64,000 nucleotides of DNA from Promethearchaeia archaeon (GTDB taxonomy: Archaea > Asgardarchaeota > Lokiarchaeia > Sigyniarchaeales > SOKP01). Every line of letters starts with the position of its first letter. The stretch's first letter is position 1. The stretch lies in NCBI GenBank assembly GCA_029856155.1, contig JAHQWL010000093.1:1-64000 (forward strand), written 5' to 3'. Below are positions 1 through 64,000 of the stretch, piece by piece. Made by a program: the position numbers and the translations under genes. The notes below the pieces were generated by a model. It saw only the letters and a list, made by a program, of their open reading frames with translations, ran no database searches and was not told the DNA's origin.

Positions 1-250
1 AACCATTTCAAATATCACTTATTTTGTTTTTATTTATATTATTTTAAATTGTTTGATGTTAATATTGATAATTACGATTAACCCAAAGTTATAAAATTTA
101 CTTATTGTCGTATATGAATCAAACAAATCCAAATTTAATTAAGTTTTAATAAAATTCTTTTTTTAACGAATTAGACTTAATTATAATTAAAGTTGTACAC
201 AGTTTTTTGGTTTTAAACTAGTAAATGCGTTCAATAAAGATTGAAATATC

Positions 251-2044
251 TTGAAAGCAAATAAAGATAATATTTGGATATTTACTTTTGAATACGCTGG
301 AATTGTGAAAGTAGGCGGTCTTGGAGAAGTACCTGCAAATCAAGCCAAGCATCTAGCAAATGATTATAATATTACCGTGTTTATTCCTTCCCATGGTCAA
401 CTCGAAAATTTAGGTAAAACTTTTAAATGGCAAAAATTACCATTCAACTGTGTAGGACAAATAAATCCATCGCAGTTTGGAATAAATGAACCAGAAACTA
501 CATATAATATTTCCTTTTATAAATCACAAATCAATAATGTAAATCTTGTATTATTACATGGAGAAAATCCATTTACTAATAGATTTTTAGATGATAAAAT
601 TGTTTACAATCCAGATACCCTTGATGGTAAGATAAGTCTATTTAGCATAGGGATGCGTTGTTATATTGATTTTTTAATTGATACTCGTAAATATAAGTTG
701 CCAGATATAATTCATATTCATGATTATCATGCCATTATACCATTTATTGGAATAAAGCAAATATTAGCTAAAAATGGATTAGATGTGGCCTCTATTATTA
801 CAATCCATTTATTAACTTGGCCAAGATATACCATTGATTTTTATAGAGCATGTGGAATTGATCAGACCCCCATTATCATTCATTTAAAAGAAGGCCTTAA
901 ACCATTAACTCTAGATGAAATTTTCTCTATTTGTTTAAAAAAAAGTGAAGGTTATCATTCCCCAACAGTCGAGATGATAGGAGCATTTGTTAGTGATATA
1001 GTAACAACGGTAAGTCAATCCTATTTAAAATCAGATATTATTCCAAATTGTGGTAAAGAGTTAATTGAATTCAAATCTAATTTTATCTGGGATGGATGTG
1101 ATTGGGATTATGATGAAATTTTTGGGCAGGTATTAAGAAATCATGAACATGAAATAAGAGAAATTTTACAGATACCCCTAGAGAAAGATTTAACATTATC
1201 TGATATGAAAAAATTTTTGTTAACTCATAAGATAGCCCACTTAGATAGAAGTCCATTAATTCAATCAGAGAAAATTTTAAACGTTATTAATGAGATTTCA
1301 AATGGTAATGAATTCGTTAGAAACGGATATATTAAGGCATTTGACGAGACTGGTCCATTAGTAATCACAACTGGAAGGATTTCACCGCAAAAAGGATTTG
1401 AAACTATTTTTGAGGCGATTCCTAAAGTAATAGAGGTTATTCCTGATACTAAATTCTTATTTCTAATATTACCAACAGAATATAGTTTGAATGAAATAAA
1501 GATATATGCCCAGTATGTTAAAAAATATCCAAATAACCTAAGAATTATTTTTGGAGTAGCTACAGATATTTTTTATCTAGCACATATTTCTTCTGATGTT
1601 TATTGCTCTTTATCTCGATGGGAACCTTTTGGAATCATTGCTTTAGAAGCCATGTCTGCAAAATTACCAGTAATCGCAACAAAGGTAGGAGGATTTCAAG
1701 AAACTATAATTGATATTCGAAGTTTTCCAGAAATCGGTACAGGAATTTTAATTGATAAAGATAATCCCACCCAATTTGCTGATGCATTAGTCTCTCTTTT
1801 TAAATTAAAGGAAATTTCTGAGATAGTAAAAGATAAAAAAGATATTTATGAAACAGAAAATCTTCAATTAGTTAATCAGATTCCTGATAAAATACTTGAA
1901 TCCTTAGTTTTATTAGATCCCCATTATTACAATAAGATTAAAGAAAATTGCTATAAAAGAGTAGAACATAACTTTAGATGGAAAATTGTCTCTATGAAAT
2001 TAATCGAGTTGTTTACCATGATAAAGAATCTTCGCTTATCTTAA
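251..2044 (+). CDS. glgA: Glycogen/starch synthase (GT5/GT-B fold)
   Basis: N-terminal KVGGLGEV (KxGGL) motif, HIHDYH, TGRISPQKG, SRWEPFGIIALEAM; TTG start. Confidence 0.85.
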   Translation: MKANKDNIWIFTFEYAGIVKVGGLGEVPANQAKHLANDYNITVFIPSHGQLENLGKTFKWQKLPFNCVGQINPSQFGINEPETTYNISFYKSQINNVNLVLLHGENPFTNRFLDDKIVYNPDTLDGKISLFSIGMRCYIDFLIDTRKYKLPDIIHIHDYHAIIPFIGIKQILAKNGLDVASIITIHLLTWPRYTIDFYRACGIDQTPIIIHLKEGLKPLTLDEIFSICLKKSEGYHSPTVEMIGAFVSDIVTTVSQSYLKSDIIPNCGKELIEFKSNFIWDGCDWDYDEIFGQVLRNHEHEIREILQIPLEKDLTLSDMKKFLLTHKIAHLDRSPLIQSEKILNVINEISNGNEFVRNGYIKAFDETGPLVITTGRISPQKGFETIFEAIPKVIEVIPDTKFLFLILPTEYSLNEIKIYAQYVKKYPNNLRIIFGVATDIFYLAHISSDVYCSLSRWEPFGIIALEAMSAKLPVIATKVGGFQETIIDIRSFPEIGTGILIDKDNPTQFADALVSLFKLKEISEIVKDKKDIYETENLQLVNQIPDKILESLVLLDPHYYNKIKENCYKRVEHNFRWKIVSMKLIELFTMIKNLRLS

Positions 2045-2062
2045 ACTTAAGGAGTTAGACTT

Positions 2063-3286
2063 TTGATTATCTCAAGAAGATCTGTTGTGTTTATTTTACT
2101 CTCTGTTTTTATTATTAATACAGCTGCAATTATAGCTTATACTTACGTGCCTAAATATTTATTATTTTTAGGTATAGAAAAACCATTAATGCAACTTATA
2201 ATTACAATTTTTCCTTTAACTGCTTTTGTTTTTCCACCTTTATATGGTTTTTATTCAGATAAAATTCAAAATAGGTATATTTTTATTTTATTGGGAACTA
2301 TTGGCGTAACTTTTGCTTATTTTTTTTTATTTCTAACCAAGAATTTGATATTAATAGTTATTTTGTTATTTATTTTTGGTTTTTTTATGGCATCATCTAA
2401 CTTATTAATGACATTATTTGCGGAATTAGTAGAAGATGATAAAACACTCATTTCTTATTTTAACGCTTCAGTTGTAGCCGGTTGGTTTGTTGGAGCTCAA
2501 TCTGGTGGCATTTATATTGATTTTTATACAATCGAGCATTTATTTTTGTTTATTTTCCTAATTTCTTTACCAAACATAATTTTAGTGTTTTTTATTAAGG
2601 AAAAGAGATCTTTGATTTTAGAAAGGTATAACAGTAAAATAGAGAAAAATGCCCATAGCCTTGTTTTAAATAATATTGAAGAAGAGATCTCAATTTCTCA
2701 CTCAATTTATTATAGTTTATTTTTTAGAAATTTTAGCATCAAACCAATTATGCCAATCCTAGCAATTATTATGAGTAATTATTTAGGTAGTGATATAGAG
2801 ATTGGATTTTTGATTGGAATAAACTTTTTATTACAATTTTTCCAAATGTTATTAATAGGCAAGATACTTACCAACAAAAATCTTAAACCTTTCATGATTA
2901 TTGGATATACTTTAAGCTCGATTACTATTTTTGGATATATTATCTCAACTAATTTTTGGAGTTATTTATTTTTTCAATTTTTAGTTTCTTTTAGTTATTC
3001 AATGCATTGGGCAGCTACAATAACTTACATAGCTCAGAAGACTTCACCCAGAAATAAAGGAAGGTATATGGGTTATGCTAACACTAGTGTTTTTTCAGGG
3101 AGTTTTGCAGGAGGTCTTTTATTCAGCTTATTATTATCTGCTTTTAACTCAGATTATTTTATTGTTATGTATTTTATGATAATATTTCCTGCAATTTCCA
3201 CTTTAATGATTATCGTGAAATTTAAACCAAACCAAAAAATTACCTTCTCTCCCAAAAAGGGGAAAGATTCTGAAGTATTGCATTAG
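2063..3286 (+). CDS. MFS transporter
   Basis: About 12 hydrophobic segments, GFYSDKIQNR (MFS motif A-like), KGRYMG in the second half; AGGAG before a TTG start, 18 bp after glgA. Confidence 0.85.
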   Translation: MIISRRSVVFILLSVFIINTAAIIAYTYVPKYLLFLGIEKPLMQLIITIFPLTAFVFPPLYGFYSDKIQNRYIFILLGTIGVTFAYFFLFLTKNLILIVILLFIFGFFMASSNLLMTLFAELVEDDKTLISYFNASVVAGWFVGAQSGGIYIDFYTIEHLFLFIFLISLPNIILVFFIKEKRSLILERYNSKIEKNAHSLVLNNIEEEISISHSIYYSLFFRNFSIKPIMPILAIIMSNYLGSDIEIGFLIGINFLLQFFQMLLIGKILTNKNLKPFMIIGYTLSSITIFGYIISTNFWSYLFFQFLVSFSYSMHWAATITYIAQKTSPRNKGRYMGYANTSVFSGSFAGGLLFSLLLSAFNSDYFIVMYFMIIFPAISTLMIIVKFKPNQKITFSPKKGKDSEVLH

Positions 3287-5207
3287 GTTTATCAGGAACT
3301 ATTTCTAATTCTTTTCTTATCCATTCTGAAATCCATTTGTATTTTGCTTTAAATCGGCTATCCATGAAAATTATTGCTCCTTTATCAGAAATCTTTCTTA
3401 TTGGCCTTCCTGAAGCTTGATTTGCTCGCTGAACGGCTGGGTATAAATAAGCGAAATTCCAACCCTGTCTTTTAAATACTTTATCATAATACTTTATTTT
3501 TGCTTCTATTCTCGGGGTTGGTAAATGATAAGGAAATCCAGCAACTATTACAGAATTCATATAGTCCCCTGGATAATCTTCTCCTTCTGAATTTCTCCCT
3601 CCACATACTCCTAATAAAACAGCTCCACTATTTGAAGCCATGCTTTTAAAATCATCCACCAACGTTGCATTTTCAGAGGCGGATAATCCAGGCTCCTCAA
3701 TGAATAATTTTTTGTTATTCCCTTTTGTTATAAGCTCTATTCCATTACTTAATAACCCTTTAAGAATTTTATATGACGCACAAAAAATTCCAACATTTGC
3801 AGGAGTACAAGTTAAAATTTCATTTATTTTTCCAATCATTTTTTTATACATATCCGGAGTTCTATTATCTCTTTTTGTATCTACTCCATCGACAATAATA
3901 GCTTTGATATTTTTCCTTCTAAATGGTGAGTCAGCTATAATTCCTTTATAACTCTTACCGCACTCATTTAATCCCATTAAATTATTATAGACATATGGAT
4001 TCACAGTTCCAGAGAGATTTAAACATGTATAACTTTTTTTTAAAATAGGAATAGCAATTTCTCTAGGATCTAATGCTACAATTTCAAGTGAGATTGACCG
4101 CTTTCCTTTAATTTCCTGAGTATTATAACAAAAAAAATAATTGTCTAATGTATATGTTTTCAACCATTTTAGCCAAAATTCTGCTAAAGAGCCAACGAAA
4201 TCTCGTGAAATTTCTCCATTTGCAAGTTTTTCCTCATGAATAGATACACTATAATCATGGATATCTTCAACAAAATTCTTAAACTTATTCAGATCTTGAA
4301 ATCCTAATTTTATATAAATTGATTGTAACTGTTTCTCTGGTTGAACTGGTTTTTCATTAGAACGTAGATTAATTTTTTGCTCATTTAATTGATCTAATAA
4401 TATTTTAACGAAACTCTGCATCAAAACTGGGGATCGATACATTTCTAGGTCTTTTAAACAGAGCCTTAATGAATATGGTGTGATTTTTTGTGAATTTACT
4501 TCTGTTGCAACATCTATAATATTATGACATTCATCTATAACTAAAATACAATTTTGAAGTTCTTGACCAATGAATTCTAAAAACGAATCTCGAATAAATG
4601 GGTTAAAAATCCATTGATAATTGCATATGATCACTTTCATTGATTCAAGTAAAAATTTACTTAAGAAATACGGACAAAAGTTCTTTTCTTTACAAAATAA
4701 TATGAGATCGTCGGCATCAATTGGTTTATTGAACAATTCTGGTGCAATAGATATTGGATTTTCGACTTGTCCTTTTTTTTTTAACAAATTTAAAAAATAA
4801 ACACAATTTCTATTTTTCCTTAAATCTGTACAGACTGCCATTGCCTCTCTTGGATTTAACTTAAGAGACAGAAGTGTTTTGTTTAGACACATTTCATTTC
4901 TACCTCTTATCGAAAGGCCATTAATATTTACTCCAAGTTTGTCATTGATTACTTTTTGTGAGATTTTTATTAATTCTTTGATGATTCGTCGATTTTGAGA
5001 ATGTGTTCTACACATATAAATAATTTTTAAATTCTTTTCAAAAGCTAAATGGAGTATACTAGATAAGGCAATAATGGTTTTACCTGTCCCATTAGGTGCT
5101 GATAATAATGAGATCTTTTTTGATTTTGAACTTAATTCAATCTGCTTAATGATATTTTCTTGATTTTCTCTGAATTGCTCATAAGGAAAAAAAGATAAAT
5201 AGTTTAT
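3240..5207 (-). CDS. xpd: XPD/Rad3-family Fe-S DNA helicase (extended 64 codons upstream of the ORF-track start at 5015)
   Basis: In-frame upstream translation gives Q-motif FPYEQFRENQ and Walker A APNGTGKT; body has four Fe-S Cys, DECHN, SGT, SEGEDY, QASGRPIR. No ATG/GTG/TTG in frame upstream of 5015; ATA at 5207 proposed as start. Confidence 0.88.
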   Translation of the reverse strand: MNYLSFFPYEQFRENQENIIKQIELSSKSKKISLLSAPNGTGKTIIALSSILHLAFEKNLKIIYMCRTHSQNRRIIKELIKISQKVINDKLGVNINGLSIRGRNEMCLNKTLLSLKLNPREAMAVCTDLRKNRNCVYFLNLLKKKGQVENPISIAPELFNKPIDADDLILFCKEKNFCPYFLSKFLLESMKVIICNYQWIFNPFIRDSFLEFIGQELQNCILVIDECHNIIDVATEVNSQKITPYSLRLCLKDLEMYRSPVLMQSFVKILLDQLNEQKINLRSNEKPVQPEKQLQSIYIKLGFQDLNKFKNFVEDIHDYSVSIHEEKLANGEISRDFVGSLAEFWLKWLKTYTLDNYFFCYNTQEIKGKRSISLEIVALDPREIAIPILKKSYTCLNLSGTVNPYVYNNLMGLNECGKSYKGIIADSPFRRKNIKAIIVDGVDTKRDNRTPDMYKKMIGKINEILTCTPANVGIFCASYKILKGLLSNGIELITKGNNKKLFIEEPGLSASENATLVDDFKSMASNSGAVLLGVCGGRNSEGEDYPGDYMNSVIVAGFPYHLPTPRIEAKIKYYDKVFKRQGWNFAYLYPAVQRANQASGRPIRKISDKGAIIFMDSRFKAKYKWISEWIRKELEIVPDKPNAILQNLSPFWERR

Positions 5208-5307
5208 TTTTGTACACCAATATTTAAATTATGAATTTTATACTACTTTAGAACTTATATTGCCATGGACTATTAAAATTTATTTATTAATAAAGGAATT
5301 TTCAAAA

Positions 5308-6744
5308 TTAATCGTGTAATATTGGGTTTCTTGCTGCTAAAACCGCATCCAAACGCTTAACGGGCATATTATGAGGAGCCTTCTTTAGAATTTCAGGATC
5401 TTGCTTTGCCTCTTCATAGATTTTATTCATTACTTCAACAAAATATTCTAAGGATTGTTTTGATTCTGTTTCAGTCGGTTCAATCATCATAGCTCCTGAA
5501 ATAATTAATGGAAAATAAATTGTAGGAGCATATATTCCATAATCGAGAATACGCTTTGCTATATCATCGGTTGAGACTTCATTGGGCATATTTCGATCTG
5601 AAATTACAAACTCATGTTGGCAAATTCGGTTATAAGGGAGATCATAATTCACTTGTAAAAGAACTCTTACATAATTAGCATTTAAAACAGCAATTTGACC
5701 AACCTTTCTTAAACCTTCAGCACCTAAGGCTAATATATAAGCATAGGCTCTCACAATTACCCCAAAATTACCCCAAAAAGCCTTCACTCTTCCTATTGAT
5801 TTGTCATTGTTTTCTCTACATACAACTCCTAGCTTTGTTGAAATTAAACAAGGTTCAGGAAGAAAAGGAATAAGTTCAGTTACCACTCCAATGGGTCCAG
5901 ATCCAGGTCCCCCGCCACCATGTGGCGTTGAAAAAGTTTTATGTAAATTTAAATGAATAATATCAAATCCCATATCTCGAGGACGACAGATTCCTAACAT
6001 TGGATTTAAATTTGCACCATCGTAATAACATAATCCTCCATGTTCATGAACGATTCTCGTGATCTCCTTGATTTGTCTATCAAAAACACCAAGAGTATTA
6101 GGATTTGTAAGCATGATTCCAGCGACATCACCATCTTGCATAGCAAATTTTAATTGATCCAATGGAACCTCTCCTTGCTTATTTGATTGTAATTCTATAA
6201 TTGAAAATCCCGCCATTCTTGCCGACGCTGGATTAGTTCCATGAGCAGAATCTGGAATAATAATTTTTTGTTTTTTAGTTTGCTTATTTTCGAAATATTT
6301 TTTCATTATTAGTAAGCCTACCAATTCTCCATGAGCTCCAGCTGCTGGTTGTAGTGTAAATCCATCCATTCCTGTTATTTCTCCTAATAGTATTGAGAAA
6401 TGATAGAGTAATTCAAGCGAACCTTCATTTTCTTCTTGTAAAGGATGAATATTAGTAAATCCTAGTAACCTTACAATATTTTCATTGATCTTAGGGTTAT
6501 ATTTCATGGTACAAGAGCCTAATGGATAGATCCCAGTATCTACTCCATAAGTTTTATTACTTAATTTGATGAAGTGCCGAACTATATCTATTTCTGGAAC
6601 GTTGGGAATTGGTAATTCATTTCGTAATAATTTTTCCGGGATGATTTTATCTAGATTTATTTCATCGATATCCATTTTAGGAACATAATTCTGTTGCTCA
6701 GCATTATTTCCCTTTTCGAATATTAATTGTATATTAGAGCTCAT
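5308..6744 (-). CDS. gcvPB: Glycine cleavage P-protein subunit 2
   Basis: YPLGSCTMKYNP, QPAAGAHGE, HLNLHKTFSTPHGGGGPG (PLP lysine). Confidence 0.96.
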   Translation of the reverse strand: MSSNIQLIFEKGNNAEQQNYVPKMDIDEINLDKIIPEKLLRNELPIPNVPEIDIVRHFIKLSNKTYGVDTGIYPLGSCTMKYNPKINENIVRLLGFTNIHPLQEENEGSLELLYHFSILLGEITGMDGFTLQPAAGAHGELVGLLIMKKYFENKQTKKQKIIIPDSAHGTNPASARMAGFSIIELQSNKQGEVPLDQLKFAMQDGDVAGIMLTNPNTLGVFDRQIKEITRIVHEHGGLCYYDGANLNPMLGICRPRDMGFDIIHLNLHKTFSTPHGGGGPGSGPIGVVTELIPFLPEPCLISTKLGVVCRENNDKSIGRVKAFWGNFGVIVRAYAYILALGAEGLRKVGQIAVLNANYVRVLLQVNYDLPYNRICQHEFVISDRNMPNEVSTDDIAKRILDYGIYAPTIYFPLIISGAMMIEPTETESKQSLEYFVEVMNKIYEEAKQDPEILKKAPHNMPVKRLDAVLAARNPILHD

Positions 6745-6746
6745 AG

Positions 6747-8087
6747 TTATTTTTCCTCCACTTTATTATTTGAGCTTATATATGCTGCTTTAAGAAAATT
6801 ATCAATTGATTCTTTTGAGTTCATTTCAGTAACACAAACTAATGCAATATTTTTCATTTCAGGATAATACTTTGATATTTTGAGAGGAGGTTGGATGTCA
6901 TATTCTTTACATTGTTTAATAAAAGAATTAATGTTAGGAGTTTTCACTAAAAACTCATTGTAAGTTGGTTTCTTATTTAATATTTCAAAGTGAGGAATTT
7001 TACTAAGTTCATTTTTTACGTAATGGGTTTTTTGAATGTTCTGCGTAGCCACTTCTTTTAAACCCGTTCTTCCTAAAGCTAATAAATAAGTTAATGCTGC
7101 TAATGAACATAAAGCTTGATTAGTACAGATATTAGAACTAGCTTTTTCTCTACGAATATGTTGTTCACGTGCTTGTAAAGTTAATATAAAACCATGATTT
7201 TGGCCATCAATTTCTTTAGTTTTTCCAACCAGTCTTCCCGGCATCTTTCTTAAATACTTCTGTTTAACAGCAAAAATTCCTAAACCAGGTCCACCAAAAG
7301 AAGGGCTTAAACCAAATGATTGTCCTTCAGCAACGAAAATATCTATATCAGCTGAGCCAGGAGGGACTAAAACTCCTAAACATGTTGGATCTGTCATGAC
7401 TTGAATAATTATACAATTAGGGCAACTATCCCTTACGATTTTTGTAATTTTTGAGCTATCTTCAATATCACCAAAAAAATTAGGACTCTGAAAAATTAAC
7501 GCTGCCACATCTCCGTCTAGTTTATTTTTTAGATTTTCTTCATTAACTTTTTCTAAATTTATATTTTGCCCCCAACAATAAGTCTTAACAACATCTTCAT
7601 ATTCGGGGTGAACTCCTTCAAGTATTACTACTCTATTTTTATGGGTAATGATTCCAGCCATAATTGCCGCTTCAGCAAGAGCAGTGGATCCATCATACAT
7701 ACTAGCATTTGATACATCCATTTGTGTTAATCGAGATATTATTGTTTGATATTCATATATTGCCTGTAAATAACCCTGGCTAGCTTCAGCTTGATATGGT
7801 GTATAAGAAGTATAAAATTCAGATCGGGAGATAACAAAATCAACAAGCGAGGGGATATAATGATAATAACACCCAGCTCCTAAGAATGAATTCAAGTATA
7901 TTTTATTCTTATGAGAAATTTTCTCTAATTGACGTAAAAGATCTGATTCAGAAAGTCCAGAGGGTAAATTTAGTTTTTCAATAATTAGATCATTTGGGAT
8001 ATCTTGAAAGAGTTCTTGTAAAGATTTCACACCAATTACATCTAACATTTCCGCAATTGTCTTATTATCATGAGGTATAAAATCCAA
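6747..8087 (-). CDS. gcvPA: Glycine cleavage P-protein subunit 1
   Basis: EFYTSYTPYQAEASQG, NASMYDG, LQAREQHIRREKASSNICTNQAL. Confidence 0.96.
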   Translation of the reverse strand: MDFIPHDNKTIAEMLDVIGVKSLQELFQDIPNDLIIEKLNLPSGLSESDLLRQLEKISHKNKIYLNSFLGAGCYYHYIPSLVDFVISRSEFYTSYTPYQAEASQGYLQAIYEYQTIISRLTQMDVSNASMYDGSTALAEAAIMAGIITHKNRVVILEGVHPEYEDVVKTYCWGQNINLEKVNEENLKNKLDGDVAALIFQSPNFFGDIEDSSKITKIVRDSCPNCIIIQVMTDPTCLGVLVPPGSADIDIFVAEGQSFGLSPSFGGPGLGIFAVKQKYLRKMPGRLVGKTKEIDGQNHGFILTLQAREQHIRREKASSNICTNQALCSLAALTYLLALGRTGLKEVATQNIQKTHYVKNELSKIPHFEILNKKPTYNEFLVKTPNINSFIKQCKEYDIQPPLKISKYYPEMKNIALVCVTEMNSKESIDNFLKAAYISSNNKVEEK

Positions 8088-8145
8088 ACTATCTCTCCTT
8101 TTAAGAATTTATTACAAATTAATTAAAACAATAAAGAAAAAAATA

Positions 8146-8541
8146 TTAATTTTCTTCGTTTTGGATTATTTGTTTATATTTATCAGCAGATAAAAGCTCA
8201 TCTAGTTCATTCACATGAGAATATTCAATCTTTATCATCCATCCCTCTGTAAATGGAGAAGAATTAGCAAATTCGGGATTATCGACGACTTTTTGGTTAA
8301 TCCCAATAATTTCTCCTGATAATGGCATAATTAAATCACCAACAGCTTTTACTGATTCAATTTCGGCAGCATTACTTCCCCTTTCAAATACCATACCAAC
8401 TTCAGGAAGTTCTACAAATACGATATCACCTAATTGATGTTGGGCATAGTCAGTAATTCCGACTGTTGCGACAGAATTTTCAATTCTTATCCATTCATGA
8501 GTTGATGTGTATTTTAAACCATCAGGGCATTTGTAATCCAT
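8146..8541 (-). CDS. gcvH: Glycine cleavage H protein
   Basis: HEWIR, VGITDYAQ, IESVKAV (lipoyl lysine); ATG at 8541 follows a GTGA SD-like motif (track start 8550 is the GTG of that motif). Confidence 0.95.
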   Translation of the reverse strand: MDYKCPDGLKYTSTHEWIRIENSVATVGITDYAQHQLGDIVFVELPEVGMVFERGSNAAEIESVKAVGDLIMPLSGEIIGINQKVVDNPEFANSSPFTEGWMIKIEYSHVNELDELLSADKYKQIIQNEEN

Positions 8542-8566
8542 AATTTTCACATCTTAATAATATTAT

Positions 8567-9664
8567 TCATACATTTCTATGAAAGGGTGTAGAAACAATT
8601 TTTCCTCTTAAGAATTTATTTCGAATTTCTATTTCAATTTCAGTTCCTATTTCTTTATATTGTTTGTCCACAATTCCTAAACCAATAGTTTTTTTTAGAG
8701 TGGGAGAATATCCACCAGAAGTGACAAATCCAATTTGATTACCACTTTTAAAGATTTTATAATTTTCTCTAATAATTCCCTTGTCTATTAAATTAAGACC
8801 GACGATAATTCTTTTTGTTCCTTCTGATTTTTGTTTCATCAATACATCTTTGCCTATATAATTAATCCCTTCTTTAGGTTTTACTAACCAACTAAGCCCT
8901 GCTTCCACTGGAGTAATAGCATCAGTTATTTCATGACCATACAAAGAATAACAAGCTTCTAATCTCAATGAATCTCTCGCTCCTAAGCCAGCTGGACTAG
9001 CTCCAGTATTTAGTAGTTCATTCCATATCGTTTCTGCAAATTCATTTTCAAAGGAGATTTCAAATCCGCGTTCACCTGTGTATCCGGTTCTGGCTATGAA
9101 GATAGGTTTACCTCTAATACTGCAATGTGCAAAATAAAACCTATTAATTTGAGAAAGATCAACATCCACAAGAGGTTGAAGAATTTCATCCGCCTTTGGA
9201 CCTTGAAATGCTATTCGCGATCTTTTTGTTGAAAGATTTGTGATTTGGATATCAAATTCTCCTTTATGTTCATTAAGCCATTGTAAGTCTTTTTCAATAT
9301 TTCCCGCATTAACAATCATTCTAAAACGCTCGGGAGTTTCCTCATAATATACAAGATCATCTACAACGGTTCCATTTTCATAACACATGCATGAGTATTG
9401 ACCTTTAGATGGTTCCAATAAATTCAAATCATTTATCATTACATACTGGAGGAATTCTATGACATTTTTACCTTCGAGAAGAAATTCACCCATATGTGAG
9501 ATATCAAATATACCAGCGTAAGAACGCACGGCTTTATGTTCCTTGATAATACTTTCATATTGAACTGGCATCTCCCATCCGGCAAAGCTAACCATCCGTG
9601 CTCCAAGTTTTATATGAATGTCGTATAGTGCAGTTTTTCTAACATCATTAGGATTATCACTCAA
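8567..9664 (-). CDS. gcvT: Glycine cleavage T protein (aminomethyltransferase)
   Basis: FAGWEMPVQY, FDISHMG, ARTGYTGERGFE, GLGARDSLRLEA; likely TTG start at 9664 (track start 9679). Confidence 0.95.
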   Translation of the reverse strand: MSDNPNDVRKTALYDIHIKLGARMVSFAGWEMPVQYESIIKEHKAVRSYAGIFDISHMGEFLLEGKNVIEFLQYVMINDLNLLEPSKGQYSCMCYENGTVVDDLVYYEETPERFRMIVNAGNIEKDLQWLNEHKGEFDIQITNLSTKRSRIAFQGPKADEILQPLVDVDLSQINRFYFAHCSIRGKPIFIARTGYTGERGFEISFENEFAETIWNELLNTGASPAGLGARDSLRLEACYSLYGHEITDAITPVEAGLSWLVKPKEGINYIGKDVLMKQKSEGTKRIIVGLNLIDKGIIRENYKIFKSGNQIGFVTSGGYSPTLKKTIGLGIVDKQYKEIGTEIEIEIRNKFLRGKIVSTPFHRNV

Positions 9665-9739
9665 AATTTCTACACACACTTAGGGTATTAATGTTTTGGA
9701 CATATATAGTGAAATAAAATAGTATGGATAATTAAAATT

Positions 9740-9765
9740 TTTTGGCTTTCAGAAATGAGCCAAAA
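9740..9765. promoter_or_regulatory. Inverted repeat TTTTGGCT-N10-AGCCAAAA in the divergent gcvT / membrane protein intergenic region
   Basis: Perfect 8-bp arms read directly from the sequence; function inferred. Confidence 0.35.
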
Positions 9766-9839
9766 GCTTAGATTCTTTATGATAATGTTCTAGATTAAAA
9801 CCGTAAAAATTTATTTGTTAGGTATATTTTAATAAAAAA

Positions 9840-10715
9840 ATGAGTGAAAAAAATAACGATAATCATTATTTATCATTAAAAGATTTAATATCCGAAAGTT
9901 TTTTGCGTGATTTGATTTTATTTACTTTCCTTTTTATTTTAATCATTTCGCAATCTTGGGATAATATTTTCTTTTTACTTTTCCCATTGATTACATTTAC
10001 ATTTTCTCTATTCTTTAGAATTCTCAGTACTAATAAGAAGAGAACTGAATTTGAAAAGAGTTATGTTATTTATAATCCTTTCGGCTCCGAAGGAAAAAAT
10101 GCAAATCGGTTGTTTTTCTCAGCACAATTTCAATTGATCTTAATTTTCTGGCTAGGTGCTGAATCATTATACAATCCTCATTTAGTCGATAATTATTATT
10201 TCTATTTTACGGGAATTCTTGTCTTTTTATTTACATTTGGATTTTTTTGGATTTTTATCGATTTGTGGAAGTATTCACGCTTTGAAATTATAACCAGCGA
10301 AATCGAGGGTAAATTAGATTCACAGCTTTCAATTGATTCGAGAAATATTATATCTTTTTTAAAATTGAAGACTTTAAAGATATTCTCTATCATTAACTTC
10401 TTAGTTTTGGTAATTTTAAACATTATTAATTTGATTTTTTTACTTCTATTGAGCAATAATCTAATTTTAGGTATGCAAGTTTATCTCCCAGGCTCACAAT
10501 TGATAACTATCTCATACCTATTATATGGAATTCTTTTTATTTCACCTATTTTGACAATTATAATTCTTATATTAAATTATAGAACTATTAATAATTTCAA
10601 TAAACAAAAGTTAGACAAGCTTATCGAACCACTTCCGAGAAATTTGCAGATTAATATTATTGAAAATCTTAAATCTTTAAACAATAAAATAAAAGAACAA
10701 ATGAAAATAGAATAA
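9840..10715 (+). CDS. Hypothetical multi-pass membrane protein (~6 TM)
   Basis: 291-aa ORF with about six hydrophobic segments and no recognised motif. Confidence 0.7.
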   Translation: MSEKNNDNHYLSLKDLISESFLRDLILFTFLFILIISQSWDNIFFLLFPLITFTFSLFFRILSTNKKRTEFEKSYVIYNPFGSEGKNANRLFFSAQFQLILIFWLGAESLYNPHLVDNYYFYFTGILVFLFTFGFFWIFIDLWKYSRFEIITSEIEGKLDSQLSIDSRNIISFLKLKTLKIFSIINFLVLVILNIINLIFLLLLSNNLILGMQVYLPGSQLITISYLLYGILFISPILTIIILILNYRTINNFNKQKLDKLIEPLPRNLQINIIENLKSLNNKIKEQMKIE

Positions 10716-10781
10716 AAATTTATTAAATTGTCTTTTATATTATTATTAATTTACTCTCAAAAAATAAATAGGTACTGAATC

Positions 10782-11339
10782 ATGGCGAAAATCGCTCAAA
10801 ATGCTCAGAATGTCCGAAAAATGCTGTTTAAGACAGTTGTTGTAGGGGATGGAGGAATAGGCAAAAGTACCATGGTTCAGCGATTAACTACCGGACAATT
10901 TATTCCCCAAAAGATTACCATTGGAACGGATCTCGCAACATATGATGTTCCTATCGATAATTCATTTGACATAAGGCTCCAGATATGGGATTTTGCTGGA
11001 GAAAGACGCTTTAGACTTTTTTTACCTAATTATTCAAGAGGAGCAACAGGTTGTTTGCTATGTTATGACATAACTCGTAGAAGTAGTTTCGATTCTTTGG
11101 AAGAATGGTATAATATTGTTAGTAACAATACCGATAATTGTATATTCGTTTTAGTTGGGGAAAAACTTGATTTAGCAGATATAAGGAGAAGCGTAGAGTA
11201 TGAACATGCTGAAGAATTTAAAGAAAAATACAATATTGACTATTTTTTTGAAACTTCTTCAAAGAGTGGTGAAAATAATAAACTAATTTTTAAAACTCTA
11301 ACTCGCTCAATTTTAAGAAAAAAGGGATTTATCGACTGA
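10782..11339 (+). CDS. Rab-like small GTPase (Ras superfamily)
   Basis: G1 GDGGIGKS, G2 TIG, G3 WDFAGE, NYSRGATGCLLCYDIT, G4 EKLD, G5 ETSSK; no C-terminal prenylation Cys. Confidence 0.93.
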   Translation: MAKIAQNAQNVRKMLFKTVVVGDGGIGKSTMVQRLTTGQFIPQKITIGTDLATYDVPIDNSFDIRLQIWDFAGERRFRLFLPNYSRGATGCLLCYDITRRSSFDSLEEWYNIVSNNTDNCIFVLVGEKLDLADIRRSVEYEHAEEFKEKYNIDYFFETSSKSGENNKLIFKTLTRSILRKKGFID

Positions 11340-11396
11340 TTCATTATACACATAAAAAAAAACAAAAAAAAATATTATAAAAAGAACTCAATACTT

Positions 11397-12341
11397 TTAT
11401 TCTTCTAGAATATCCTTTAACTCATCAATATTAAGATCTAAATATTTACTTTTTATTAAATCCTTACCGATGAGATTTAAGAAATTTTTTTTGCGTTTTT
11501 TATTAAGAAATTTTTTCATTTCAGATAGATCTGGATGTGGATCTGTTATTTCGAGTAATTTATTTTTAACAGCAGTATCAACTAATTTTTGCCCTACATC
11601 TGTTCTAATTATTAGAAGAGCTTCACCAGAGCCTTTTGGTGCCCCCCAAGGAGAGTAGGATATATCTGAAAATTCTCCAGAGAAATCTGTACAATATTTA
11701 CAACCTGTCATACCACCAGATGAACATGCATAAGCTATCCTTAAAGAAGTACGTTCTGCTCCAGTGTTAAAATCAGAGACTAAGATTTTTGCGAGTCCTT
11801 GGATATGGCAAGGATTCCCAAGGATTCCAATATCCCGCTTATAATCCCTATAGGCTTGTCCAATACCTGTGATTAAAGGCCCTGCATTCTCCATCGTAGC
11901 TTTTGGAATATATTTCTTTGCGTCCTTCTCATTATCTACTACAATTGGGAAAGCTACAGGTGGTTTTTTGCTTTTAACTTCACTTAGAACCATGTGTTTT
12001 ACAATTCCTGCTTTGAAAGCAGCAACTACTAGATTATATAAAATAGCATCTTTATTTTTTGATTTTACTTGAATTATATCATTATAAACTCCGACAGCTA
12101 AATCAATACGTGTTTTTCCAAAAAGTTTCTGTTCAATTTCGGATATAGGGAGGAAACTTCTTGGACATGAGTTGTAGCAGAGCCCTACAGTTTCAGCGCA
12201 TTCATCTACGACAAAAGCTTCTCCCGTTTCTTTATTAAAGTCCATGTGTGGGCAAAATGCATTGCAACTTCCACAGTGGATGCATAAACCAGCATATATT
12301 ACTTCATTTTCGAGATCTTGACTCGATTTTTCAATTTTCAT
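11397..12341 (-). CDS. Coenzyme F420 hydrogenase/dehydrogenase beta subunit (FrhB/FdhB family) with N-terminal ferredoxin
   Basis: CIHCGSCNAFCP, CYNSCPR, GNPCHIQG, GCKYCTDFSGEFSDIS. Confidence 0.85.
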   Translation of the reverse strand: MKIEKSSQDLENEVIYAGLCIHCGSCNAFCPHMDFNKETGEAFVVDECAETVGLCYNSCPRSFLPISEIEQKLFGKTRIDLAVGVYNDIIQVKSKNKDAILYNLVVAAFKAGIVKHMVLSEVKSKKPPVAFPIVVDNEKDAKKYIPKATMENAGPLITGIGQAYRDYKRDIGILGNPCHIQGLAKILVSDFNTGAERTSLRIAYACSSGGMTGCKYCTDFSGEFSDISYSPWGAPKGSGEALLIIRTDVGQKLVDTAVKNKLLEITDPHPDLSEMKKFLNKKRKKNFLNLIGKDLIKSKYLDLNIDELKDILEE

Positions 12342-12373
12342 TTATTTTTCCCGCGTAAGTTATTTAATTATTT

Positions 12374-12389
12374 GTGTGAAACTTCACAC
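12374..12389. promoter_or_regulatory. Palindrome GTGTGAA-AC-TTCACAC, candidate operator of the FrhB-family gene
   Basis: Perfect 7-bp arms, 33 bp upstream of the start codon at 12341. Confidence 0.45.
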
Positions 12390-12607
12390 TATTTTTTCAA
12401 TAAATGAAATCTCACACCAATAAAAAGGTTTTTTATGAGATTTGAAAATTTAATATTTCGTCTATTATATCTATTTTCAAATTAATATGAAAACTAGTAG
12501 AATTTAAATACGAAATTTAAGATTCAATTGTAATTATCGGTGAAGGCAAACAATATTATCCTATTTTATAATAAATCTGGGTTAGAACCTAAAAAATATC
12601 AATTATT

Positions 12608-12666
12608 GTGGTACTTATACAATCAGGAGGAGGGTTAACAAAAATTAGAAAATGTATAAGTACTAC
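12608..12666. other. Stem-loop (11 perfect bp extended to 14 with a G-U pair) whose loop carries GGAGGAGG
   Basis: GTACTTATACA 12611-12621 is complementary to TGTATAAGTAC 12653-12663. Confidence 0.4.
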
Positions 12667-12737
12667 TTCACTCCATGTTAATTTTATTTTTTTCTTTATA
12701 TACAGCAGTTTAAATTTATATATATTAATAAAAAAGT

Positions 12738-12968
12738 ATGGAGTCTAATTTAGAATCACTTTCAGCTTTTCAAATATATAGCACCGGAACAAGAGATAAA
12801 ATAAATGTCATGGTAGATCGTTTATGGATAAAAAACAATAGAATATTTTTTAGAGTTATAAAAGATATCCTTCCTCATAAAACAACTTTTAGAAAAGAAC
12901 GAGGATCTAATGTTTTTTCAATAAGCAGAGAAGATCTTCTAAGTATTCGTTGTAGATTATATTTCTAA
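12738..12968 (+). CDS. Small hypothetical protein
   Basis: 76-aa ATG ORF filling an otherwise empty region, AT-rich promoter-like sequence upstream. Confidence 0.6.
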   Translation: MESNLESLSAFQIYSTGTRDKINVMVDRLWIKNNRIFFRVIKDILPHKTTFRKERGSNVFSISREDLLSIRCRLYF

Positions 12969-13012
12969 CGGGGCTCCTATTTAAAATAAAAAATATATTA
13001 AAGTTAGGAATT

Positions 13013-13177
13013 ATGAATAGTAAAGAAAGAAGTGGAAACTTTGATTTTATATTTGAATGTGAACAATGCACGGAATCGTGGTCAGAGAATTTATTGGATT
13101 TAATAGATAGATGTACTACTGAAGAATTAATTGACTTAAATAGGTATATTCAAACTAAATTAAAAAAAAAAATATAG
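13013..13177 (+). CDS. Small hypothetical protein with CxxC (54 aa, not in ORF track)
   Basis: MNSKERSGNFDFIFECEQCTESWSENLLDLIDRCTTEELIDLNRYIQTKLKKKI; AGGA upstream of ATG. Confidence 0.55.
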   Translation: MNSKERSGNFDFIFECEQCTESWSENLLDLIDRCTTEELIDLNRYIQTKLKKKI

Positions 13178-13183
13178 AATTAT

Positions 13184-15166
13184 TTATTCATTAGATATTT
13201 GGGTTTTTTTAAAGAGTATTATTAAACCAAAAGCACTAAAAGAAAGAATGGTAAGTAAAATGTTAAATCCTGGAATTTTTTGGTTGGACATACTCACTAT
13301 AGTTATATCTGAAGTCTCTAAATAATCTAATCCATAGCTTGAAAATTGCACAAGAACAAAATCAGAATAGTCTAATCTTACTCTTACAGGTTGATTTTCA
13401 ATAGGAATAATTAAAGAAGTTGTTCCGTTAATCCATTCATAATTTGAATATTCTAAGGTTGAGCCACTGCTATAGATTTCAATAGGAATTTGTTGCGAAT
13501 AACTATATGGGTTTAAATCTTCATTAGTATCTTCAACTGTAATATTGATTATCTTATTTTTAGCATTATATATTACATTAGCTATATTATATTTAGGAAG
13601 GTAAGGATTATCAAACCATGGGAAAAAGAACCAATCAAGAGATTCTCCTATAACAGTTTCAAATGCATCTTGTAAATCTGTTAAATCCGCAATTTCAAAA
13701 TAATAATCCTGGAAAAAATATGTAAGTCCTTCAATAAATTTCTCGTGACCTATTGTTGACCTTAACTTTTCGAGAATAGTGTTTGTTTTAGTGTAGCCTA
13801 AATACCAGTAATCCGTACCACTTATTAAACAATCAGGGACGGATTGATTAATTTTATTTGGCAAACCATAGTTCAACGAGTAATGTCTAACACTATCTAA
13901 ACCCCAATATGGTTCAAACATATACCAATCTGGATGAAACACATCCTTATACCAATCTGAAACCCAACAGACAATACCTTCATCTAAAAAGCCCCAATCT
14001 ACTTCGTCAACACCTAGTAGGTTATAAAACCATTGATGAGCTACTTCATGTGCAATAATACTTTCAAGATACCAATGAGGCCCGTTTGGTCCAGTATAAT
14101 TATCTGCTGCTTCACTAGCATAAATTTGTAAAGGGTATTCCATACCACCAAAATGAGTATATTCTTCAACAACATTAAAAGTTGAATAACAATAATTTCC
14201 AAATGTATTATGATAGAGATCACCAGAATTTAGGGCGTAATTTAAAGCAAAATCATGCCACAAATTATAAGATTTTGGCAGAAAATAACTGGAAACGGTG
14301 ATATTTACTCCGGGAAGAAAAACAGATTCTACTATAAAATAACGAGATGCTGAAAAAGTTACCTCTCGGACTGGTAGATGTGGATTGAAGTGATGAATTG
14401 TTCTTCCTCCACTAGTTACGTTTCCTATTAATTCTCCAGTAGCAGCAACAGTCATATTTTCAGGGACATTGACTATTAATTCGTAATATGCCATGTCATA
14501 GTAGAATGGATCACCAGTTAATATATACGGGTCAATATTCCATCCATCAAATTCATCATATACACAGGGTTGTGGATAACAGCATGCGAATTTAAATATA
14601 CGTGAATGATTATGGTCCCAACCATAATCACTTGCCCTATCTAATTTTTCACTATTCCCATCAGGAAGCGTCGTATTGAAAGATATTACAAAGGAAATAC
14701 GATTTTCAGGCTCTAGATTATTGGTTAGATTTACCCACATTAATTGAATATTAGAGTAGACATCATAATCAAATTGTTCTTTAGGATTCTCCAACGTAGT
14801 TACGTTTAAAATTTCAATATATCCAGCTCTCTTGTCAAATCGCATTCCAGAAGCATAAATATGGAAAGGAATTTGAGTTAAATTTACAGGATCGTTATTA
14901 TAATAATCAACAGTCAAATTACCTGCAACGGTAGAAGTTTTTTCATCAAGAAAAACCGAGAGATTATACTTAGAGAATTCATACCCAGAAAAATTACCTT
15001 TTGAAAATTGATTGTAATCTGATAAGATAGGGTGATTATATAGGTCACTTCCATCCTTGAGTTTAACAGTATGAATAGAATTTGAGGAAATCAAGATAGT
15101 TAATGGCATTATAACACTTAATAATACGATTATTAAGCCGGTTAAGTTTTTTTGGTTGAATTTCAT
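13184..15166 (-). CDS. Secreted M1-family zinc aminopeptidase with IPGF-type C-terminal sorting tail
   Basis: N-terminal signal, GGMEY, HEVAH-x18-E (LDEG), catalytic Tyr in LGYTK, C-terminal KIPGF + TM + KK. Confidence 0.88.
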   Translation of the reverse strand: MKFNQKNLTGLIIVLLSVIMPLTILISSNSIHTVKLKDGSDLYNHPILSDYNQFSKGNFSGYEFSKYNLSVFLDEKTSTVAGNLTVDYYNNDPVNLTQIPFHIYASGMRFDKRAGYIEILNVTTLENPKEQFDYDVYSNIQLMWVNLTNNLEPENRISFVISFNTTLPDGNSEKLDRASDYGWDHNHSRIFKFACCYPQPCVYDEFDGWNIDPYILTGDPFYYDMAYYELIVNVPENMTVAATGELIGNVTSGGRTIHHFNPHLPVREVTFSASRYFIVESVFLPGVNITVSSYFLPKSYNLWHDFALNYALNSGDLYHNTFGNYCYSTFNVVEEYTHFGGMEYPLQIYASEAADNYTGPNGPHWYLESIIAHEVAHQWFYNLLGVDEVDWGFLDEGIVCWVSDWYKDVFHPDWYMFEPYWGLDSVRHYSLNYGLPNKINQSVPDCLISGTDYWYLGYTKTNTILEKLRSTIGHEKFIEGLTYFFQDYYFEIADLTDLQDAFETVIGESLDWFFFPWFDNPYLPKYNIANVIYNAKNKIINITVEDTNEDLNPYSYSQQIPIEIYSSGSTLEYSNYEWINGTTSLIIPIENQPVRVRLDYSDFVLVQFSSYGLDYLETSDITIVSMSNQKIPGFNILLTILSFSAFGLIILFKKTQISNE

Positions 15167-15328
15167 GATATTATCAATTCAAATTTAATTTAAATTTATT
15201 ACTTAGAATTTAGATATACACGATATATAAAATAAATAGCGTCCATTTTTTGATATTTCAAAATATCTCGTGAATATGATAAGAGGTTAATAATACCAAA
15301 AAAACATCATTTAATAATAAAGTAGAAT

Positions 15329-15484
15329 TCATTCTTTGAGTTTTTTTAATTTTTCAATGTAATTTGTACAATTTTTACAATCTGGGATCTTACATAAAAA
15401 ATGTATCTTAGGAAGATTACATGTATTATCAAATGGACAAATAAGAAGTTTTAATTTAGAAAGAAAATCTACCTGAATACTCAT
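15329..15484 (-). CDS. Small Cys-rich putative zinc-binding protein (51 aa, not in ORF track)
   Basis: MSIQVDFLSKLKLLICPFDNTCNLPKIHFLCKIPDCKNCTNYIEKLKKLKE; alternative ATG at 15493. Confidence 0.55.
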   Translation of the reverse strand: MSIQVDFLSKLKLLICPFDNTCNLPKIHFLCKIPDCKNCTNYIEKLKKLKE

Positions 15485-15617
15485 AGTAGTCATATAATTT
15501 TAAAGTTATTAAATAAAAAATAGCAGTTAATCCTTATATATTATCGGAGATAAAAAACTATATAAATAACCTCTCTAACTCAAAATATAACAAAAAATTT
15601 GGATAATAATTATTTTA

Positions 15618-15905
15618 TTATTCATTTTCTGACTCAGCTAATAAACTTGAGCAAGTTTCATTAAGTTTTTTTATTAAATGTTGTCGATCTTTCCATATTA
15701 ACCATGTATTACCAGATTTTTCAAAATGATATCCATCATATTGTTCTTTTATTTTGGAAAGAGTTTTTTTAATAAAACTCCAAGAAAAACCCGTATCTTC
15801 AACAATTTTCGCGATGGCAATTGGATGGTTTATCTCAAGAGAGTTATTTAAATATTCAATTATTTTCTCGAAACCTGTTTTAGGAGAATTCTCAGTTTGA
15901 GTCAT
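15618..15905 (-). CDS. Small putative winged helix-turn-helix protein
   Basis: IAIAKIVEDTGFSWSFIKKTLSKI (HTH-like) followed by the beta-hairpin YHFEKSGNTWLIW. Confidence 0.5.
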   Translation of the reverse strand: MTQTENSPKTGFEKIIEYLNNSLEINHPIAIAKIVEDTGFSWSFIKKTLSKIKEQYDGYHFEKSGNTWLIWKDRQHLIKKLNETCSSLLAESENE

Positions 15906-16066
15906 TATTAATATTTTTTGAATTTATTTCTAAAATATATGATTTAATTATCAAAATTTCATAATTTAGGTTTATTGATTAATTTTTGCAAAAAAATTTG
16001 ACTTTAATTTAAATTAAAAATTAACTTTTGAATATATAAAATAATTTTTAGTATATGTTGAGATTT

Positions 16067-16462
16067 ATGTCTAAAAATAATGGATTAACTACTTTTGCGG
16101 ATGTTATAGCAAATATTTATATGCCTTTAAATAATAAGGCAAAATTTAAAGAAAAATATAGAGATGACACATTTAAAATACTTTTAAATCCTAAGGATAG
16201 CAAATTTGCTACGTTAATTACTGTTGACAGAGGAATATTATCTGTTAATAGTATAGAAAATACATTAAAAAAAATTTAGATCAAAAATGTTCAGGATGGG
16301 ATGGATGTATACAAACCACAAAAGAATTATTTAGTGCAATCGGGAGAGGAGAATTATCGAGTGGTGAGATTGCGAAAAAAAATTGTAACCCGCAAAATTA
16401 AAGTAAAAAAAACAAAAATATTAGTAAAGTTCACTGAATTAGCAGCAATATTAAGAGAATAA
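16067..16462 (+). pseudogene. SCP2/sterol-carrier-like protein split by two frameshifts at A8 tracts
   Basis: First frame ends ...SIENTLKKI*; shifted frame continues NLDQKCSGWDGCIQTTKELFSAIGRGELSSGEIAKK; a second shift gives IVTRKIKVKKTKILVKFTELAAILRE*. Family call is by pattern only. Confidence 0.55.
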
Positions 16463-16514
16463 ACTGTATGAATTGCATACTTATTTTTTTTTTTAATTAT
16501 CTATTTATATAAGG

Positions 16515-17819
16515 TTGAGTTTTATTATCCTAAATATTAGTTATAAGAGCATTAGATACTTGAGCCGTTCTATACCACTTAAAAAAATAAATCAAGATCT
16601 CATAAATCATAAGATAACTAAAGAGGAAGCTAATACATTGCTTATCTCTTTGATTGAATCTAGTAATAATAGTAAAAAGCGAGTCAGATGCTTAGAAGAA
16701 TTTGGTAAAATTATAAATTTAAATAAAAAAAATTTCGAAATACTTGAAAATTATTTAATCTCAGATGAAAGTCCACAAGTTAGAAGCGTTTCAGCTAAAA
16801 TTTTATTCTTTGAATTCCCGGATTTAATGATAAACCCTTTGAAATGGGTGATTCAAAATGAACGATCGCTTTACGTTATTAAAACACTTTTTGAACTTTT
16901 AGGATCCTCAAATAACAAGATTGCACATGCTCTATTTGAAATACTTTCATCTAAACTTACCGAAATATATAATGTTAAGGTTCCAGAATCTCGGTTTTTA
17001 TTAGATCTTGAGAGTGAATTACAACCACATGGTGAAATGGGTTTTTTTAAACCTATAATAAAGTGTAAGAGTATAATTGCTTTAGATTTTGTTAGCAAAA
17101 AGCTCGAAAAACTTCCGGTTTCTGTTGGTGCTCTATCAAATTTGGAACATTTAAATTTATGGGATAATGAGTTAACCTCATTACCAAAATCTATTGAAAA
17201 TCTTTCGAATTTGAAATTTCTATACTTAGATTGGAATAAATTTGAGAATATACCAAATATACAATGGAACAGGTTAATATCACTAGAAAAATTAAGTTAT
17301 ACTAACAACTCTCCAATAAAGCAAGTTCCCAAATCTTTCCTTAAATTAATTAAACAGAATTTTATTGATAATTATATAAATGAAGGAGTTCTTCCATATG
17401 AAGCACCGATATTAGGATTTTTAGAAGTTCTGATAGGAATGAAATTAAGGAAAATACAAAAAAAAGAACAACAATCCAAATTATATGCTTGTGAGTATAG
17501 ACTAAATACCGATGGAAATATTATTGGTATTTATTTATATGGTTATCATAGTTTTCAAATAAACCATATTCCAGAACTTTTATGCCTATTAAAGAATCTT
17601 GAAGAACTTATCCTTAGAGATCAAAACATAATAAAAATTCCCGTTTTTATCAAGAATCTCAGTACGTTAAAACACTTAGATTTAGTCAGAAATAAAATCG
17701 AATTTATCCCAGAATCAATTAAAGAATTAAAATCATTAGAGTTTTTAGACTTAGGAGAAAATAGAATAAAGACAATACCTGAATTTATCAAAAAATCTAG
17801 AATAGATTTATGGTTTTAA
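16515..17819 (+). CDS. HEAT-repeat plus leucine-rich-repeat protein
   Basis: ENYLISDESPQVRSVSAKIL (HEAT-like) and multiple LxxLxLxxNxLxxLP repeats; true start may be TTG at 16560. Confidence 0.88.
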   Translation: MSFIILNISYKSIRYLSRSIPLKKINQDLINHKITKEEANTLLISLIESSNNSKKRVRCLEEFGKIINLNKKNFEILENYLISDESPQVRSVSAKILFFEFPDLMINPLKWVIQNERSLYVIKTLFELLGSSNNKIAHALFEILSSKLTEIYNVKVPESRFLLDLESELQPHGEMGFFKPIIKCKSIIALDFVSKKLEKLPVSVGALSNLEHLNLWDNELTSLPKSIENLSNLKFLYLDWNKFENIPNIQWNRLISLEKLSYTNNSPIKQVPKSFLKLIKQNFIDNYINEGVLPYEAPILGFLEVLIGMKLRKIQKKEQQSKLYACEYRLNTDGNIIGIYLYGYHSFQINHIPELLCLLKNLEELILRDQNIIKIPVFIKNLSTLKHLDLVRNKIEFIPESIKELKSLEFLDLGENRIKTIPEFIKKSRIDLWF

Positions 17820-17839
17820 ACTCAATCTTTATTGATTTA

Positions 17840-19048
17840 TTATTTTCGCATTTGAATAAATTTACCTGATTTCATTAACTCACATGGGCTTAAATAAGTT
17901 AATCCTGATTTGACTACAAAGTCTTCTAGCAATTGAGTCCATATTTTATAATTTCTTTTTCCTGCCCCGAAAGGTCCCGGGTTATCCATACCAGCCATCA
18001 TTGAATCATCAATTATTTTATACCCGGAAACAATGCCCTCTTCTAAAAGTTTACACCCTTCATTCAATTGAATAGCCATAAAAAGATCGAAATCGAAAAG
18101 CCCAGCTTTAATATCCTTATTTATAATTGGTTGTCCGTCCTTCCATTCAAAAAGTCCTTTCCCATTTTTCCTTCCTAATTGCCCTTCATTTACTAATCGG
18201 GTTAAATTTTTTCCTGGGGCAAATTGAGGGGACAAAACTTCTTCAAAATATTTCATGACATTATAAATAACATCAAGACCTAAATAGTCCCATCTTGCAA
18301 TTGGTCCAATTTCAATCAACTCTTTTGTATCAGCATCTATTTGTTCCAACGGAATATGATTTTCAATTGCAAAATCAAGTAACCAATTCAAATAAGCACT
18401 GGTTGCTATTGTAAGTCGATTCACAATGAAACCAGGACTCTCTTTTTCAAGAACAGGTAAAAATCTCTTTCCTTTTAGCGCAGGAAGTTGTTGACAAACT
18501 TTTTTAGTAATTTCTACTGTATCCTTTGAAGTTTTATCACCCTTAGTAATTTCGATTAATCTGAGTACAACAATTGGAGTAAAAAAATGACATCCAATTA
18601 CTTTATCCGGCCGTCCACTTGAAGAGGCAATTTTCGTGATGCTCATTGTTGATGTATTTGTAGCCAAGATAGTATGTTTAGGGGCTAATTTCCCTAATTT
18701 TTCAAAAAGGTCTTGTTTAAGTTTCATAATCTCTGGTATTGCTTCAACAATGAAATCTGCTTGTGAAACAGCCTTTTTTAGATCTTCTTCTATTATTAGA
18801 TCTTCCATCAGATTAGAAGCTGTTTGGCCCTCCTTTAGCCTTCCTTTAGCTTCTAATCTTTTTAAACCATTTTCAATTCTGTTTACTGCTTTCTCGAGAA
18901 TTTCATTATTTAGATCATTTAGTATTACCGGCTTAAAACCGCCCATTAAAGCAACTTGGGCTATTTCATGACCCATAGTTCCAGCACCAATAACTGCGAT
19001 TAAATTTATATTGTGTATATTACTCATCATTTTAATCCTCATTTCCAT
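17840..19048 (-). CDS. 3-hydroxyacyl-CoA dehydrogenase
   Basis: GAGTMGHEIA, VEAIPE, ATNTSTMSIT, GCHFF, PGFIVNR, GQLGRKNGKG. Confidence 0.92.
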   Translation of the reverse strand: MEMRIKMMSNIHNINLIAVIGAGTMGHEIAQVALMGGFKPVILNDLNNEILEKAVNRIENGLKRLEAKGRLKEGQTASNLMEDLIIEEDLKKAVSQADFIVEAIPEIMKLKQDLFEKLGKLAPKHTILATNTSTMSITKIASSSGRPDKVIGCHFFTPIVVLRLIEITKGDKTSKDTVEITKKVCQQLPALKGKRFLPVLEKESPGFIVNRLTIATSAYLNWLLDFAIENHIPLEQIDADTKELIEIGPIARWDYLGLDVIYNVMKYFEEVLSPQFAPGKNLTRLVNEGQLGRKNGKGLFEWKDGQPIINKDIKAGLFDFDLFMAIQLNEGCKLLEEGIVSGYKIIDDSMMAGMDNPGPFGAGKRNYKIWTQLLEDFVVKSGLTYLSPCELMKSGKFIQMRK

Positions 19049-19111
19049 TGTTAATAATTTTAATTATAACATAAACTTAAGCTTTAACACCTTAAAAAAA
19101 TGTGATTTTGA

Positions 19112-20095
19112 CTAAATAAAAAAAGTTGAAAACAAATACCATGAGAGTATCATTGTTCCTATCCCTAAAAAAATTGAAATGGGTAAACCAGGTAAAATTT
19201 TATTTCTTTTTAATCCTGAAATAGTTATCCCCGTACCAATTATTATAGCAAAAGCAGTAAAAATCATCACTAATAAGTTATTAGATTGAACAAGAGCGCT
19301 AGAAGTAAGCATGCTATAAAATGCTAGATCTCCTATTCCAATCTCTAATTTTGAAGTGTCATACTCATACTCTCCAGTTTCTATCCTTTGTTTTAATTCA
19401 GGTTCTGACAAAACATTCCCTTCCTCTGGATTTGAAGCAATATCAATCATTTGCTTGATTGGTCCATGCTTATAAAGCACAGCGAAAATATCCCAACACG
19501 AAATCCCAATTAGGATGGCTAAAGTAGTCCATAAAGGCATTAAAACCCCCATTGACGCTCCAATTAATAGCCCTATATATAGAACAATAAAGTTTTTAAT
19601 TTTTATTGATCTTGAAGTGAAATATAAATAGAGCATTATTATTGTGAAAACTGCTGCTAAAAAAATCAATTCATAGTAAAATAAATAAAATAATATTGGT
19701 GTTCTAGAAAATAATAAATATATTATTATATAACCAAAAAAATAAGTTTGAAAAAATCCAATTAATCCAAAACTAAATCCAAAGATATACATTAAAACTC
19801 CAATACCTTTTCTTTTAATTATGAAAATAATTATAAATGCTGAGAAGACTGCTAATGCTGTATAAATTAAACCATTTAAAAGCCCTCCTAATGCGCCCAT
19901 TTCACTTTCTGAAAAATATCCCCCGTCTATCTGAATTCCCGCTTCAACATAAGCTAAATAGGCTAAAATCCCCGCTATAGCCACAACGAGAATAATTGGT
20001 ATAGGATATAATTTTCTTTTTATACTATAAGTCGGAAAAAAGTGAGGGATAAAATCTTTTTTAATAATTTCTTTATCTTCTGGTAATTCTGTCAT
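19112..20095 (-). CDS. Presenilin-like intramembrane aspartyl protease (A22, GxGD)
   Basis: About 9 TM; ISCWDIFAVL (first Asp), EIGIGDLAFYS (GxGD), LPGLPISI (PAL-equivalent). Confidence 0.9.
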   Translation of the reverse strand: MTELPEDKEIIKKDFIPHFFPTYSIKRKLYPIPIILVVAIAGILAYLAYVEAGIQIDGGYFSESEMGALGGLLNGLIYTALAVFSAFIIIFIIKRKGIGVLMYIFGFSFGLIGFFQTYFFGYIIIYLLFSRTPILFYLFYYELIFLAAVFTIIMLYLYFTSRSIKIKNFIVLYIGLLIGASMGVLMPLWTTLAILIGISCWDIFAVLYKHGPIKQMIDIASNPEEGNVLSEPELKQRIETGEYEYDTSKLEIGIGDLAFYSMLTSSALVQSNNLLVMIFTAFAIIIGTGITISGLKRNKILPGLPISIFLGIGTMILSWYLFSTFFI

Positions 20096-20249
20096 ATTCT
20101 CGAATAATTATTTAAATAAAATATAATTTTTAATTTGTTATATTAATCATAACTTAAATACCTATTAATTACAATTTTAATCCTAATCTTCTGACATCTT
20201 TACCGTTGAAAGAAACTTCTTATAGAACGAAACTTTTATTACTCTGATA

Positions 20250-20990
20250 ATGCCAAAACTTCAGAGATATGAACAAAAAATCCGAAAATACAAAGAAAAA
20301 TTAAAAACTTTAATTACACGAATAGGAATTTCTTACCCTAAAGAATTTGAATTAATAGATGAAGTATCAGAAAATCTAATATTACCATGTCACTTAGGAA
20401 TTCTTTTTTTCGGAGATTTTGACATCATTTCCTTTGAAAAAATTAAAAATCATTTAAATCAAATTTTTGATTCTTTTTTTTTTGGTATTAGAAATTTGGG
20501 GGCATATAATTTTTCTAGTGAGATTTTTTCCAAAGGTGTGAAAAAAGAATACAAAGAAATGAAAAAGTCTTCTAATAAAATTAGAATACATCCAACAAAT
20601 AAATTCTATCAAATTTTAATTGATGAACGAATTAAAAAAAATCTTGGAATGATAATTGCAATTACTAATCTTCCTATATATTCAAGCAAAAATGACAATA
20701 TTTTATTTTTATATGGAGAAGCTCATTTAAAACATCGTTGTGCTGTAATCTCCTCATTTGAATTAAAAGATTATAATACACCAGAAAATCATTCAGTTTT
20801 TGAAAAACGAGTTTTTAAAGAAATTTGCCATGAAATTGGTCATTTAATCTTAGGTCCTGATCATTGTCACGATAATTTATGCGTTATGCGATTCTCGAAT
20901 AACATAAATGAAATTGATAAAAAGTCAAGTGGATTTTGCGATAAATGTGAAATGAAATTAAATGAAATTAGAAAAAACTCCAACTTTTGA
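20250..20990 (+). CDS. Archaemetzincin (peptidase M54)
   Basis: FLYGEA, KEICHEIGHLILGPDHC, CVMRFSN (Met-turn), FCDKC. Confidence 0.85.
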   Translation: MPKLQRYEQKIRKYKEKLKTLITRIGISYPKEFELIDEVSENLILPCHLGILFFGDFDIISFEKIKNHLNQIFDSFFFGIRNLGAYNFSSEIFSKGVKKEYKEMKKSSNKIRIHPTNKFYQILIDERIKKNLGMIIAITNLPIYSSKNDNILFLYGEAHLKHRCAVISSFELKDYNTPENHSVFEKRVFKEICHEIGHLILGPDHCHDNLCVMRFSNNINEIDKKSSGFCDKCEMKLNEIRKNSNF

Positions 20991-21001
20991 TTTAGAAATT
21001 C

Positions 21002-22252
21002 TTAAAAAGAGATAATAGGTAATTTGTGGATAAATTCCTTAACTAATTCCACTCGTTCCTTTCTCTCTTGCTTATAATATCTGAGAGGATAAAGTTCATT
21101 AATTACAAATTTGTATATTTCTATCCAAGTTTTAGCAACTTTACTAATTTGATAGTTTTTAGCGACAATTTTCGCATTTTTGCCCATCTCTGCTCGTAAA
21201 GCATCATCTTTGAATAAACTCACAACCTTATCTTTGAAATCATTTAGATTATTAGCGAGATACCCTGTTTTACCATGTTGAATAACATTTGAAATTCCTG
21301 TTGCGTTAGCTCCTACACAAGGAGTGCCCTGTGCCATTGCTTCAATTAATACTAAACCTTCTGCTTCGATCCATGACCAAAGACAAGATAAATCAGCAGT
21401 GTTATATAATTTTAATAGATCTGTAAAGGGTACATGGCCTAGGTAAGAAACATTATCTCTATAATGTTTCTTATTAATTAATTTCTTAACGGGGGAGCTT
21501 GATGGTCCATCACTTCCTACTAGTACTAAGTGTGAATCTGGTACCTCTTTTTGGATTTTTTTGAACGTTTTGATTATACTTAATTGGTTTTTTTCAGGAG
21601 ATAGCCTTGACGCATATAAAAGAATCTTTTTACTATCCAAATTGTACTTATCTCGTATTCCGTTTTCTTTTACGTCTGTAAAATATAAATCAGAAATTCC
21701 ATTGGTCAAACAAACAATAGGTTCCTTAAATCTTTGATCTCTAAGTAAATCTTTTTTCGATTTCGTTGGAACCGAAACAAGATCATATTTATCAAGAATG
21801 TGTCTTTCATATCGCCAAACCCAATCCATTCTCGAAAGCAATTTTCCAAGAACAGGAATATATTGGGCGGTATAAAATGAAAGTGGGGAATTATGTGTCC
21901 CTACCATCGGAATACCCAAATATTTAGCCCAATTAATTGCTAAAGATCCAAAACTCGCATGTGTATGAATATGTGCTATATCTAGATAATCATGAGAACA
22001 GAAAAAGTATTTATGTAGAGGAACGCTGAGTACAAAGCCAGTTTTAGGAGCTATCTTTGCCCCGAAAAAGTTATGGAGATGGAGGTTTGGAGGTTTGGTT
22101 TTAGGTTTTTCAATCCCAGGTGCGAATACATGTACGTTATGTCCAGTATATTTAGCAATTGCTTCAGCAAGATTTCTACAAGCAATTGCAGTTCCATTAA
22201 CTTGTGAATACATAGATGTGAAAAATCCGATATCAAGTTTTTGTTTAACCAT
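21002..22252 (-). CDS. Glycosyltransferase family 4
   Basis: QVNGTA, HIHT, SRLSPEKN, EAEGLVLIEAMAQGTP. Confidence 0.9.
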   Translation of the reverse strand: MVKQKLDIGFFTSMYSQVNGTAIACRNLAEAIAKYTGHNVHVFAPGIEKPKTKPPNLHLHNFFGAKIAPKTGFVLSVPLHKYFFCSHDYLDIAHIHTHASFGSLAINWAKYLGIPMVGTHNSPLSFYTAQYIPVLGKLLSRMDWVWRYERHILDKYDLVSVPTKSKKDLLRDQRFKEPIVCLTNGISDLYFTDVKENGIRDKYNLDSKKILLYASRLSPEKNQLSIIKTFKKIQKEVPDSHLVLVGSDGPSSSPVKKLINKKHYRDNVSYLGHVPFTDLLKLYNTADLSCLWSWIEAEGLVLIEAMAQGTPCVGANATGISNVIQHGKTGYLANNLNDFKDKVVSLFKDDALRAEMGKNAKIVAKNYQISKVAKTWIEIYKFVINELYPLRYYKQERKERVELVKEFIHKLPIISF

Positions 22253-22829
22253 ATTGCATCAAAGAAAAAAGATTTAAGTTTCTAGAGAAGTCCTTAAGAA
22301 CAAAAGACATGATTTTTATTTACTAATTTAATTAAACACGTATTTATATAAAAAGATGTAATATTTAATAAAAAAAATTCGATTTTTTAATAAGAAAAAA
22401 AAGCTTCAAATTGAGGTTAATTGATACATCTTGGGAAATGGTTAATTAGGTGATTAGATAAACAAATTAATTATGTAGATTTTAATTAATAAAGGTTTTT
22501 CTCACACAAAATATATTAGAACGATTTTGACAACAAAAATTTTTTATGTGAATATATTCCTCAAATCATTAATTATGTAAACATCACTAACAAATTCGAT
22601 AAAATCATGATAATCTGATTAAAATTTAGTAAAAATACCTACAATTCCGCTTTAAATTGATTTTTATTCTTATGTAGCATTTTTATTTTGATTTATGCTC
22701 ATTATTTAAACAACCTTTAAATTTTAACTAATACATTTAATGTAAAATCCTTTATGAAATACCTTATTGGATATGAATTTAAAATTAAAAATAATAAATT
22801 TTTTTTGGCTAGCACCATAACTCATAATT

Positions 22830-23009
22830 ATGGACTCAATTGAGGAAAAAATAATTATTAATGAAATTATGAATCAAAGAAGATTATCATATTCTATTGA
22901 AGTTTTAGAAGTCCAAGGAGATAAATATACCGTACGTAATAATTTTGGCTCCACAATTACTTATGTGAAAAAAGGAGAGAATTATTTCACAGAAGAAGAG
23001 TTAGAATAA
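22830..23009 (+). CDS. Small hypothetical protein (59 aa, not in ORF track)
   Basis: MDSIEEKIIINEIMNQRRLSYSIEVLEVQGDKYTVRNNFGSTITYVKKGENYFTEEELE; protein-like composition, purine-rich codons. Confidence 0.65.
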   Translation: MDSIEEKIIINEIMNQRRLSYSIEVLEVQGDKYTVRNNFGSTITYVKKGENYFTEEELE

Positions 23010-23162
23010 AAGTCTAAAAATTACTTACTTCTAAAAGTCTATTATTTTTTAATTAATAAAAAAAGAGGTTATATTAAATTTTAGATAAGAATTTAAAATA
23101 CTAATTTTATAAGTAAATTAATAACATTAATAAAATATTATAAAATAACCAGTTGATAAAAT

Positions 23163-24296
23163 ATTCGCCGAAGAAGGATAGGATCTGATAGTACTGAGAG
23201 TAAATTCATTGAAAAGTTTCGAGCGGTCCTTGATGATCATACATCACTTTCAATCTATAATAAAAAAAAGCGATCATTTTGTATTATTCGAAAAGATTTA
23301 GCAAAATCGTATGAGATTGAAGTTGATGCTTCAGAAGCTCCTATCCTAAATAAAGTGCTAAGCGATCCCGAGCCTTATGAAAGTTCGATGGCAGATTTAA
23401 AAATATTAGAGGAAGAAATATTCCCAATAAATCAAGCTTTTCAGAAAGTATTTGGAATAGATAAAGAACTTAAGTTGAATTCAATTAAATTAGCTATAGG
23501 TAGTAATTATAATGATTATGTGACAATTGGAGAAAATGATTTGATTAAATTCGAGGTTAAACCTACACTGAGCGGATTAATGAGATTCATAAAAGAAAAT
23601 AAAGAAAGCATTTTAGGATTTTTAGATTGTGAGTATATAAGTGAAGAAGGAAATGTTATATATCTAAGTTGTGGGAAAAAAAATTTATCCGATAATATCA
23701 CCTCAATTAAAGTGTTAATCCTTGCATCCATGCAACAAAGAGGATTTTTTCTTCAACAAGAACATAAATATTATGGGCTTCAACTTTATTTAATCATAGA
23801 ATCCAGAAAACCAAATGATGTTAAATTACTTGAGTTATTAAGGGAATTAGATATTGATTGGGAATTAGTCTATTTTAGAAGAAAACTTGCAATCCATGAT
23901 TGGACAGAGATAGAGTGTGAAAGGAATTCAGAAAATCTCAAAAGTTATCTTCGTGCAAAATTTGAAACCTTAAATTATTTTGACGTAAATAATATTATAA
24001 GATTAATAGTAAAAAATCAATTACCTTTTAAAGTTGCTCAAAAAATGGCTTCTTTGTTATATAAAATGAAAAATCAGCGATCTACTCAATTTCAGGATAA
24101 CCGGTATCAAGAGAGTTCGTATCAAGAAGATCAAATTCAACAGGATGAGTATTCAATTACTCTTAAAAAAGCAGAAGTCGCTGCTGCGGCTAAACTCGCT
24201 TGTGCATACTTAGGAATCCAGAAAAAGATCAAGTATGATCGAGATATATCTGATGCGGAGATTCTTAAATATGAAACAGAATTAACAAACATATAA
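23163..24296 (+). CDS. Hypothetical protein, possible C-terminal TFIIB/cyclin-like helical domain
   Basis: Frame is open from 23160, 65 codons upstream of the GTG at 23355; ATT at 23163 follows GTTGA; C-terminal EVAAAAKLACAYLG...ISDAEILKYETEL. Confidence 0.65.
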   Translation: MRRRRIGSDSTESKFIEKFRAVLDDHTSLSIYNKKKRSFCIIRKDLAKSYEIEVDASEAPILNKVLSDPEPYESSMADLKILEEEIFPINQAFQKVFGIDKELKLNSIKLAIGSNYNDYVTIGENDLIKFEVKPTLSGLMRFIKENKESILGFLDCEYISEEGNVIYLSCGKKNLSDNITSIKVLILASMQQRGFFLQQEHKYYGLQLYLIIESRKPNDVKLLELLRELDIDWELVYFRRKLAIHDWTEIECERNSENLKSYLRAKFETLNYFDVNNIIRLIVKNQLPFKVAQKMASLLYKMKNQRSTQFQDNRYQESSYQEDQIQQDEYSITLKKAEVAAAAKLACAYLGIQKKIKYDRDISDAEILKYETELTNI

Positions 24297-24365
24297 TTTC
24301 CCCTTTTTTTTTAACTTAAAAAAAAACCATAAGAATTATAAATAGGTTAAAGTATTCATTGTTCA

Positions 24366-25361
24366 TTAGGTTAATCCATAAGATTGTCTTAATAATTCAT
24401 GATTTACACTTCCAACTGATATACTTTTTCCTGTTTTAATGTTATTTACTGTATAAATTGCTGGAGCAAATAATCCAGGATCAATCTCATAAAAATTATA
24501 ATTTGCAGCTTTAAATGTCTCTAAAAAGGGTTTTCCATAACTAGACGATGTATTAGCTGGTGCTTTTTTAAGAAGTTCAAATATTTCTTCTTCTTTTTCT
24601 TTTTCAACATTTATGGTATAATAAGTTAAACCCGCAGCACTTATGGAATCGTTTGTACGTCCCATTGCTCCAAGATCATCTTTCGCAATGGGAGCAATCG
24701 TTGTAGTACCAAAACCATCACTTATCATATCAATTGGAAATTTTATTTCATGTAATTTATGAATTCCTGTTTCTACTATTCTAGCGGCTACTTGAATGGA
24801 ACCCGTCAAACTTGCAGTTGGAGCGCATATCGCATAAGTATTATTTGGATTAACACCACATTTATTGGCTACAATATCCATAACTTCTTCATTTGGCAAT
24901 TTTGGAGTTTCAAAAACAATAATAGCGCAATTAGAATCATCGTTATAGTCTAATTCTTCGAATATTTTTTCTACTTTACTCTTAGCACGAGCAGGTCCTG
25001 ATCCTAAGGATTGAAATATAACTTTTTTTTTCAATTCTCCATCTTTTTCAACTTCTTTTTTCAATTTAACATTCCAACCCGCTAACTGAGATGCCATACA
25101 CGAGATTATTGGTTCTGAAGTATAAATATTGACACTTGGTATGTAATGTCCATCAAGATTATAAGAAGAAAATTCAACAGTCCCTAACCCACCCATGCAA
25201 ATTTCTCCAACAAGTTTTCCTCCACCCCAAGATGCTTGACTCATATCAAGAATAGTAGAGCCATTATCTAATTTATTTATCTTTGCATTATAGTATTCCT
25301 TATTTTGTATGATTTTTTCAGTGATATTTTTAGCCAATTCATTAATTTTTACGTGATGCAC
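24366..25361 (-). CDS. mch: Methenyl-H4MPT cyclohydrolase
   Basis: ICMGGLG, CMASQLAGW, GSGPARA, APTASLTGSIQVAARIVETG, AMGRTND, FYEIDPGLFAPA. Confidence 0.95.
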   Translation of the reverse strand: MHHVKINELAKNITEKIIQNKEYYNAKINKLDNGSTILDMSQASWGGGKLVGEICMGGLGTVEFSSYNLDGHYIPSVNIYTSEPIISCMASQLAGWNVKLKKEVEKDGELKKKVIFQSLGSGPARAKSKVEKIFEELDYNDDSNCAIIVFETPKLPNEEVMDIVANKCGVNPNNTYAICAPTASLTGSIQVAARIVETGIHKLHEIKFPIDMISDGFGTTTIAPIAKDDLGAMGRTNDSISAAGLTYYTINVEKEKEEEIFELLKKAPANTSSSYGKPFLETFKAANYNFYEIDPGLFAPAIYTVNNIKTGKSISVGSVNHELLRQSYGLT

Positions 25362-25471
25362 TTATTTTCACCTTATTAAATTTACTTTTTTTAATTGAGT
25401 ATTTATTATTAATTTGATATTTTAATTTAATATAATATTAATTTTGCATTTATGATTATCTACTTCTATAT

Positions 25472-26995
25472 ATGATGAATGACGCGAATAACAAAATAGA
25501 AAGGTTTATTGAAGCCATAAAGATTGTAAAGGACAACTTTCTTAAAAGTTTGAAAGAAATGAACTCATGTATTCATATATATACGCATTTAGACGCTGAT
25601 GGACTGAGTTCAGGTGCAATCTTAGGTAAATCTTTATTTAGAGAAAATATTCCCTTTCAAATCACTGTGTTACGTCAATTAGAAAAGGAAGAAATTAAAA
25701 AAATCTCTGATAATATCAAAGAATTTAAAAATTTTTTAATTTTTACTGATTTTGGAAGTGGCCAGTACCTAGAACTTCAAAAACAGCTGATTCTGAAAGA
25801 AAATTTTAATTCTCTTATTATATTAGATCATCATCTACCTCAGAATATATCATCTAAGAAAGATATTGATTTAATTAGGGAAGTTCATAAAAACTCATAT
25901 CAATGGCACCTTAATCCTTATTTTTTTGGATTTGATGGAAGTTTAGAGATATCTGGAGCGGGTTTAAGCTACTTTTTTGCGAAATCTTTAAATAAAAATA
26001 ATATTGACATGGCACCAATTGCCCTTGTAGGAGCAATCGGTGATATTCAAAATCAAGGTCCAAACAAATCATTTTTTGGTATAAATTCAATAATTTTAGA
26101 AGATGCTAAGAATCTCGGACTTATTGAAATAATAAATGATTTAAATTTTTCTTCGATAAAACCCTTAAATGAAGCTATTGCTTATTCTAAAGAGATTAAT
26201 CTGCCCGGATTAACTGGTGATGTCAATAGAACTCTTATATTTTTACAAACTTTAGGGATATTGATGGAAAATTCAAATGGTGATATAAGAACCCTAAATG
26301 AACTCAATAAGGATGAAAAACAAAAGATTTCTACTGCAATAATTGAATATGCTTCAGTAAAACTTGATATTGAACCCAGTAAAATCGTAGAAAAATTAAT
26401 AGTAAATAGATATTTACTGAAAAATGAGGTTGTTGGTTCAGAATTCTATGACATATCCGAATTTTCTAACCTTTTAAATGCTTGTGGACGAACAAATAGT
26501 GCTTCATTAGGAATCGCTTTAGCAATGGGAGATAGGAAAATGGCATACCAGAAATCTCAAGAAATACTGTTAGATTATAAGAAATTGTTAATGACGAGTC
26601 TTAGATGGTTAAAAGAAAATCAAAAAATTCAACAAATGGAATTTATTCAATATTTTTTCGGAGAGGATAATATCCCAGAAAAAATTATTGGAACTATTGC
26701 TTCAATGCTAGTTTTTGAAAATAGTGAAGGATTTGATAAAGCAAAACCCATATTTGGTTTAGCAATAAGAGAAGATGAGAATGTTTATAAAGTTTCGGGA
26801 AGAGCACATAGGTATATTGTAAACAAAGGTGTAAATCTTTCACAAATAATTAGAGAAGCATGTGAAAAATCAAATTTAGATGTCTTAGGTGGTGGTCATC
26901 CTCCGGCGGCGGGAACAAAAATCCCTATAGATAAAGCAGAAACATTTCTTGAAAATTGCAATATCGCAGTACGAAATCAATTACAAAATAAATAA
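25472..26995 (+). CDS. recJ: RecJ/GAN/Cdc45-like DHH nuclease
   Basis: HLDADG, TDFGSG, LDHH, GAIGD, LLNACGR, GGGHPPAAG. Confidence 0.88.
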   Translation: MMNDANNKIERFIEAIKIVKDNFLKSLKEMNSCIHIYTHLDADGLSSGAILGKSLFRENIPFQITVLRQLEKEEIKKISDNIKEFKNFLIFTDFGSGQYLELQKQLILKENFNSLIILDHHLPQNISSKKDIDLIREVHKNSYQWHLNPYFFGFDGSLEISGAGLSYFFAKSLNKNNIDMAPIALVGAIGDIQNQGPNKSFFGINSIILEDAKNLGLIEIINDLNFSSIKPLNEAIAYSKEINLPGLTGDVNRTLIFLQTLGILMENSNGDIRTLNELNKDEKQKISTAIIEYASVKLDIEPSKIVEKLIVNRYLLKNEVVGSEFYDISEFSNLLNACGRTNSASLGIALAMGDRKMAYQKSQEILLDYKKLLMTSLRWLKENQKIQQMEFIQYFFGEDNIPEKIIGTIASMLVFENSEGFDKAKPIFGLAIREDENVYKVSGRAHRYIVNKGVNLSQIIREACEKSNLDVLGGGHPPAAGTKIPIDKAETFLENCNIAVRNQLQNK

Positions 26996-27019
26996 TATTG
27001 TGTAATAAAACGATTTAAT

Positions 27020-28327
27020 TTAGATCTGATAGATCTCTCCCGTTTCAGGAGCTACTGAATTATATTCTTTTTTAACTAATTCACTTGCTAAGCTAGTTGT
27101 TGATTTATTATCTCCATGAACACAAAAAATATCCCTATTTGAATTTCTTAGGAAATTTAATTTTTCTACATAACTTTGAAGGTGTATATTATCAGCATGA
27201 CTTGAAAAATCAAAATAATCATAATCACATTGTGCTACGATGCTCAAATCTGTAAATTTATTGTGATCTCTTCTCGATTCTTTATATTCGAAAATTCCTT
27301 CATCTAATAAATTTCTCCCTGGTGTTCCTTCCACTTGATATCCTACTAAATATATTGCTGATAAAGGATCTGGTAATATTGTTTGAATGTAATCAATCGC
27401 AGCACCTCCCTTAAGCATACCAGAAGGGGAAATAATTACACCACCAAGGTTTTTTATTTTTGTCCTAGTTTTAGGTTTAGTTACAAACTGAGTTTTTTTC
27501 AATGCGTTCCTAAATAATTTTATATCTTTTATATAATCTGGATATTCCAAAAATAAAGTAGATATTTTTCTTGCTAAGCCATCAATAAAGATTTTTCCAG
27601 AGTAATTATATTTCTCTAAAATTAATAAAGCTTCTTGAGATCTTGCTAAACCGAAAGCTGGTACTAAGACACTACCACCATTATCAGTAATTTCAATGAT
27701 TTTTTCTACGAATTTCTTCTCAAGTTTCTCTCTAGGGGGGTGTTCTTTAAGAGCATATGTAGACTCAATGATTAAAGCATCAATCTCAGGAATGTCTTCA
27801 GTGTTAGCAGAATATACCAAATTAGTATTTTGTGTATTGATATCACCTGAATACAAAATTGTTTTATTGTCTACATCAAGTAAAATTGATACACTACCAG
27901 GAATGTGCCCTGCATCTAGAAATGTTATAAAAAAATTATCAGAAATCTTTTTTCGCGTTCCATTTTTAAGGAAATAGGAATTTTGTTTTAAGTAATCTAC
28001 TTCTCTATATCCAAAAGGATAAGGATAATTTGATATTTTTATCATATCTCTTATCAGAATTTCTGCTAATGCTAGAGAAATCGAATTTGTAAAGAATGGG
28101 ATCTTATCATTCTTGTATAATAAAGGTAAAGCACCAGAATGATCAATGTGGCTATGAGTCAATGCGATTGCTTTCAGATTTTTAATATTTGTATCAAAAG
28201 GGAATCTCTCTTCTCCTCTGAATCGAATCCCATAATCTAACATGCATTTTGCACCATTTTGGGATTCTACTAGTATAGCACTTCGTCCAACTTCTCTACA
28301 TCCACCGAGAAAAGAAATAGTAACCAT
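27020..28327 (-). CDS. Beta-CASP metallo-beta-lactamase ribonuclease (aCPSF2-like)
   Basis: LGGCREVGRS, THSHIDHSG, AGHIPGS, SGD, ESTY, FSSHAD, VHGD; no KH domains. Confidence 0.92.
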   Translation of the reverse strand: MVTISFLGGCREVGRSAILVESQNGAKCMLDYGIRFRGEERFPFDTNIKNLKAIALTHSHIDHSGALPLLYKNDKIPFFTNSISLALAEILIRDMIKISNYPYPFGYREVDYLKQNSYFLKNGTRKKISDNFFITFLDAGHIPGSVSILLDVDNKTILYSGDINTQNTNLVYSANTEDIPEIDALIIESTYALKEHPPREKLEKKFVEKIIEITDNGGSVLVPAFGLARSQEALLILEKYNYSGKIFIDGLARKISTLFLEYPDYIKDIKLFRNALKKTQFVTKPKTRTKIKNLGGVIISPSGMLKGGAAIDYIQTILPDPLSAIYLVGYQVEGTPGRNLLDEGIFEYKESRRDHNKFTDLSIVAQCDYDYFDFSSHADNIHLQSYVEKLNFLRNSNRDIFCVHGDNKSTTSLASELVKKEYNSVAPETGEIYQI

Positions 28328-28518
28328 TTTTAAATGTCTCTAAGAATAATTTTTGCTTTAAAACACTTACTATATAGTGAAAACAATTAGAAAGATAATA
28401 ATTTTATCAAATTTAATAAAGAAAGATTAAAAAAAACTCAAAAAGTAATAATTTTTTTTGCATTTTTTTCAATTCTTGTATCCATTTAAAAAGAAAAGAT
28501 AAGTAAGAAATAGAAACG

Positions 28519-29268
28519 TTATTTGATTTTTTTTATAGAATTAGTTAATAAAGCAATAACATTATTAACATTTTTACCAAATATTTCGAGTATCTCTTCC
28601 CATGTAACGGGAGCTTCATCATCTTTCCAGCAGTCATAATCTGTAGACATAGCAACTGCAGCATAAGGGATACCAGCTTCATTTGCCAAAATTGTCTCAG
28701 AAGCGATGCTCATATTAATAACATCTGCGCCCCATATTCTAAACATCTCTGATTCTGCTCTTGTTGAAAATCTTGGACCCTCAATAGTAACAACTGTTCC
28801 CTTTTCATGATATTTAAGATTAAGTTCTCTTGCTGTTTCAATAAGGATATTTCTTAACTCTTCTGAGTAAGGGAAAGCCATTGGAGTGTGTTTCATATCT
28901 CCAGGAGCAAATTCTTCAAAAAAAGATACTTTCCTGAGCCTAGTGAAATCAATAAATTGATCAAGAATAACAAAATCACCTCGTCCAATTTGTTCTCTCA
29001 AACTTCCGCAAGCTGTTGTTGCCAGTATATGAGTGCAGCCTTGATCTTTTAATGCTTGTATGTTAGCCCTATAATTTACTTGCGTTGGCGGAATTGTATG
29101 CTCTCTTCCATGTCTAGCTATAAGAACCACATCAATGTCACTAATTTTCCCCAATTTTAGTGAAGAAGTTGGTTTTCCATAGGGTGTATTAATATCAATA
29201 TTCCTAGCATCCTTTAGAATGTCTGGATTGTCTAATCCAGAACCACCAATTATTCCTATTTTTACCAT
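28519..29268 (-). CDS. mtnP: S-methyl-5'-thioadenosine phosphorylase
   Basis: IGIIGGSG, RHGREH, NYRANI, EGPRFSTRAES, TDYDCW; ATG at 29268 after GTGA. Confidence 0.93.
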   Translation of the reverse strand: MVKIGIIGGSGLDNPDILKDARNIDINTPYGKPTSSLKLGKISDIDVVLIARHGREHTIPPTQVNYRANIQALKDQGCTHILATTACGSLREQIGRGDFVILDQFIDFTRLRKVSFFEEFAPGDMKHTPMAFPYSEELRNILIETARELNLKYHEKGTVVTIEGPRFSTRAESEMFRIWGADVINMSIASETILANEAGIPYAAVAMSTDYDCWKDDEAPVTWEEILEIFGKNVNNVIALLTNSIKKIK

Positions 29269-29442
29269 TATATTCACTATTTAGAGTTTTTAAATTATAA
29301 TATTTAAAATTTTATAAATTATTTTTTATAAAATATTTTATTTTGATGTTAGAGGGTATTTTCTCCAGCAATAAATTCTAAAAAGTTGTAATTATATATG
29401 AATTACTGTAAAATTTATTTCTAAACCTTAATTTACTTTTTC

Positions 29443-30441
29443 ATGGAAAAAACCAAAGTACTTGTTCTTGGATCACTAGCTTATGATTATATAATGGGTT
29501 TCAAAGAAAGTTTTATTAATGCTGTGTCAATTGACCATGATAAAGAAGAATATCAAAGTACTGTGACTGCAGACAGTCGATATCAATTTTTTGGAGGAAC
29601 AGCGGGTAATATTGCTTACAACCTAGGATTATTAAATTTAGCAAAAGTATCGTTATTAGGCTCAGTAGGAATTGATTTTGAGAGATTAGGGTATAAGGAT
29701 CATATAAACCAATTTAAAAATATAGATTTACTTGTTGATGTGTATGATAATTTATTCACGGCAGCTTGTTATATTGTGAATGATATTAAATCAAATCAAA
29801 TGATCATTTTTCATGGTGGTGCTTTAGACAAATGTAAGGACATCAATTTAAAGGAAAAAATTGCACATCCAGAGGATTTTATATACGCAATAAACTCAAC
29901 CCAGAGTGTAGAAGCTATGACAAATTTTGCTATTCAATTAAGTGATTTAAAGATACCATCAATATTTGATCCTGGTCAAGTTACACCACTTTTCCAAAAA
30001 GAAAGTCTAATAGAGATACTTAAAAAGTCAGAAATTTTAATTGGCAATACTCATGAGATAAAAAAAATTAAGGAGAAATCTGAATTAACTGAAGAGACAA
30101 TACTTAAACATGTTAAAGCTATTATTAAGACAATGGGTCCTAAAGGTTCTGAATTAATCTATACAGATAATAAAGATAAAATTTTTAGGATTCACATCCC
30201 CATAGCATCTCCAAAGAAGGTTAAAGATACTACTGGTGCGGGTGATGGATACCGTGCAGGAATATTATCAGGATTAACTCTAAATATGACATTATTGGAC
30301 TCTTGCCGGTTAGGAGCAATAATAGGATCATTTGTTGTTGAAACTAATGGAGCTCAAACGCAAAAGTTTAATCTTTATAAAGTAAGAGAAAGATTCTTGA
30401 AAACTTTTGGTTATCTTCCTCCAGAATTAGAAAATATATAA
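29443..30441 (+). CDS. PfkB-family nucleoside (adenosine) kinase
   Basis: GSLAYD, FGGTAGNIAY, FDPGQ, DTTGAGDGYRAG; lies between mtnP and apt. Confidence 0.87.
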   Translation: MEKTKVLVLGSLAYDYIMGFKESFINAVSIDHDKEEYQSTVTADSRYQFFGGTAGNIAYNLGLLNLAKVSLLGSVGIDFERLGYKDHINQFKNIDLLVDVYDNLFTAACYIVNDIKSNQMIIFHGGALDKCKDINLKEKIAHPEDFIYAINSTQSVEAMTNFAIQLSDLKIPSIFDPGQVTPLFQKESLIEILKKSEILIGNTHEIKKIKEKSELTEETILKHVKAIIKTMGPKGSELIYTDNKDKIFRIHIPIASPKKVKDTTGAGDGYRAGILSGLTLNMTLLDSCRLGAIIGSFVVETNGAQTQKFNLYKVRERFLKTFGYLPPELENI

Positions 30442-30492
30442 AAAAATTAAAGTAATTTAAAATCTCTTTAACTAGGTCAGTTTAAAGTTTCT

Positions 30493-31026
30493 TTACTCTT
30501 CAACAGGAATTTTCGTTAGTGAAAGGACATCGTAACCGATTAATTTATCTCTACCATGTAAACTTCCTGTTAGTTCGATTACAAAAGCTACACCTACTAC
30601 TTCACCACCTGCTTTTTCTACTAGATTGCATGCTGCTTTAGCTGTTCCACCAGTTGCTAATAAATCATCGAACACCAATACTTTATCTCCTTTTTCAATT
30701 GCATCAGTATGCATTTCAATACTATCTGTTCCATATTCAAGTTCATACGTTTCACTTAGGGTATTGTATGGTAATTTCCCCGGTTTTCTAATAAGAACAA
30801 ATCCAGCACCTAATTGATAGGCTAAAACTCCGCCCCATACATAACCACGAGCCTCAATAGCAGCTACTTTCGTAATTCCTTTATCTCTATAGTTATTAAT
30901 AATTCTATCACAAGATTCTTTGAATGGGGTGTGAGCTTTACATAAAGTTGTGATGTCTTTAAATTGGATTCCTGGTTTTGGCCAGTCTGGAACATTTCTA
31001 ATATGTTTTAATAGCTTATCTTCCAT
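30493..31026 (-). CDS. apt: Adenine phosphoribosyltransferase
   Basis: DWPKPGIQFKDIT, EARG, RKPGKLP, LEYG, FDDLLATGGT. Confidence 0.96.
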   Translation of the reverse strand: MEDKLLKHIRNVPDWPKPGIQFKDITTLCKAHTPFKESCDRIINNYRDKGITKVAAIEARGYVWGGVLAYQLGAGFVLIRKPGKLPYNTLSETYELEYGTDSIEMHTDAIEKGDKVLVFDDLLATGGTAKAACNLVEKAGGEVVGVAFVIELTGSLHGRDKLIGYDVLSLTKIPVEE

Positions 31027-31046
31027 TTTTTATCCATTCCATTCCA

Positions 31047-31138
31047 TTATTTCTTAAATTGATTTTTATTCATGTATTGTATTTATTTATTTCTTAAATT
31101 GATTTTTATTCATGTATTGTATTTATTTATTTCTTAAA
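31047..31138. repeat. 40-bp tandem direct repeat (~2.3 copies)
   Basis: TTCTTAAATTGATTTTTATTCATGTATTGTATTTATTTAT at 31051-31090 and 31091-31130, plus partial flanking copies. Confidence 0.9.
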
Positions 31139-31260
31139 ACGATTTTTTTGAATAAACCTTAATTTACTTTTAATAATTAGAAAAAATTAAATAAAAATTA
31201 AAGTATAAGAAATATATTAAAGATAAATAAAAAATAAATTGTAAATCTGGTTATATTTAA

Positions 31261-32217
31261 ATGAAGATCTTACTTTTTGGGCCAGCTGGAGCAGGCAAGA
31301 CATCTCTAATGCGAACAACTTGTTTAGGATATAACTTTATGAAAGTTTTAAATTTAAAACCGACTAAAGGAGTTTCAAGAGAAAATTTTATCTTTCGTGG
31401 TATTATGGAACTTAATGTATGGGATCTTGGCGGACAGGAAAGATATATGGAACGGTACTTTTCTGAATCTCAACGTGAACTGATTTTTTCAGAAGCAACT
31501 ACAGCTGTTTTCATGGTTGATTCTTCAGCAATTGATCATGAAGTACGTGACATTTTTGATAAATTCTTAAAATATGTATTTGAATTTTCTCCTAAAATCA
31601 ATATGATCTATGTTTTGTTAAACAAAATTGATTTACAGGAATCGAAGGAAGATGAATATTATGAAATATTAACAAAAGATCTAGATGGTGGATTAATAAA
31701 AAAGCTTTCTTTTACACCAGTCTCTGTAAAAGAAGGTAGTGCTCAGCATAGATTAATTGAAATTCTTGATTTTGAAATTCAAAAGAATACTCTTTCAATG
31801 CAACGATTAGGAAAAATACGTCACTTATTGGATGAGCTGAAACTCAATACTTTATCAGAATATCTTTTATTCAATCAACCCGATGGTTTGTTAATTTCCT
31901 CTACATTTGGTAAATTTGAATTAAAACCACTACAGTTTATGAAATTCGAAATTGGAACTTTAGATTCTAATATTTACACCATTTATCAACAGATTATGGA
32001 ACTTCAGAATATTTCGAACCTTTCACCATTATCATTGTCAACTATTGTTTATGAATCAGATAATTGTTGGATTTTAGTGAAAGAAGTAAGTAATGGGGCC
32101 GTTCTAATGGCAGTAACAAGTAACAAACGGCGAGAAGTTTTTTCCAGTGTAATGAATGCACTGACAGGAGATTCTTTCAAAAATTTAATATTATATTTGA
32201 AATCTTCTGAATATTAA
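31261..32217 (+). CDS. Rag/Gtr1-like GTPase with C-terminal roadblock-like domain
   Basis: KILLFGPAGAGKTSLM, PT (G2), LNVWDLGGQERYMERYF...RELIFS, NKID; C-terminal alpha/beta segment LLFNQPDGLLISS...VLMAVT. Confidence 0.85.
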   Translation: MKILLFGPAGAGKTSLMRTTCLGYNFMKVLNLKPTKGVSRENFIFRGIMELNVWDLGGQERYMERYFSESQRELIFSEATTAVFMVDSSAIDHEVRDIFDKFLKYVFEFSPKINMIYVLLNKIDLQESKEDEYYEILTKDLDGGLIKKLSFTPVSVKEGSAQHRLIEILDFEIQKNTLSMQRLGKIRHLLDELKLNTLSEYLLFNQPDGLLISSTFGKFELKPLQFMKFEIGTLDSNIYTIYQQIMELQNISNLSPLSLSTIVYESDNCWILVKEVSNGAVLMAVTSNKRREVFSSVMNALTGDSFKNLILYLKSSEY

Positions 32218-32284
32218 TTTTTAAGCTAAAAAATAGAAAAATAAAAATTTGATTTTTAGGAAGTTTTTATTTATTTTTATTATA

Positions 32285-33127
32285 CTATTGTTCTTTATCA
32301 TATAATCCAATTTTAGTTAAAAAATGTTGTTTTGCATGGTGAGGTCTTCTAATTACTGTATTGTTATATTTCTCAATTTCTCTCGCTTTATCACACATTA
32401 AAGCCGCAGTTCTCATCATTTCATGAGCTGCAGCTAATAATGGTATATATTCAGATCTTTCTTTTAGTTGAAAACAAGCTTTTCCAGTGACCCTAGAAAC
32501 TGAAGCAGCTAATTCAAAAGCCGCGATTGCTTTGGCTTTTGCATAGGGATTCGAGAAATTTGCTGCTTCTGAAGCAATGTTTGCATCAATAATGATTTGA
32601 GGTAAAGTAGGTGATCTAGATTCAAGCATATCTAAAATTACTTTATTTAACTCTTCAGCAATTACTTGGAGTGCTCCAGTGATTGCTAGAACTTTCAGTA
32701 AATCTGAATTAAATATACTCATTTCAATTTGATCAAGGAAAGGTCTACGTGCTCCGATCATACTGTCACAATTTACTAGTATATAACCCATGTTCTTTTC
32801 CTTTATTTCTTCTACTGCTTTTTTAGCAGGTGCGTCAGAAATCACTATAGTTGGAATCTCACCAGCCATTTCTCTAGCAGCTTTCGGCCCAGGTAAAGCA
32901 GCATTTGGACTTGACATAATTAATAATTCTGGTTCAAATTCAAGTAAATTTTTCATGGCATCTATACAATGGTCTGCTGGATGCATTTTTGCCCCAGAAG
33001 TTACTTCCCTTACGTTAATTCTCGTAGCTTCTGCTCTCTCGTCCATTAAAAAAGCTAATAGCAAAGATGAGCCAATGGTCCCATTTTTCAGAATACCTAT
33101 CTTAAGTATTTTACCTTCTTCGCTCAT
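32285..33127 (-). CDS. mtd: F420-dependent methylene-H4MPT dehydrogenase
   Basis: DERA, SGAKM, SPNAALPGPKAARE, DSMIGARRPFLD, FSNPYAKAKA, AAHEMMR; ATG at 33127. Confidence 0.95.
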   Translation of the reverse strand: MSEEGKILKIGILKNGTIGSSLLLAFLMDERAEATRINVREVTSGAKMHPADHCIDAMKNLLEFEPELLIMSSPNAALPGPKAAREMAGEIPTIVISDAPAKKAVEEIKEKNMGYILVNCDSMIGARRPFLDQIEMSIFNSDLLKVLAITGALQVIAEELNKVILDMLESRSPTLPQIIIDANIASEAANFSNPYAKAKAIAAFELAASVSRVTGKACFQLKERSEYIPLLAAAHEMMRTAALMCDKAREIEKYNNTVIRRPHHAKQHFLTKIGLYDKEQ

Positions 33128-33299
33128 TTTAAACACCTAATTTTATAATTTCAAATTATAATATTAAAAATATATAACCTTACAATTTTTCAATGTTTTT
33201 ATTTTTTTTTTAAAATTTTATATAAAATAGAATGCTATAAGATAATACAAATTATAAAAAATTTAATGATTAATTTCGACTTTAAGGGAAGTAAATATA

Positions 33300-34214
33300 A
33301 TGGAGATAAATGGTGTAGAGATTGAAAAAAATGCCTTTTGTGAAGCATTTGGGGCTGTTTTTAGCAGAATTTTAGTAACTGCTAAAAATGAAAAATGGGC
33401 TAAAATTGCTGCTCAAATTACAACTGGATATGGAACCTCCACTATTCATTGTGATGCAGAAGCCGGAATAGATTTATATGTTTCACCAGAAAAAACTCCT
33501 GACCACCATCCAGGAGTAATTTTAATGTTCTTTAAAAACAAAAAAGAAGAAATGAGTAAAGTAGTTATGAATCGCGTAGGACAGTGTGTTTTTACTTGCC
33601 CTACCACAGCATGTTTTGACGCCTTAGATATTTCCTTAGATCCAGAGAAAATATTTGAAATAAAATTAGGAGCAAATTTAAAATTTTTTGGTGATGGGTT
33701 TCAAACAAAAGTTGAAGGTAAATATCCTTTCGAAGCGTGGTCAATTCCAGTTATGGAAGGAGAATTTATAGTTCAAAGTACTGCTAAAGTTGGGAAGGGA
33801 ATTGCCGGGGGAAACTTTTTGATAATTGGAAAAGATCAAGACTCTACATTAGAAGCCGCCCAAAAGGCAATAGATGCTGTAAAAGATGTTCCTAATGTAA
33901 TAGCCCCATTTCCCGGGGGTATAGTACGTTCTGGTTCGAAGGTTGGCTCAAAGTATAGCTTTCTTAATGCTTCTACCAATGAACCACTCTGTCCAATGCT
34001 AAGAGAAAAAATAGACAATTCCCAATTAAGAAAAGGAGATAATTGCGTCTATGAAATCATTTTTGATGGAGCAACTGAAAAAGCCATTAAAACAGCAATG
34101 AAGTTGGGAATTGAAGCAGCAGTTAAAGTTCCAGGGATAAATCGTATATCTGCAGGGAATTATGGAGGAAATCTTGGTAAGTTTCAGTACAATCTACATG
34201 AACTCTTAGGATAA
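33300..34214 (+). CDS. ftr: Formylmethanofuran:H4MPT formyltransferase
   Basis: MEINGVEIE, CDAEAG, RVGQCVFTCPT, FFGDG, FPGGIVRSGSK, ISAGNYGGNLG. Confidence 0.96.
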   Translation: MEINGVEIEKNAFCEAFGAVFSRILVTAKNEKWAKIAAQITTGYGTSTIHCDAEAGIDLYVSPEKTPDHHPGVILMFFKNKKEEMSKVVMNRVGQCVFTCPTTACFDALDISLDPEKIFEIKLGANLKFFGDGFQTKVEGKYPFEAWSIPVMEGEFIVQSTAKVGKGIAGGNFLIIGKDQDSTLEAAQKAIDAVKDVPNVIAPFPGGIVRSGSKVGSKYSFLNASTNEPLCPMLREKIDNSQLRKGDNCVYEIIFDGATEKAIKTAMKLGIEAAVKVPGINRISAGNYGGNLGKFQYNLHELLG

Positions 34215-34263
34215 GGCAAAAATTAATAATTTTGAAGAAATAAAAAAATAAAAGTCATTCTAA

Positions 34264-35964
34264 TTATAATTTTCTTTTTATTTTTCGTTTAGGAATTCCC
34301 TCTTTTTCCTCATCTTTGTCAAGTTCAAATTCTTCAATTTCTTTTTCTTCAAGTTCCTCTTTATTTGATTTTGATTTTTCTTTTTTCTTAGGAAATGCCT
34401 TTTTAGTAGTTGTTTCTTTCTTTTTATGAATAGTCTTTTGAGATTCTCTAAATTTAGTCTTGAAATAACCATAAATGATGCCAATACCTGAAAGAATCCC
34501 AATACTTAATCCTGCAAAAAACAAAATCCATGGTAAAAAATTACTTAAAACATCTGGGATAATTGTGATTCCTTGAGGTGCTTTATCGTAGTCATCAATA
34601 AGACTTGTAACTGCACCATCTGAATCTACAACATAAAGATATACGAACCAAACCCCTGCTATTAAGTCATAAGTCCTGATTGTAATTTCAGTGTTTTGCC
34701 CTTTATATTCTCGAGTTATATTAAACCACTCATTATTTTTATTTATAAGCGCAACCTTAACATATGAAACTTTTTCTTTATCAGATATATTAAAATTAAA
34801 AACCATATTTCTACCATAATATATAGAAATAGCTTGATTCATACTTAATCCATTTATAGTATAACTATGAATTTCAGGGGCATTGTTCTTCACTGTTAGA
34901 AAAGTTTCTTTTGAAAAAGTTGCTCCATGTTGATCTCTCACTCTCACTTCAATCTTATATTTCCCAATAGGACTATGTGCTGGAATAATAAAGGTATCGG
35001 AAAATAAATTTTCACTATCAAATTCTATTAAATTTTGAAGCACTAAAGCACCTTCAGCATCATAAATATACATTGTAGGTACTAGATTTTTGGATAGAGT
35101 TTCTATATCAGTGGAATTAAATGAGATTGTACATTCCTCTGTTCTAAATATTTCATCAGAAGAAAATTCAATAATTGAGCTAATTATTGGATCATTATTT
35201 CTTACGTAAAACGGAAAATAAGCGGTTTCTTCTCTTCCACTATTTTTATCAGTCATATTTAATTGTATATAATAGAATTGATCTTTGTTAATGAAAGTCT
35301 CATTTTTTATCGGAAAAGTAAACTGAACAATTTTTTTTCCAAGGTCTAATAGATCATTTTGGACAAGTACATCTAAACTATCAACAAGAGTAACATTCCA
35401 TGTAAAATCATAAGTTGAAAAATTGCTTACTATCATTTCAGCATTTAAAAAATCTTCAATATAATATTCAGAACTATTTAGGTTTACTAAATAATTTGTC
35501 ACAATTGTGAAATTCGTGTAAGTAGTATGTAAATTTAATAATGTATTTGTCTCATTGTAAATTAGAAAACTTACATTCTGAAATCCTAACGGTGCATTAT
35601 ATTCGGGCTTATATTCATAGGAGTATTTATCATTACCCACAGAATTCATGTTATAATATCTTGTTGAACCATTGCTAAAGGAAATTTGCATTTTTGAGTG
35701 GTCCACGTCATCTATTTCAAATGTATCAATAGTGAAATTGACAGATTCAAACAAACGATAAATAGTTGTAGCATTTTGTTCTATTGTCCATAAAGGTAAA
35801 GCGTAATCTGCAATTTCAGGGCTAAAAAGTTCCTCATTTTGATAATAAATAGAATTTACATCAAGAAATTTTGAATTATTTATTGATATATTCGCAAGAC
35901 TAAAAAAAGAGCTGAAAAAAATAAAAAGAATTAGTACTTTTGTTTTATATTGTTTAGTTACCAA
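34264..35964 (-). CDS. Secreted beta-rich (Ig-like) type I membrane protein with K/E-rich cytoplasmic tail
   Basis: Signal peptide, repeated VRNNDPII / VKNNAPEI...G.Y...V.D modules, many NxS/T sites, one C-terminal TM. Confidence 0.75.
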   Translation of the reverse strand: MVTKQYKTKVLILFIFFSSFFSLANISINNSKFLDVNSIYYQNEELFSPEIADYALPLWTIEQNATTIYRLFESVNFTIDTFEIDDVDHSKMQISFSNGSTRYYNMNSVGNDKYSYEYKPEYNAPLGFQNVSFLIYNETNTLLNLHTTYTNFTIVTNYLVNLNSSEYYIEDFLNAEMIVSNFSTYDFTWNVTLVDSLDVLVQNDLLDLGKKIVQFTFPIKNETFINKDQFYYIQLNMTDKNSGREETAYFPFYVRNNDPIISSIIEFSSDEIFRTEECTISFNSTDIETLSKNLVPTMYIYDAEGALVLQNLIEFDSENLFSDTFIIPAHSPIGKYKIEVRVRDQHGATFSKETFLTVKNNAPEIHSYTINGLSMNQAISIYYGRNMVFNFNISDKEKVSYVKVALINKNNEWFNITREYKGQNTEITIRTYDLIAGVWFVYLYVVDSDGAVTSLIDDYDKAPQGITIIPDVLSNFLPWILFFAGLSIGILSGIGIIYGYFKTKFRESQKTIHKKKETTTKKAFPKKKEKSKSNKEELEEKEIEEFELDKDEEKEGIPKRKIKRKL

Positions 35965-35971
35965 AATATCA

Positions 35972-38767
35972 TCATCTTCTTAATTTCTTATGTTTTATAT
36001 CTTTATTCTTAAAATACAAAATAATTCCAATAGGCACAATAATAGGCAATAAATAGAATAAAATTAGATTTAATGTTGATAATTCAAGAGATGTTTCAAA
36101 ATAGAATAATGTGATTTCTTGATCTTGACTATCTGTTAACTTTACTCTATAACTCCTTATCCCAAATTCATAAGGATTTATAGTTGGTACAATTTTTGCT
36201 ACAATAATATTTTCACCAGTATTTAATTCTGCTATATTAGTCCCAAATTTTACATTATTTATATACAACGAGAACGCTTCTGAAATTTCTTGATTATTTT
36301 GGATTATAATTATTAAGTATGCAGTATCACCTTGTGGGATGCTTTGGGGAAATGTAGCGCTTATAATTTCAAACTTTGGCATAATTTCTACTGTAAACTT
36401 TTTTGAATAGTATTCTGTAGTGTTTATTGAAATTTTCATTTCTATTCTAATGGTATCATTTAATATCGATTCTAATGTTTTTAAATAGTATACTAAGTTT
36501 ACTATTTCTTTTTCGCTTAAACTTTCCTCTGAGATTATTTCTTCAATACAATTTTCGGTAATTCCCGTAAAACTTACATTTAGAGTTTGAGTTGCATTAG
36601 GGAGAAAATTTTTCAAATTTATAGACACAAATATATTTTCTCCCTTCACCACTTTATCTTGATAGAGTAGGTTACTATAGTCAAACGAATATCCAATTTC
36701 TATTACCTCTTTTATTTCTAAATAAATTATAGAACCTTTTTTTATTCTGAAAAATATTTCACTACTTCCTAGTTCTGCTCCAAATCTAGTTGTGAGGTTA
36801 AAATCTATCTGGATTATTTCTTCAATACTAGTAAAATTAATTTCTTGAGAAGGATAATTAACAATATCTTGCCCCACTATAGATGCTGTTAAGGTTAAAT
36901 TATCATTACGTGTATAATTTAGAAAAAGAGAAACATTTACGATTGGCCCCTGATATAAGATTCCTGGTAGGCCCTCAATTGATTCACTAATTAATCCTGA
37001 AATAACATTAAACCTTTTAAGAGTGTTTGTTAGTTTAAAGTATGTTGCATTAGCCCACACATAAATATAATATCCATCAATTATAGGTAAGGTTTCATTG
37101 ATTTCATAAGGAAGAGCATAAGAAGTTTTAGGGTCAAGAATTATATCATCAAATTGATAAAAAAATGTTCCATTAGGATACTTAAAAATATAATTAATAC
37201 TGTAATTAGTAATATCATGTTGTACAGTATAACGTCCATAAGACTCATTTTCAGGGTTATAATATTGGCCGATTTTTCTAAATGAATAGGTTGAAGTTAA
37301 ATTCATGACATCTTGATTCAAGATAAAAGATGGCACTTCTCCTGATACATTATATTTTACATTTAAAACTGTGTTATTATAAATTTCAAAAGCATTCAAA
37401 TAAGCCTTACTTAATTTAAGATTTGAGTTAAATGATTTAGTACTATTAGTGAAAGAAAAATCATAAGCGTGGTTAACTTTATCATATAGATTATTTTGGA
37501 TAGACTTGTATATTTCCAATGCCCTACTATAGTATGTTAAATTTCCTGTTACTTCAAAAAATTTCAAACAAGCACTCATCATTAGAGCATTATCGTTAAG
37601 GTTTAGACTATTATCAAAATCAGACCAATCAGGTCTAACAATTCTCTTGTAAAGATTTATAGTATCATTCCAGAAATGTGAATCTAAGCTATCATAAAGT
37701 CGAATTGCTCTTTTCAGATAAGTAGAATCATTTTCCATACCCGTTGCAAGCCAAAATTCTAACAATGTAATAATTCCTAAAGCATTTGTACTTAAATAAT
37801 AATAATCATCTTTTAACTCTGTAAACGCCCAATTTTCATTTCCTCGATGATAGAAAGCATTATCTGCTGAATCCCACATATAAGTATTAATATCATTCAT
37901 TGTTAGGTTTGCTAGTTCGTAAGCTCTAGATTGTATAACACTATCTAAACCGAGATCTTTATAAGTTCGATGAATTAAGAGATTTGCTAATATGCTATAA
38001 AAATTACTTTCAACATGCTTAGTATCCGAAGAATTGTAACTAAAAAATCCATTATATAAAAATCTATCATCCCAAAATTCAGAAGAATTTATTAAATAGA
38101 ACATTTCATTAATAGATTGCCTTGGAGTTGTTCCACTAACAGTGATAATATCAATTTCAGCACCAATATTTTCAATTAATAGGAAAATTGGTAATAAATT
38201 GTCAATTAGAGATCTATTGTTATTCAACAATTCGCCAGTTGTATCACCTATCGATTTAACAAAACCATATTTGAATTCATTAATATCACCATTATACCAA
38301 AGGGTAGTATCTTTTAAATCTAAATATATCTCATATGTTTGAATATCATCAATTTCCATTTTCATTAATGAGTTGTAATAGAGTAAATTATCTTCCGAGA
38401 AAATTGTACTATCGAGAATATCGCCATCTTGGTCTCCATATCTATAATAAAGATCAACCTCAAAATCTAAGTTAGATTGGTATTTATTTGTAAAAAAATT
38501 GCGTAATAGAGTAAAATTCTCTGTAAATGGATCTTGAAGCATTGAAGTTGCAGACGTAGTTTTCAAATTATTAAATATAGCATCAGAATTATCATTATTT
38601 TTGTTAGAAAGATTATCATCAGAAAATTTAATTCCAAAATAATTTCCGTTAACATATATAAAATTAAATATAACCAAAAATGTAAAGAATAAGCATACTA
38701 ATATTTTTAGTTCTTGTTTTTTCAACTTTCCCCTTTTTCTAATATTTGTCAAGTTCAAAAATCTCAT
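35972..38767 (-). CDS. Large surface protein with GH76/six-hairpin glycosidase-like domain, beta-sandwich repeats and C-terminal anchor
   Basis: Signal/TM; repeated helical units (WD..NGF, FWLATG..YLKRAIRLYD, FEVTGNLTYYSRA); C-terminal TM + KNKDIKHKKLRR. Confidence 0.7.
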   Translation of the reverse strand: MRFLNLTNIRKRGKLKKQELKILVCLFFTFLVIFNFIYVNGNYFGIKFSDDNLSNKNNDNSDAIFNNLKTTSATSMLQDPFTENFTLLRNFFTNKYQSNLDFEVDLYYRYGDQDGDILDSTIFSEDNLLYYNSLMKMEIDDIQTYEIYLDLKDTTLWYNGDINEFKYGFVKSIGDTTGELLNNNRSLIDNLLPIFLLIENIGAEIDIITVSGTTPRQSINEMFYLINSSEFWDDRFLYNGFFSYNSSDTKHVESNFYSILANLLIHRTYKDLGLDSVIQSRAYELANLTMNDINTYMWDSADNAFYHRGNENWAFTELKDDYYYLSTNALGIITLLEFWLATGMENDSTYLKRAIRLYDSLDSHFWNDTINLYKRIVRPDWSDFDNSLNLNDNALMMSACLKFFEVTGNLTYYSRALEIYKSIQNNLYDKVNHAYDFSFTNSTKSFNSNLKLSKAYLNAFEIYNNTVLNVKYNVSGEVPSFILNQDVMNLTSTYSFRKIGQYYNPENESYGRYTVQHDITNYSINYIFKYPNGTFFYQFDDIILDPKTSYALPYEINETLPIIDGYYIYVWANATYFKLTNTLKRFNVISGLISESIEGLPGILYQGPIVNVSLFLNYTRNDNLTLTASIVGQDIVNYPSQEINFTSIEEIIQIDFNLTTRFGAELGSSEIFFRIKKGSIIYLEIKEVIEIGYSFDYSNLLYQDKVVKGENIFVSINLKNFLPNATQTLNVSFTGITENCIEEIISEESLSEKEIVNLVYYLKTLESILNDTIRIEMKISINTTEYYSKKFTVEIMPKFEIISATFPQSIPQGDTAYLIIIIQNNQEISEAFSLYINNVKFGTNIAELNTGENIIVAKIVPTINPYEFGIRSYRVKLTDSQDQEITLFYFETSLELSTLNLILFYLLPIIVPIGIILYFKNKDIKHKKLRR

Positions 38768-38993
38768 ATTGACTTAAATAAGGCAAATAAATAAGTATTT
38801 ACCAATGTTTACTTTTTAAATTATATTTGTAAAAAATCCTTCTCTTTAAAATTTTTTTGGAAGGAAACATATAGATCAGAATATTTAGCAAAAGTGTAAG
38901 ATTTAATTCTTTTTTGTTGATTTTATGATTCTACAAATTGACTTTGAAACATGAGTCTTAAATTCTTTAAAAAAAGATTCTTAGAAGTAGAGA

Positions 38994-40493
38994 TTATTTA
39001 GCAGTATTGAGTTTATTTCTTATTAGCTGAATCAAATCAATAACTTTAATTCTATCTTGTTTCATTGAGTCTCTATATCTAATTGTAACAGTATTGTCTT
39101 CTAAAGACTCATAGTCAATTGTAACGCAATATATTGTACCTATTTCATCTTGTCTTCTATATCTTTTTCCTATAGAACCCGCCACATCAAAAAAAGAATT
39201 AATTCGATTTTCTAATAAATCTCTGTGAATCTTAAGTGCTAAATTTCTAATATTTTCTTTGTTTTTAACGAGTGGAAAGACAGCAACGGTATTGGGAGCT
39301 AAATCTGGAATGAGTTTTAAATTTATTCTACCTTCTTCTACATTAAAATTAGTTTCAAGGAGAGTGTAGATAATTCTGTCAATTCCAAAAGCAATTTCAA
39401 GAATTTGAGGAATTTCTTTAATTTCTGAATCAGGACTCATACTAACTTCAAAATTCTGGTTTGAAAATTCGCTATGCCTTTTTAAATCATAATTAGTTCT
39501 ATCATGTACTCCACAAATCTCAACCCATCCAAACTGTCTTGATTTTATCTCTAAATCCCAAGCATCATCAGCATAGTGAGCACGTTCATTTAAAGAATGT
39601 TGTCTAAATCTAATTACTTCTTCTGGAAACCCTAGAATTTTTGTTAAATAATAACTTATATACATACAATAAGCATAGGCAGGTTTTTTTAAAATCTTGG
39701 TTTTTATTGCCTTCTCAAGTGAAATTATTTCAGGTTTATCAATAACTTTTTCTTGGAGTGTCCAATCTAATAATGGTAATGTTGATTTTTTGATTTCCTT
39801 ATAATCTTCAAACACCATTTCTTGTTGCTTACCGATGAAAATTTGCAATTCAAATTGATCAAATGCTCTCATTCGAAGAACTCCTTGTCGTGGAGAAATT
39901 TCATTTCGATATGCTTTACCAATTTGGTAAATTTTAATGGGATACTGCCTTCTGGCATCTTGATCTAAACGATTAAATAATAAATAAGTTGTTGTTGCTG
40001 TTTCTGGTCGTAAATATGCAGTAACATTGTTTCCAACAGAAGTTTTCAACATCAAATTGTATTCTTCAATTTTTTGAAAATTACTTCCGCATTTTGGGCA
40101 ACTTAATTCATGTTTTTTAATTAAATTCTCCATTTCTTCAAATGATAAGCCATCTATCATTAATTCAGGAAGATTTTCTTGAATAAATTTATCTGCCCTA
40201 TACAACGTGTTGCATTTATTACATCTCATTACAGGATCAACAAATCTTTCTAAGTGTCCTGAAGCTTCCCAAACGATACTTGGCATGATTGTTGGGCACT
40301 CAACCTCTCCAAAACCAAAATAACGACATTCTCGTCTAAAAAGATCTAAGATATTGTTTTTGAGAGCCATCCCTGCTGGACCATAGGAATAGAACCCGGC
40401 AAGTCCACCATAGATTTCTGGAGAAGGCCCCCAAATGAACCCACGGCGTTTTATGAGTGAATTAAACGTCTCAATGTTATTCTCGATTTTCAT
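38994..40493 (-). CDS. glyS: Glycine--tRNA ligase (archaeal/eukaryotic alpha2 type)
   Basis: RRGF, IYGG, WEASGH, YLRPETA, IGKAYRNEISPRQG, ERAHYA, GSIGKRYRRQDEIG. Confidence 0.96.
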   Translation of the reverse strand: MKIENNIETFNSLIKRRGFIWGPSPEIYGGLAGFYSYGPAGMALKNNILDLFRRECRYFGFGEVECPTIMPSIVWEASGHLERFVDPVMRCNKCNTLYRADKFIQENLPELMIDGLSFEEMENLIKKHELSCPKCGSNFQKIEEYNLMLKTSVGNNVTAYLRPETATTTYLLFNRLDQDARRQYPIKIYQIGKAYRNEISPRQGVLRMRAFDQFELQIFIGKQQEMVFEDYKEIKKSTLPLLDWTLQEKVIDKPEIISLEKAIKTKILKKPAYAYCMYISYYLTKILGFPEEVIRFRQHSLNERAHYADDAWDLEIKSRQFGWVEICGVHDRTNYDLKRHSEFSNQNFEVSMSPDSEIKEIPQILEIAFGIDRIIYTLLETNFNVEEGRINLKLIPDLAPNTVAVFPLVKNKENIRNLALKIHRDLLENRINSFFDVAGSIGKRYRRQDEIGTIYCVTIDYESLEDNTVTIRYRDSMKQDRIKVIDLIQLIRNKLNTAK

Positions 40494-40624
40494 ATAGATT
40501 TTAAAAGTGTATTATACTATTTGTATTTTAAGATATTACAAGTAAATTAAAATAAATTTTTATAATAGGAAGATAATAATATTATTATATTTTTTTCAAA
40601 GTTTAAAAAAAAATTTGATAAATT

Positions 40625-41479
40625 ATGTTATTTCAAGATTTCCAATATCTTGGTTTCTGGGAAGCAATAGAAATGGGGCTCTATTTCATTATAGTCGGGT
40701 ATTTCTTTTTACTATTTTTCTACTTCCTATTTATCCGATATAGAACCTCAAGGAAGTTGTATTGGCTGTTTTTTAGCTTATTTTTTCTATGTTTTGGTAT
40801 TGCACGCGTATTTTTCATTGTCTATTATTTTTTTGGACCAGAACTATTCAATGGATCGAATGATACTGAAGTCGTTGCTTTTCTAATGTTAAATTTTCGC
40901 TATGCTACATTCTTTACTTGGATGGGGGTAGCTTGTGCTGTTGGAGTTTTAGGAATTCTCTTATTTCCTCCTGAAATAAAAGAGGAAAATAAAGGGAAAA
41001 AATCATTAGTTGAATGGTTTAAAAATAGAAAAAATCTAGAATTACTTATTCGGATAGGATTATTTGTTCTTCCCATAATTATAGGAATACTCGCGTTAAC
41101 ATTACCAGATGGCCTATTTATGGATCCTGATTTTTTAAAAGATTATCCATTGATTGATGTTGACTTAGTCTTAATAAGATTTGGTTCATGGGAATATCCT
41201 CTTGGTAGATTTCTGTTTAATTTTATTTTCATGCCCTTGTTCCTTGTTTTGATTCCTTTTATCTTTCTTTATCTAGCATGGAAAACGTTTGGAGTATTGA
41301 GAAAATCATATGCTTTAAATGCTATTGGGTTTCTTCTTTATTTTATTGGAGGGAGAATAATGCAAGGAGTACTAGATGTAGCTACATTACCACATTTAAG
41401 AGCCGTAATGCCCCCATTACTAATATTACTAGCGCTTCTTATTTTAGTAATTGCAAATAATTACGAACAACTTAAATAA
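40625..41479 (+). CDS. Hypothetical 7-TM membrane protein
   Basis: Seven hydrophobic segments and no soluble output domain. Confidence 0.72.
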   Translation: MLFQDFQYLGFWEAIEMGLYFIIVGYFFLLFFYFLFIRYRTSRKLYWLFFSLFFLCFGIARVFFIVYYFFGPELFNGSNDTEVVAFLMLNFRYATFFTWMGVACAVGVLGILLFPPEIKEENKGKKSLVEWFKNRKNLELLIRIGLFVLPIIIGILALTLPDGLFMDPDFLKDYPLIDVDLVLIRFGSWEYPLGRFLFNFIFMPLFLVLIPFIFLYLAWKTFGVLRKSYALNAIGFLLYFIGGRIMQGVLDVATLPHLRAVMPPLLILLALLILVIANNYEQLK

Positions 41480-41681
41480 AAAAGTTTAACTTTTAATTCT
41501 TATAATTATTTTAATCATTTTTTATTCAAGACCAATTCTTAGGATGAGTAGAACCAATTAAAAAACCCACTTTTAATTACCTATTGAAAAAAAGATTAAA
41601 AATTTAAAACTGAATCTCTTTAAATTTAATATATTTGAAATATATAATATAGAAATTAATTAAAAATTCAAGATATTATCC

Positions 41682-43316
41682 ATGTCTGTTCACGGAAATC
41701 AATATTTGTTACCATTTTTTATTAGAAAGGATTCTCTTCCCCTTTCAATTCAAGGAAATGATGAATTAGCTCTCGCATTTTATTTATTATCAAAAGATTT
41801 AAGAAAAAACGAAAAGATTATTTCCTTTTCTAAGCTTCTTTGGCCTATATTAAGCATTCAAGGAGTAATTAGTACTCATATAATGTTAGATGGATTGAAT
41901 TTGTTTAGAGAAATCGGACGGTTTTCTAATCCCCCTCGACAACCTTTAATAGGCCATATACTAAGAAATATTGAAAATCGAACTAAAGTTGAACAATTAA
42001 ACATATTAATAGATATCCTATCATATAAAGATAAAGAAGCTGAAGAAATTGGGGAAGGGGAAGAGTCAGAATTTCACACTCTTAAAATTAATGGGTTAAT
42101 TAATCCAGAATTTCTCCAATCGCTAATTAAAATTATCCCATTGACGGATTATAAACCAATTGTCGATTACACAGTATTAGATACCAGTATCTCTACTGAA
42201 AATGCGTTAAATATTTCAGAAGAATACCGGCAGATTATCAATACAATGAAAGGAAATGCTCTAAGATGGAAAACTCAGATTGAATTAATAGAGAAGGAAG
42301 TAAGTAAATGGCTTATAGAGATAAATGTTCAATTAAAAGATATAAATTCACGCTATTCTAGCCAAATAACTAAAACTTCTTCATCAATTGATACATCTCA
42401 AGTAGATGAACAAACAAAACTAGAACAAGATAAAATTGATCAATGGAACGTTAATGAAAAGAAAAAGATAATTGAAAGCATGTCTACTTTGTTTAAAACG
42501 TCTGAAAGATACCTCGAAGAAATTATAAAGAAAAATAAATTCTTTACTGACGGGGATTCTTTAAAAACTAGAGTTTTTGAAGATATCCTTCCTCATTTTG
42601 AAACTCAGTTTGCTTATTTAAAAGAGGAGGGTAAAAAATTTTTAGAATCTCTTGATGAACTTATTCAAAAGTATAATGAGTTAAAAGAGCGAGCTTCTCA
42701 GATTGATAATGGAGCAAATCAAAAATTAGTAGAGTTTAAGGATTCTTTAGATGTAAGACTAAAAGATAGAAATAAACGATTAACTGAGTTTGAGAGTGAA
42801 AAACAGGTAAAAATCTCTGAGTTAGAAAATTCCAAAAATCAAATAGAAGAATTATTCGCAAAAATTAAAAATATTATACAAATAAAACATAATAATTGCT
42901 TGCAAGAGGCTCAAACATTGACTGAGTGGTCTCTTAATGACAACCAATTAGATTTATTTTCAAGGCCTATACAATGGATTTATATGCCGATACATGCGAT
43001 GTTTATTGAAGATGAGGATAATATGGAAGAGTATATGAATATTCTTTTCCCAGGATATATCACTAATGACTCAAATGCTATATATGAACATGTATCTGAT
43101 GCTTTCGTTAGTTTAAAAACCCTATTAAGTGAGAGAATTGAGAATGATATGGCTACTAGATCAAATTTTGAATTTTCATCCGAACGTAAAAATTTGATAA
43201 AAGATCCGAATCTGAAAAAGAGACTCCAGTTAGGTATCTCAAAATTAAGAGAAAAAATGCTTCTTAATGAAACAATGGAAAGGATAATTCGAGAAAATTC
43301 AAATATTTTAGCATAA
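41682..43316 (+). CDS. Long coiled-coil protein of unknown function
   Basis: About 240 aa of E/K/Q-rich heptad pattern between globular ends. Confidence 0.7.
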   Translation: MSVHGNQYLLPFFIRKDSLPLSIQGNDELALAFYLLSKDLRKNEKIISFSKLLWPILSIQGVISTHIMLDGLNLFREIGRFSNPPRQPLIGHILRNIENRTKVEQLNILIDILSYKDKEAEEIGEGEESEFHTLKINGLINPEFLQSLIKIIPLTDYKPIVDYTVLDTSISTENALNISEEYRQIINTMKGNALRWKTQIELIEKEVSKWLIEINVQLKDINSRYSSQITKTSSSIDTSQVDEQTKLEQDKIDQWNVNEKKKIIESMSTLFKTSERYLEEIIKKNKFFTDGDSLKTRVFEDILPHFETQFAYLKEEGKKFLESLDELIQKYNELKERASQIDNGANQKLVEFKDSLDVRLKDRNKRLTEFESEKQVKISELENSKNQIEELFAKIKNIIQIKHNNCLQEAQTLTEWSLNDNQLDLFSRPIQWIYMPIHAMFIEDEDNMEEYMNILFPGYITNDSNAIYEHVSDAFVSLKTLLSERIENDMATRSNFEFSSERKNLIKDPNLKKRLQLGISKLREKMLLNETMERIIRENSNILA

Positions 43317-43339
43317 TTTTATAATTATTTCCTTTAATC

Positions 43340-44023
43340 ATGTCAGAATCACATTTAGAAAGAAAAAAAAAATTGGATCTTAAAAAGAGAAAAATCCGAG
43401 CTTTTTTTTTATCTATTGAAACAAAAAAGAAGAAAAAGTTGGAGGTTGACAAAGCTGCAGAAGATCTCTATCAGGATGGCATGGTTTATATCCAAATGAA
43501 GCTTCCTGTAGAGAAAATTACTAAAGAATTTGAGGTTAATTTAAAAGATAAAATAGAACATAACATTATTAAAGCTAAAATCAGAGAGGTCACCCAAAGT
43601 GATTTAGAAACTTTAAAGTACATTTATAACCGTGCCTGGCTACTTTCTAATACTCCATACAGACCAATAACTAAAACTGATTTGAAAAAAATCCTTGATT
43701 ATCCTGACACTGTTTTTCTTATTGCAAAAGTGTATGGAATTGATGCGGCATTTGTACTATTAGATTTTGAAGGGGAAAATAAAGAAATTGCTGTAATTGC
43801 CGCATTAGCAGTTATACCTCGCTTCCAGAGAAAAGGGGTTGGCACTATTATTGGAATGTCAGCATGGAATTTTATAAAACAGAATTATAGTAATGTTAAA
43901 GAAATAAGAGCAGAGGTATATAAAGACAACGTTGTTTCATATTCTTTTATTAAAGGGATAGGATTTGAAGAATTTGATAGAAAAGTTTATAAGAAAGAAG
44001 ACTTCGAGATTAAAAGTGATTAG
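43340..44023 (+). CDS. GNAT acetyltransferase
   Basis: LAVIPRFQRKGVG (acetyl-CoA motif A), N..SYSFIKGIGFEE. Confidence 0.88.
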   Translation: MSESHLERKKKLDLKKRKIRAFFLSIETKKKKKLEVDKAAEDLYQDGMVYIQMKLPVEKITKEFEVNLKDKIEHNIIKAKIREVTQSDLETLKYIYNRAWLLSNTPYRPITKTDLKKILDYPDTVFLIAKVYGIDAAFVLLDFEGENKEIAVIAALAVIPRFQRKGVGTIIGMSAWNFIKQNYSNVKEIRAEVYKDNVVSYSFIKGIGFEEFDRKVYKKEDFEIKSD

Positions 44024-44025
44024 CA

Positions 44026-44043
44026 ATCTCTATTAAAAGAGAT
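44026..44043. terminator. Short hairpin between convergent genes
   Basis: ATCTCT-N6-AGAGAT immediately after the GNAT stop. Confidence 0.3.
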
Positions 44044-44072
44044 AAATTACATTTTCTCATATAACTTTTATC

Positions 44073-45494
44073 TTAAAATTTTAATGATTTTATTTTTTCA
44101 TTTAATAATTCAGTACTATATTCATCTTTGATTTTCTGATAGTAAGTTCGAGCCTTTTCGAAATATAAGATAGCATTTTCAATCATTCTCTTATTAAGAT
44201 AAATATCACCCAATTTGTGAAGAATTAAAGCACTTTCTTTGATATATCCCAAATCTTCATAAATATCCAACGCTTTTTCAAAGAGGTTTATTGCTTTTAT
44301 CGTGTCTTCTTCAAACTCTAAATATATATTTCCTATTTTGAACTTAAGCTCAGCATTTTTGATGTTATCACCAAATTTGAAAAAGATTTCACCCGCTAGA
44401 TCATAATATTCAATTGCCCTTTCAATATCTCCCTTAGATATATATACATTTGCTAAGTTTTCTAAAATCTCACCCTCTTTAATATTATCACTTATCTCAA
44501 AAATACGAACAGCTTCTAAGCTTTGTATAAAAAAAATTTCAGCTTTAGTCCTATTATCCCTTAATAAATATATTTTTCCAAGATATAAATAACATTCCCA
44601 TTCTAATTTTGCTTTAATATAAACCGAGATATTTTCTTCTATTTTTTTAATTAACTCTAAGGCTTCAGTGAGGTGTTGAGACGATTCATCATAATCCTGT
44701 CCTATAATATAATACAACTTTCCATATTTTATTTCTGTTTGAATTATACCATAAACATCTTCATTCTCTTTGAAGAATTCTGAATTTTTCTCTAAAATTT
44801 TTTTAATTCGGTCATAATCATGTAGTAAATAAAGAACTTCCACCAAATTACTGGAAGATTTTATTTCGTCAACTATTAAATTTTCTTGTTGAGAAAGTTG
44901 AAATGCCTCTTGATAATAATTATATGAGTGTTCTAAATCTTTAATTATAAAATACACATTTCCAAGATTGTTTAACACCTTTATGATTTTACTTTTATCG
45001 TTTAAATCTTTAAGAATTTCTAGAGATCTATTGAAATCATAAATAGCTTGATCAAAAAATCCATTATCTTCTTGAATTATTCCTATTTCATTGTAGCAAA
45101 TAGCGGTGTTAAGTAAATCGTTTTCCTCTTTAAAATTTTTTAAAGCTAATTCAAGGTTTTTTAATGCCTCAGATAAATCTCTTTTTTTATAATATAAACT
45201 TGATTTCTCTAATAATAATGATCCAGGTATTGGTTCTCCTAGAACTTCTTTACTCTCTAAAGCATCATCAATCTTTTTTATTTTTTGATCGACTTCTTCG
45301 TCTTTTATAACAAGGTTATCAAATGTATCTTTTTCTTCTTCCAAATCTAAATGATAAATCTCTGGTTCATCATAAGGAAATTTCACGTTTCTATCTAAAA
45401 CATCTTCTAGATTTGCAATTAAAGGTTTATTACAATTTCTACAATAAGACCAATGTTCTTCAATTTGGAACCCACAATAAGGGCATGTTTTCAT
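44073..45494 (-). CDS. Zinc-ribbon plus TPR protein
   Basis: CPYCG...YCRNC followed by about nine TPR units (NNLGNVY, A..YY..A). Confidence 0.88.
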   Translation of the reverse strand: MKTCPYCGFQIEEHWSYCRNCNKPLIANLEDVLDRNVKFPYDEPEIYHLDLEEEKDTFDNLVIKDEEVDQKIKKIDDALESKEVLGEPIPGSLLLEKSSLYYKKRDLSEALKNLELALKNFKEENDLLNTAICYNEIGIIQEDNGFFDQAIYDFNRSLEILKDLNDKSKIIKVLNNLGNVYFIIKDLEHSYNYYQEAFQLSQQENLIVDEIKSSSNLVEVLYLLHDYDRIKKILEKNSEFFKENEDVYGIIQTEIKYGKLYYIIGQDYDESSQHLTEALELIKKIEENISVYIKAKLEWECYLYLGKIYLLRDNRTKAEIFFIQSLEAVRIFEISDNIKEGEILENLANVYISKGDIERAIEYYDLAGEIFFKFGDNIKNAELKFKIGNIYLEFEEDTIKAINLFEKALDIYEDLGYIKESALILHKLGDIYLNKRMIENAILYFEKARTYYQKIKDEYSTELLNEKIKSLKF

Positions 45495-45609
45495 GCGTAT
45501 AAAAAATTAAAAATATTTAAAATTAAAAAGAAAATAACTTTATTTATAATTATTTGATATTATTTCTGAAAATAGAGATATGAAATTCTAAGAGCTCTAT
45601 ATAAATAAC

Positions 45610-46320
45610 TCAAATGATATTATAAATAATAGGTATCACTTCAGAGATCTCTCGAATCTCATAATCTGGTTTGATTTTCTTTGATTTTTTAGAGAATGAA
45701 TCATTAAACCAAATGGTATGCATATTACATTCCTTAGCTCCTTTAACATCTGTTTCCAAGATATCTCCAATATGAATGGCATTTCTTGGATCACATTCGA
45801 GCTTTTTTAAAGCTTTATTGAATAATATTGGATGTGGTTTATAATATCCAATCTCATCAGAGAAAATCTTCACTTGAAAATATTGGAGAATATTATATTC
45901 TTGAAGTACCTTAATTATAATTCGTCCTGGTGTTATCCCCGTATTGGAAATGAGACCTATTTTATAATCTGAGGATAATGTTTCTAGTGTTTGTCTGGTT
46001 CCTTTTTTCAAAGAGGGAGGAGCAATCAACATTACTTCTTCAAATTCCTTCTTAATTATTGCCTTATCTTTTTTAGATAAATCGATTTTAAGAATTTTGA
46101 GCACTTCTAATATTCGATCTTTTGTATATATATGATAATTGTTTTCAAAATTACGTTTATGTAAATGAAGGCCAAATTTAAAAGTATTTTCTATATCAAT
46201 TTCAGACTGAGAAATACCTTTTTCATTCAAAAATTGAGAAAACCAGTGTAATCGCATTTCTGTATAAAATCTATTATTAAATATTGTATTCCAGAGATCA
46301 AATGTAATAGCTTGAATCAT
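45610..46320 (-). CDS. HAD-superfamily hydrolase
   Basis: FDLWNT, ISNT, KPHP, HIGDILETDVKGA. Confidence 0.9.
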   Translation of the reverse strand: MIQAITFDLWNTIFNNRFYTEMRLHWFSQFLNEKGISQSEIDIENTFKFGLHLHKRNFENNYHIYTKDRILEVLKILKIDLSKKDKAIIKKEFEEVMLIAPPSLKKGTRQTLETLSSDYKIGLISNTGITPGRIIIKVLQEYNILQYFQVKIFSDEIGYYKPHPILFNKALKKLECDPRNAIHIGDILETDVKGAKECNMHTIWFNDSFSKKSKKIKPDYEIREISEVIPIIYNII

Positions 46321-46804
46321 ATATAAGGATTAAAGTGAATTACTTTATAATATTTTTTTTGGAAACCATAAATAGTGGAATGCATTATTTTTTTTACAAA
46401 TAAATTAATTTGAAATTTTAAAAAGTAATAAGGTCTTCAATCCAATTTTAATGATAAATTATCAAAGTAATAAGAGACGGAAAGGTTTAGGGAAAAAGTA
46501 CAGGAATTAATTGTGTGATTTTATTATTTTGTTCGAATATTATCACTTGAAAACCTCTTTTAGGCGTTTGACTTCTCTAAAAAAGAAAACTAAAGGAGAA
46601 TATAAATTGCATTTTAACTTTACTTTTTACTTTTTTTATATTTTTTAATCAAATCATATAAAAAATTATTCAAAATCCAAATTTAGGAGGATATACCTTA
46701 TCTATCAAGAAACTTTGACACGTATAAAGATTTACAATAAGTAATAAAAAGGATCATTTTTTTCTGTATTAAAAAAACGTAGAATTTAAACAAAGTGAGG
46801 TATA

Positions 46805-46966
46805 TTGGACGCAAAATTATTTAAAAAAACTTTTCCTTACATTTGTGATGAATGTAAGCAATTCGCTCATACATTACACGATTTTTGTGATAAGTGTGGT
46901 GCGGATTCTTTAAGGAAAGCTCTTAATGATGATTATAAAAATCATAATAATTCAAAGAAGAAGTAA
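46805..46966 (+). CDS. Small zinc-ribbon protein (53 aa, not in ORF track)
   Basis: MDAKLFKKTFPYICDECKQFAHTLHDFCDKCGADSLRKALNDDYKNHNNSKKK; GTGAGG before a TTG start; CxxC-x10-CxxC. Confidence 0.72.
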   Translation: MDAKLFKKTFPYICDECKQFAHTLHDFCDKCGADSLRKALNDDYKNHNNSKKK

Positions 46967-47017
46967 CAGGATGGGCTAAATAAGTCAATTTTAATTCTCC
47001 TAAGTGTCATTTCATTT

Positions 47018-47929
47018 TTACTTTTTCTCAAAACTATTTAATTCTTCAAGAATGTTTTTATCCTGCAATCCCAGTGATTTTAAAAGAATTTTAAGTTGAA
47101 TAATGGCATTTTCAGCCCTTAATTCTTTAGCAATATGTAATGCTCGAATAAATTGATCCTTTGCTTCCTTAATTCTTCCCAAATAGAAAAGTGCTTCACC
47201 AACATATCCAAGACCTTTAACGATTAATTCCGCATAATTTGCATCAATTGCTACATTAGTCCCTTTCTTGAAATATCTTACTGCTTCTTCTAAGTTATTT
47301 TCCTTCTTTTGGAGAATTCCCAAATTGAAGTAAGTATTGATGATCCCTTTATCATCTTTAATTTCTTTAAAAACCTTTAATGTTTTCTTATATAATTCAA
47401 AAACCACATCCCATTTTTCATTGGTTTCATGGATGTAAATTAGATTTCCTAAGCAATCTAATAAGTTATAAATATCATTATTATCTGAACAAATCACACT
47501 ACAATCTAAAAAAATATCACATGCTTCATCATTTTGATTTAATTTTAAATAACTATTCCCAATTCCTTTTAAGCATGTGATCTGTTCATGAATTTGTTTT
47601 AATTCCTCATAAATATTATATGCTTTTTCGTAAGAGGCAATAGATCTATGATAATCACCTTCTTTATAATATAAAGTGCCTAACACACCATAAACTGCTG
47701 CTTGACCTAACCTATCTTTTTGTTTTTTAAAATGTTTTAAACAGATTATGTAATTTTTTTCAGAGTCTCTAAAATTCTCCAATTGCAATTGAATTAGAGC
47801 GATATCACTTAATTCTTTAATATAGTTTGAATTTTTACCAATTTCATCTAATTCTTTTAAATTTTCCAACTTTTTAGTTAATAAATGCCGTAATTCCTCT
47901 TTCTTGAGCTCAGTCTCATTCTCTGTCAT
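47018..47929 (-). CDS. TPR protein
   Basis: Tandem TPR units (LGTLYY..G.Y..SIASYEKA, FNLGIL, VGEALFYLG). Confidence 0.88.
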   Translation of the reverse strand: MTENETELKKEELRHLLTKKLENLKELDEIGKNSNYIKELSDIALIQLQLENFRDSEKNYIICLKHFKKQKDRLGQAAVYGVLGTLYYKEGDYHRSIASYEKAYNIYEELKQIHEQITCLKGIGNSYLKLNQNDEACDIFLDCSVICSDNNDIYNLLDCLGNLIYIHETNEKWDVVFELYKKTLKVFKEIKDDKGIINTYFNLGILQKKENNLEEAVRYFKKGTNVAIDANYAELIVKGLGYVGEALFYLGRIKEAKDQFIRALHIAKELRAENAIIQLKILLKSLGLQDKNILEELNSFEKK

Positions 47930-47968
47930 AAAAATAATTTAAAAATTGTATTACCTTTATTTAATTCC

Positions 47969-48403
47969 TTATAATATATCCTCTAAAATCTTAGCCGAAT
48001 CCTTTACATACTCAAGGCATTTCTTTTCAAAAAAATCATTTTGATCATAATATTCCCTTCCTTCAAGAGTACTAATTTCACATCCTAGCAGTTCCTTACA
48101 GTTTATAGAGCCATGAATTTTTTGAAATCGATTTGTAAATTCTCTTACAACCTCGTATGTTTTATCTCTCGCTTCTGTATCTCCACTTTCGCCCATACCA
48201 TATCTTAAGCCAATAACCATAAAAGCCCCAGACACAGCACCACATGTATTTTGCATACGACCCATTCCACCCCCAAATCCTGTAGCTAATTTTAAGGCTG
48301 TCTCTCTATCTATTCCATTTTGAGTGGCATAAGAGCTAAATACTGACTGAGCACAATTAAAATTTCCTCTAAAAGAAGAAATAGCTTTTTCTATATTAGA
48401 CAT
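47969..48403 (-). CDS. C_GCAxxG_C_C family putative redox-active protein
   Basis: NCAQSV, FGGGMG, TCGAVSG, SINCKELLG, KC. Confidence 0.9.
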   Translation of the reverse strand: MSNIEKAISSFRGNFNCAQSVFSSYATQNGIDRETALKLATGFGGGMGRMQNTCGAVSGAFMVIGLRYGMGESGDTEARDKTYEVVREFTNRFQKIHGSINCKELLGCEISTLEGREYYDQNDFFEKKCLEYVKDSAKILEDIL

Positions 48404-48524
48404 TTCGTAAAAATTCTTTTTTTTATAAATATTGCAAATTAAAGGTATAAGAAATATAAAATTTCATATCTATTATATATCTAGTGATACAATAAGCAAA
48501 TAATTACTGGATAGAGGTAGCAAT

Positions 48525-49637
48525 ATGAAATTAAAAGCAAAATTATATGATAAACTAGATGATAAAAAAGTAAAATGTCATGTATGTGCCAACGAATGTA
48601 CAATACTTACTGATAAGGTTGGGATATGTAGAACAAGAAAAAATTTTGATGGAGATTTATACACATTAATTTATGGCTCAATGATATCATCTGGTAGTTT
48701 AGATCCCATTGAGAAGAAGCCACTTTATAATTTCTGGCCTGGTGCTACAGCATATTCAATTGCATCTATTGGATGTTCTTTTAAGTGCCAGAATTGTCAA
48801 AACTGGTCGATCAGCCAAGCAAATCCAACAGATAATGGAAAAAATGGATTTTTTGATCTTAAAGGTTATGAAGGTCGTGGAATGTCATTAGTCGAAATGA
48901 CACCCGAGCAATTAGAAAAAAGAGTTGTTAAGAGTGGAGCAAAGACTCTGGCTTATACTTATAACGAACCATTAATATGGCATGAATGGATAATAGACAC
49001 AGTCCCTCTCTTGAAAAAGCATGGTATTAAAACAATTTTAGTAACAAATGGTTATTCTACAGCTGAAGCAACAAAAGAGTTAATTGATGTAGGAATTGAC
49101 GCTGCAAATATCGATATTAAGGCAATGTCGGATGATTTCTATAAAAAAATTTGCGGAGTCACATCAGTTAAACCTGTTTTGGACACGGCTAATCGTTTTA
49201 AATCCAATGGAGTTCATGTAGAAATTACTAATTTAATAATACCCGATTTAAACGACAATAAGGAAGATATTCAAAAACTATGCAAGTGGATAGTGGATAA
49301 TTTAGGAAAAAATACTCCTATTCACTTTTCTGCATATCATCCTGATTTCAAAATGCCCTCAATGAAACATACTCCTTATGAAACCTTAGACATGGCTTAT
49401 AATATTGCTAAGGAAGTCGGTGTATATTTTCCTTACGTAGGAAATATAAGCCATGGGGAGGGAGGCAACACCTACTGCCCAAATTGTAAATTTTTATTAT
49501 TAGAAAGAAGGGGTTATAGTTTTAAAAAAATTAATGTAGATGATGATAATAAATGTCCTAATTGCTCTTATGAACTGAGTAATGATATTGTTGGTGAAAT
49601 AAACAAAAATCCTTCACATAGATTTTCTTTCTTTTAA
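48525..49637 (+). CDS. amrS: AmmeMemoRadiSam system radical SAM enzyme
   Basis: CHVC..C..GIC, DPIEKKPLY, CSFKCQNCQNWSISQ (CxxxCxxC), AYTYNEP, YVGN, TYCPNC. Confidence 0.9.
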   Translation: MKLKAKLYDKLDDKKVKCHVCANECTILTDKVGICRTRKNFDGDLYTLIYGSMISSGSLDPIEKKPLYNFWPGATAYSIASIGCSFKCQNCQNWSISQANPTDNGKNGFFDLKGYEGRGMSLVEMTPEQLEKRVVKSGAKTLAYTYNEPLIWHEWIIDTVPLLKKHGIKTILVTNGYSTAEATKELIDVGIDAANIDIKAMSDDFYKKICGVTSVKPVLDTANRFKSNGVHVEITNLIIPDLNDNKEDIQKLCKWIVDNLGKNTPIHFSAYHPDFKMPSMKHTPYETLDMAYNIAKEVGVYFPYVGNISHGEGGNTYCPNCKFLLLERRGYSFKKINVDDDNKCPNCSYELSNDIVGEINKNPSHRFSFF

Positions 49638-49669
49638 ATTTAATAAAAGATAAAAAAAATTAAAAGGAA

Positions 49670-50341
49670 TTAGAAATAACCCGAAATGCTAACTCCAACC
49701 ACTAGTAGTAGAAATCCTTGAATGAAACAAAAGATTGAAAAGATCACTGCTAAAGGAGGCCAGGAAATTGCTTTTGAAAGGGTCATGAATACTTTTACGT
49801 AGAATTTAGCTGTAAGAGCTACTATTGCAAATACTATTATGAATATAATTGCTAAAACTATCTTTGGGTTAACGAATACCGCAATAACATCTACTACTTG
49901 TTGGGGAATAGCTAAAGCTATAATAATTACCACCAAAGTAGCAGCTAATACTCCAATTAAACTCGCAAGTGGTAGATCGTTTGCCGGTTTTACAAATGTT
50001 ATAACTCCAAAAATAATCAAGAGTATTGAAGTAAAAAGATTTCTACTATTTTCAGATGTAGCAGCATAATGTTCACTAGGTGGAATATCAAACATCAATC
50101 CCGCAACTCCAGAAATTAAAGCTAATATCCCCACTATGAATCCTATGTAAGTTATCGCTTTCAAGAATTTTGTAACATCAAAATCCCAGTCTTCCACCTT
50201 TCTTTTCTTAAAGGAATGTCTCCTTTTAGTCTCATAAGCCGCATATATTAACCACATAATCCCCAGAATGAGCATAAACCAGCCACCGAGTTTTCCTAGT
50301 GGTTTTAAAATATGTTCTGTAAAATCAAATTGAAAAATCAA
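49670..50341 (-). CDS. Hypothetical multi-pass membrane protein
   Basis: About six hydrophobic segments; GTGA motif before a TTG start. Confidence 0.7.
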   Translation of the reverse strand: MIFQFDFTEHILKPLGKLGGWFMLILGIMWLIYAAYETKRRHSFKKRKVEDWDFDVTKFLKAITYIGFIVGILALISGVAGLMFDIPPSEHYAATSENSRNLFTSILLIIFGVITFVKPANDLPLASLIGVLAATLVVIIIALAIPQQVVDVIAVFVNPKIVLAIIFIIVFAIVALTAKFYVKVFMTLSKAISWPPLAVIFSIFCFIQGFLLLVVGVSISGYF

Positions 50342-50450
50342 TTATTTTCACTCTTAAATGTAAATTTAGATTTGTTATTATATTGTATATACAAACTTAA
50401 AAATATATTTCAAAGGGAGTCCAATAATTCAAAATTAGAATTTGAAAGGA

Positions 50451-52136
50451 TTAAGTTATAAAAGAAACTGTTTTTTTAATGTAATCCATATAAAACTCAA
50501 TTTCTTGATTTTTTTTATTTTCATCCCATGAGTATTCTTTTGCCATTAATTCAGCAACTTTACTTGCTGCTTCAAATGCTTTTTTATGATCAACCCATAG
50601 AGCCATTTCTGTTCGTCTACAAAATAAATCAATTAAATGAGGCGTCAATTCATACTGTAATGCATAAACTACCTCAGCTTTTATAAAATTATTTTCTTCG
50701 ATAATTTTATCTCCTAATGAGACATCTTCTTTAATTAATTCTAATACTTTTATAGCACCTTTCCCATACTGGTGATAAATATGATCTGCAATATCATCTT
50801 CTATTTCCAGTTCCGAATGTTTTAGTTCTTTCTCCCAGTCATCTTTTCCTAGTCCAATAATGAAGGGTTGTTTACTAAAATGTTTTTCTCTAGCAGCATT
50901 AAGAAATAAATTTTTATTTTTTATATGATTAAACACATCTTCAGCCATTGCTCTCCATTCAGTCAATTTTCCCCCCGTAATCGTAAGTAATCCATCTTCA
51001 GAGAAAAATATGATGTGATTACGTGAAACTTCACTCTCGGATTTCTCTTTTTGCATTACCAGTGGTCTTATTCCAGCATATGTTGATAATATATTTTCAT
51101 ATCCTATCTGAGCATTAGGAAAATAGTATTTTGCAGATTCAATCAAGTAATCAGCGTCTTCTTTATCACAATAAGGATTTGCTAAATCTCCTTTAAAATC
51201 CGTATCAGTTGTACCAATTATAGTAAATTCTTTATTTCTTGGTAAGACAAAGAATGCTCTACCATCCGTTTTTGAGATTACTATAGCAGCGTTTCGATTA
51301 TTAATGTGTTTTCTTCTATATTGAATGTGAACTCCTTTTGTTGGTCTAATTAATGGATTAGGTATATCCTCGGGGTAAATACCAATTAATTGATCAGTCC
51401 ATATTCCCGTAGCATTTACTACTAATTTAGCTTTAACTTCGAAATCAATTTCATTTTCTAAATCAGTACATTTTATTCCAATAATTGTTCCATTATCCTT
51501 TATATAACCATTTACTTTACAGTAATTTACAGCAACTGCCCCTCGTATAATAGCTTCCTTAATTATTTCTAAGGTTAGCCTTGCATCATCTAGATTTGTG
51601 TCATAATATACTGCTCCACCTAAATTGCCCTCTCTAATATATTCTGGTTCTAATTCAAATATCTCTTCAGGTGAAACCATCCGAGATTTCTTATAATTTT
51701 TAAATTCTGAATCTTTATCACTTAAAAAGTCATAAACTTTCGTTGCACCTTTAATATCACGCTTTTTATATTTCCCTCCTTCTAACTCAACAAATAGGAA
51801 AGGAATTGGTCGTATAAGATGAGGTATATGAGCTCTCATCCAATTTCTTTCGTGTAAAGCCTCCTTTACCAAATCCAAATCTCCATGAGCAATGTATCTA
51901 ATACCTCCATGGCCAAGTTTCGAACTTCTTGAAGATGTTCCCGCAGCAAAGTCTTGCATATCAATACAAGCAACCTTTAATCCTCTCATTGAGGCTTCTC
52001 TTGCTATTCCTGCTCCTGTAATTCCCGCTCCTATAATTACAATATCATAACTAGTTTCTTGTAATTTTTTTATAATTTTATCTCTGTTCTTATAATTCCA
52101 AGTGTGATCAAATAATTTCTTTTCTAAATCTTCCAT
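50451..52136 (-). CDS. glpD: FAD-dependent glycerol-3-phosphate dehydrogenase/oxidase
   Basis: IGAGITGAG, DFAAGTSSRSSKLGHGGIRY, DDARL, IGTTD, AGIRPL, GGKLTEWRAMAE, RRT. Confidence 0.9.
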   Translation of the reverse strand: MEDLEKKLFDHTWNYKNRDKIIKKLQETSYDIVIIGAGITGAGIAREASMRGLKVACIDMQDFAAGTSSRSSKLGHGGIRYIAHGDLDLVKEALHERNWMRAHIPHLIRPIPFLFVELEGGKYKKRDIKGATKVYDFLSDKDSEFKNYKKSRMVSPEEIFELEPEYIREGNLGGAVYYDTNLDDARLTLEIIKEAIIRGAVAVNYCKVNGYIKDNGTIIGIKCTDLENEIDFEVKAKLVVNATGIWTDQLIGIYPEDIPNPLIRPTKGVHIQYRRKHINNRNAAIVISKTDGRAFFVLPRNKEFTIIGTTDTDFKGDLANPYCDKEDADYLIESAKYYFPNAQIGYENILSTYAGIRPLVMQKEKSESEVSRNHIIFFSEDGLLTITGGKLTEWRAMAEDVFNHIKNKNLFLNAAREKHFSKQPFIIGLGKDDWEKELKHSELEIEDDIADHIYHQYGKGAIKVLELIKEDVSLGDKIIEENNFIKAEVVYALQYELTPHLIDLFCRRTEMALWVDHKKAFEAASKVAELMAKEYSWDENKKNQEIEFYMDYIKKTVSFIT

Positions 52137-52342
52137 CTATATCAGTTTGAAGAATTATCAAATCTAAATTAATTTTTCTTGATATGATCATTTTACTAAA
52201 ATTTTTATTATAACTTTTTTTTGAAAATTTAATTATTCATATGAATAATACATATTTTTGCGAAATGTAAAGATTTAAAATAAGAAATTAAGTTCTTATA
52301 TAAGTACAGCTAATTTTTGATTTAAAAAAAGGATATTATAAT

Positions 52343-52723
52343 ATGTCAAAATCTGGAAAAAAAAAAATCTTAATTGTAGATGATGCGCAGTTTATAAGAA
52401 ATCGGATTAAAAAAGTAATAGAAACAATGGAGTTTGCTGAAGTTGCTGGTGAAGCTTCAAATGGCGATGATGCGATATCTCTTTACAAAGAATTAAAGCC
52501 AGATTTGGTAACGATGGATCTGGTAATGCCCAATACTGATGGCATTAAAGCTATTGAAGAAATTATGAAATTTGATAAAAAAGCAAAAATTGTTGTAGTA
52601 TCTGCAATGGGCCAGGAGCTAAGCATTCTTGAAGCGACTGAAAAAGGAGCTAAGGATTACATAAAAAAACCTTTTAAAGAAGAAGATATCTACAGAACTA
52701 TTGAAAAATTTTTAAAAGCTTAG
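52343..52723 (+). CDS. Single-domain CheY-like response regulator
   Basis: IVDD, DLVTMDLVMP (phospho-Asp), SAMGQ, KPF. Confidence 0.92.
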   Translation: MSKSGKKKILIVDDAQFIRNRIKKVIETMEFAEVAGEASNGDDAISLYKELKPDLVTMDLVMPNTDGIKAIEEIMKFDKKAKIVVVSAMGQELSILEATEKGAKDYIKKPFKEEDIYRTIEKFLKA

Positions 52724-52750
52724 ACTAAAAATTGATTTCAAATTTTACTT

Positions 52751-53722
52751 TTAAAAATCTTTTAAAAGAGTGTTAAGAATTAAAGGCATAGAATAAATAT
52801 CATAATAATTATGTTCAATTATTTCCTTTATTAATCCAATATATCTTTCAGAATTTTCCTTATATTTTCGATAGCATAGACCAACAAGATTACTTGGTAA
52901 TGTATTATCTCTTGTCCATCTCAATAGTTTTTCTTCCATATTCGTTAAGGAAAATTTATCATATTGTCCTTTGTATAAGCGACGACAATGATGATAGAGA
53001 TCTATATGATGGAATTTCGTATTATTTTTTTCATATGGGGAATCTTCTTCAGAGATCATAGGATTTTCATCAAAAAAATATAAAAATCGATTTGATAAAT
53101 ATGGTATATCAAAGGTTTTTCCATTATAAGTAATGAAACATTTAAAATTCGGAAGTATTTTAGTTTTCAGATGTTCATAAATTGCTATTTCTTCTTCAAG
53201 TTCTCTTGCGAAAAAGAGATGGATTTTAAAGTTGCCATTTTTAAAGAAGCCAATCCCGATTAGGATAACAGGGCTATCAATTATCCCTAAGGTCTCAATA
53301 TCTAAAAACAAGAAATCTTCAATTTTAAAGCAAAAACTTACATCCAAATCATTAATATATCGATTCTTTGTTAGAGTTTTATAATCCTTATTTTTAATTA
53401 AGCTAATAATTTCATTAGCAGTTGCACTAAAATTTAAATTATATTTTAAATCTATTAGAGTTTTAATCCCTCTTCGATTTAATTTTTTTTCGATTAACTC
53501 TCCAATATAACTTACAGTTTTAAGGTTATATAACAATTTTTTCTGTGTTTTTAATAAATTAATTTCATTTGGTATATCTCTTTCCTCCCAAAATAATTCG
53601 ATGAACTCACCCATATCATTTTTAATAACACGATTATTTTGGTATAAATCTTCTAGTCGTTTACCACGATACTGTTCCACTAATGGTGTAATATCAAAAC
53701 GTTCGAATTTGTAGTAATCCAT
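52751..53722 (-). CDS. YprB/RNase_H_2-like exonuclease with N-terminal HhH-like motif
   Basis: FLDIETLG, TYNGKTFDIPY, HIDL, HNYYD. Confidence 0.85.
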   Translation of the reverse strand: MDYYKFERFDITPLVEQYRGKRLEDLYQNNRVIKNDMGEFIELFWEERDIPNEINLLKTQKKLLYNLKTVSYIGELIEKKLNRRGIKTLIDLKYNLNFSATANEIISLIKNKDYKTLTKNRYINDLDVSFCFKIEDFLFLDIETLGIIDSPVILIGIGFFKNGNFKIHLFFARELEEEIAIYEHLKTKILPNFKCFITYNGKTFDIPYLSNRFLYFFDENPMISEEDSPYEKNNTKFHHIDLYHHCRRLYKGQYDKFSLTNMEEKLLRWTRDNTLPSNLVGLCYRKYKENSERYIGLIKEIIEHNYYDIYSMPLILNTLLKDF

Positions 53723-53803
53723 TGTCTATAGTAAATCTAGCTATTTTATTTAATAATGTATTCTCTTAAGATTTATAATAAAAATGATAGTGTGGAGAAA
53801 ATT

Positions 53804-54445
53804 TTATTCAAATTTAAAAATATAAGTATTCATATTTTCTTTTCCCCAAGTTTCAGATGTAATGATTTCTTTCTCAAATTTAAGAAGTTTCAGACCTAAA
53901 GGAGAGAAAATATTCAGAATTTCTTCTTTAGAATATGGTCTGGAATACATATTTTCGCCTTTAAACTTAATGATCACATCATTATCTAGGTCAGCACCGT
54001 CTATCCATGGTCCGTTTAAGCAGAGATAGAAAAATGCTCCCTTTTTTAATGATTGAACAATTCTTTTTGCTGTTTCTTTGAATAATTGCGGATTAAGATG
54101 GAGCAGGGAGTACGAAGAGAAAATTCCATCGAATTCTTCGTTATAATTTAGATCTGTCATCGAAATATCTTTAAAATTAGCTTCAGGAACATTTTTTTGT
54201 GCTATTTTAATCATCTCTGAAGATAAATCAATACCTAATACATTGAATCCTTTCTCAATTAATAATTTAGAATATGGTAATCCTGTACCTGAACCCAAAT
54301 CTAAAATATACCCTTCTTTAGGAAGGAGTTCACAAAAATAGTTAAAAAGTGCATGAATTTCTTCATGGAATTCTTTGTTGTAGGTTTTAGCAACGTTATC
54401 CCAGGCTTTTTTATTAAGCTTTATGATATCCAATTTATCTTTCAA
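53804..54445 (-). CDS. Class I SAM-dependent methyltransferase
   Basis: ILDLGSGTG, GIDLSSEMI, FDGIFSSYSLLH. Confidence 0.9.
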   Translation of the reverse strand: MKDKLDIIKLNKKAWDNVAKTYNKEFHEEIHALFNYFCELLPKEGYILDLGSGTGLPYSKLLIEKGFNVLGIDLSSEMIKIAQKNVPEANFKDISMTDLNYNEEFDGIFSSYSLLHLNPQLFKETAKRIVQSLKKGAFFYLCLNGPWIDGADLDNDVIIKFKGENMYSRPYSKEEILNIFSPLGLKLLKFEKEIITSETWGKENMNTYIFKFE

Positions 54446-54495
54446 GGTGATCAGGTTAATTTTATGTTAAAATAAAAGGAATGTCAGTTGTTTCT

Positions 54496-55788
54496 TTATT
54501 TTATAGTCTTAAAAAATCTTCTAGATTCAGCATCTCCTAGCACGTAATGGCTTCCACCACCATGAACCATACAGTATGCGTCAAGAAGTCCCATTTGATT
54601 GCAGTATTGCTCTGTGAAACCACGTCCTCCCATAGTTCTAAATAAATCAATGGAACTCTGAAATGCCAATTCACAAGTTTGAATTTTTAATCCCATTACC
54701 TGAGAAGCCATTATTTTAGAACTAGCTATTTGTGTTCGACTATCAATCTCCCGAGCGTAATTTATTAAAGCTGAAATGAATAAATTTGTTTGACGCATAT
54801 TTTCAGCAATTGGAAATCTTATAATCTGATATTCATGTAATTTATGCTTGAATTGTTCGCGTTGAAGGGCAAAACTATGGGAGAAGAATAGTTTTTTAAT
54901 GCAATCACCTATAGCTTCTGCACTGATAACTAATCTCTCTTCAGTTAATTGATGAAACATAATATCTAGACCATCCCCTTCGAGAAGATTTTCTTTTGGA
55001 ATTTCAACATCATTAAAGACTAATCGACTTACAAAAGCATCTCTCATTCCATACATTCTTGCTCTTGAAGATTCAAAATTATTCAAGTGTTGATGTTCTG
55101 TATCTACTATTATACCACCTAATCTTCCGCTATTTAACCTGCCATAAACAATAATATTATCTGCTAACATGCCATTAACAATAAAAAGTTTTTTTCCCTT
55201 TGCAATTACTTTATCTCCTTTATCATCGAGTTTTAATTCAATTCTTACAATATCACTACCAGCATTAAATTCTGTCATAGCAGAAGCGGCCATCAAACCA
55301 TATTTTACTACAGGGATAAGGTATTTCTCTCTTTGAAAATCATTGGCTTTATAATTCACTGGATTGCAATAAAGCGTTCCTCCTGCTAATCTGCCCATTT
55401 CAATACTCCAATTCCCACTGACATATCTATCACTATTTGAAGACCAAAAACCTCCACATAAGGCTAATGCAATAAGAGCGTTTCGTGTAACATTTCCAAC
55501 TTCATGTTCTTCCAAATCTATTACAGTGCTATAGTAGCCTTTTTCAGCCAATTTTTTCATAAAATTAGATACTATTTCACGTTTCTTTTCTTGAATTGGT
55601 TCCTCAGCCGAATAATTTAACTCTTCTAAGGTTTTCAAATGTTTTTCAAGATTTTCTTCTATATATTCAAAAAATTCAGCTAAAAATTCCTTTTCTTTTA
55701 CATTGAGTATTGGGTTATTTAATAAATCCAATTCAGGAATATTTCGACTTATTTCTATTTTTGGTAATTCCGGGAGTCTTGTATCCAT
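54496..55788 (-). CDS. Acyl-CoA dehydrogenase
   Basis: AMTEFNAGSD, GKKLFIVNG, LTEERL, REQF, MGGRGF. Confidence 0.88.
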   Translation of the reverse strand: MDTRLPELPKIEISRNIPELDLLNNPILNVKEKEFLAEFFEYIEENLEKHLKTLEELNYSAEEPIQEKKREIVSNFMKKLAEKGYYSTVIDLEEHEVGNVTRNALIALALCGGFWSSNSDRYVSGNWSIEMGRLAGGTLYCNPVNYKANDFQREKYLIPVVKYGLMAASAMTEFNAGSDIVRIELKLDDKGDKVIAKGKKLFIVNGMLADNIIVYGRLNSGRLGGIIVDTEHQHLNNFESSRARMYGMRDAFVSRLVFNDVEIPKENLLEGDGLDIMFHQLTEERLVISAEAIGDCIKKLFFSHSFALQREQFKHKLHEYQIIRFPIAENMRQTNLFISALINYAREIDSRTQIASSKIMASQVMGLKIQTCELAFQSSIDLFRTMGGRGFTEQYCNQMGLLDAYCMVHGGGSHYVLGDAESRRFFKTIK

Positions 55789-55980
55789 AATATATAAGAC
55801 AATTTTCTTATGATTTTAAATTTTCTTCTCCATCAAATAGGATTTTATTCCCATCAATGTAAGTAAGTCTATTAGTAATCTTTTAATCAAAACAAAACAT
55901 AACAATAAAATATTAAATCTATTTGAAAATAAGATTTTTAAAAATTAAATTGATATATAATACCTAAAAGTGAAGATATA

Positions 55981-57402
55981 ATGATTAAATTTAGTGATAA
56001 ACAATTAAAAATACCTAAATTACTGCGACCAGTCTACTTAGCTACAGTTGGAATGTCAAAATTCGATCGTGCTTTTCCTGAAACGAGGACGGAAGAATTA
56101 TGTATTCAAGCTTTAACAGCTGCTTCAGATTTTGTTAATATGACGCCAGCAGAATTAAAAAGTTTCATTCATACTGCTTATTATGGTCATTTTGCCGATC
56201 ATTTTGGTGATCAATTACTTGGAGAGGCTGTGATTCATGATAGACTCGGACTTGATCCTTTAGGAACTATTGGTATCAAGACGGGGGGCGCAACAGGTGG
56301 ATCAACAATGTGGGAAGCAATTAAAGCCGTTGCTTCAGGATATAGTGATTGTGCTTTAGCCTTAGGATGGGAGCGAATGGATGAAGTGCCTACTGATGAA
56401 GGTAATCATCTTATATCATGTGCTGCAGATAAAGATTGGGAAACTCCCCTGGGACATATATATACTGGTTATTATGCTGTTATGGCTCAAAGATATTGGC
56501 AAATTTTTGGGAAAGCTGAAGATTCTTTTAGGAAAACAATGGCAGAAATTGCTGTTAAAAACCGAGGCTATGCCAGAATGAATCCTCATGCCCATGGCCC
56601 CATGGAGATCACTGTGGAGGATGTAATTAACTCTCCTGTTATAGCATATCCTCTTCGCGTTTTAGATTGTTGTTTGATGAGCGTGGGCGCAGCATGTGGA
56701 ATTGTATGTGATGAAAAAACAGCCTATGAAATAACGGACAACCCACTTCGGATCTGGATAGGTGCGGGGAGCCATACACTCAGAGTTGCGGATCGTCGTG
56801 ATATGAAGATCCCACTTTTACCAAATGAGGAATCAGGGCAATATGATGATTTAGGTAAAAAATTTCCAGGAGGAGATAGATATCCCGGATTTAGCAGCTT
56901 CTTAGCTGCTCGAATTGCTGCGTATTATGCGTATAATATGACGGGTGTTGTAGACCCCAGCGAAGATTTAGATGTTGTAGAGCTTCATGATGCTTTTACA
57001 ATTAGTGATATTCAAACCTACGAAGATATTGGAATTCGACCGTATGGGGAAGGCAGGGATTATATTGAGTCTGGAGATGCGTATGTGATTAATCCAAATA
57101 CCAATAAACCTGGAAAATTACCTAGCAATCCCTGTGGTGGCTTAATAGGGTGTATGCATGCAGTAGGAGCTACAGGATTAATGCAAATTGCGGAGATAGC
57201 TTACCATATTTGGAACAGATGGGATGAAATCCATGAACCTGAGGAAAAGTGGAAAGAATTTAGTCGAGAAAAACCAAAAGATTGGACTAGCTTACAGGTC
57301 AAAGGAGCTAAACGAGGGTTAGCCATCAGTCATGCGGGCGTCGGCTCTCATGTAACTTGTACAATAATAATGCATCCAAATCATTTAATAAAGGAGGATT
57401 AA
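55981..57402 (+). CDS. Thiolase-fold (SCPx-type) protein lacking the nucleophilic Cys
   Basis: GIKTGGATGG at the usual xACxSG position, AVKNR, ELHDAF, NPCGG, HAVGATG. Confidence 0.85.
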   Translation: MIKFSDKQLKIPKLLRPVYLATVGMSKFDRAFPETRTEELCIQALTAASDFVNMTPAELKSFIHTAYYGHFADHFGDQLLGEAVIHDRLGLDPLGTIGIKTGGATGGSTMWEAIKAVASGYSDCALALGWERMDEVPTDEGNHLISCAADKDWETPLGHIYTGYYAVMAQRYWQIFGKAEDSFRKTMAEIAVKNRGYARMNPHAHGPMEITVEDVINSPVIAYPLRVLDCCLMSVGAACGIVCDEKTAYEITDNPLRIWIGAGSHTLRVADRRDMKIPLLPNEESGQYDDLGKKFPGGDRYPGFSSFLAARIAAYYAYNMTGVVDPSEDLDVVELHDAFTISDIQTYEDIGIRPYGEGRDYIESGDAYVINPNTNKPGKLPSNPCGGLIGCMHAVGATGLMQIAEIAYHIWNRWDEIHEPEEKWKEFSREKPKDWTSLQVKGAKRGLAISHAGVGSHVTCTIIMHPNHLIKED

Positions 57403-57406
57403 AAAA

Positions 57407-58009
57407 ATGCCAAAAACAGAAGATGAAAAAGGCTTTGTAGATATAGTAAATGGAAGGTATAAAGTGAGAGGTAAATTTCACATCATTGAAAGAAATCAAC
57501 CTATCTTTAATAAGGATACAGGAAAATTAGCAGGTGTCACTAATCCCAGAGATATGACATATATACACTCATATGGAGGAGAAGGTATATTTTTCGAATC
57601 TCTTGGCAAAGGAAAACTAATGGCTACAAGATGTGATAACGATAAATGTGAAACAAAAGGTTCTATTTATGAACCATTTCGAATCTATTGCCCAGATTGC
57701 TTAAGAAAAAATACTGTTGTAGATATTACTGAAAAAGCTCAAAAAACAGCAAAAATACACTCTTTTATTATTACTCATCGTTCTGGAGCTTTTAATACGC
57801 TTCCAAAACCAATCAAGTTCATAAACATTGAATTTGATGAAGAAGTAGTCACTATTCTTATGAGCGTGTTAGTTGTCGGAGAACCAGAAATAGGAAAAAG
57901 AGTTATACCAATCTTTCGTACCAAGGATCCAACCTATACCATTATGGATTTAATGTTTGTTGTTGAAGGTACAAAAGCGTCAGAACTTCCAGAGGGCTTT
58001 ACATTTTAA
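57407..58009 (+). CDS. DUF35 zinc-ribbon/OB-fold protein
   Basis: FFESL..GKLMATRC...C...YCPDC, IGKRVIPIF; 4 bp after the thiolase-fold gene. Confidence 0.82.
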   Translation: MPKTEDEKGFVDIVNGRYKVRGKFHIIERNQPIFNKDTGKLAGVTNPRDMTYIHSYGGEGIFFESLGKGKLMATRCDNDKCETKGSIYEPFRIYCPDCLRKNTVVDITEKAQKTAKIHSFIITHRSGAFNTLPKPIKFINIEFDEEVVTILMSVLVVGEPEIGKRVIPIFRTKDPTYTIMDLMFVVEGTKASELPEGFTF

Positions 58010-58110
58010 TCCTATTTTAAAATTATTTTTTTTATTCTTATTATTAATAATTTCAAATTTAAAATTAAAAAGATAAAAAAAATTATAAAATAAAATATTG
58101 AGGAGTCTAT

Positions 58111-59004
58111 TTACTGCTGATATAAATTAAAAATTACTCTGGCCTCATCAGGAGTCGCAGGCTCACGATTTACAATTCTAGCAACTTTAACTGCCCATTC
58201 TACCTGTTCCCAACTTCCTTTGGCTAACCTACCATCAGGCATGCGAATATTATCTTCTAATCCAACCCTAATATGTCCTCCCATAGGTGCTGCACACATT
58301 GCTGCTTGGAATTGTTGTTTTGATACACCACAAACACTCCAACTAGCATCTGGTGGTTTTAGATTCATGAAATGAGCTAAATTTTCATAGGAGAATGGAA
58401 CCCCACCCAAAACTCCGAATACAAATTGAAAGTGAAGAGGAAAATCAAGAATCCGTTTAGGTTCTTGTTTTGCAAGATGAAGCATGTTGTACATACCACC
58501 AAAATCATAAATCTCAATTTCAGGTTTAACTTGTGCCTTTTTCATAGCTTTAGCAAATTTTTGAATGGTGTCAAAATCATTTGCAAAAATAAATTTAGCA
58601 CCGAGTCCGACTTGTCCAGTTTTATGGTCACCTACAGCAAAATTCATTGAGTTAGAATTTAATGAAGCTATTGGAGGTTTAAATGTCACAACAGGAGTGA
58701 TCCTGTCTTTAGGAGTTACAATTGTACTAATGGCCGTACTTAGATTAATTAAAATATCAGGAGCTTTTTCTTTGATATTATCAATTGCAGCTTTGATTAT
58801 ATCTAAATCTGCTACTGGATTACCTTTTTCTGGATGTCTAACATGAATATGGACTATTGCTGCTCCTGCTTCATAACATTTTTTTGCTTCATCGCCAAAC
58901 TCATCAGCAGTATAGGGAACTGCGGGATTCTGGTTTTTATTTGTTGCGGCACCTGTAAGAGCAGCACTTATTACTAACTTATCTGATAAATCTTCTTCTG
59001 AAAT
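58111..59004 (-). CDS. Beta-keto acid cleavage enzyme (BKACE/DUF849, Kce-like)
   Basis: AALTGA, NPAVPYT, GAAIVHIHVR, KPEIEIYD, GGHIRVGLEDN; start either GTG 59013 or ATT 59004. Confidence 0.92.
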   Translation of the reverse strand: MSEEDLSDKLVISAALTGAATNKNQNPAVPYTADEFGDEAKKCYEAGAAIVHIHVRHPEKGNPVADLDIIKAAIDNIKEKAPDILINLSTAISTIVTPKDRITPVVTFKPPIASLNSNSMNFAVGDHKTGQVGLGAKFIFANDFDTIQKFAKAMKKAQVKPEIEIYDFGGMYNMLHLAKQEPKRILDFPLHFQFVFGVLGGVPFSYENLAHFMNLKPPDASWSVCGVSKQQFQAAMCAAPMGGHIRVGLEDNIRMPDGRLAKGSWEQVEWAVKVARIVNREPATPDEARVIFNLYQQ

Positions 59005-59231
59005 TATTATCACTTTTTAAAATTTCTTTTATAGTTTTTAAACTTAGATTACTATTGAAAATAGATATCATTCAAATTAATATGTTTTATCTTCATATTA
59101 AAATTTATTTAGAAATGTTAAATAAATCCTCAATGAAATTCGATAAATATTGTAAAATTTATAAAAGAAAAAATATATTTTTGCTTGTTTAAATCAATAA
59201 TTACTTGTTTTACAAAAATGAGGAAATAAAT

Positions 59232-60782
59232 ATGAATCTAAGAGAATTAGTTAAAACTCAAGCAGAAAAGTATAAGGATAAACCTTTTCTATATTGGGAT
59301 GATATAACAGTCTCCTATGCTCAGTTGGATGAATTGACAAATAAGGTAGCGAATTTTTTATACGATTTAGGTATAAGAAAAGGAGATAAAGTAAGTGTTT
59401 ATTTGCCAAATATGCCTCAATTCGTGTATTTATATTTAGGGATTCCTAAGATAGGAGCAATTACTGGACCTGTAAATGCGTTATTTAAACCTAGAGAAGT
59501 TAAATTCGTAGTTGGTCATTCAGAAGCTAAAGCCATAGTAACTATTCCACAATTCTTGGAAATAATCAACCAAATAAAAGGAGAGCTTCCCAATTTAAAA
59601 CATATAATCGTAATTGGCGAGCCTGTAGAAGGAACCTTAAATTTTAACGAATTAATGGAAAAAACATCATCAGATGCACCTCCTGAAGTGGAAATAGATG
59701 AAAAAGAAGATCCTGCAGCAATACTTTATACGTCAGGTACCACTGGTTTTCCTAAAGGTGTATTACAGACCCATTATAATATTAGACGAAATGCTGAAAT
59801 GATAAAAGATTTCATGGACGCTAAGGAACATTATCGATTTATGCTAATTTTACCATTATTCCATGTTAATGCCCAAATAGTTACTATTATGGGTCCACTT
59901 ACAATAGGAGCGAGTTGTATTTTAACTCGTGGATTTTCAGCTAAAACTCATTGGGAAACTGTTGCAAAATACAAAGCATCTACTTTTAGTTGTGTTCCAA
60001 CAGTACTTTCTGTTTTACTCAAGATGCCACATGAAAATCTTGATCTATCATCATTAGAATTTGTCATATGTGGAGCGGCTCCTTTACCTGTAGAGGTGTT
60101 TAAAGCATTTGAAGAGAAATTTGATTGCAAAGTAATTGAGGGTTATGGTCTCACAGAAGGTACTTGTGCTTCTTCGGTTAATCCTTTACCAACAGAAACA
60201 GAAGACCGACGGAAAATAGGTAGCATCGGTTTAGCTTTACCAGGTAATGAAATGAAAATTGTGGATAGTCAAGGCAATGATCTTCCACCGAATACAAAAG
60301 GTGAAATTGTTATTAGAGGCGATAACATTATGAAAGAATATTTCAAAAACCCTGAGGCAAACGCTGAAACTCTTAAAGGCGATTGGTTGTATACAGGAGA
60401 TATTGGCCACATGGATGAGGATGGCTTTTTCTACATAACTGATCGCAAAAAAGACATGATAATCCGAGGAGGAGAAAATATATATCCACGTGAAATAGAG
60501 GAGGTACTATATTCACATCCAGCAGTTTCTCTGGGAACAGTTATAGGTGTACGGGATGAAATCTATGGAGAACTTCCTAAAGCATTTATTGTATTGAAAG
60601 AAGGTCAATCTGCTACAGAGGAAGAGATTATTGAATATTGTAAAAAACATCTAGCTGACTTTAAAGTTCCAAAATATGTGGAATTTCGGGACAGTCTGCC
60701 TCAAACTCCTACAGGAAAAATAATGAAACAACCCCTTCGTGAAGAGGAGGAAGCTAAAACTGGTAGAGTCTTTGCTACTTAA
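59232..60782 (+). CDS. Long-chain acyl-CoA ligase (ANL family)
   Basis: YTSGTTGFPKG, EGYGLTEG, YTGD, RKKDMIIRGGENIYP, PQTPTGK; ATG at 59232 after GAGG. Confidence 0.92.
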   Translation: MNLRELVKTQAEKYKDKPFLYWDDITVSYAQLDELTNKVANFLYDLGIRKGDKVSVYLPNMPQFVYLYLGIPKIGAITGPVNALFKPREVKFVVGHSEAKAIVTIPQFLEIINQIKGELPNLKHIIVIGEPVEGTLNFNELMEKTSSDAPPEVEIDEKEDPAAILYTSGTTGFPKGVLQTHYNIRRNAEMIKDFMDAKEHYRFMLILPLFHVNAQIVTIMGPLTIGASCILTRGFSAKTHWETVAKYKASTFSCVPTVLSVLLKMPHENLDLSSLEFVICGAAPLPVEVFKAFEEKFDCKVIEGYGLTEGTCASSVNPLPTETEDRRKIGSIGLALPGNEMKIVDSQGNDLPPNTKGEIVIRGDNIMKEYFKNPEANAETLKGDWLYTGDIGHMDEDGFFYITDRKKDMIIRGGENIYPREIEEVLYSHPAVSLGTVIGVRDEIYGELPKAFIVLKEGQSATEEEIIEYCKKHLADFKVPKYVEFRDSLPQTPTGKIMKQPLREEEEAKTGRVFAT

Positions 60783-60941
60783 TTTTTATTAATTTTCCAA
60801 TTTCATTTTCTTTTTTTATAATGATTTTTCTAAAATAGCCTCATACTTATTTTTTTTCAAATTTTAAATTTCAAAAGATTTTTTAGATGATACAATCAAT
60901 ATTATAATAATTTCTAATAATATTAAAAGAGAAAAGTAAAA

Positions 60942-62084
60942 ATGGATAAAGTAGCAATAGTTGGATGTTCTCAAACAAAATATGAAGCAGAAAAAATTGA
61001 TTTAACAATTTCAGAACTGGTTTTTGAAGTTGTTAAGAAGCTACATAACGAATTGGGAATTACAAATGATGATGTTGGTTGTGTAATTACCGGTTCTAAT
61101 GATTTTAATGATGGAAGAACAATAGCAAATATGGCGATTCAAGATGCGGTTGGGTCAGTTAGAAAAGCAGAATCTCGAGTTTCTGGAGATGGAGCATTTG
61201 CTTATGTGTATGGGGCTATGAGGGTTCTTTCTGGAGAATATGATACTGTTTTGGTTGTTTCACACTCTAAATGTTCAGAAGGTGATCAATATCTTATAAA
61301 TAATTCAATATTTGATCCATTTTATCAACGACATTTAGGTTTAGATCAAATATCTTCTGCTGGTTTAATGGCAAATATGTACATGAGTAAATATGGCATT
61401 AATGAAGAACAAGCTGCAGAAGTAGTGGTAAAAAATCGAAAAAATGCTATTAAAAATCCCTATGCACACCTGCAAAATGAAGTTTCAATTGATGAAGTTT
61501 TGAATTCGCCTATGATGGCATATCCCTTAAAAGAATTAGATTTTCCTCCATATAGTGATGGAGCAGTTGCAATGCTTCTCACTAATGAAGAAAATGCTAG
61601 GAAGTTTACTGATACGCCTGTATGGTTAAAAGGATATGCTAGTTGTACTGATGCTTATTATCTTGGACATCGAAATATGACTGATTTAATAGGTTTGGAG
61701 CTTGCTGCAAAAGAAGCTTTTAAAATGGCTGAAATTAATAATCCAATAAAAGAACTAGATGTAGCAGAAGTTTTTGAAGCTTTTTCTGTGCATGAGCTTA
61801 TGATTTATGAAGCTTTAGGATTCTGTGGAAAAGGAGAGGGTGGAAAATTTATTGAAAATGGAGAAACGCAAATAGATGGATCAATTCCAGTAAATCCATC
61901 CGGAGGAGTATTATCTAGCAATGTTGCAATGGCTAATGGTTTAATTCGAGTATCAGAGATTGCTTTACAATTAATGGATAAAGCAGAAAGACGGCAAATA
62001 TCTGATGCAAAAACAGGATTAGCTTATGGAATGAATGGGATATGCTCACAAGGGAATTGTGTATTAATATTCGGAGGTGAATAA
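60942..62084 (+). CDS. Thiolase-fold protein, Ltp4-like
   Basis: GSNDFNDGR, ESRVSGDG (no Cys), AEVFEAF (no His), NPSGG. Confidence 0.78.
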   Translation: MDKVAIVGCSQTKYEAEKIDLTISELVFEVVKKLHNELGITNDDVGCVITGSNDFNDGRTIANMAIQDAVGSVRKAESRVSGDGAFAYVYGAMRVLSGEYDTVLVVSHSKCSEGDQYLINNSIFDPFYQRHLGLDQISSAGLMANMYMSKYGINEEQAAEVVVKNRKNAIKNPYAHLQNEVSIDEVLNSPMMAYPLKELDFPPYSDGAVAMLLTNEENARKFTDTPVWLKGYASCTDAYYLGHRNMTDLIGLELAAKEAFKMAEINNPIKELDVAEVFEAFSVHELMIYEALGFCGKGEGGKFIENGETQIDGSIPVNPSGGVLSSNVAMANGLIRVSEIALQLMDKAERRQISDAKTGLAYGMNGICSQGNCVLIFGGE

Positions 62085-62087
62085 AAG

Positions 62088-63260
62088 ATGCCAAAAAATA
62101 ATGTAGCAATTGTAGGAATAGGGCAAACTAAATTTAGAAGTAAAAGAAGAGATGTGAATATTCCTGAAATGATCTATGAAGCTGTTAAAATGGCGCTTGA
62201 TGATGCTCAAATGGATTATAAAGATATTGATGCAATTCTCATAGGCAATATGGACCATTTTGAGGGCATAAATTTCTCTGAGATGTGGTGTGGGATTGAT
62301 GCCGCGCCAGGATATTTAAAGCCTGTGGTAAAAATTGCTACAGGTGGAACAACAGGTTCGTCTTTAGGTATTTGTGGATATTATAATATTGCTTCTGGGA
62401 TATATAAAAATGTATTAATTGTAGGATGGGAAAAGCTTAATGAGGGCGGTGCTACTACAGGAATAATTACTGCTTTTGATCCAGTATGGGAGCGTCCTTC
62501 ATTAGCAGGTGCTTTAGGACCCCTCGCTTTAATGGCTAATATTTACGCTGCTAAATATGGAATTACATCAGAACAAGCAGCAAAAGTAACTGTTAAAAAT
62601 AGGAGGAATGCTGCCAATAATCCATTTGCCCACATACAAATGCCTAATATTACTATAGATGATGTGATGAATTCTCAAATGATATCTTATCCATTAAGAT
62701 TACATGATTGTTGCCCTCAAAGTGAAGGCGCTTGTGCTGTTATCTATGCTAATGAAGAAGAAACAAAAAAGATTACAGATAATCCTGCTTGGTTTAAAGG
62801 AGTTTCAACAGCTCATTACTACACATTTGGTTGTGATGATTTGATGTTTGATTTACCCACAGCTACTATAGCGTCCAAGAAGATATATAAAAAGGTAGGG
62901 ATAAAAAATCCAATAAAAGATCTTGACGTTGCTGAGATATATGAGCCTACATCATGGTCAGAGCTAAGTTGGACTGAAGCCTTGGGGTTTTGTGGCAGAG
63001 GAGAAGGAGGTAAGTTATTGGATGAGGGTATAACTCAAATGGATGGAGAATTACCGGTTAATCCCTCTGGAGGTGTGTTAAGTACTAATCCTATTGGGGC
63101 AACAGCATTAGTGCGATTTGCAGAAGCAGCAATTCAAGTTATGGGGAGAGGAGGAAAGCGACAAATCTCTGATGTCGAAACAGCAATGGGAATGGGATTT
63201 GGTGGGTCTCTTTGGACTGAATTAGCAATATTAGGAAGAAATCCAAATCCGTTGAGGTGA
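62088..63260 (+). CDS. Thiolase-fold protein, Ltp3-like putative aldolase
   Basis: GQTKF..KR.DV, DHFEG, TGGTTG (no Cys), WEK, CPQSEGACAV, AEIYEP.SW (Tyr for His), STNPIGAT. Confidence 0.8.
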   Translation: MPKNNVAIVGIGQTKFRSKRRDVNIPEMIYEAVKMALDDAQMDYKDIDAILIGNMDHFEGINFSEMWCGIDAAPGYLKPVVKIATGGTTGSSLGICGYYNIASGIYKNVLIVGWEKLNEGGATTGIITAFDPVWERPSLAGALGPLALMANIYAAKYGITSEQAAKVTVKNRRNAANNPFAHIQMPNITIDDVMNSQMISYPLRLHDCCPQSEGACAVIYANEEETKKITDNPAWFKGVSTAHYYTFGCDDLMFDLPTATIASKKIYKKVGIKNPIKDLDVAEIYEPTSWSELSWTEALGFCGRGEGGKLLDEGITQMDGELPVNPSGGVLSTNPIGATALVRFAEAAIQVMGRGGKRQISDVETAMGMGFGGSLWTELAILGRNPNPLR

Positions 63261-63265
63261 TAGAA

Positions 63266-63742
63266 ATGGGAAAAAAAGAAAAGGAATTTCAGATTAAATG
63301 GAAAACAGATTTACCTTATAGGTATTCCATAGGAAAGTTAGCTGTCAAATATTTTGAAGAACTTAAAAATAAGAAGATTATGGGTTCTAAGTGCCCAAAA
63401 TGTGGTAAAAGATTTATGCCTCCCAGAGCTGTATGCGCTGATTGTCTTGTAGAAATGACTTTGGAAGACATGATAGAACTTTCTCCAAAAGGTACTTTAG
63501 AGGGATTTACAGTGGTCAATTATCCGTTTGTTGACCCTAATACAGGAGGTATGCGTCCATTCCCTTATGGATATGGAATTTTCAAATTAGATGGAGCTGA
63601 TACGTATATGATGCATTTTGTTAATGAAACTGACCACACTAAATTTAAAATTGGACAAAGAGTTGAAGCAGTGTTCAAAGAGAAAACAGAAGGAGATATT
63701 TATGATATCCCATATTTCAAACTTATAAGGGAGGAGGAATAA
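63266..63742 (+). CDS. DUF35 zinc-ribbon/OB-fold protein
   Basis: KCPKCG...PPRAVCADC, GTLEGFTVV, IGQRVEAVF; ATG at 63266 after GAGGTGA. Confidence 0.9.
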   Translation: MGKKEKEFQIKWKTDLPYRYSIGKLAVKYFEELKNKKIMGSKCPKCGKRFMPPRAVCADCLVEMTLEDMIELSPKGTLEGFTVVNYPFVDPNTGGMRPFPYGYGIFKLDGADTYMMHFVNETDHTKFKIGQRVEAVFKEKTEGDIYDIPYFKLIREEE

Positions 63743-63756
63743 TGGAGGGAGAGAAA

Positions 63757-64000
63757 ATGAATGAGGAATTAGAAAAGAAAGTATTTAGAGGAAGAATTAA
63801 AGTACCTTATAAACATACAGCTGGAGCTTATGTTGAAAAGTTCATAACTGAAATCGGAAAAAATAACAAAATAATGGGCGTAAGATGTCCTAAATGTGGA
63901 AAAGTGTTTGTACCTCCAAAAATGATCTGCTTTAAATGCTTCGAGAAGATGGAAGAATGGGTAGAGGTTGGAAATCAAGGAACAGTTAAAGGTTTCACTG
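63757..64000 (+). CDS. Second tandem DUF35 protein (truncated by the window end, not in ORF track)
   Basis: MNEELEKKVFRGRIKVPYKHTAG...MGVRCPKCGKVFVPPKMICFKCFEKMEEWVEVGNQGTVKGFT; alternative ATG at 63742. Confidence 0.88.
   Translation, partial: MNEELEKKVFRGRIKVPYKHTAGAYVEKFITEIGKNNKIMGVRCPKCGKVFVPPKMICFKCFEKMEEWVEVGNQGTVKGFT

Follow-up and report, generated by a model that had tools for sequence, protein, structure and literature searches.

A tightly coupled operon of Cys-less thiolase-fold and DUF35 genes in a Loki-type Asgard archaeon and its possible function as a retro-aldol lyase

What reaction can a thiolase-fold protein catalyse when its nucleophilic Cys is missing? The question is raised by a stretch of DNA of 64,000 nucleotides (the window) in which three thiolase-fold genes, here called T1, T2 and T3, are all without this residue. 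A first-pass annotation made from the letters alone had assigned the DNA to a probable Asgard archaeon, and indeed homologues at 90-97% identity are from Promethearchaeota MAGs; the host, which comes from marine sediment, is an Asgard archaeon of the Loki type with a genome that is 97% complete. The gene cluster, of the lipid-breakdown type, spans 54.5-82.6 kb of the contig, about 18.6 kb beyond the end of the window, and contains a second module of the T2/T3 kind, two acyl-CoA dehydrogenases (ACADs), two hydratases, two ligases, one aldehyde:ferredoxin oxidoreductase (AOR) and one alcohol dehydrogenase (ADH). The 3-hydroxyacyl-CoA dehydrogenase family has five matches above the cut-off genome-wide and none inside the 54.5-82.6 kb cluster, which speaks for the retro-aldol reading proposed below.

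Domain searches bore out the open reading frames and domains described earlier, including the ACAD, the acyl-CoA ligase and the beta-keto acid cleavage enzyme (BKACE) in the flanks. ACAD1 (54496..55788, minus strand) is a divergent acyl-CoA dehydrogenase-like gene (Pfam Acyl-CoA_dh_1, 51.8 bits; Acyl-CoA_dh_M, 35.6 bits; every NCBIfam match far under its cut-off) that lies beside T1 in divergent orientation and adjoins it in most low-GC metagenome loci. The BKACE gene (58111..59013, minus strand; PF05853, 301.7 bits) is one of five BKACE matches in the genome, and its top NCBIfam equivalogs are all under cut-off. The acyl-CoA ligase gene (59205..60782, plus strand) scores 334.8 bits for AMP-binding and 537.1 bits for NF004837, a long-chain-fatty-acid--CoA ligase subfamily with a cut-off of 476.

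The plus strand then carries T2 (60942..62084), T3 (62088..63260), DUF35 subunit a (63257..63742; a CxxC...CxxC zinc ribbon and an OB fold, with 38.4 bits to PF12172 and 41.9 bits to PF01796) and DUF35 subunit b (63742..64000, cut by the window end; the full gene is 63742-64206 on contig C94). The ATG of T3 is located 3 nt past the T2 stop and is preceded by a GGAGGTGA motif. Subunit a starts at GTG 63257 or, likelier, at ATG 63266, which is preceded by GAGGTGA, and the ATG of subunit b overlaps the subunit a stop (TAATG). The four genes T2-T3-DUF35-DUF35 form a tightly coupled operon, in which the junctions measure 3 nt and 1 nt and motifs of the GGAGG type occur. These junctions, together with a DUF35-like gene after T1, agree with the earlier statement that the thiolase-fold genes are coupled to DUF35 genes. 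Among 80 related loci that were fetched (34 labelled archaeal and 46 bacterial, with Desulfatibacillum alkenivorans included), T2 is directly upstream of T3 in 77, the other three ending at a contig edge, and within the set distance limits the pair is flanked by two DUF35 genes in all 25 archaeal and in 30 of the 33 bacterial loci that are complete. The synteny comparison that the annotation had suggested thus finds a four-gene unit that recurs, mostly complete, in archaea and bacteria.

The catalytic sites were read by alignment to the solved thiolases 6esq and 6hsj and to the two canonical SCP2-type thiolases of the genome. At the position of the nucleophile Cys, T3 has Gly and T2 has a shortened Cys-less loop (RVSGDGA); FEAF in T2 and YEPT in T3 occupy the position of the HDCF motif, and SNV in T2 and TNP in T3 that of the GHP motif. 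The alignments confirmed that the nucleophilic Cys is absent from all three thiolase-fold genes and that two of them also lack catalytic His, as the annotation had noticed: T2 and T3 are without all four thiolase residues, the nucleophilic Cys, the acid/base Cys and both His. The loss of Cys is not a matter of chance, since Gly is found at the nucleophile site in all 108 full-length T3 homologues and in all 120 T1 homologues, and the T2-type nucleophile loop has Cys in none of the best 80 matches. Without a nucleophilic Cys, the acyl-enzyme needed for thiolysis cannot form. Judged by their sequences, T2 and T3 are incapable of thiolysis by the known mechanism, and the earlier proposal that they are non-thiolytic gains support from the absence of every thiolase residue in both.

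To place T2 and T3 among known families, we compared them with actinobacterial proteins, including those of a Nocardia farcinica locus that has, in this order, a TIGR03559 'F420_Rv3520c' gene, a tandem DUF35 gene and genes for proteins that match NF005924 (596 bits) and NF006180 (750 bits). From the name of TIGR03559 and the M. tuberculosis gene order, we take this to be an Rv3521-Rv3523-type region. The first-pass annotation had likened T2 to Ltp4 and T3 to Ltp3. Motifs and the phylogeny that it had called for uphold this likeness: T2 falls in a clade of actinobacterial Ltp4-type proteins (Nocardia and Streptomyces, NF005924) with support of 100/99, and T3 belongs to a group of 13 rows that contains Ltp3-type proteins (support 81/98). 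The family cut-offs are nevertheless missed, by T2 for NF005924 (205.8 against 419) and by T3 for NF006180 (377.4 against 514), and the branches of T2 and T3 differ from those of the actinobacterial proteins; T2 and T3 are thus relatives of Ltp4 and Ltp3, not their orthologues or counterparts. In the tandem DUF35 protein of actinobacteria, the C-terminal half is the best match to DUF35 subunit a (71.6 vs 62.8 bits) and the N-terminal half to subunit b (88.6 vs 73.2 bits). In two papers, Ltp3-Ltp4 is termed a 'heteromeric aldol-lyase' with citation of one gene-deletion study (PMC6678751, PMC8708139). Our literature search found no enzyme assay for the Ltp3 and Ltp4 clades, where the aldolase label reflects genetics and analogy, so that the word 'established', used for these aldol lyases in the annotation, was too strong.

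We propose, with a probability of roughly 0.55, that T2 and T3 make up a heteromeric retro-aldol lyase in which T3 carries out catalysis and T2 serves as its partner. As the catalytic Cys is missing, the carbon chain would probably be cut by an aldol-type split, as is thought for the bacterial sterol enzymes Ltp3/Ltp4. The products of 60942-64206 would form one complex of T3, T2 and two different DUF35 proteins, with one zinc-ribbon/OB-fold DUF35 protein per thiolase-fold subunit, and this complex would retain the thiolase fold and probably still bind acyl-CoA. The complex most likely acts on a 3-hydroxyacyl-CoA, which the neighbouring ACADs and crotonase-type hydratases would produce and the retro-aldol reaction would split into acetyl- or propionyl-CoA and an aldehyde or ketone. 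The acyl-CoA ligases, the AOR, the Fe-alcohol dehydrogenase and the BKACE may supply the substrate or recycle the carbonyl product, but the genome has 16 AOR copies, so the proximity of one to the module is weak evidence.

The candidate base is Tyr285 of T3, which aligns with the His of the HDCF motif. According to PMC12329534, the HDCF motif corresponds to YDHF in Ltp2 and to YDCY in Sal, where the first Tyr is the catalytic base. Tyr285 is therefore at the position of the catalytic Tyr in both aldolases and would act on the beta-hydroxyl as Tyr294 of Ltp2 and Tyr302 of Sal do. G87, Y285, N334, C209, H182, C216 and Glu283 of T3 are each kept in 108 of 108 homologues; in the wider T3-like clade, the Tyr site is occupied by Gln or Phe in some members (P0131, P0138, P0164, P0181, P0188). 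The equivalent site of T2 orthologues is uneven among the best 80 matches (YDAF in 35, FEAF in 8, others in the rest; first residue Y, F, S, T, L or A). T2 itself, a paralogue with a degenerate site, is probably a non-catalytic partner, and the 35 YDAF sequences indicate that it may be active in other lineages.

The closest known system is the actinobacterial Ltp3-Ltp4 pair with tandem DUF35 (NF006180 and NF005924; Nocardia farcinica, L093, and Streptomyces clavuligerus, L094). In both systems, adjacent paralogous thiolase-fold genes are Cys-less, with the Ltp4-type gene first, and there are two DUF35 units per pair. Ltp3-type proteins share with T3 the Tyr at the HDCF site and the Asn at the GHP site (HTAGSVG, YVPF and SNP in the Nocardia farcinica protein), and Ltp4-type proteins share with T2 the shortened xDGx/xDAx loop. 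While the actinobacterial DUF35 units are fused in one protein, those described here are encoded separately, by two genes, and their zinc ribbons are intact, in an anaerobic archaeal host without sterol-catabolic context or a carboxyltransferase that we could find. Ltp2-ChsH2(DUF35) and Sal-Shy(DUF35) have the thiolase fold, Gly for the nucleophile Cys, Tyr first in the HDCF equivalent and a DUF35 partner in common with the module, but they are homodimers, and the DUF35 domain that they bind is fused to a MaoC hydratase, whereas the module has a proposed heteromeric pair, DUF35 proteins that stand alone and hydratases of the crotonase type. T3 also lacks the second catalytic residue of both aldolases (Pro287 in place of Cys304 of Sal; Asn334 in place of Tyr344 of Ltp2) and is no more similar to Ltp2 than to true thiolases (6ok1, 99.7 bits; 6esq, 140.8 bits). 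Canonical SCP2-type thiolases are likewise encoded alongside a small zinc-ribbon/OB DUF35 protein, and two such pairs are present in the host genome (contigs C39 and C22); they keep Cys, HDCF and GHP for Claisen condensation or thiolysis, of which T1 to T5 are incapable by that mechanism.

T2 and T3 could instead catalyse another Cys-independent acyl-CoA reaction, such as decarboxylation of a malonyl-type or beta-keto thioester, hydrolysis, isomerisation, or a biosynthetic condensation of aldol or Claisen type. We regard this as unlikely, although aldol reactions are reversible, T3 lacks the residues known to serve as acid catalysts in Ltp2 and Sal, and a gene for BKACE, which acts on beta-keto acids, is present in 23 of the 34 archaeal module loci, within the flank that was fetched. 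The thiolase-like TbSLP also shows weak malonyl-CoA decarboxylase activity, according to PMC12329534. Against such a reaction, all 108 T3 homologues have Tyr at the aldolase base position, the ligases, ACADs, hydratases, AOR and ADH around the module look catabolic, and genetics ties the nearest named relatives to side-chain cleavage. It is quite improbable that T2 and T3 are pseudo-enzymes which, with the DUF35 proteins, form a non-catalytic scaffold or acyl-CoA platform organising hydratases, dehydrogenases or BKACE. Such a scaffold would be similar to the ketothiolase/DUF35 core by which the Sulfolobus fatty-acid synthase is held together. DUF35/thiolase cores do recruit other enzymes (bioRxiv 10.1101/2024.07.05.601840); moreover, every canonical catalytic residue is lost and the T2 site drifts among orthologues. 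On the other hand, the polar residues Tyr285, Asn334, Cys209, His182 and Glu283 of T3, at former active-site positions, are invariant in the 108 homologues, and archaeal and bacterial T3 proteins share 50-58% identity, a constraint greater than expected for a plain scaffold. That the proteins are cryptic thiolases with another Cys as nucleophile, perhaps Cys209 in T3, which like Cys216 is in 108 of 108 homologues, is very hard to credit, since many canonical SCP2-type thiolases (18 of 28 rows) also have Cys at position 209, which is thus ancestral rather than a replacement, both His residues needed for nucleophile activation and the oxyanion hole are absent, and none of the best 80 T2 orthologues has Cys in the nucleophile loop.

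As for the substrate of the proposed retro-aldol lyase, the sterol or hopanoid side chains suggested earlier find nothing that points to them. There are no sterol genes in the cluster, and no carboxyltransferase (PF01039) was found in the 97% complete genome. The sitosterol route requires carboxylation; a route of that type is thus unlikely. The context gives a weak hint of isoprenoid lipids, and we agree with the annotation that the sequence itself does not reveal the substrate.

The best match among solved structures is PDB 4YZO, a 'putative acyl-CoA acyltransferase' (E = 5e-49 to T2 and 1e-50 to T3), for which a search with the PDB id found no paper on function, judging by title and abstract. 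Like T2 and T3, 4YZO is a thiolase-fold protein in which the nucleophile Cys is missing (NTSGSGG loop); unlike them, it keeps both His (HDMA, GHP), as T1 does. T1 (55981..57402, plus strand; 473 aa; NF004982, 665.2 bits vs a cut-off of 695) has Gly at the nucleophile site, HDAF for HDCF and MHA for GHP, and so is without either catalytic Cys. Its homologues, which show 75-89% identity and come from several phyla of archaea and bacteria, have G, HDAF and MH[ASG] at these sites in 120 of 120 cases. The grouping of all three thiolase-fold genes in the first-pass annotation therefore holds for T2 and T3, which are in Ltp-type clades, and not for T1, which keeps both His and forms a long branch among canonical thiolases. 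T1 and its partner are a separate, highly conserved class, distinct from T2 and T3. The partner (57407..58009, plus strand), which starts 4 nt past the T1 stop, is an atypical DUF35-like protein with zinc-ribbon Cys and an OB fold (Pfam OB_ChsH2_C, E=0.0026, under the gathering score) and matches the product of the next DUF35 gene by BLASTP with E=4e-7. Weak as these matches are, the gene is real, since one of the same type is directly 3' of T1 in 76 of 80 metagenome loci, the remaining four ending at a contig edge.

The open reading frames and domains between position 54496 and the end of the window agree with the first-pass annotation. Open reading frame and domain calls gave a divergent ACAD gene (54496-55788, minus strand) and the thiolase-fold gene T1 (55981-57402, plus), followed by a weak DUF35-like gene, D35w (57407-58009, plus), which matched the OB domain alone with E=0.0026, under the gathering score. 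Next are a BKACE gene (58111-59013, minus) and, by domain call, an acyl-CoA ligase gene (59205-60782, plus) and the thiolase-fold genes T2 (60942-62084, plus) and T3 (62088-63260, plus); alignments bear on all three thiolase-fold genes. Two DUF35 genes, D35a (63257-63742, plus) and D35b (63742-64206, plus, cut by the window end), complete the row, and both carry a PF12172 zinc ribbon and a PF01796 OB fold over the gathering scores. The BKACE protein matched PF05853 over its full length and over the gathering score (301.7 bits, model positions 1-274 of 274), and in the NCBIfam profile search it reached no equivalog cut-off. The window covers the leading 64 kb of a contig (C94) of 83.8 kb, and the source genome has 4.10 Mb with 30% G+C, a completeness of 97% and a contamination of 5.7%. 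The label of a probable Asgard archaeon is supported, because homologues with 90-97% identity to the genes studied come from MAGs labelled Promethearchaeota and near-identical DNA is present in marine-sediment and salt-marsh metagenomes. For 60800-64000, no RNA data set turned up.

The catalytic residues were read by alignment to the solved thiolases 6esq and 6hsj and to the genome's own paralogues. The alignments confirmed that all three thiolase-fold genes lack the nucleophilic Cys, and none of them has the pattern of SCP2-type or archaeal thiolases (nucleophile Cys, HDCF and GHP). At these three sites T1 reads G, HDAF and MHA; T2 has a Cys-less shortened loop (SGDGA), FEAF and SNV; and T3 has G (in TGGTTG), YEPT and TNP. 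The full canonical set was found in two of the eight SCP2-type thiolase-fold genes of the genome (on contigs C39 and C22), and three of its five thiolase/DUF35 units are Cys-less. Among the homologues of T3, 119 were listed and 11 were left out because they are shorter than 380 aa; each of G87, Y285, N334, C209 and H182 was present in 108 of the 108 full-length proteins. No Cys occurred in the loop among the 80 best T2-type matches, in which the site matching Tyr285 of T3 reads YDAF in 35, FEAF in 8 and begins with S, T, L or A in others, about 5 of the 80 being T3-type genes. Conservation is thus uneven between the subunits, with the Tyr285 site invariant in the 108 T3 homologues and variable in T2 orthologues, and T2 can be read as a partner subunit under relaxed constraint.

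The cluster spans 28 kb and runs past the window end on the same contig. The genes beyond the window encode a CMD-family protein, a FadH/BaiCD-like Fe-S enoate reductase, a crotonase, an aldehyde:ferredoxin oxidoreductase (AOR) and an Fe-alcohol dehydrogenase, together with an SCP2 protein, a PaaE-like ferredoxin reductase and a CrtI-family flavoprotein (C94:71404-74730, or 8404-11730 of the fetched locus L001), and later a second crotonase, a second ligase and a second ACAD. Another module of this kind, in the order DUF35, T4, T5, DUF35, is found at C94:79162-82582 (L001 16162-19000). The sites of T4 (FEAA and GNP) are T2-like, and those of T5 (TGGTTG, YSPF and TNA) are T3-like. None of the genome's five over-cut-off matches to the 3-hydroxyacyl-CoA dehydrogenase family falls in the 28-kb cluster; one of the five is a gene at 18485-19000 of the window (minus strand), 36 kb upstream and outside the cluster.

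The four genes from T2 to D35b are closely joined. The ATG of T3, preceded by GGAGGTGA, follows the T2 stop at a distance of 3 nt; an ATG of D35a, preceded by GAGGTGA, follows the T3 stop at 5 nt; and D35b overlaps D35a by one base (TAATG). We scanned species-representative genomes for this module with search patterns from an eight-row alignment and obtained at least 600 pattern matches, of which at least 544 proved to be relatives; the best 80 loci were kept. By record title, 34 of these best 80 are archaeal and 46 bacterial. The archaeal ones are mostly from Promethearchaeota, with others from Hermod-, Jord-, Frey- and Odinarchaeota, one 'Thermoplasmata' and one 'Methanobacteriota', and the bacterial ones include Syntrophaceae, Thermodesulfobacteriota, Acidobacteria, Smithella, Anaerolineae, Nitrospirota and the cultured Desulfatibacillum alkenivorans DSM 16219. 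Gene order was scored by tblastn with the cluster's proteins under distance limits. Among the best 80 of at least 544 loci, a T2-type gene is directly upstream of a T3-type gene in 77, and in the remaining three (L036, L041 and L047) a contig end cuts the pair. The order T2-T3-DUF35-DUF35 was found in all 25 archaeal loci with room on both sides. The four genes thus form a conserved unit. The 33 bacterial loci with room on both sides have DUF35-T2-T3-DUF35 (22 loci), T2-T3-DUF35-DUF35 (8) or three DUF35 genes (1), and two are outside the distance limits (L053, with both DUF35 genes 1.8 kb downstream, and L077, with a wider T2-T3 gap). A search of the ESM Atlas returned generic thiolase clusters only.

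Within the phylum the distribution is patchy. T3 matches with E <= 1e-80 were found in 49 of 301 sampled genomes, this genome included; leaving it out, they occur in 39 of 68 genomes of its own family, in five of six of family f21 and in all three of family f15, and there was none at this threshold in families f9 (0/76) and f7 (0/28). At E <= 1e-80, five f21 genomes (G028, G047, G064, G070 and G088) have six T3-type matches each, suggesting that the module has expanded strongly there. T3 orthologues with 83-86% identity in four related genomes (G231, G135, G171 and G174) contain one or two in-frame stops inside the matched stretch (two TAA, or TGA and TAG), perhaps because of faulty assembly or a short insert.

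T2 and T3 both score under the cut-offs of their NCBIfam models. The best model for T3 was NF006180 (PRK08313), with 377.4 bits (cut-off 514), and the same model was best for T2 with 283 bits; T2 scored 205.8 bits against NF005924 (PRK07937; cut-off 419). True NF006180 proteins scored 750.4 (Nocardia) and 704.5 (the Streptomyces-type P0140), and a true NF005924 protein of Nocardia scored 596.2. To see what these models represent, we used a true NF006180 protein as query against a plasmid collection. Nocardia farcinica (L093) has a row of a TIGR03559 'F420_Rv3520c' oxidoreductase (508.5 bits), a 340-aa tandem DUF35 protein with DUF35 matches in both halves, an NF005924 protein and an NF006180 protein, with a steroid 3-ketoacyl-CoA thiolase nearby, and Streptomyces clavuligerus (L094) has the same trio of tandem DUF35, NF005924 and NF006180 proteins. 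We take the Nocardia row to be the Rv3520c-Rv3523-type arrangement, from the gene order of M. tuberculosis and the Rv3520c label in the model name. NF006180 and NF005924 therefore probably map to Ltp3 and Ltp4, judged by the Nocardia locus beside the Rv3520c-type gene. The Nocardia replicon itself (NZ_LN868939.1, 'Nocardia farcinica plasmid 2' in PLSDB) is 2.66 Mb long with sterol-type catabolic genes and looks like part of a chromosome. The Ltp motifs on which the first-pass annotation relied are present in the Nocardia proteins (GQT..TKR.DV, FEG, WEK, AEIY.PFSW and NPIGA for the Ltp3 type; GSSD..GR and ESHVEMD for the Ltp4 type).

An IQ-TREE phylogeny of 50 rows, in which the bootstrap had not fully settled and the Nocardia and Streptomyces proteins represent the Ltp3 and Ltp4 types, placed the Cys-less proteins of the T2-like and T3-like kinds together, apart from canonical thiolases, T1 and a further paralogue on contig C102, with paired supports of 100/100. 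T2 falls in a 16-row clade with T4 and the Ltp4-type proteins of Nocardia and Streptomyces (100/99), and it shares the shortened nucleophile loop with the Nocardia protein (SGDGA versus EMDAA). T3 falls in a 13-row group with T5 and the two Ltp3-type proteins (81/98) and is not their sister; taken as a whole, the T3-like rows form a weakly supported group (57/57). A quick tree of 86 rows agreed. In the phylogeny T2 is thus placed with the Ltp4 type, T3 groups less clearly with the Ltp3 type and T1 goes with the canonical thiolases; the proposed likeness of T2 to Ltp4 and T3 to Ltp3 stands in motifs and site pattern but not in the NCBIfam cut-offs or as sister branches. Since the archaeal and actinobacterial proteins are not sisters, the split between alpha and beta subunits is older than both, and T2 and T3, as judged from sequence, are relatives within a large family and not orthologues of Ltp4 and Ltp3. 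Like the Ltp3 type, T3 lacks the nucleophile Cys and has Tyr at the HDCF site and Asn at the GHP site (HTAGSVG, YVPF and SNP in the Nocardia protein; TGGTTG, YEPT and TNP in T3). Both D35a and D35b show similarity to the two halves of the tandem DUF35, D35b favouring the N-terminal and D35a the C-terminal half in a modest, reciprocal way. Unlike the Nocardia Ltp3 locus, the archaeal cluster has no Rv3520c-type F420 oxidoreductase and no steroid 3-ketoacyl-CoA thiolase.

Passages of PMC12329534 describe steroid aldolases of the thiolase fold in which HDCF is replaced by YDHF (Ltp2) or YDCY (Sal), the first Tyr of either motif is the catalytic base, Gly occupies the thiolase nucleophile position, and Tyr344 (Ltp2) or Cys304 (Sal) serves as the second catalyst. 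Like the enzymes in those passages, T3 has Gly (Gly87) and Tyr (Tyr285 of YEPT, aligned to the His of HDCF), and T2 has Phe at the latter site. Unlike Ltp2 and Sal, T3 has neither of the second catalysts, with Pro287 at the third motif position and Asn334 at the GHP-His site; that Ltp2 Tyr344 occupies the GHP-His site we infer from a +50 spacing and from what a passage of PMC12329534 states on Sal Gln352. T3 is also not nearer to Ltp2 than to thiolases in overall similarity (99.7 bits to 6ok1, which is Ltp2, versus 140.8 to 6esq and 140.6 to 6hsj). By analogy, we propose with a probability of about 0.55 a retro-aldol lyase complex for a 3-hydroxyacyl-CoA, in which T3 would be catalytic and T2 its partner. 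In the titles, abstracts and passages of the literature we found no assay of any protein of the Ltp3/Ltp4 clade, and according to passages of PMC6678751 and PMC8708139 the activity of Ltp3/Ltp4 on the C24-branched sterol side chain was deduced from a single gene-deletion study. The titles and abstracts gave no description of Cys-less thiolase pairs in archaea or anaerobes.

As for the substrate, the SCP2 protein, the CrtI-family flavoprotein and the enoate reductase are weak hints of a hydrophobic, perhaps isoprenoid, compound. The CrtI-family protein scored 149 bits against TIGR02734, under the cut-off. The genes for SCP2, the PaaE-like ferredoxin reductase and the CrtI-family flavoprotein recur beside the module in many Asgard loci; D. 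alkenivorans (L069) has near its module a flavoprotein of Amino_oxidase PF01593, the same Pfam family as the CrtI-type gene, and tblastn with the CrtI-family protein of the cluster found a match near the module in two other Desulfobacterota-type loci (L063 and L084). It is conceivable, although we regard it as rather improbable, that a thiolase-independent route is common to Asgard archaea of sediments and to syntrophic or sulfate-reducing bacteria, and that it shortens lipid chains refractory to ordinary beta-oxidation, such as 3-methyl-branched isoprenoid acyl-CoAs that derive from phytol or from archaeal lipids. In this scheme a tertiary 3-hydroxyacyl-CoA would be split by the T2/T3/DUF35 lyase into acetyl-CoA and a ketone or aldehyde, the carbonyl fragment would return to the CoA pool via BKACE, AOR and the ligases, and handling of the unsaturated hydrophobic chain would fall to the CrtI-family flavoprotein, the FadH-like enoate reductase and SCP2. 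A link to a beta-keto acid is possible; a BKACE gene lies within the fetched flank of 23 of 34 archaeal versus 3 of 46 bacterial loci, and the whole genome has five BKACE matches. The genome has 16 copies of AOR, so the adjacency of AOR to the module says little.

A sterol side chain, suggested earlier as a substrate, is not borne out, as sterol genes are absent from the cluster and a search of the genome gave no PF01039 carboxyltransferase. In passages of PMC6678751 and PMC8708139, the route for C24-branched sterols includes carboxylation, and a sitosterol-like route, in which the branch is carboxylated before the lyase acts, is unlikely because the 97% complete genome yielded no such carboxyltransferase. 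One Hydantoinase_B gene is present on another contig. An aldolase replacing dehydrogenase and thiolase for ordinary fatty acids was set aside, because the genome has five 3-hydroxyacyl-CoA dehydrogenase matches and, elsewhere, four Cys-bearing thiolases, and because re-activation of each aldehyde by a ligase would by our reasoning cost ATP in every cycle.

In public annotation these proteins are 'acetyl-CoA C-acetyltransferase' or thiolase family proteins, and Asgard reconstructions therefore count them as thiolases of beta-oxidation or fatty-acid synthesis. Passages of a preprint (10.1101/2024.07.05.601840) count ketothiolase/DUF35 pairs in 67% of 62 Asgard genomes, with a mean of 3.8, and read them as possible fatty-acid synthesis. 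Given the Cys-less residue states found here, each pair should be checked before such a reading, and if the isoprenoid proposal holds, many of the Asgard pairs counted for fatty-acid synthesis would be catabolic lyases. The module is part of a large clade that also includes the Ltp3/Ltp4 of sterol degraders, and since it is present in the cultured D. alkenivorans DSM 16219, its chemistry is testable.

T1 belongs to a different class from T2 and T3: it keeps both His and groups on a long branch with canonical thiolases in the 50-row and 86-row trees. The C102 paralogue, a sixth Cys-less thiolase-fold gene (C102:8608-9831, minus strand; sites P, HDAF and GHP), is likewise grouped with canonical thiolases, and no DUF35 match was found on its contig. 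T1 scored 665.2 bits over the full NF004982 model (PRK06365), a near miss of the cut-off of 695. The 120 best cluster representatives share 75-89% identity with T1 although their labels span Promethearchaeota, Thermoplasmata, Planctomycetes, Marinimicrobia, Krumholzibacteria, Cytophagales and Gammaproteobacteria, and G, HDAF and MH[ASG] were present in 120 of 120 T1 homologues. Of 80 metagenome loci with G+C contents of 0.31-0.62, 76 have a D35w-type gene after T1, and a contig end cuts the other four. T1 and D35w (55981-58009) thus form an unusually conserved two-gene unit, which is often flanked by an ACAD-like gene.
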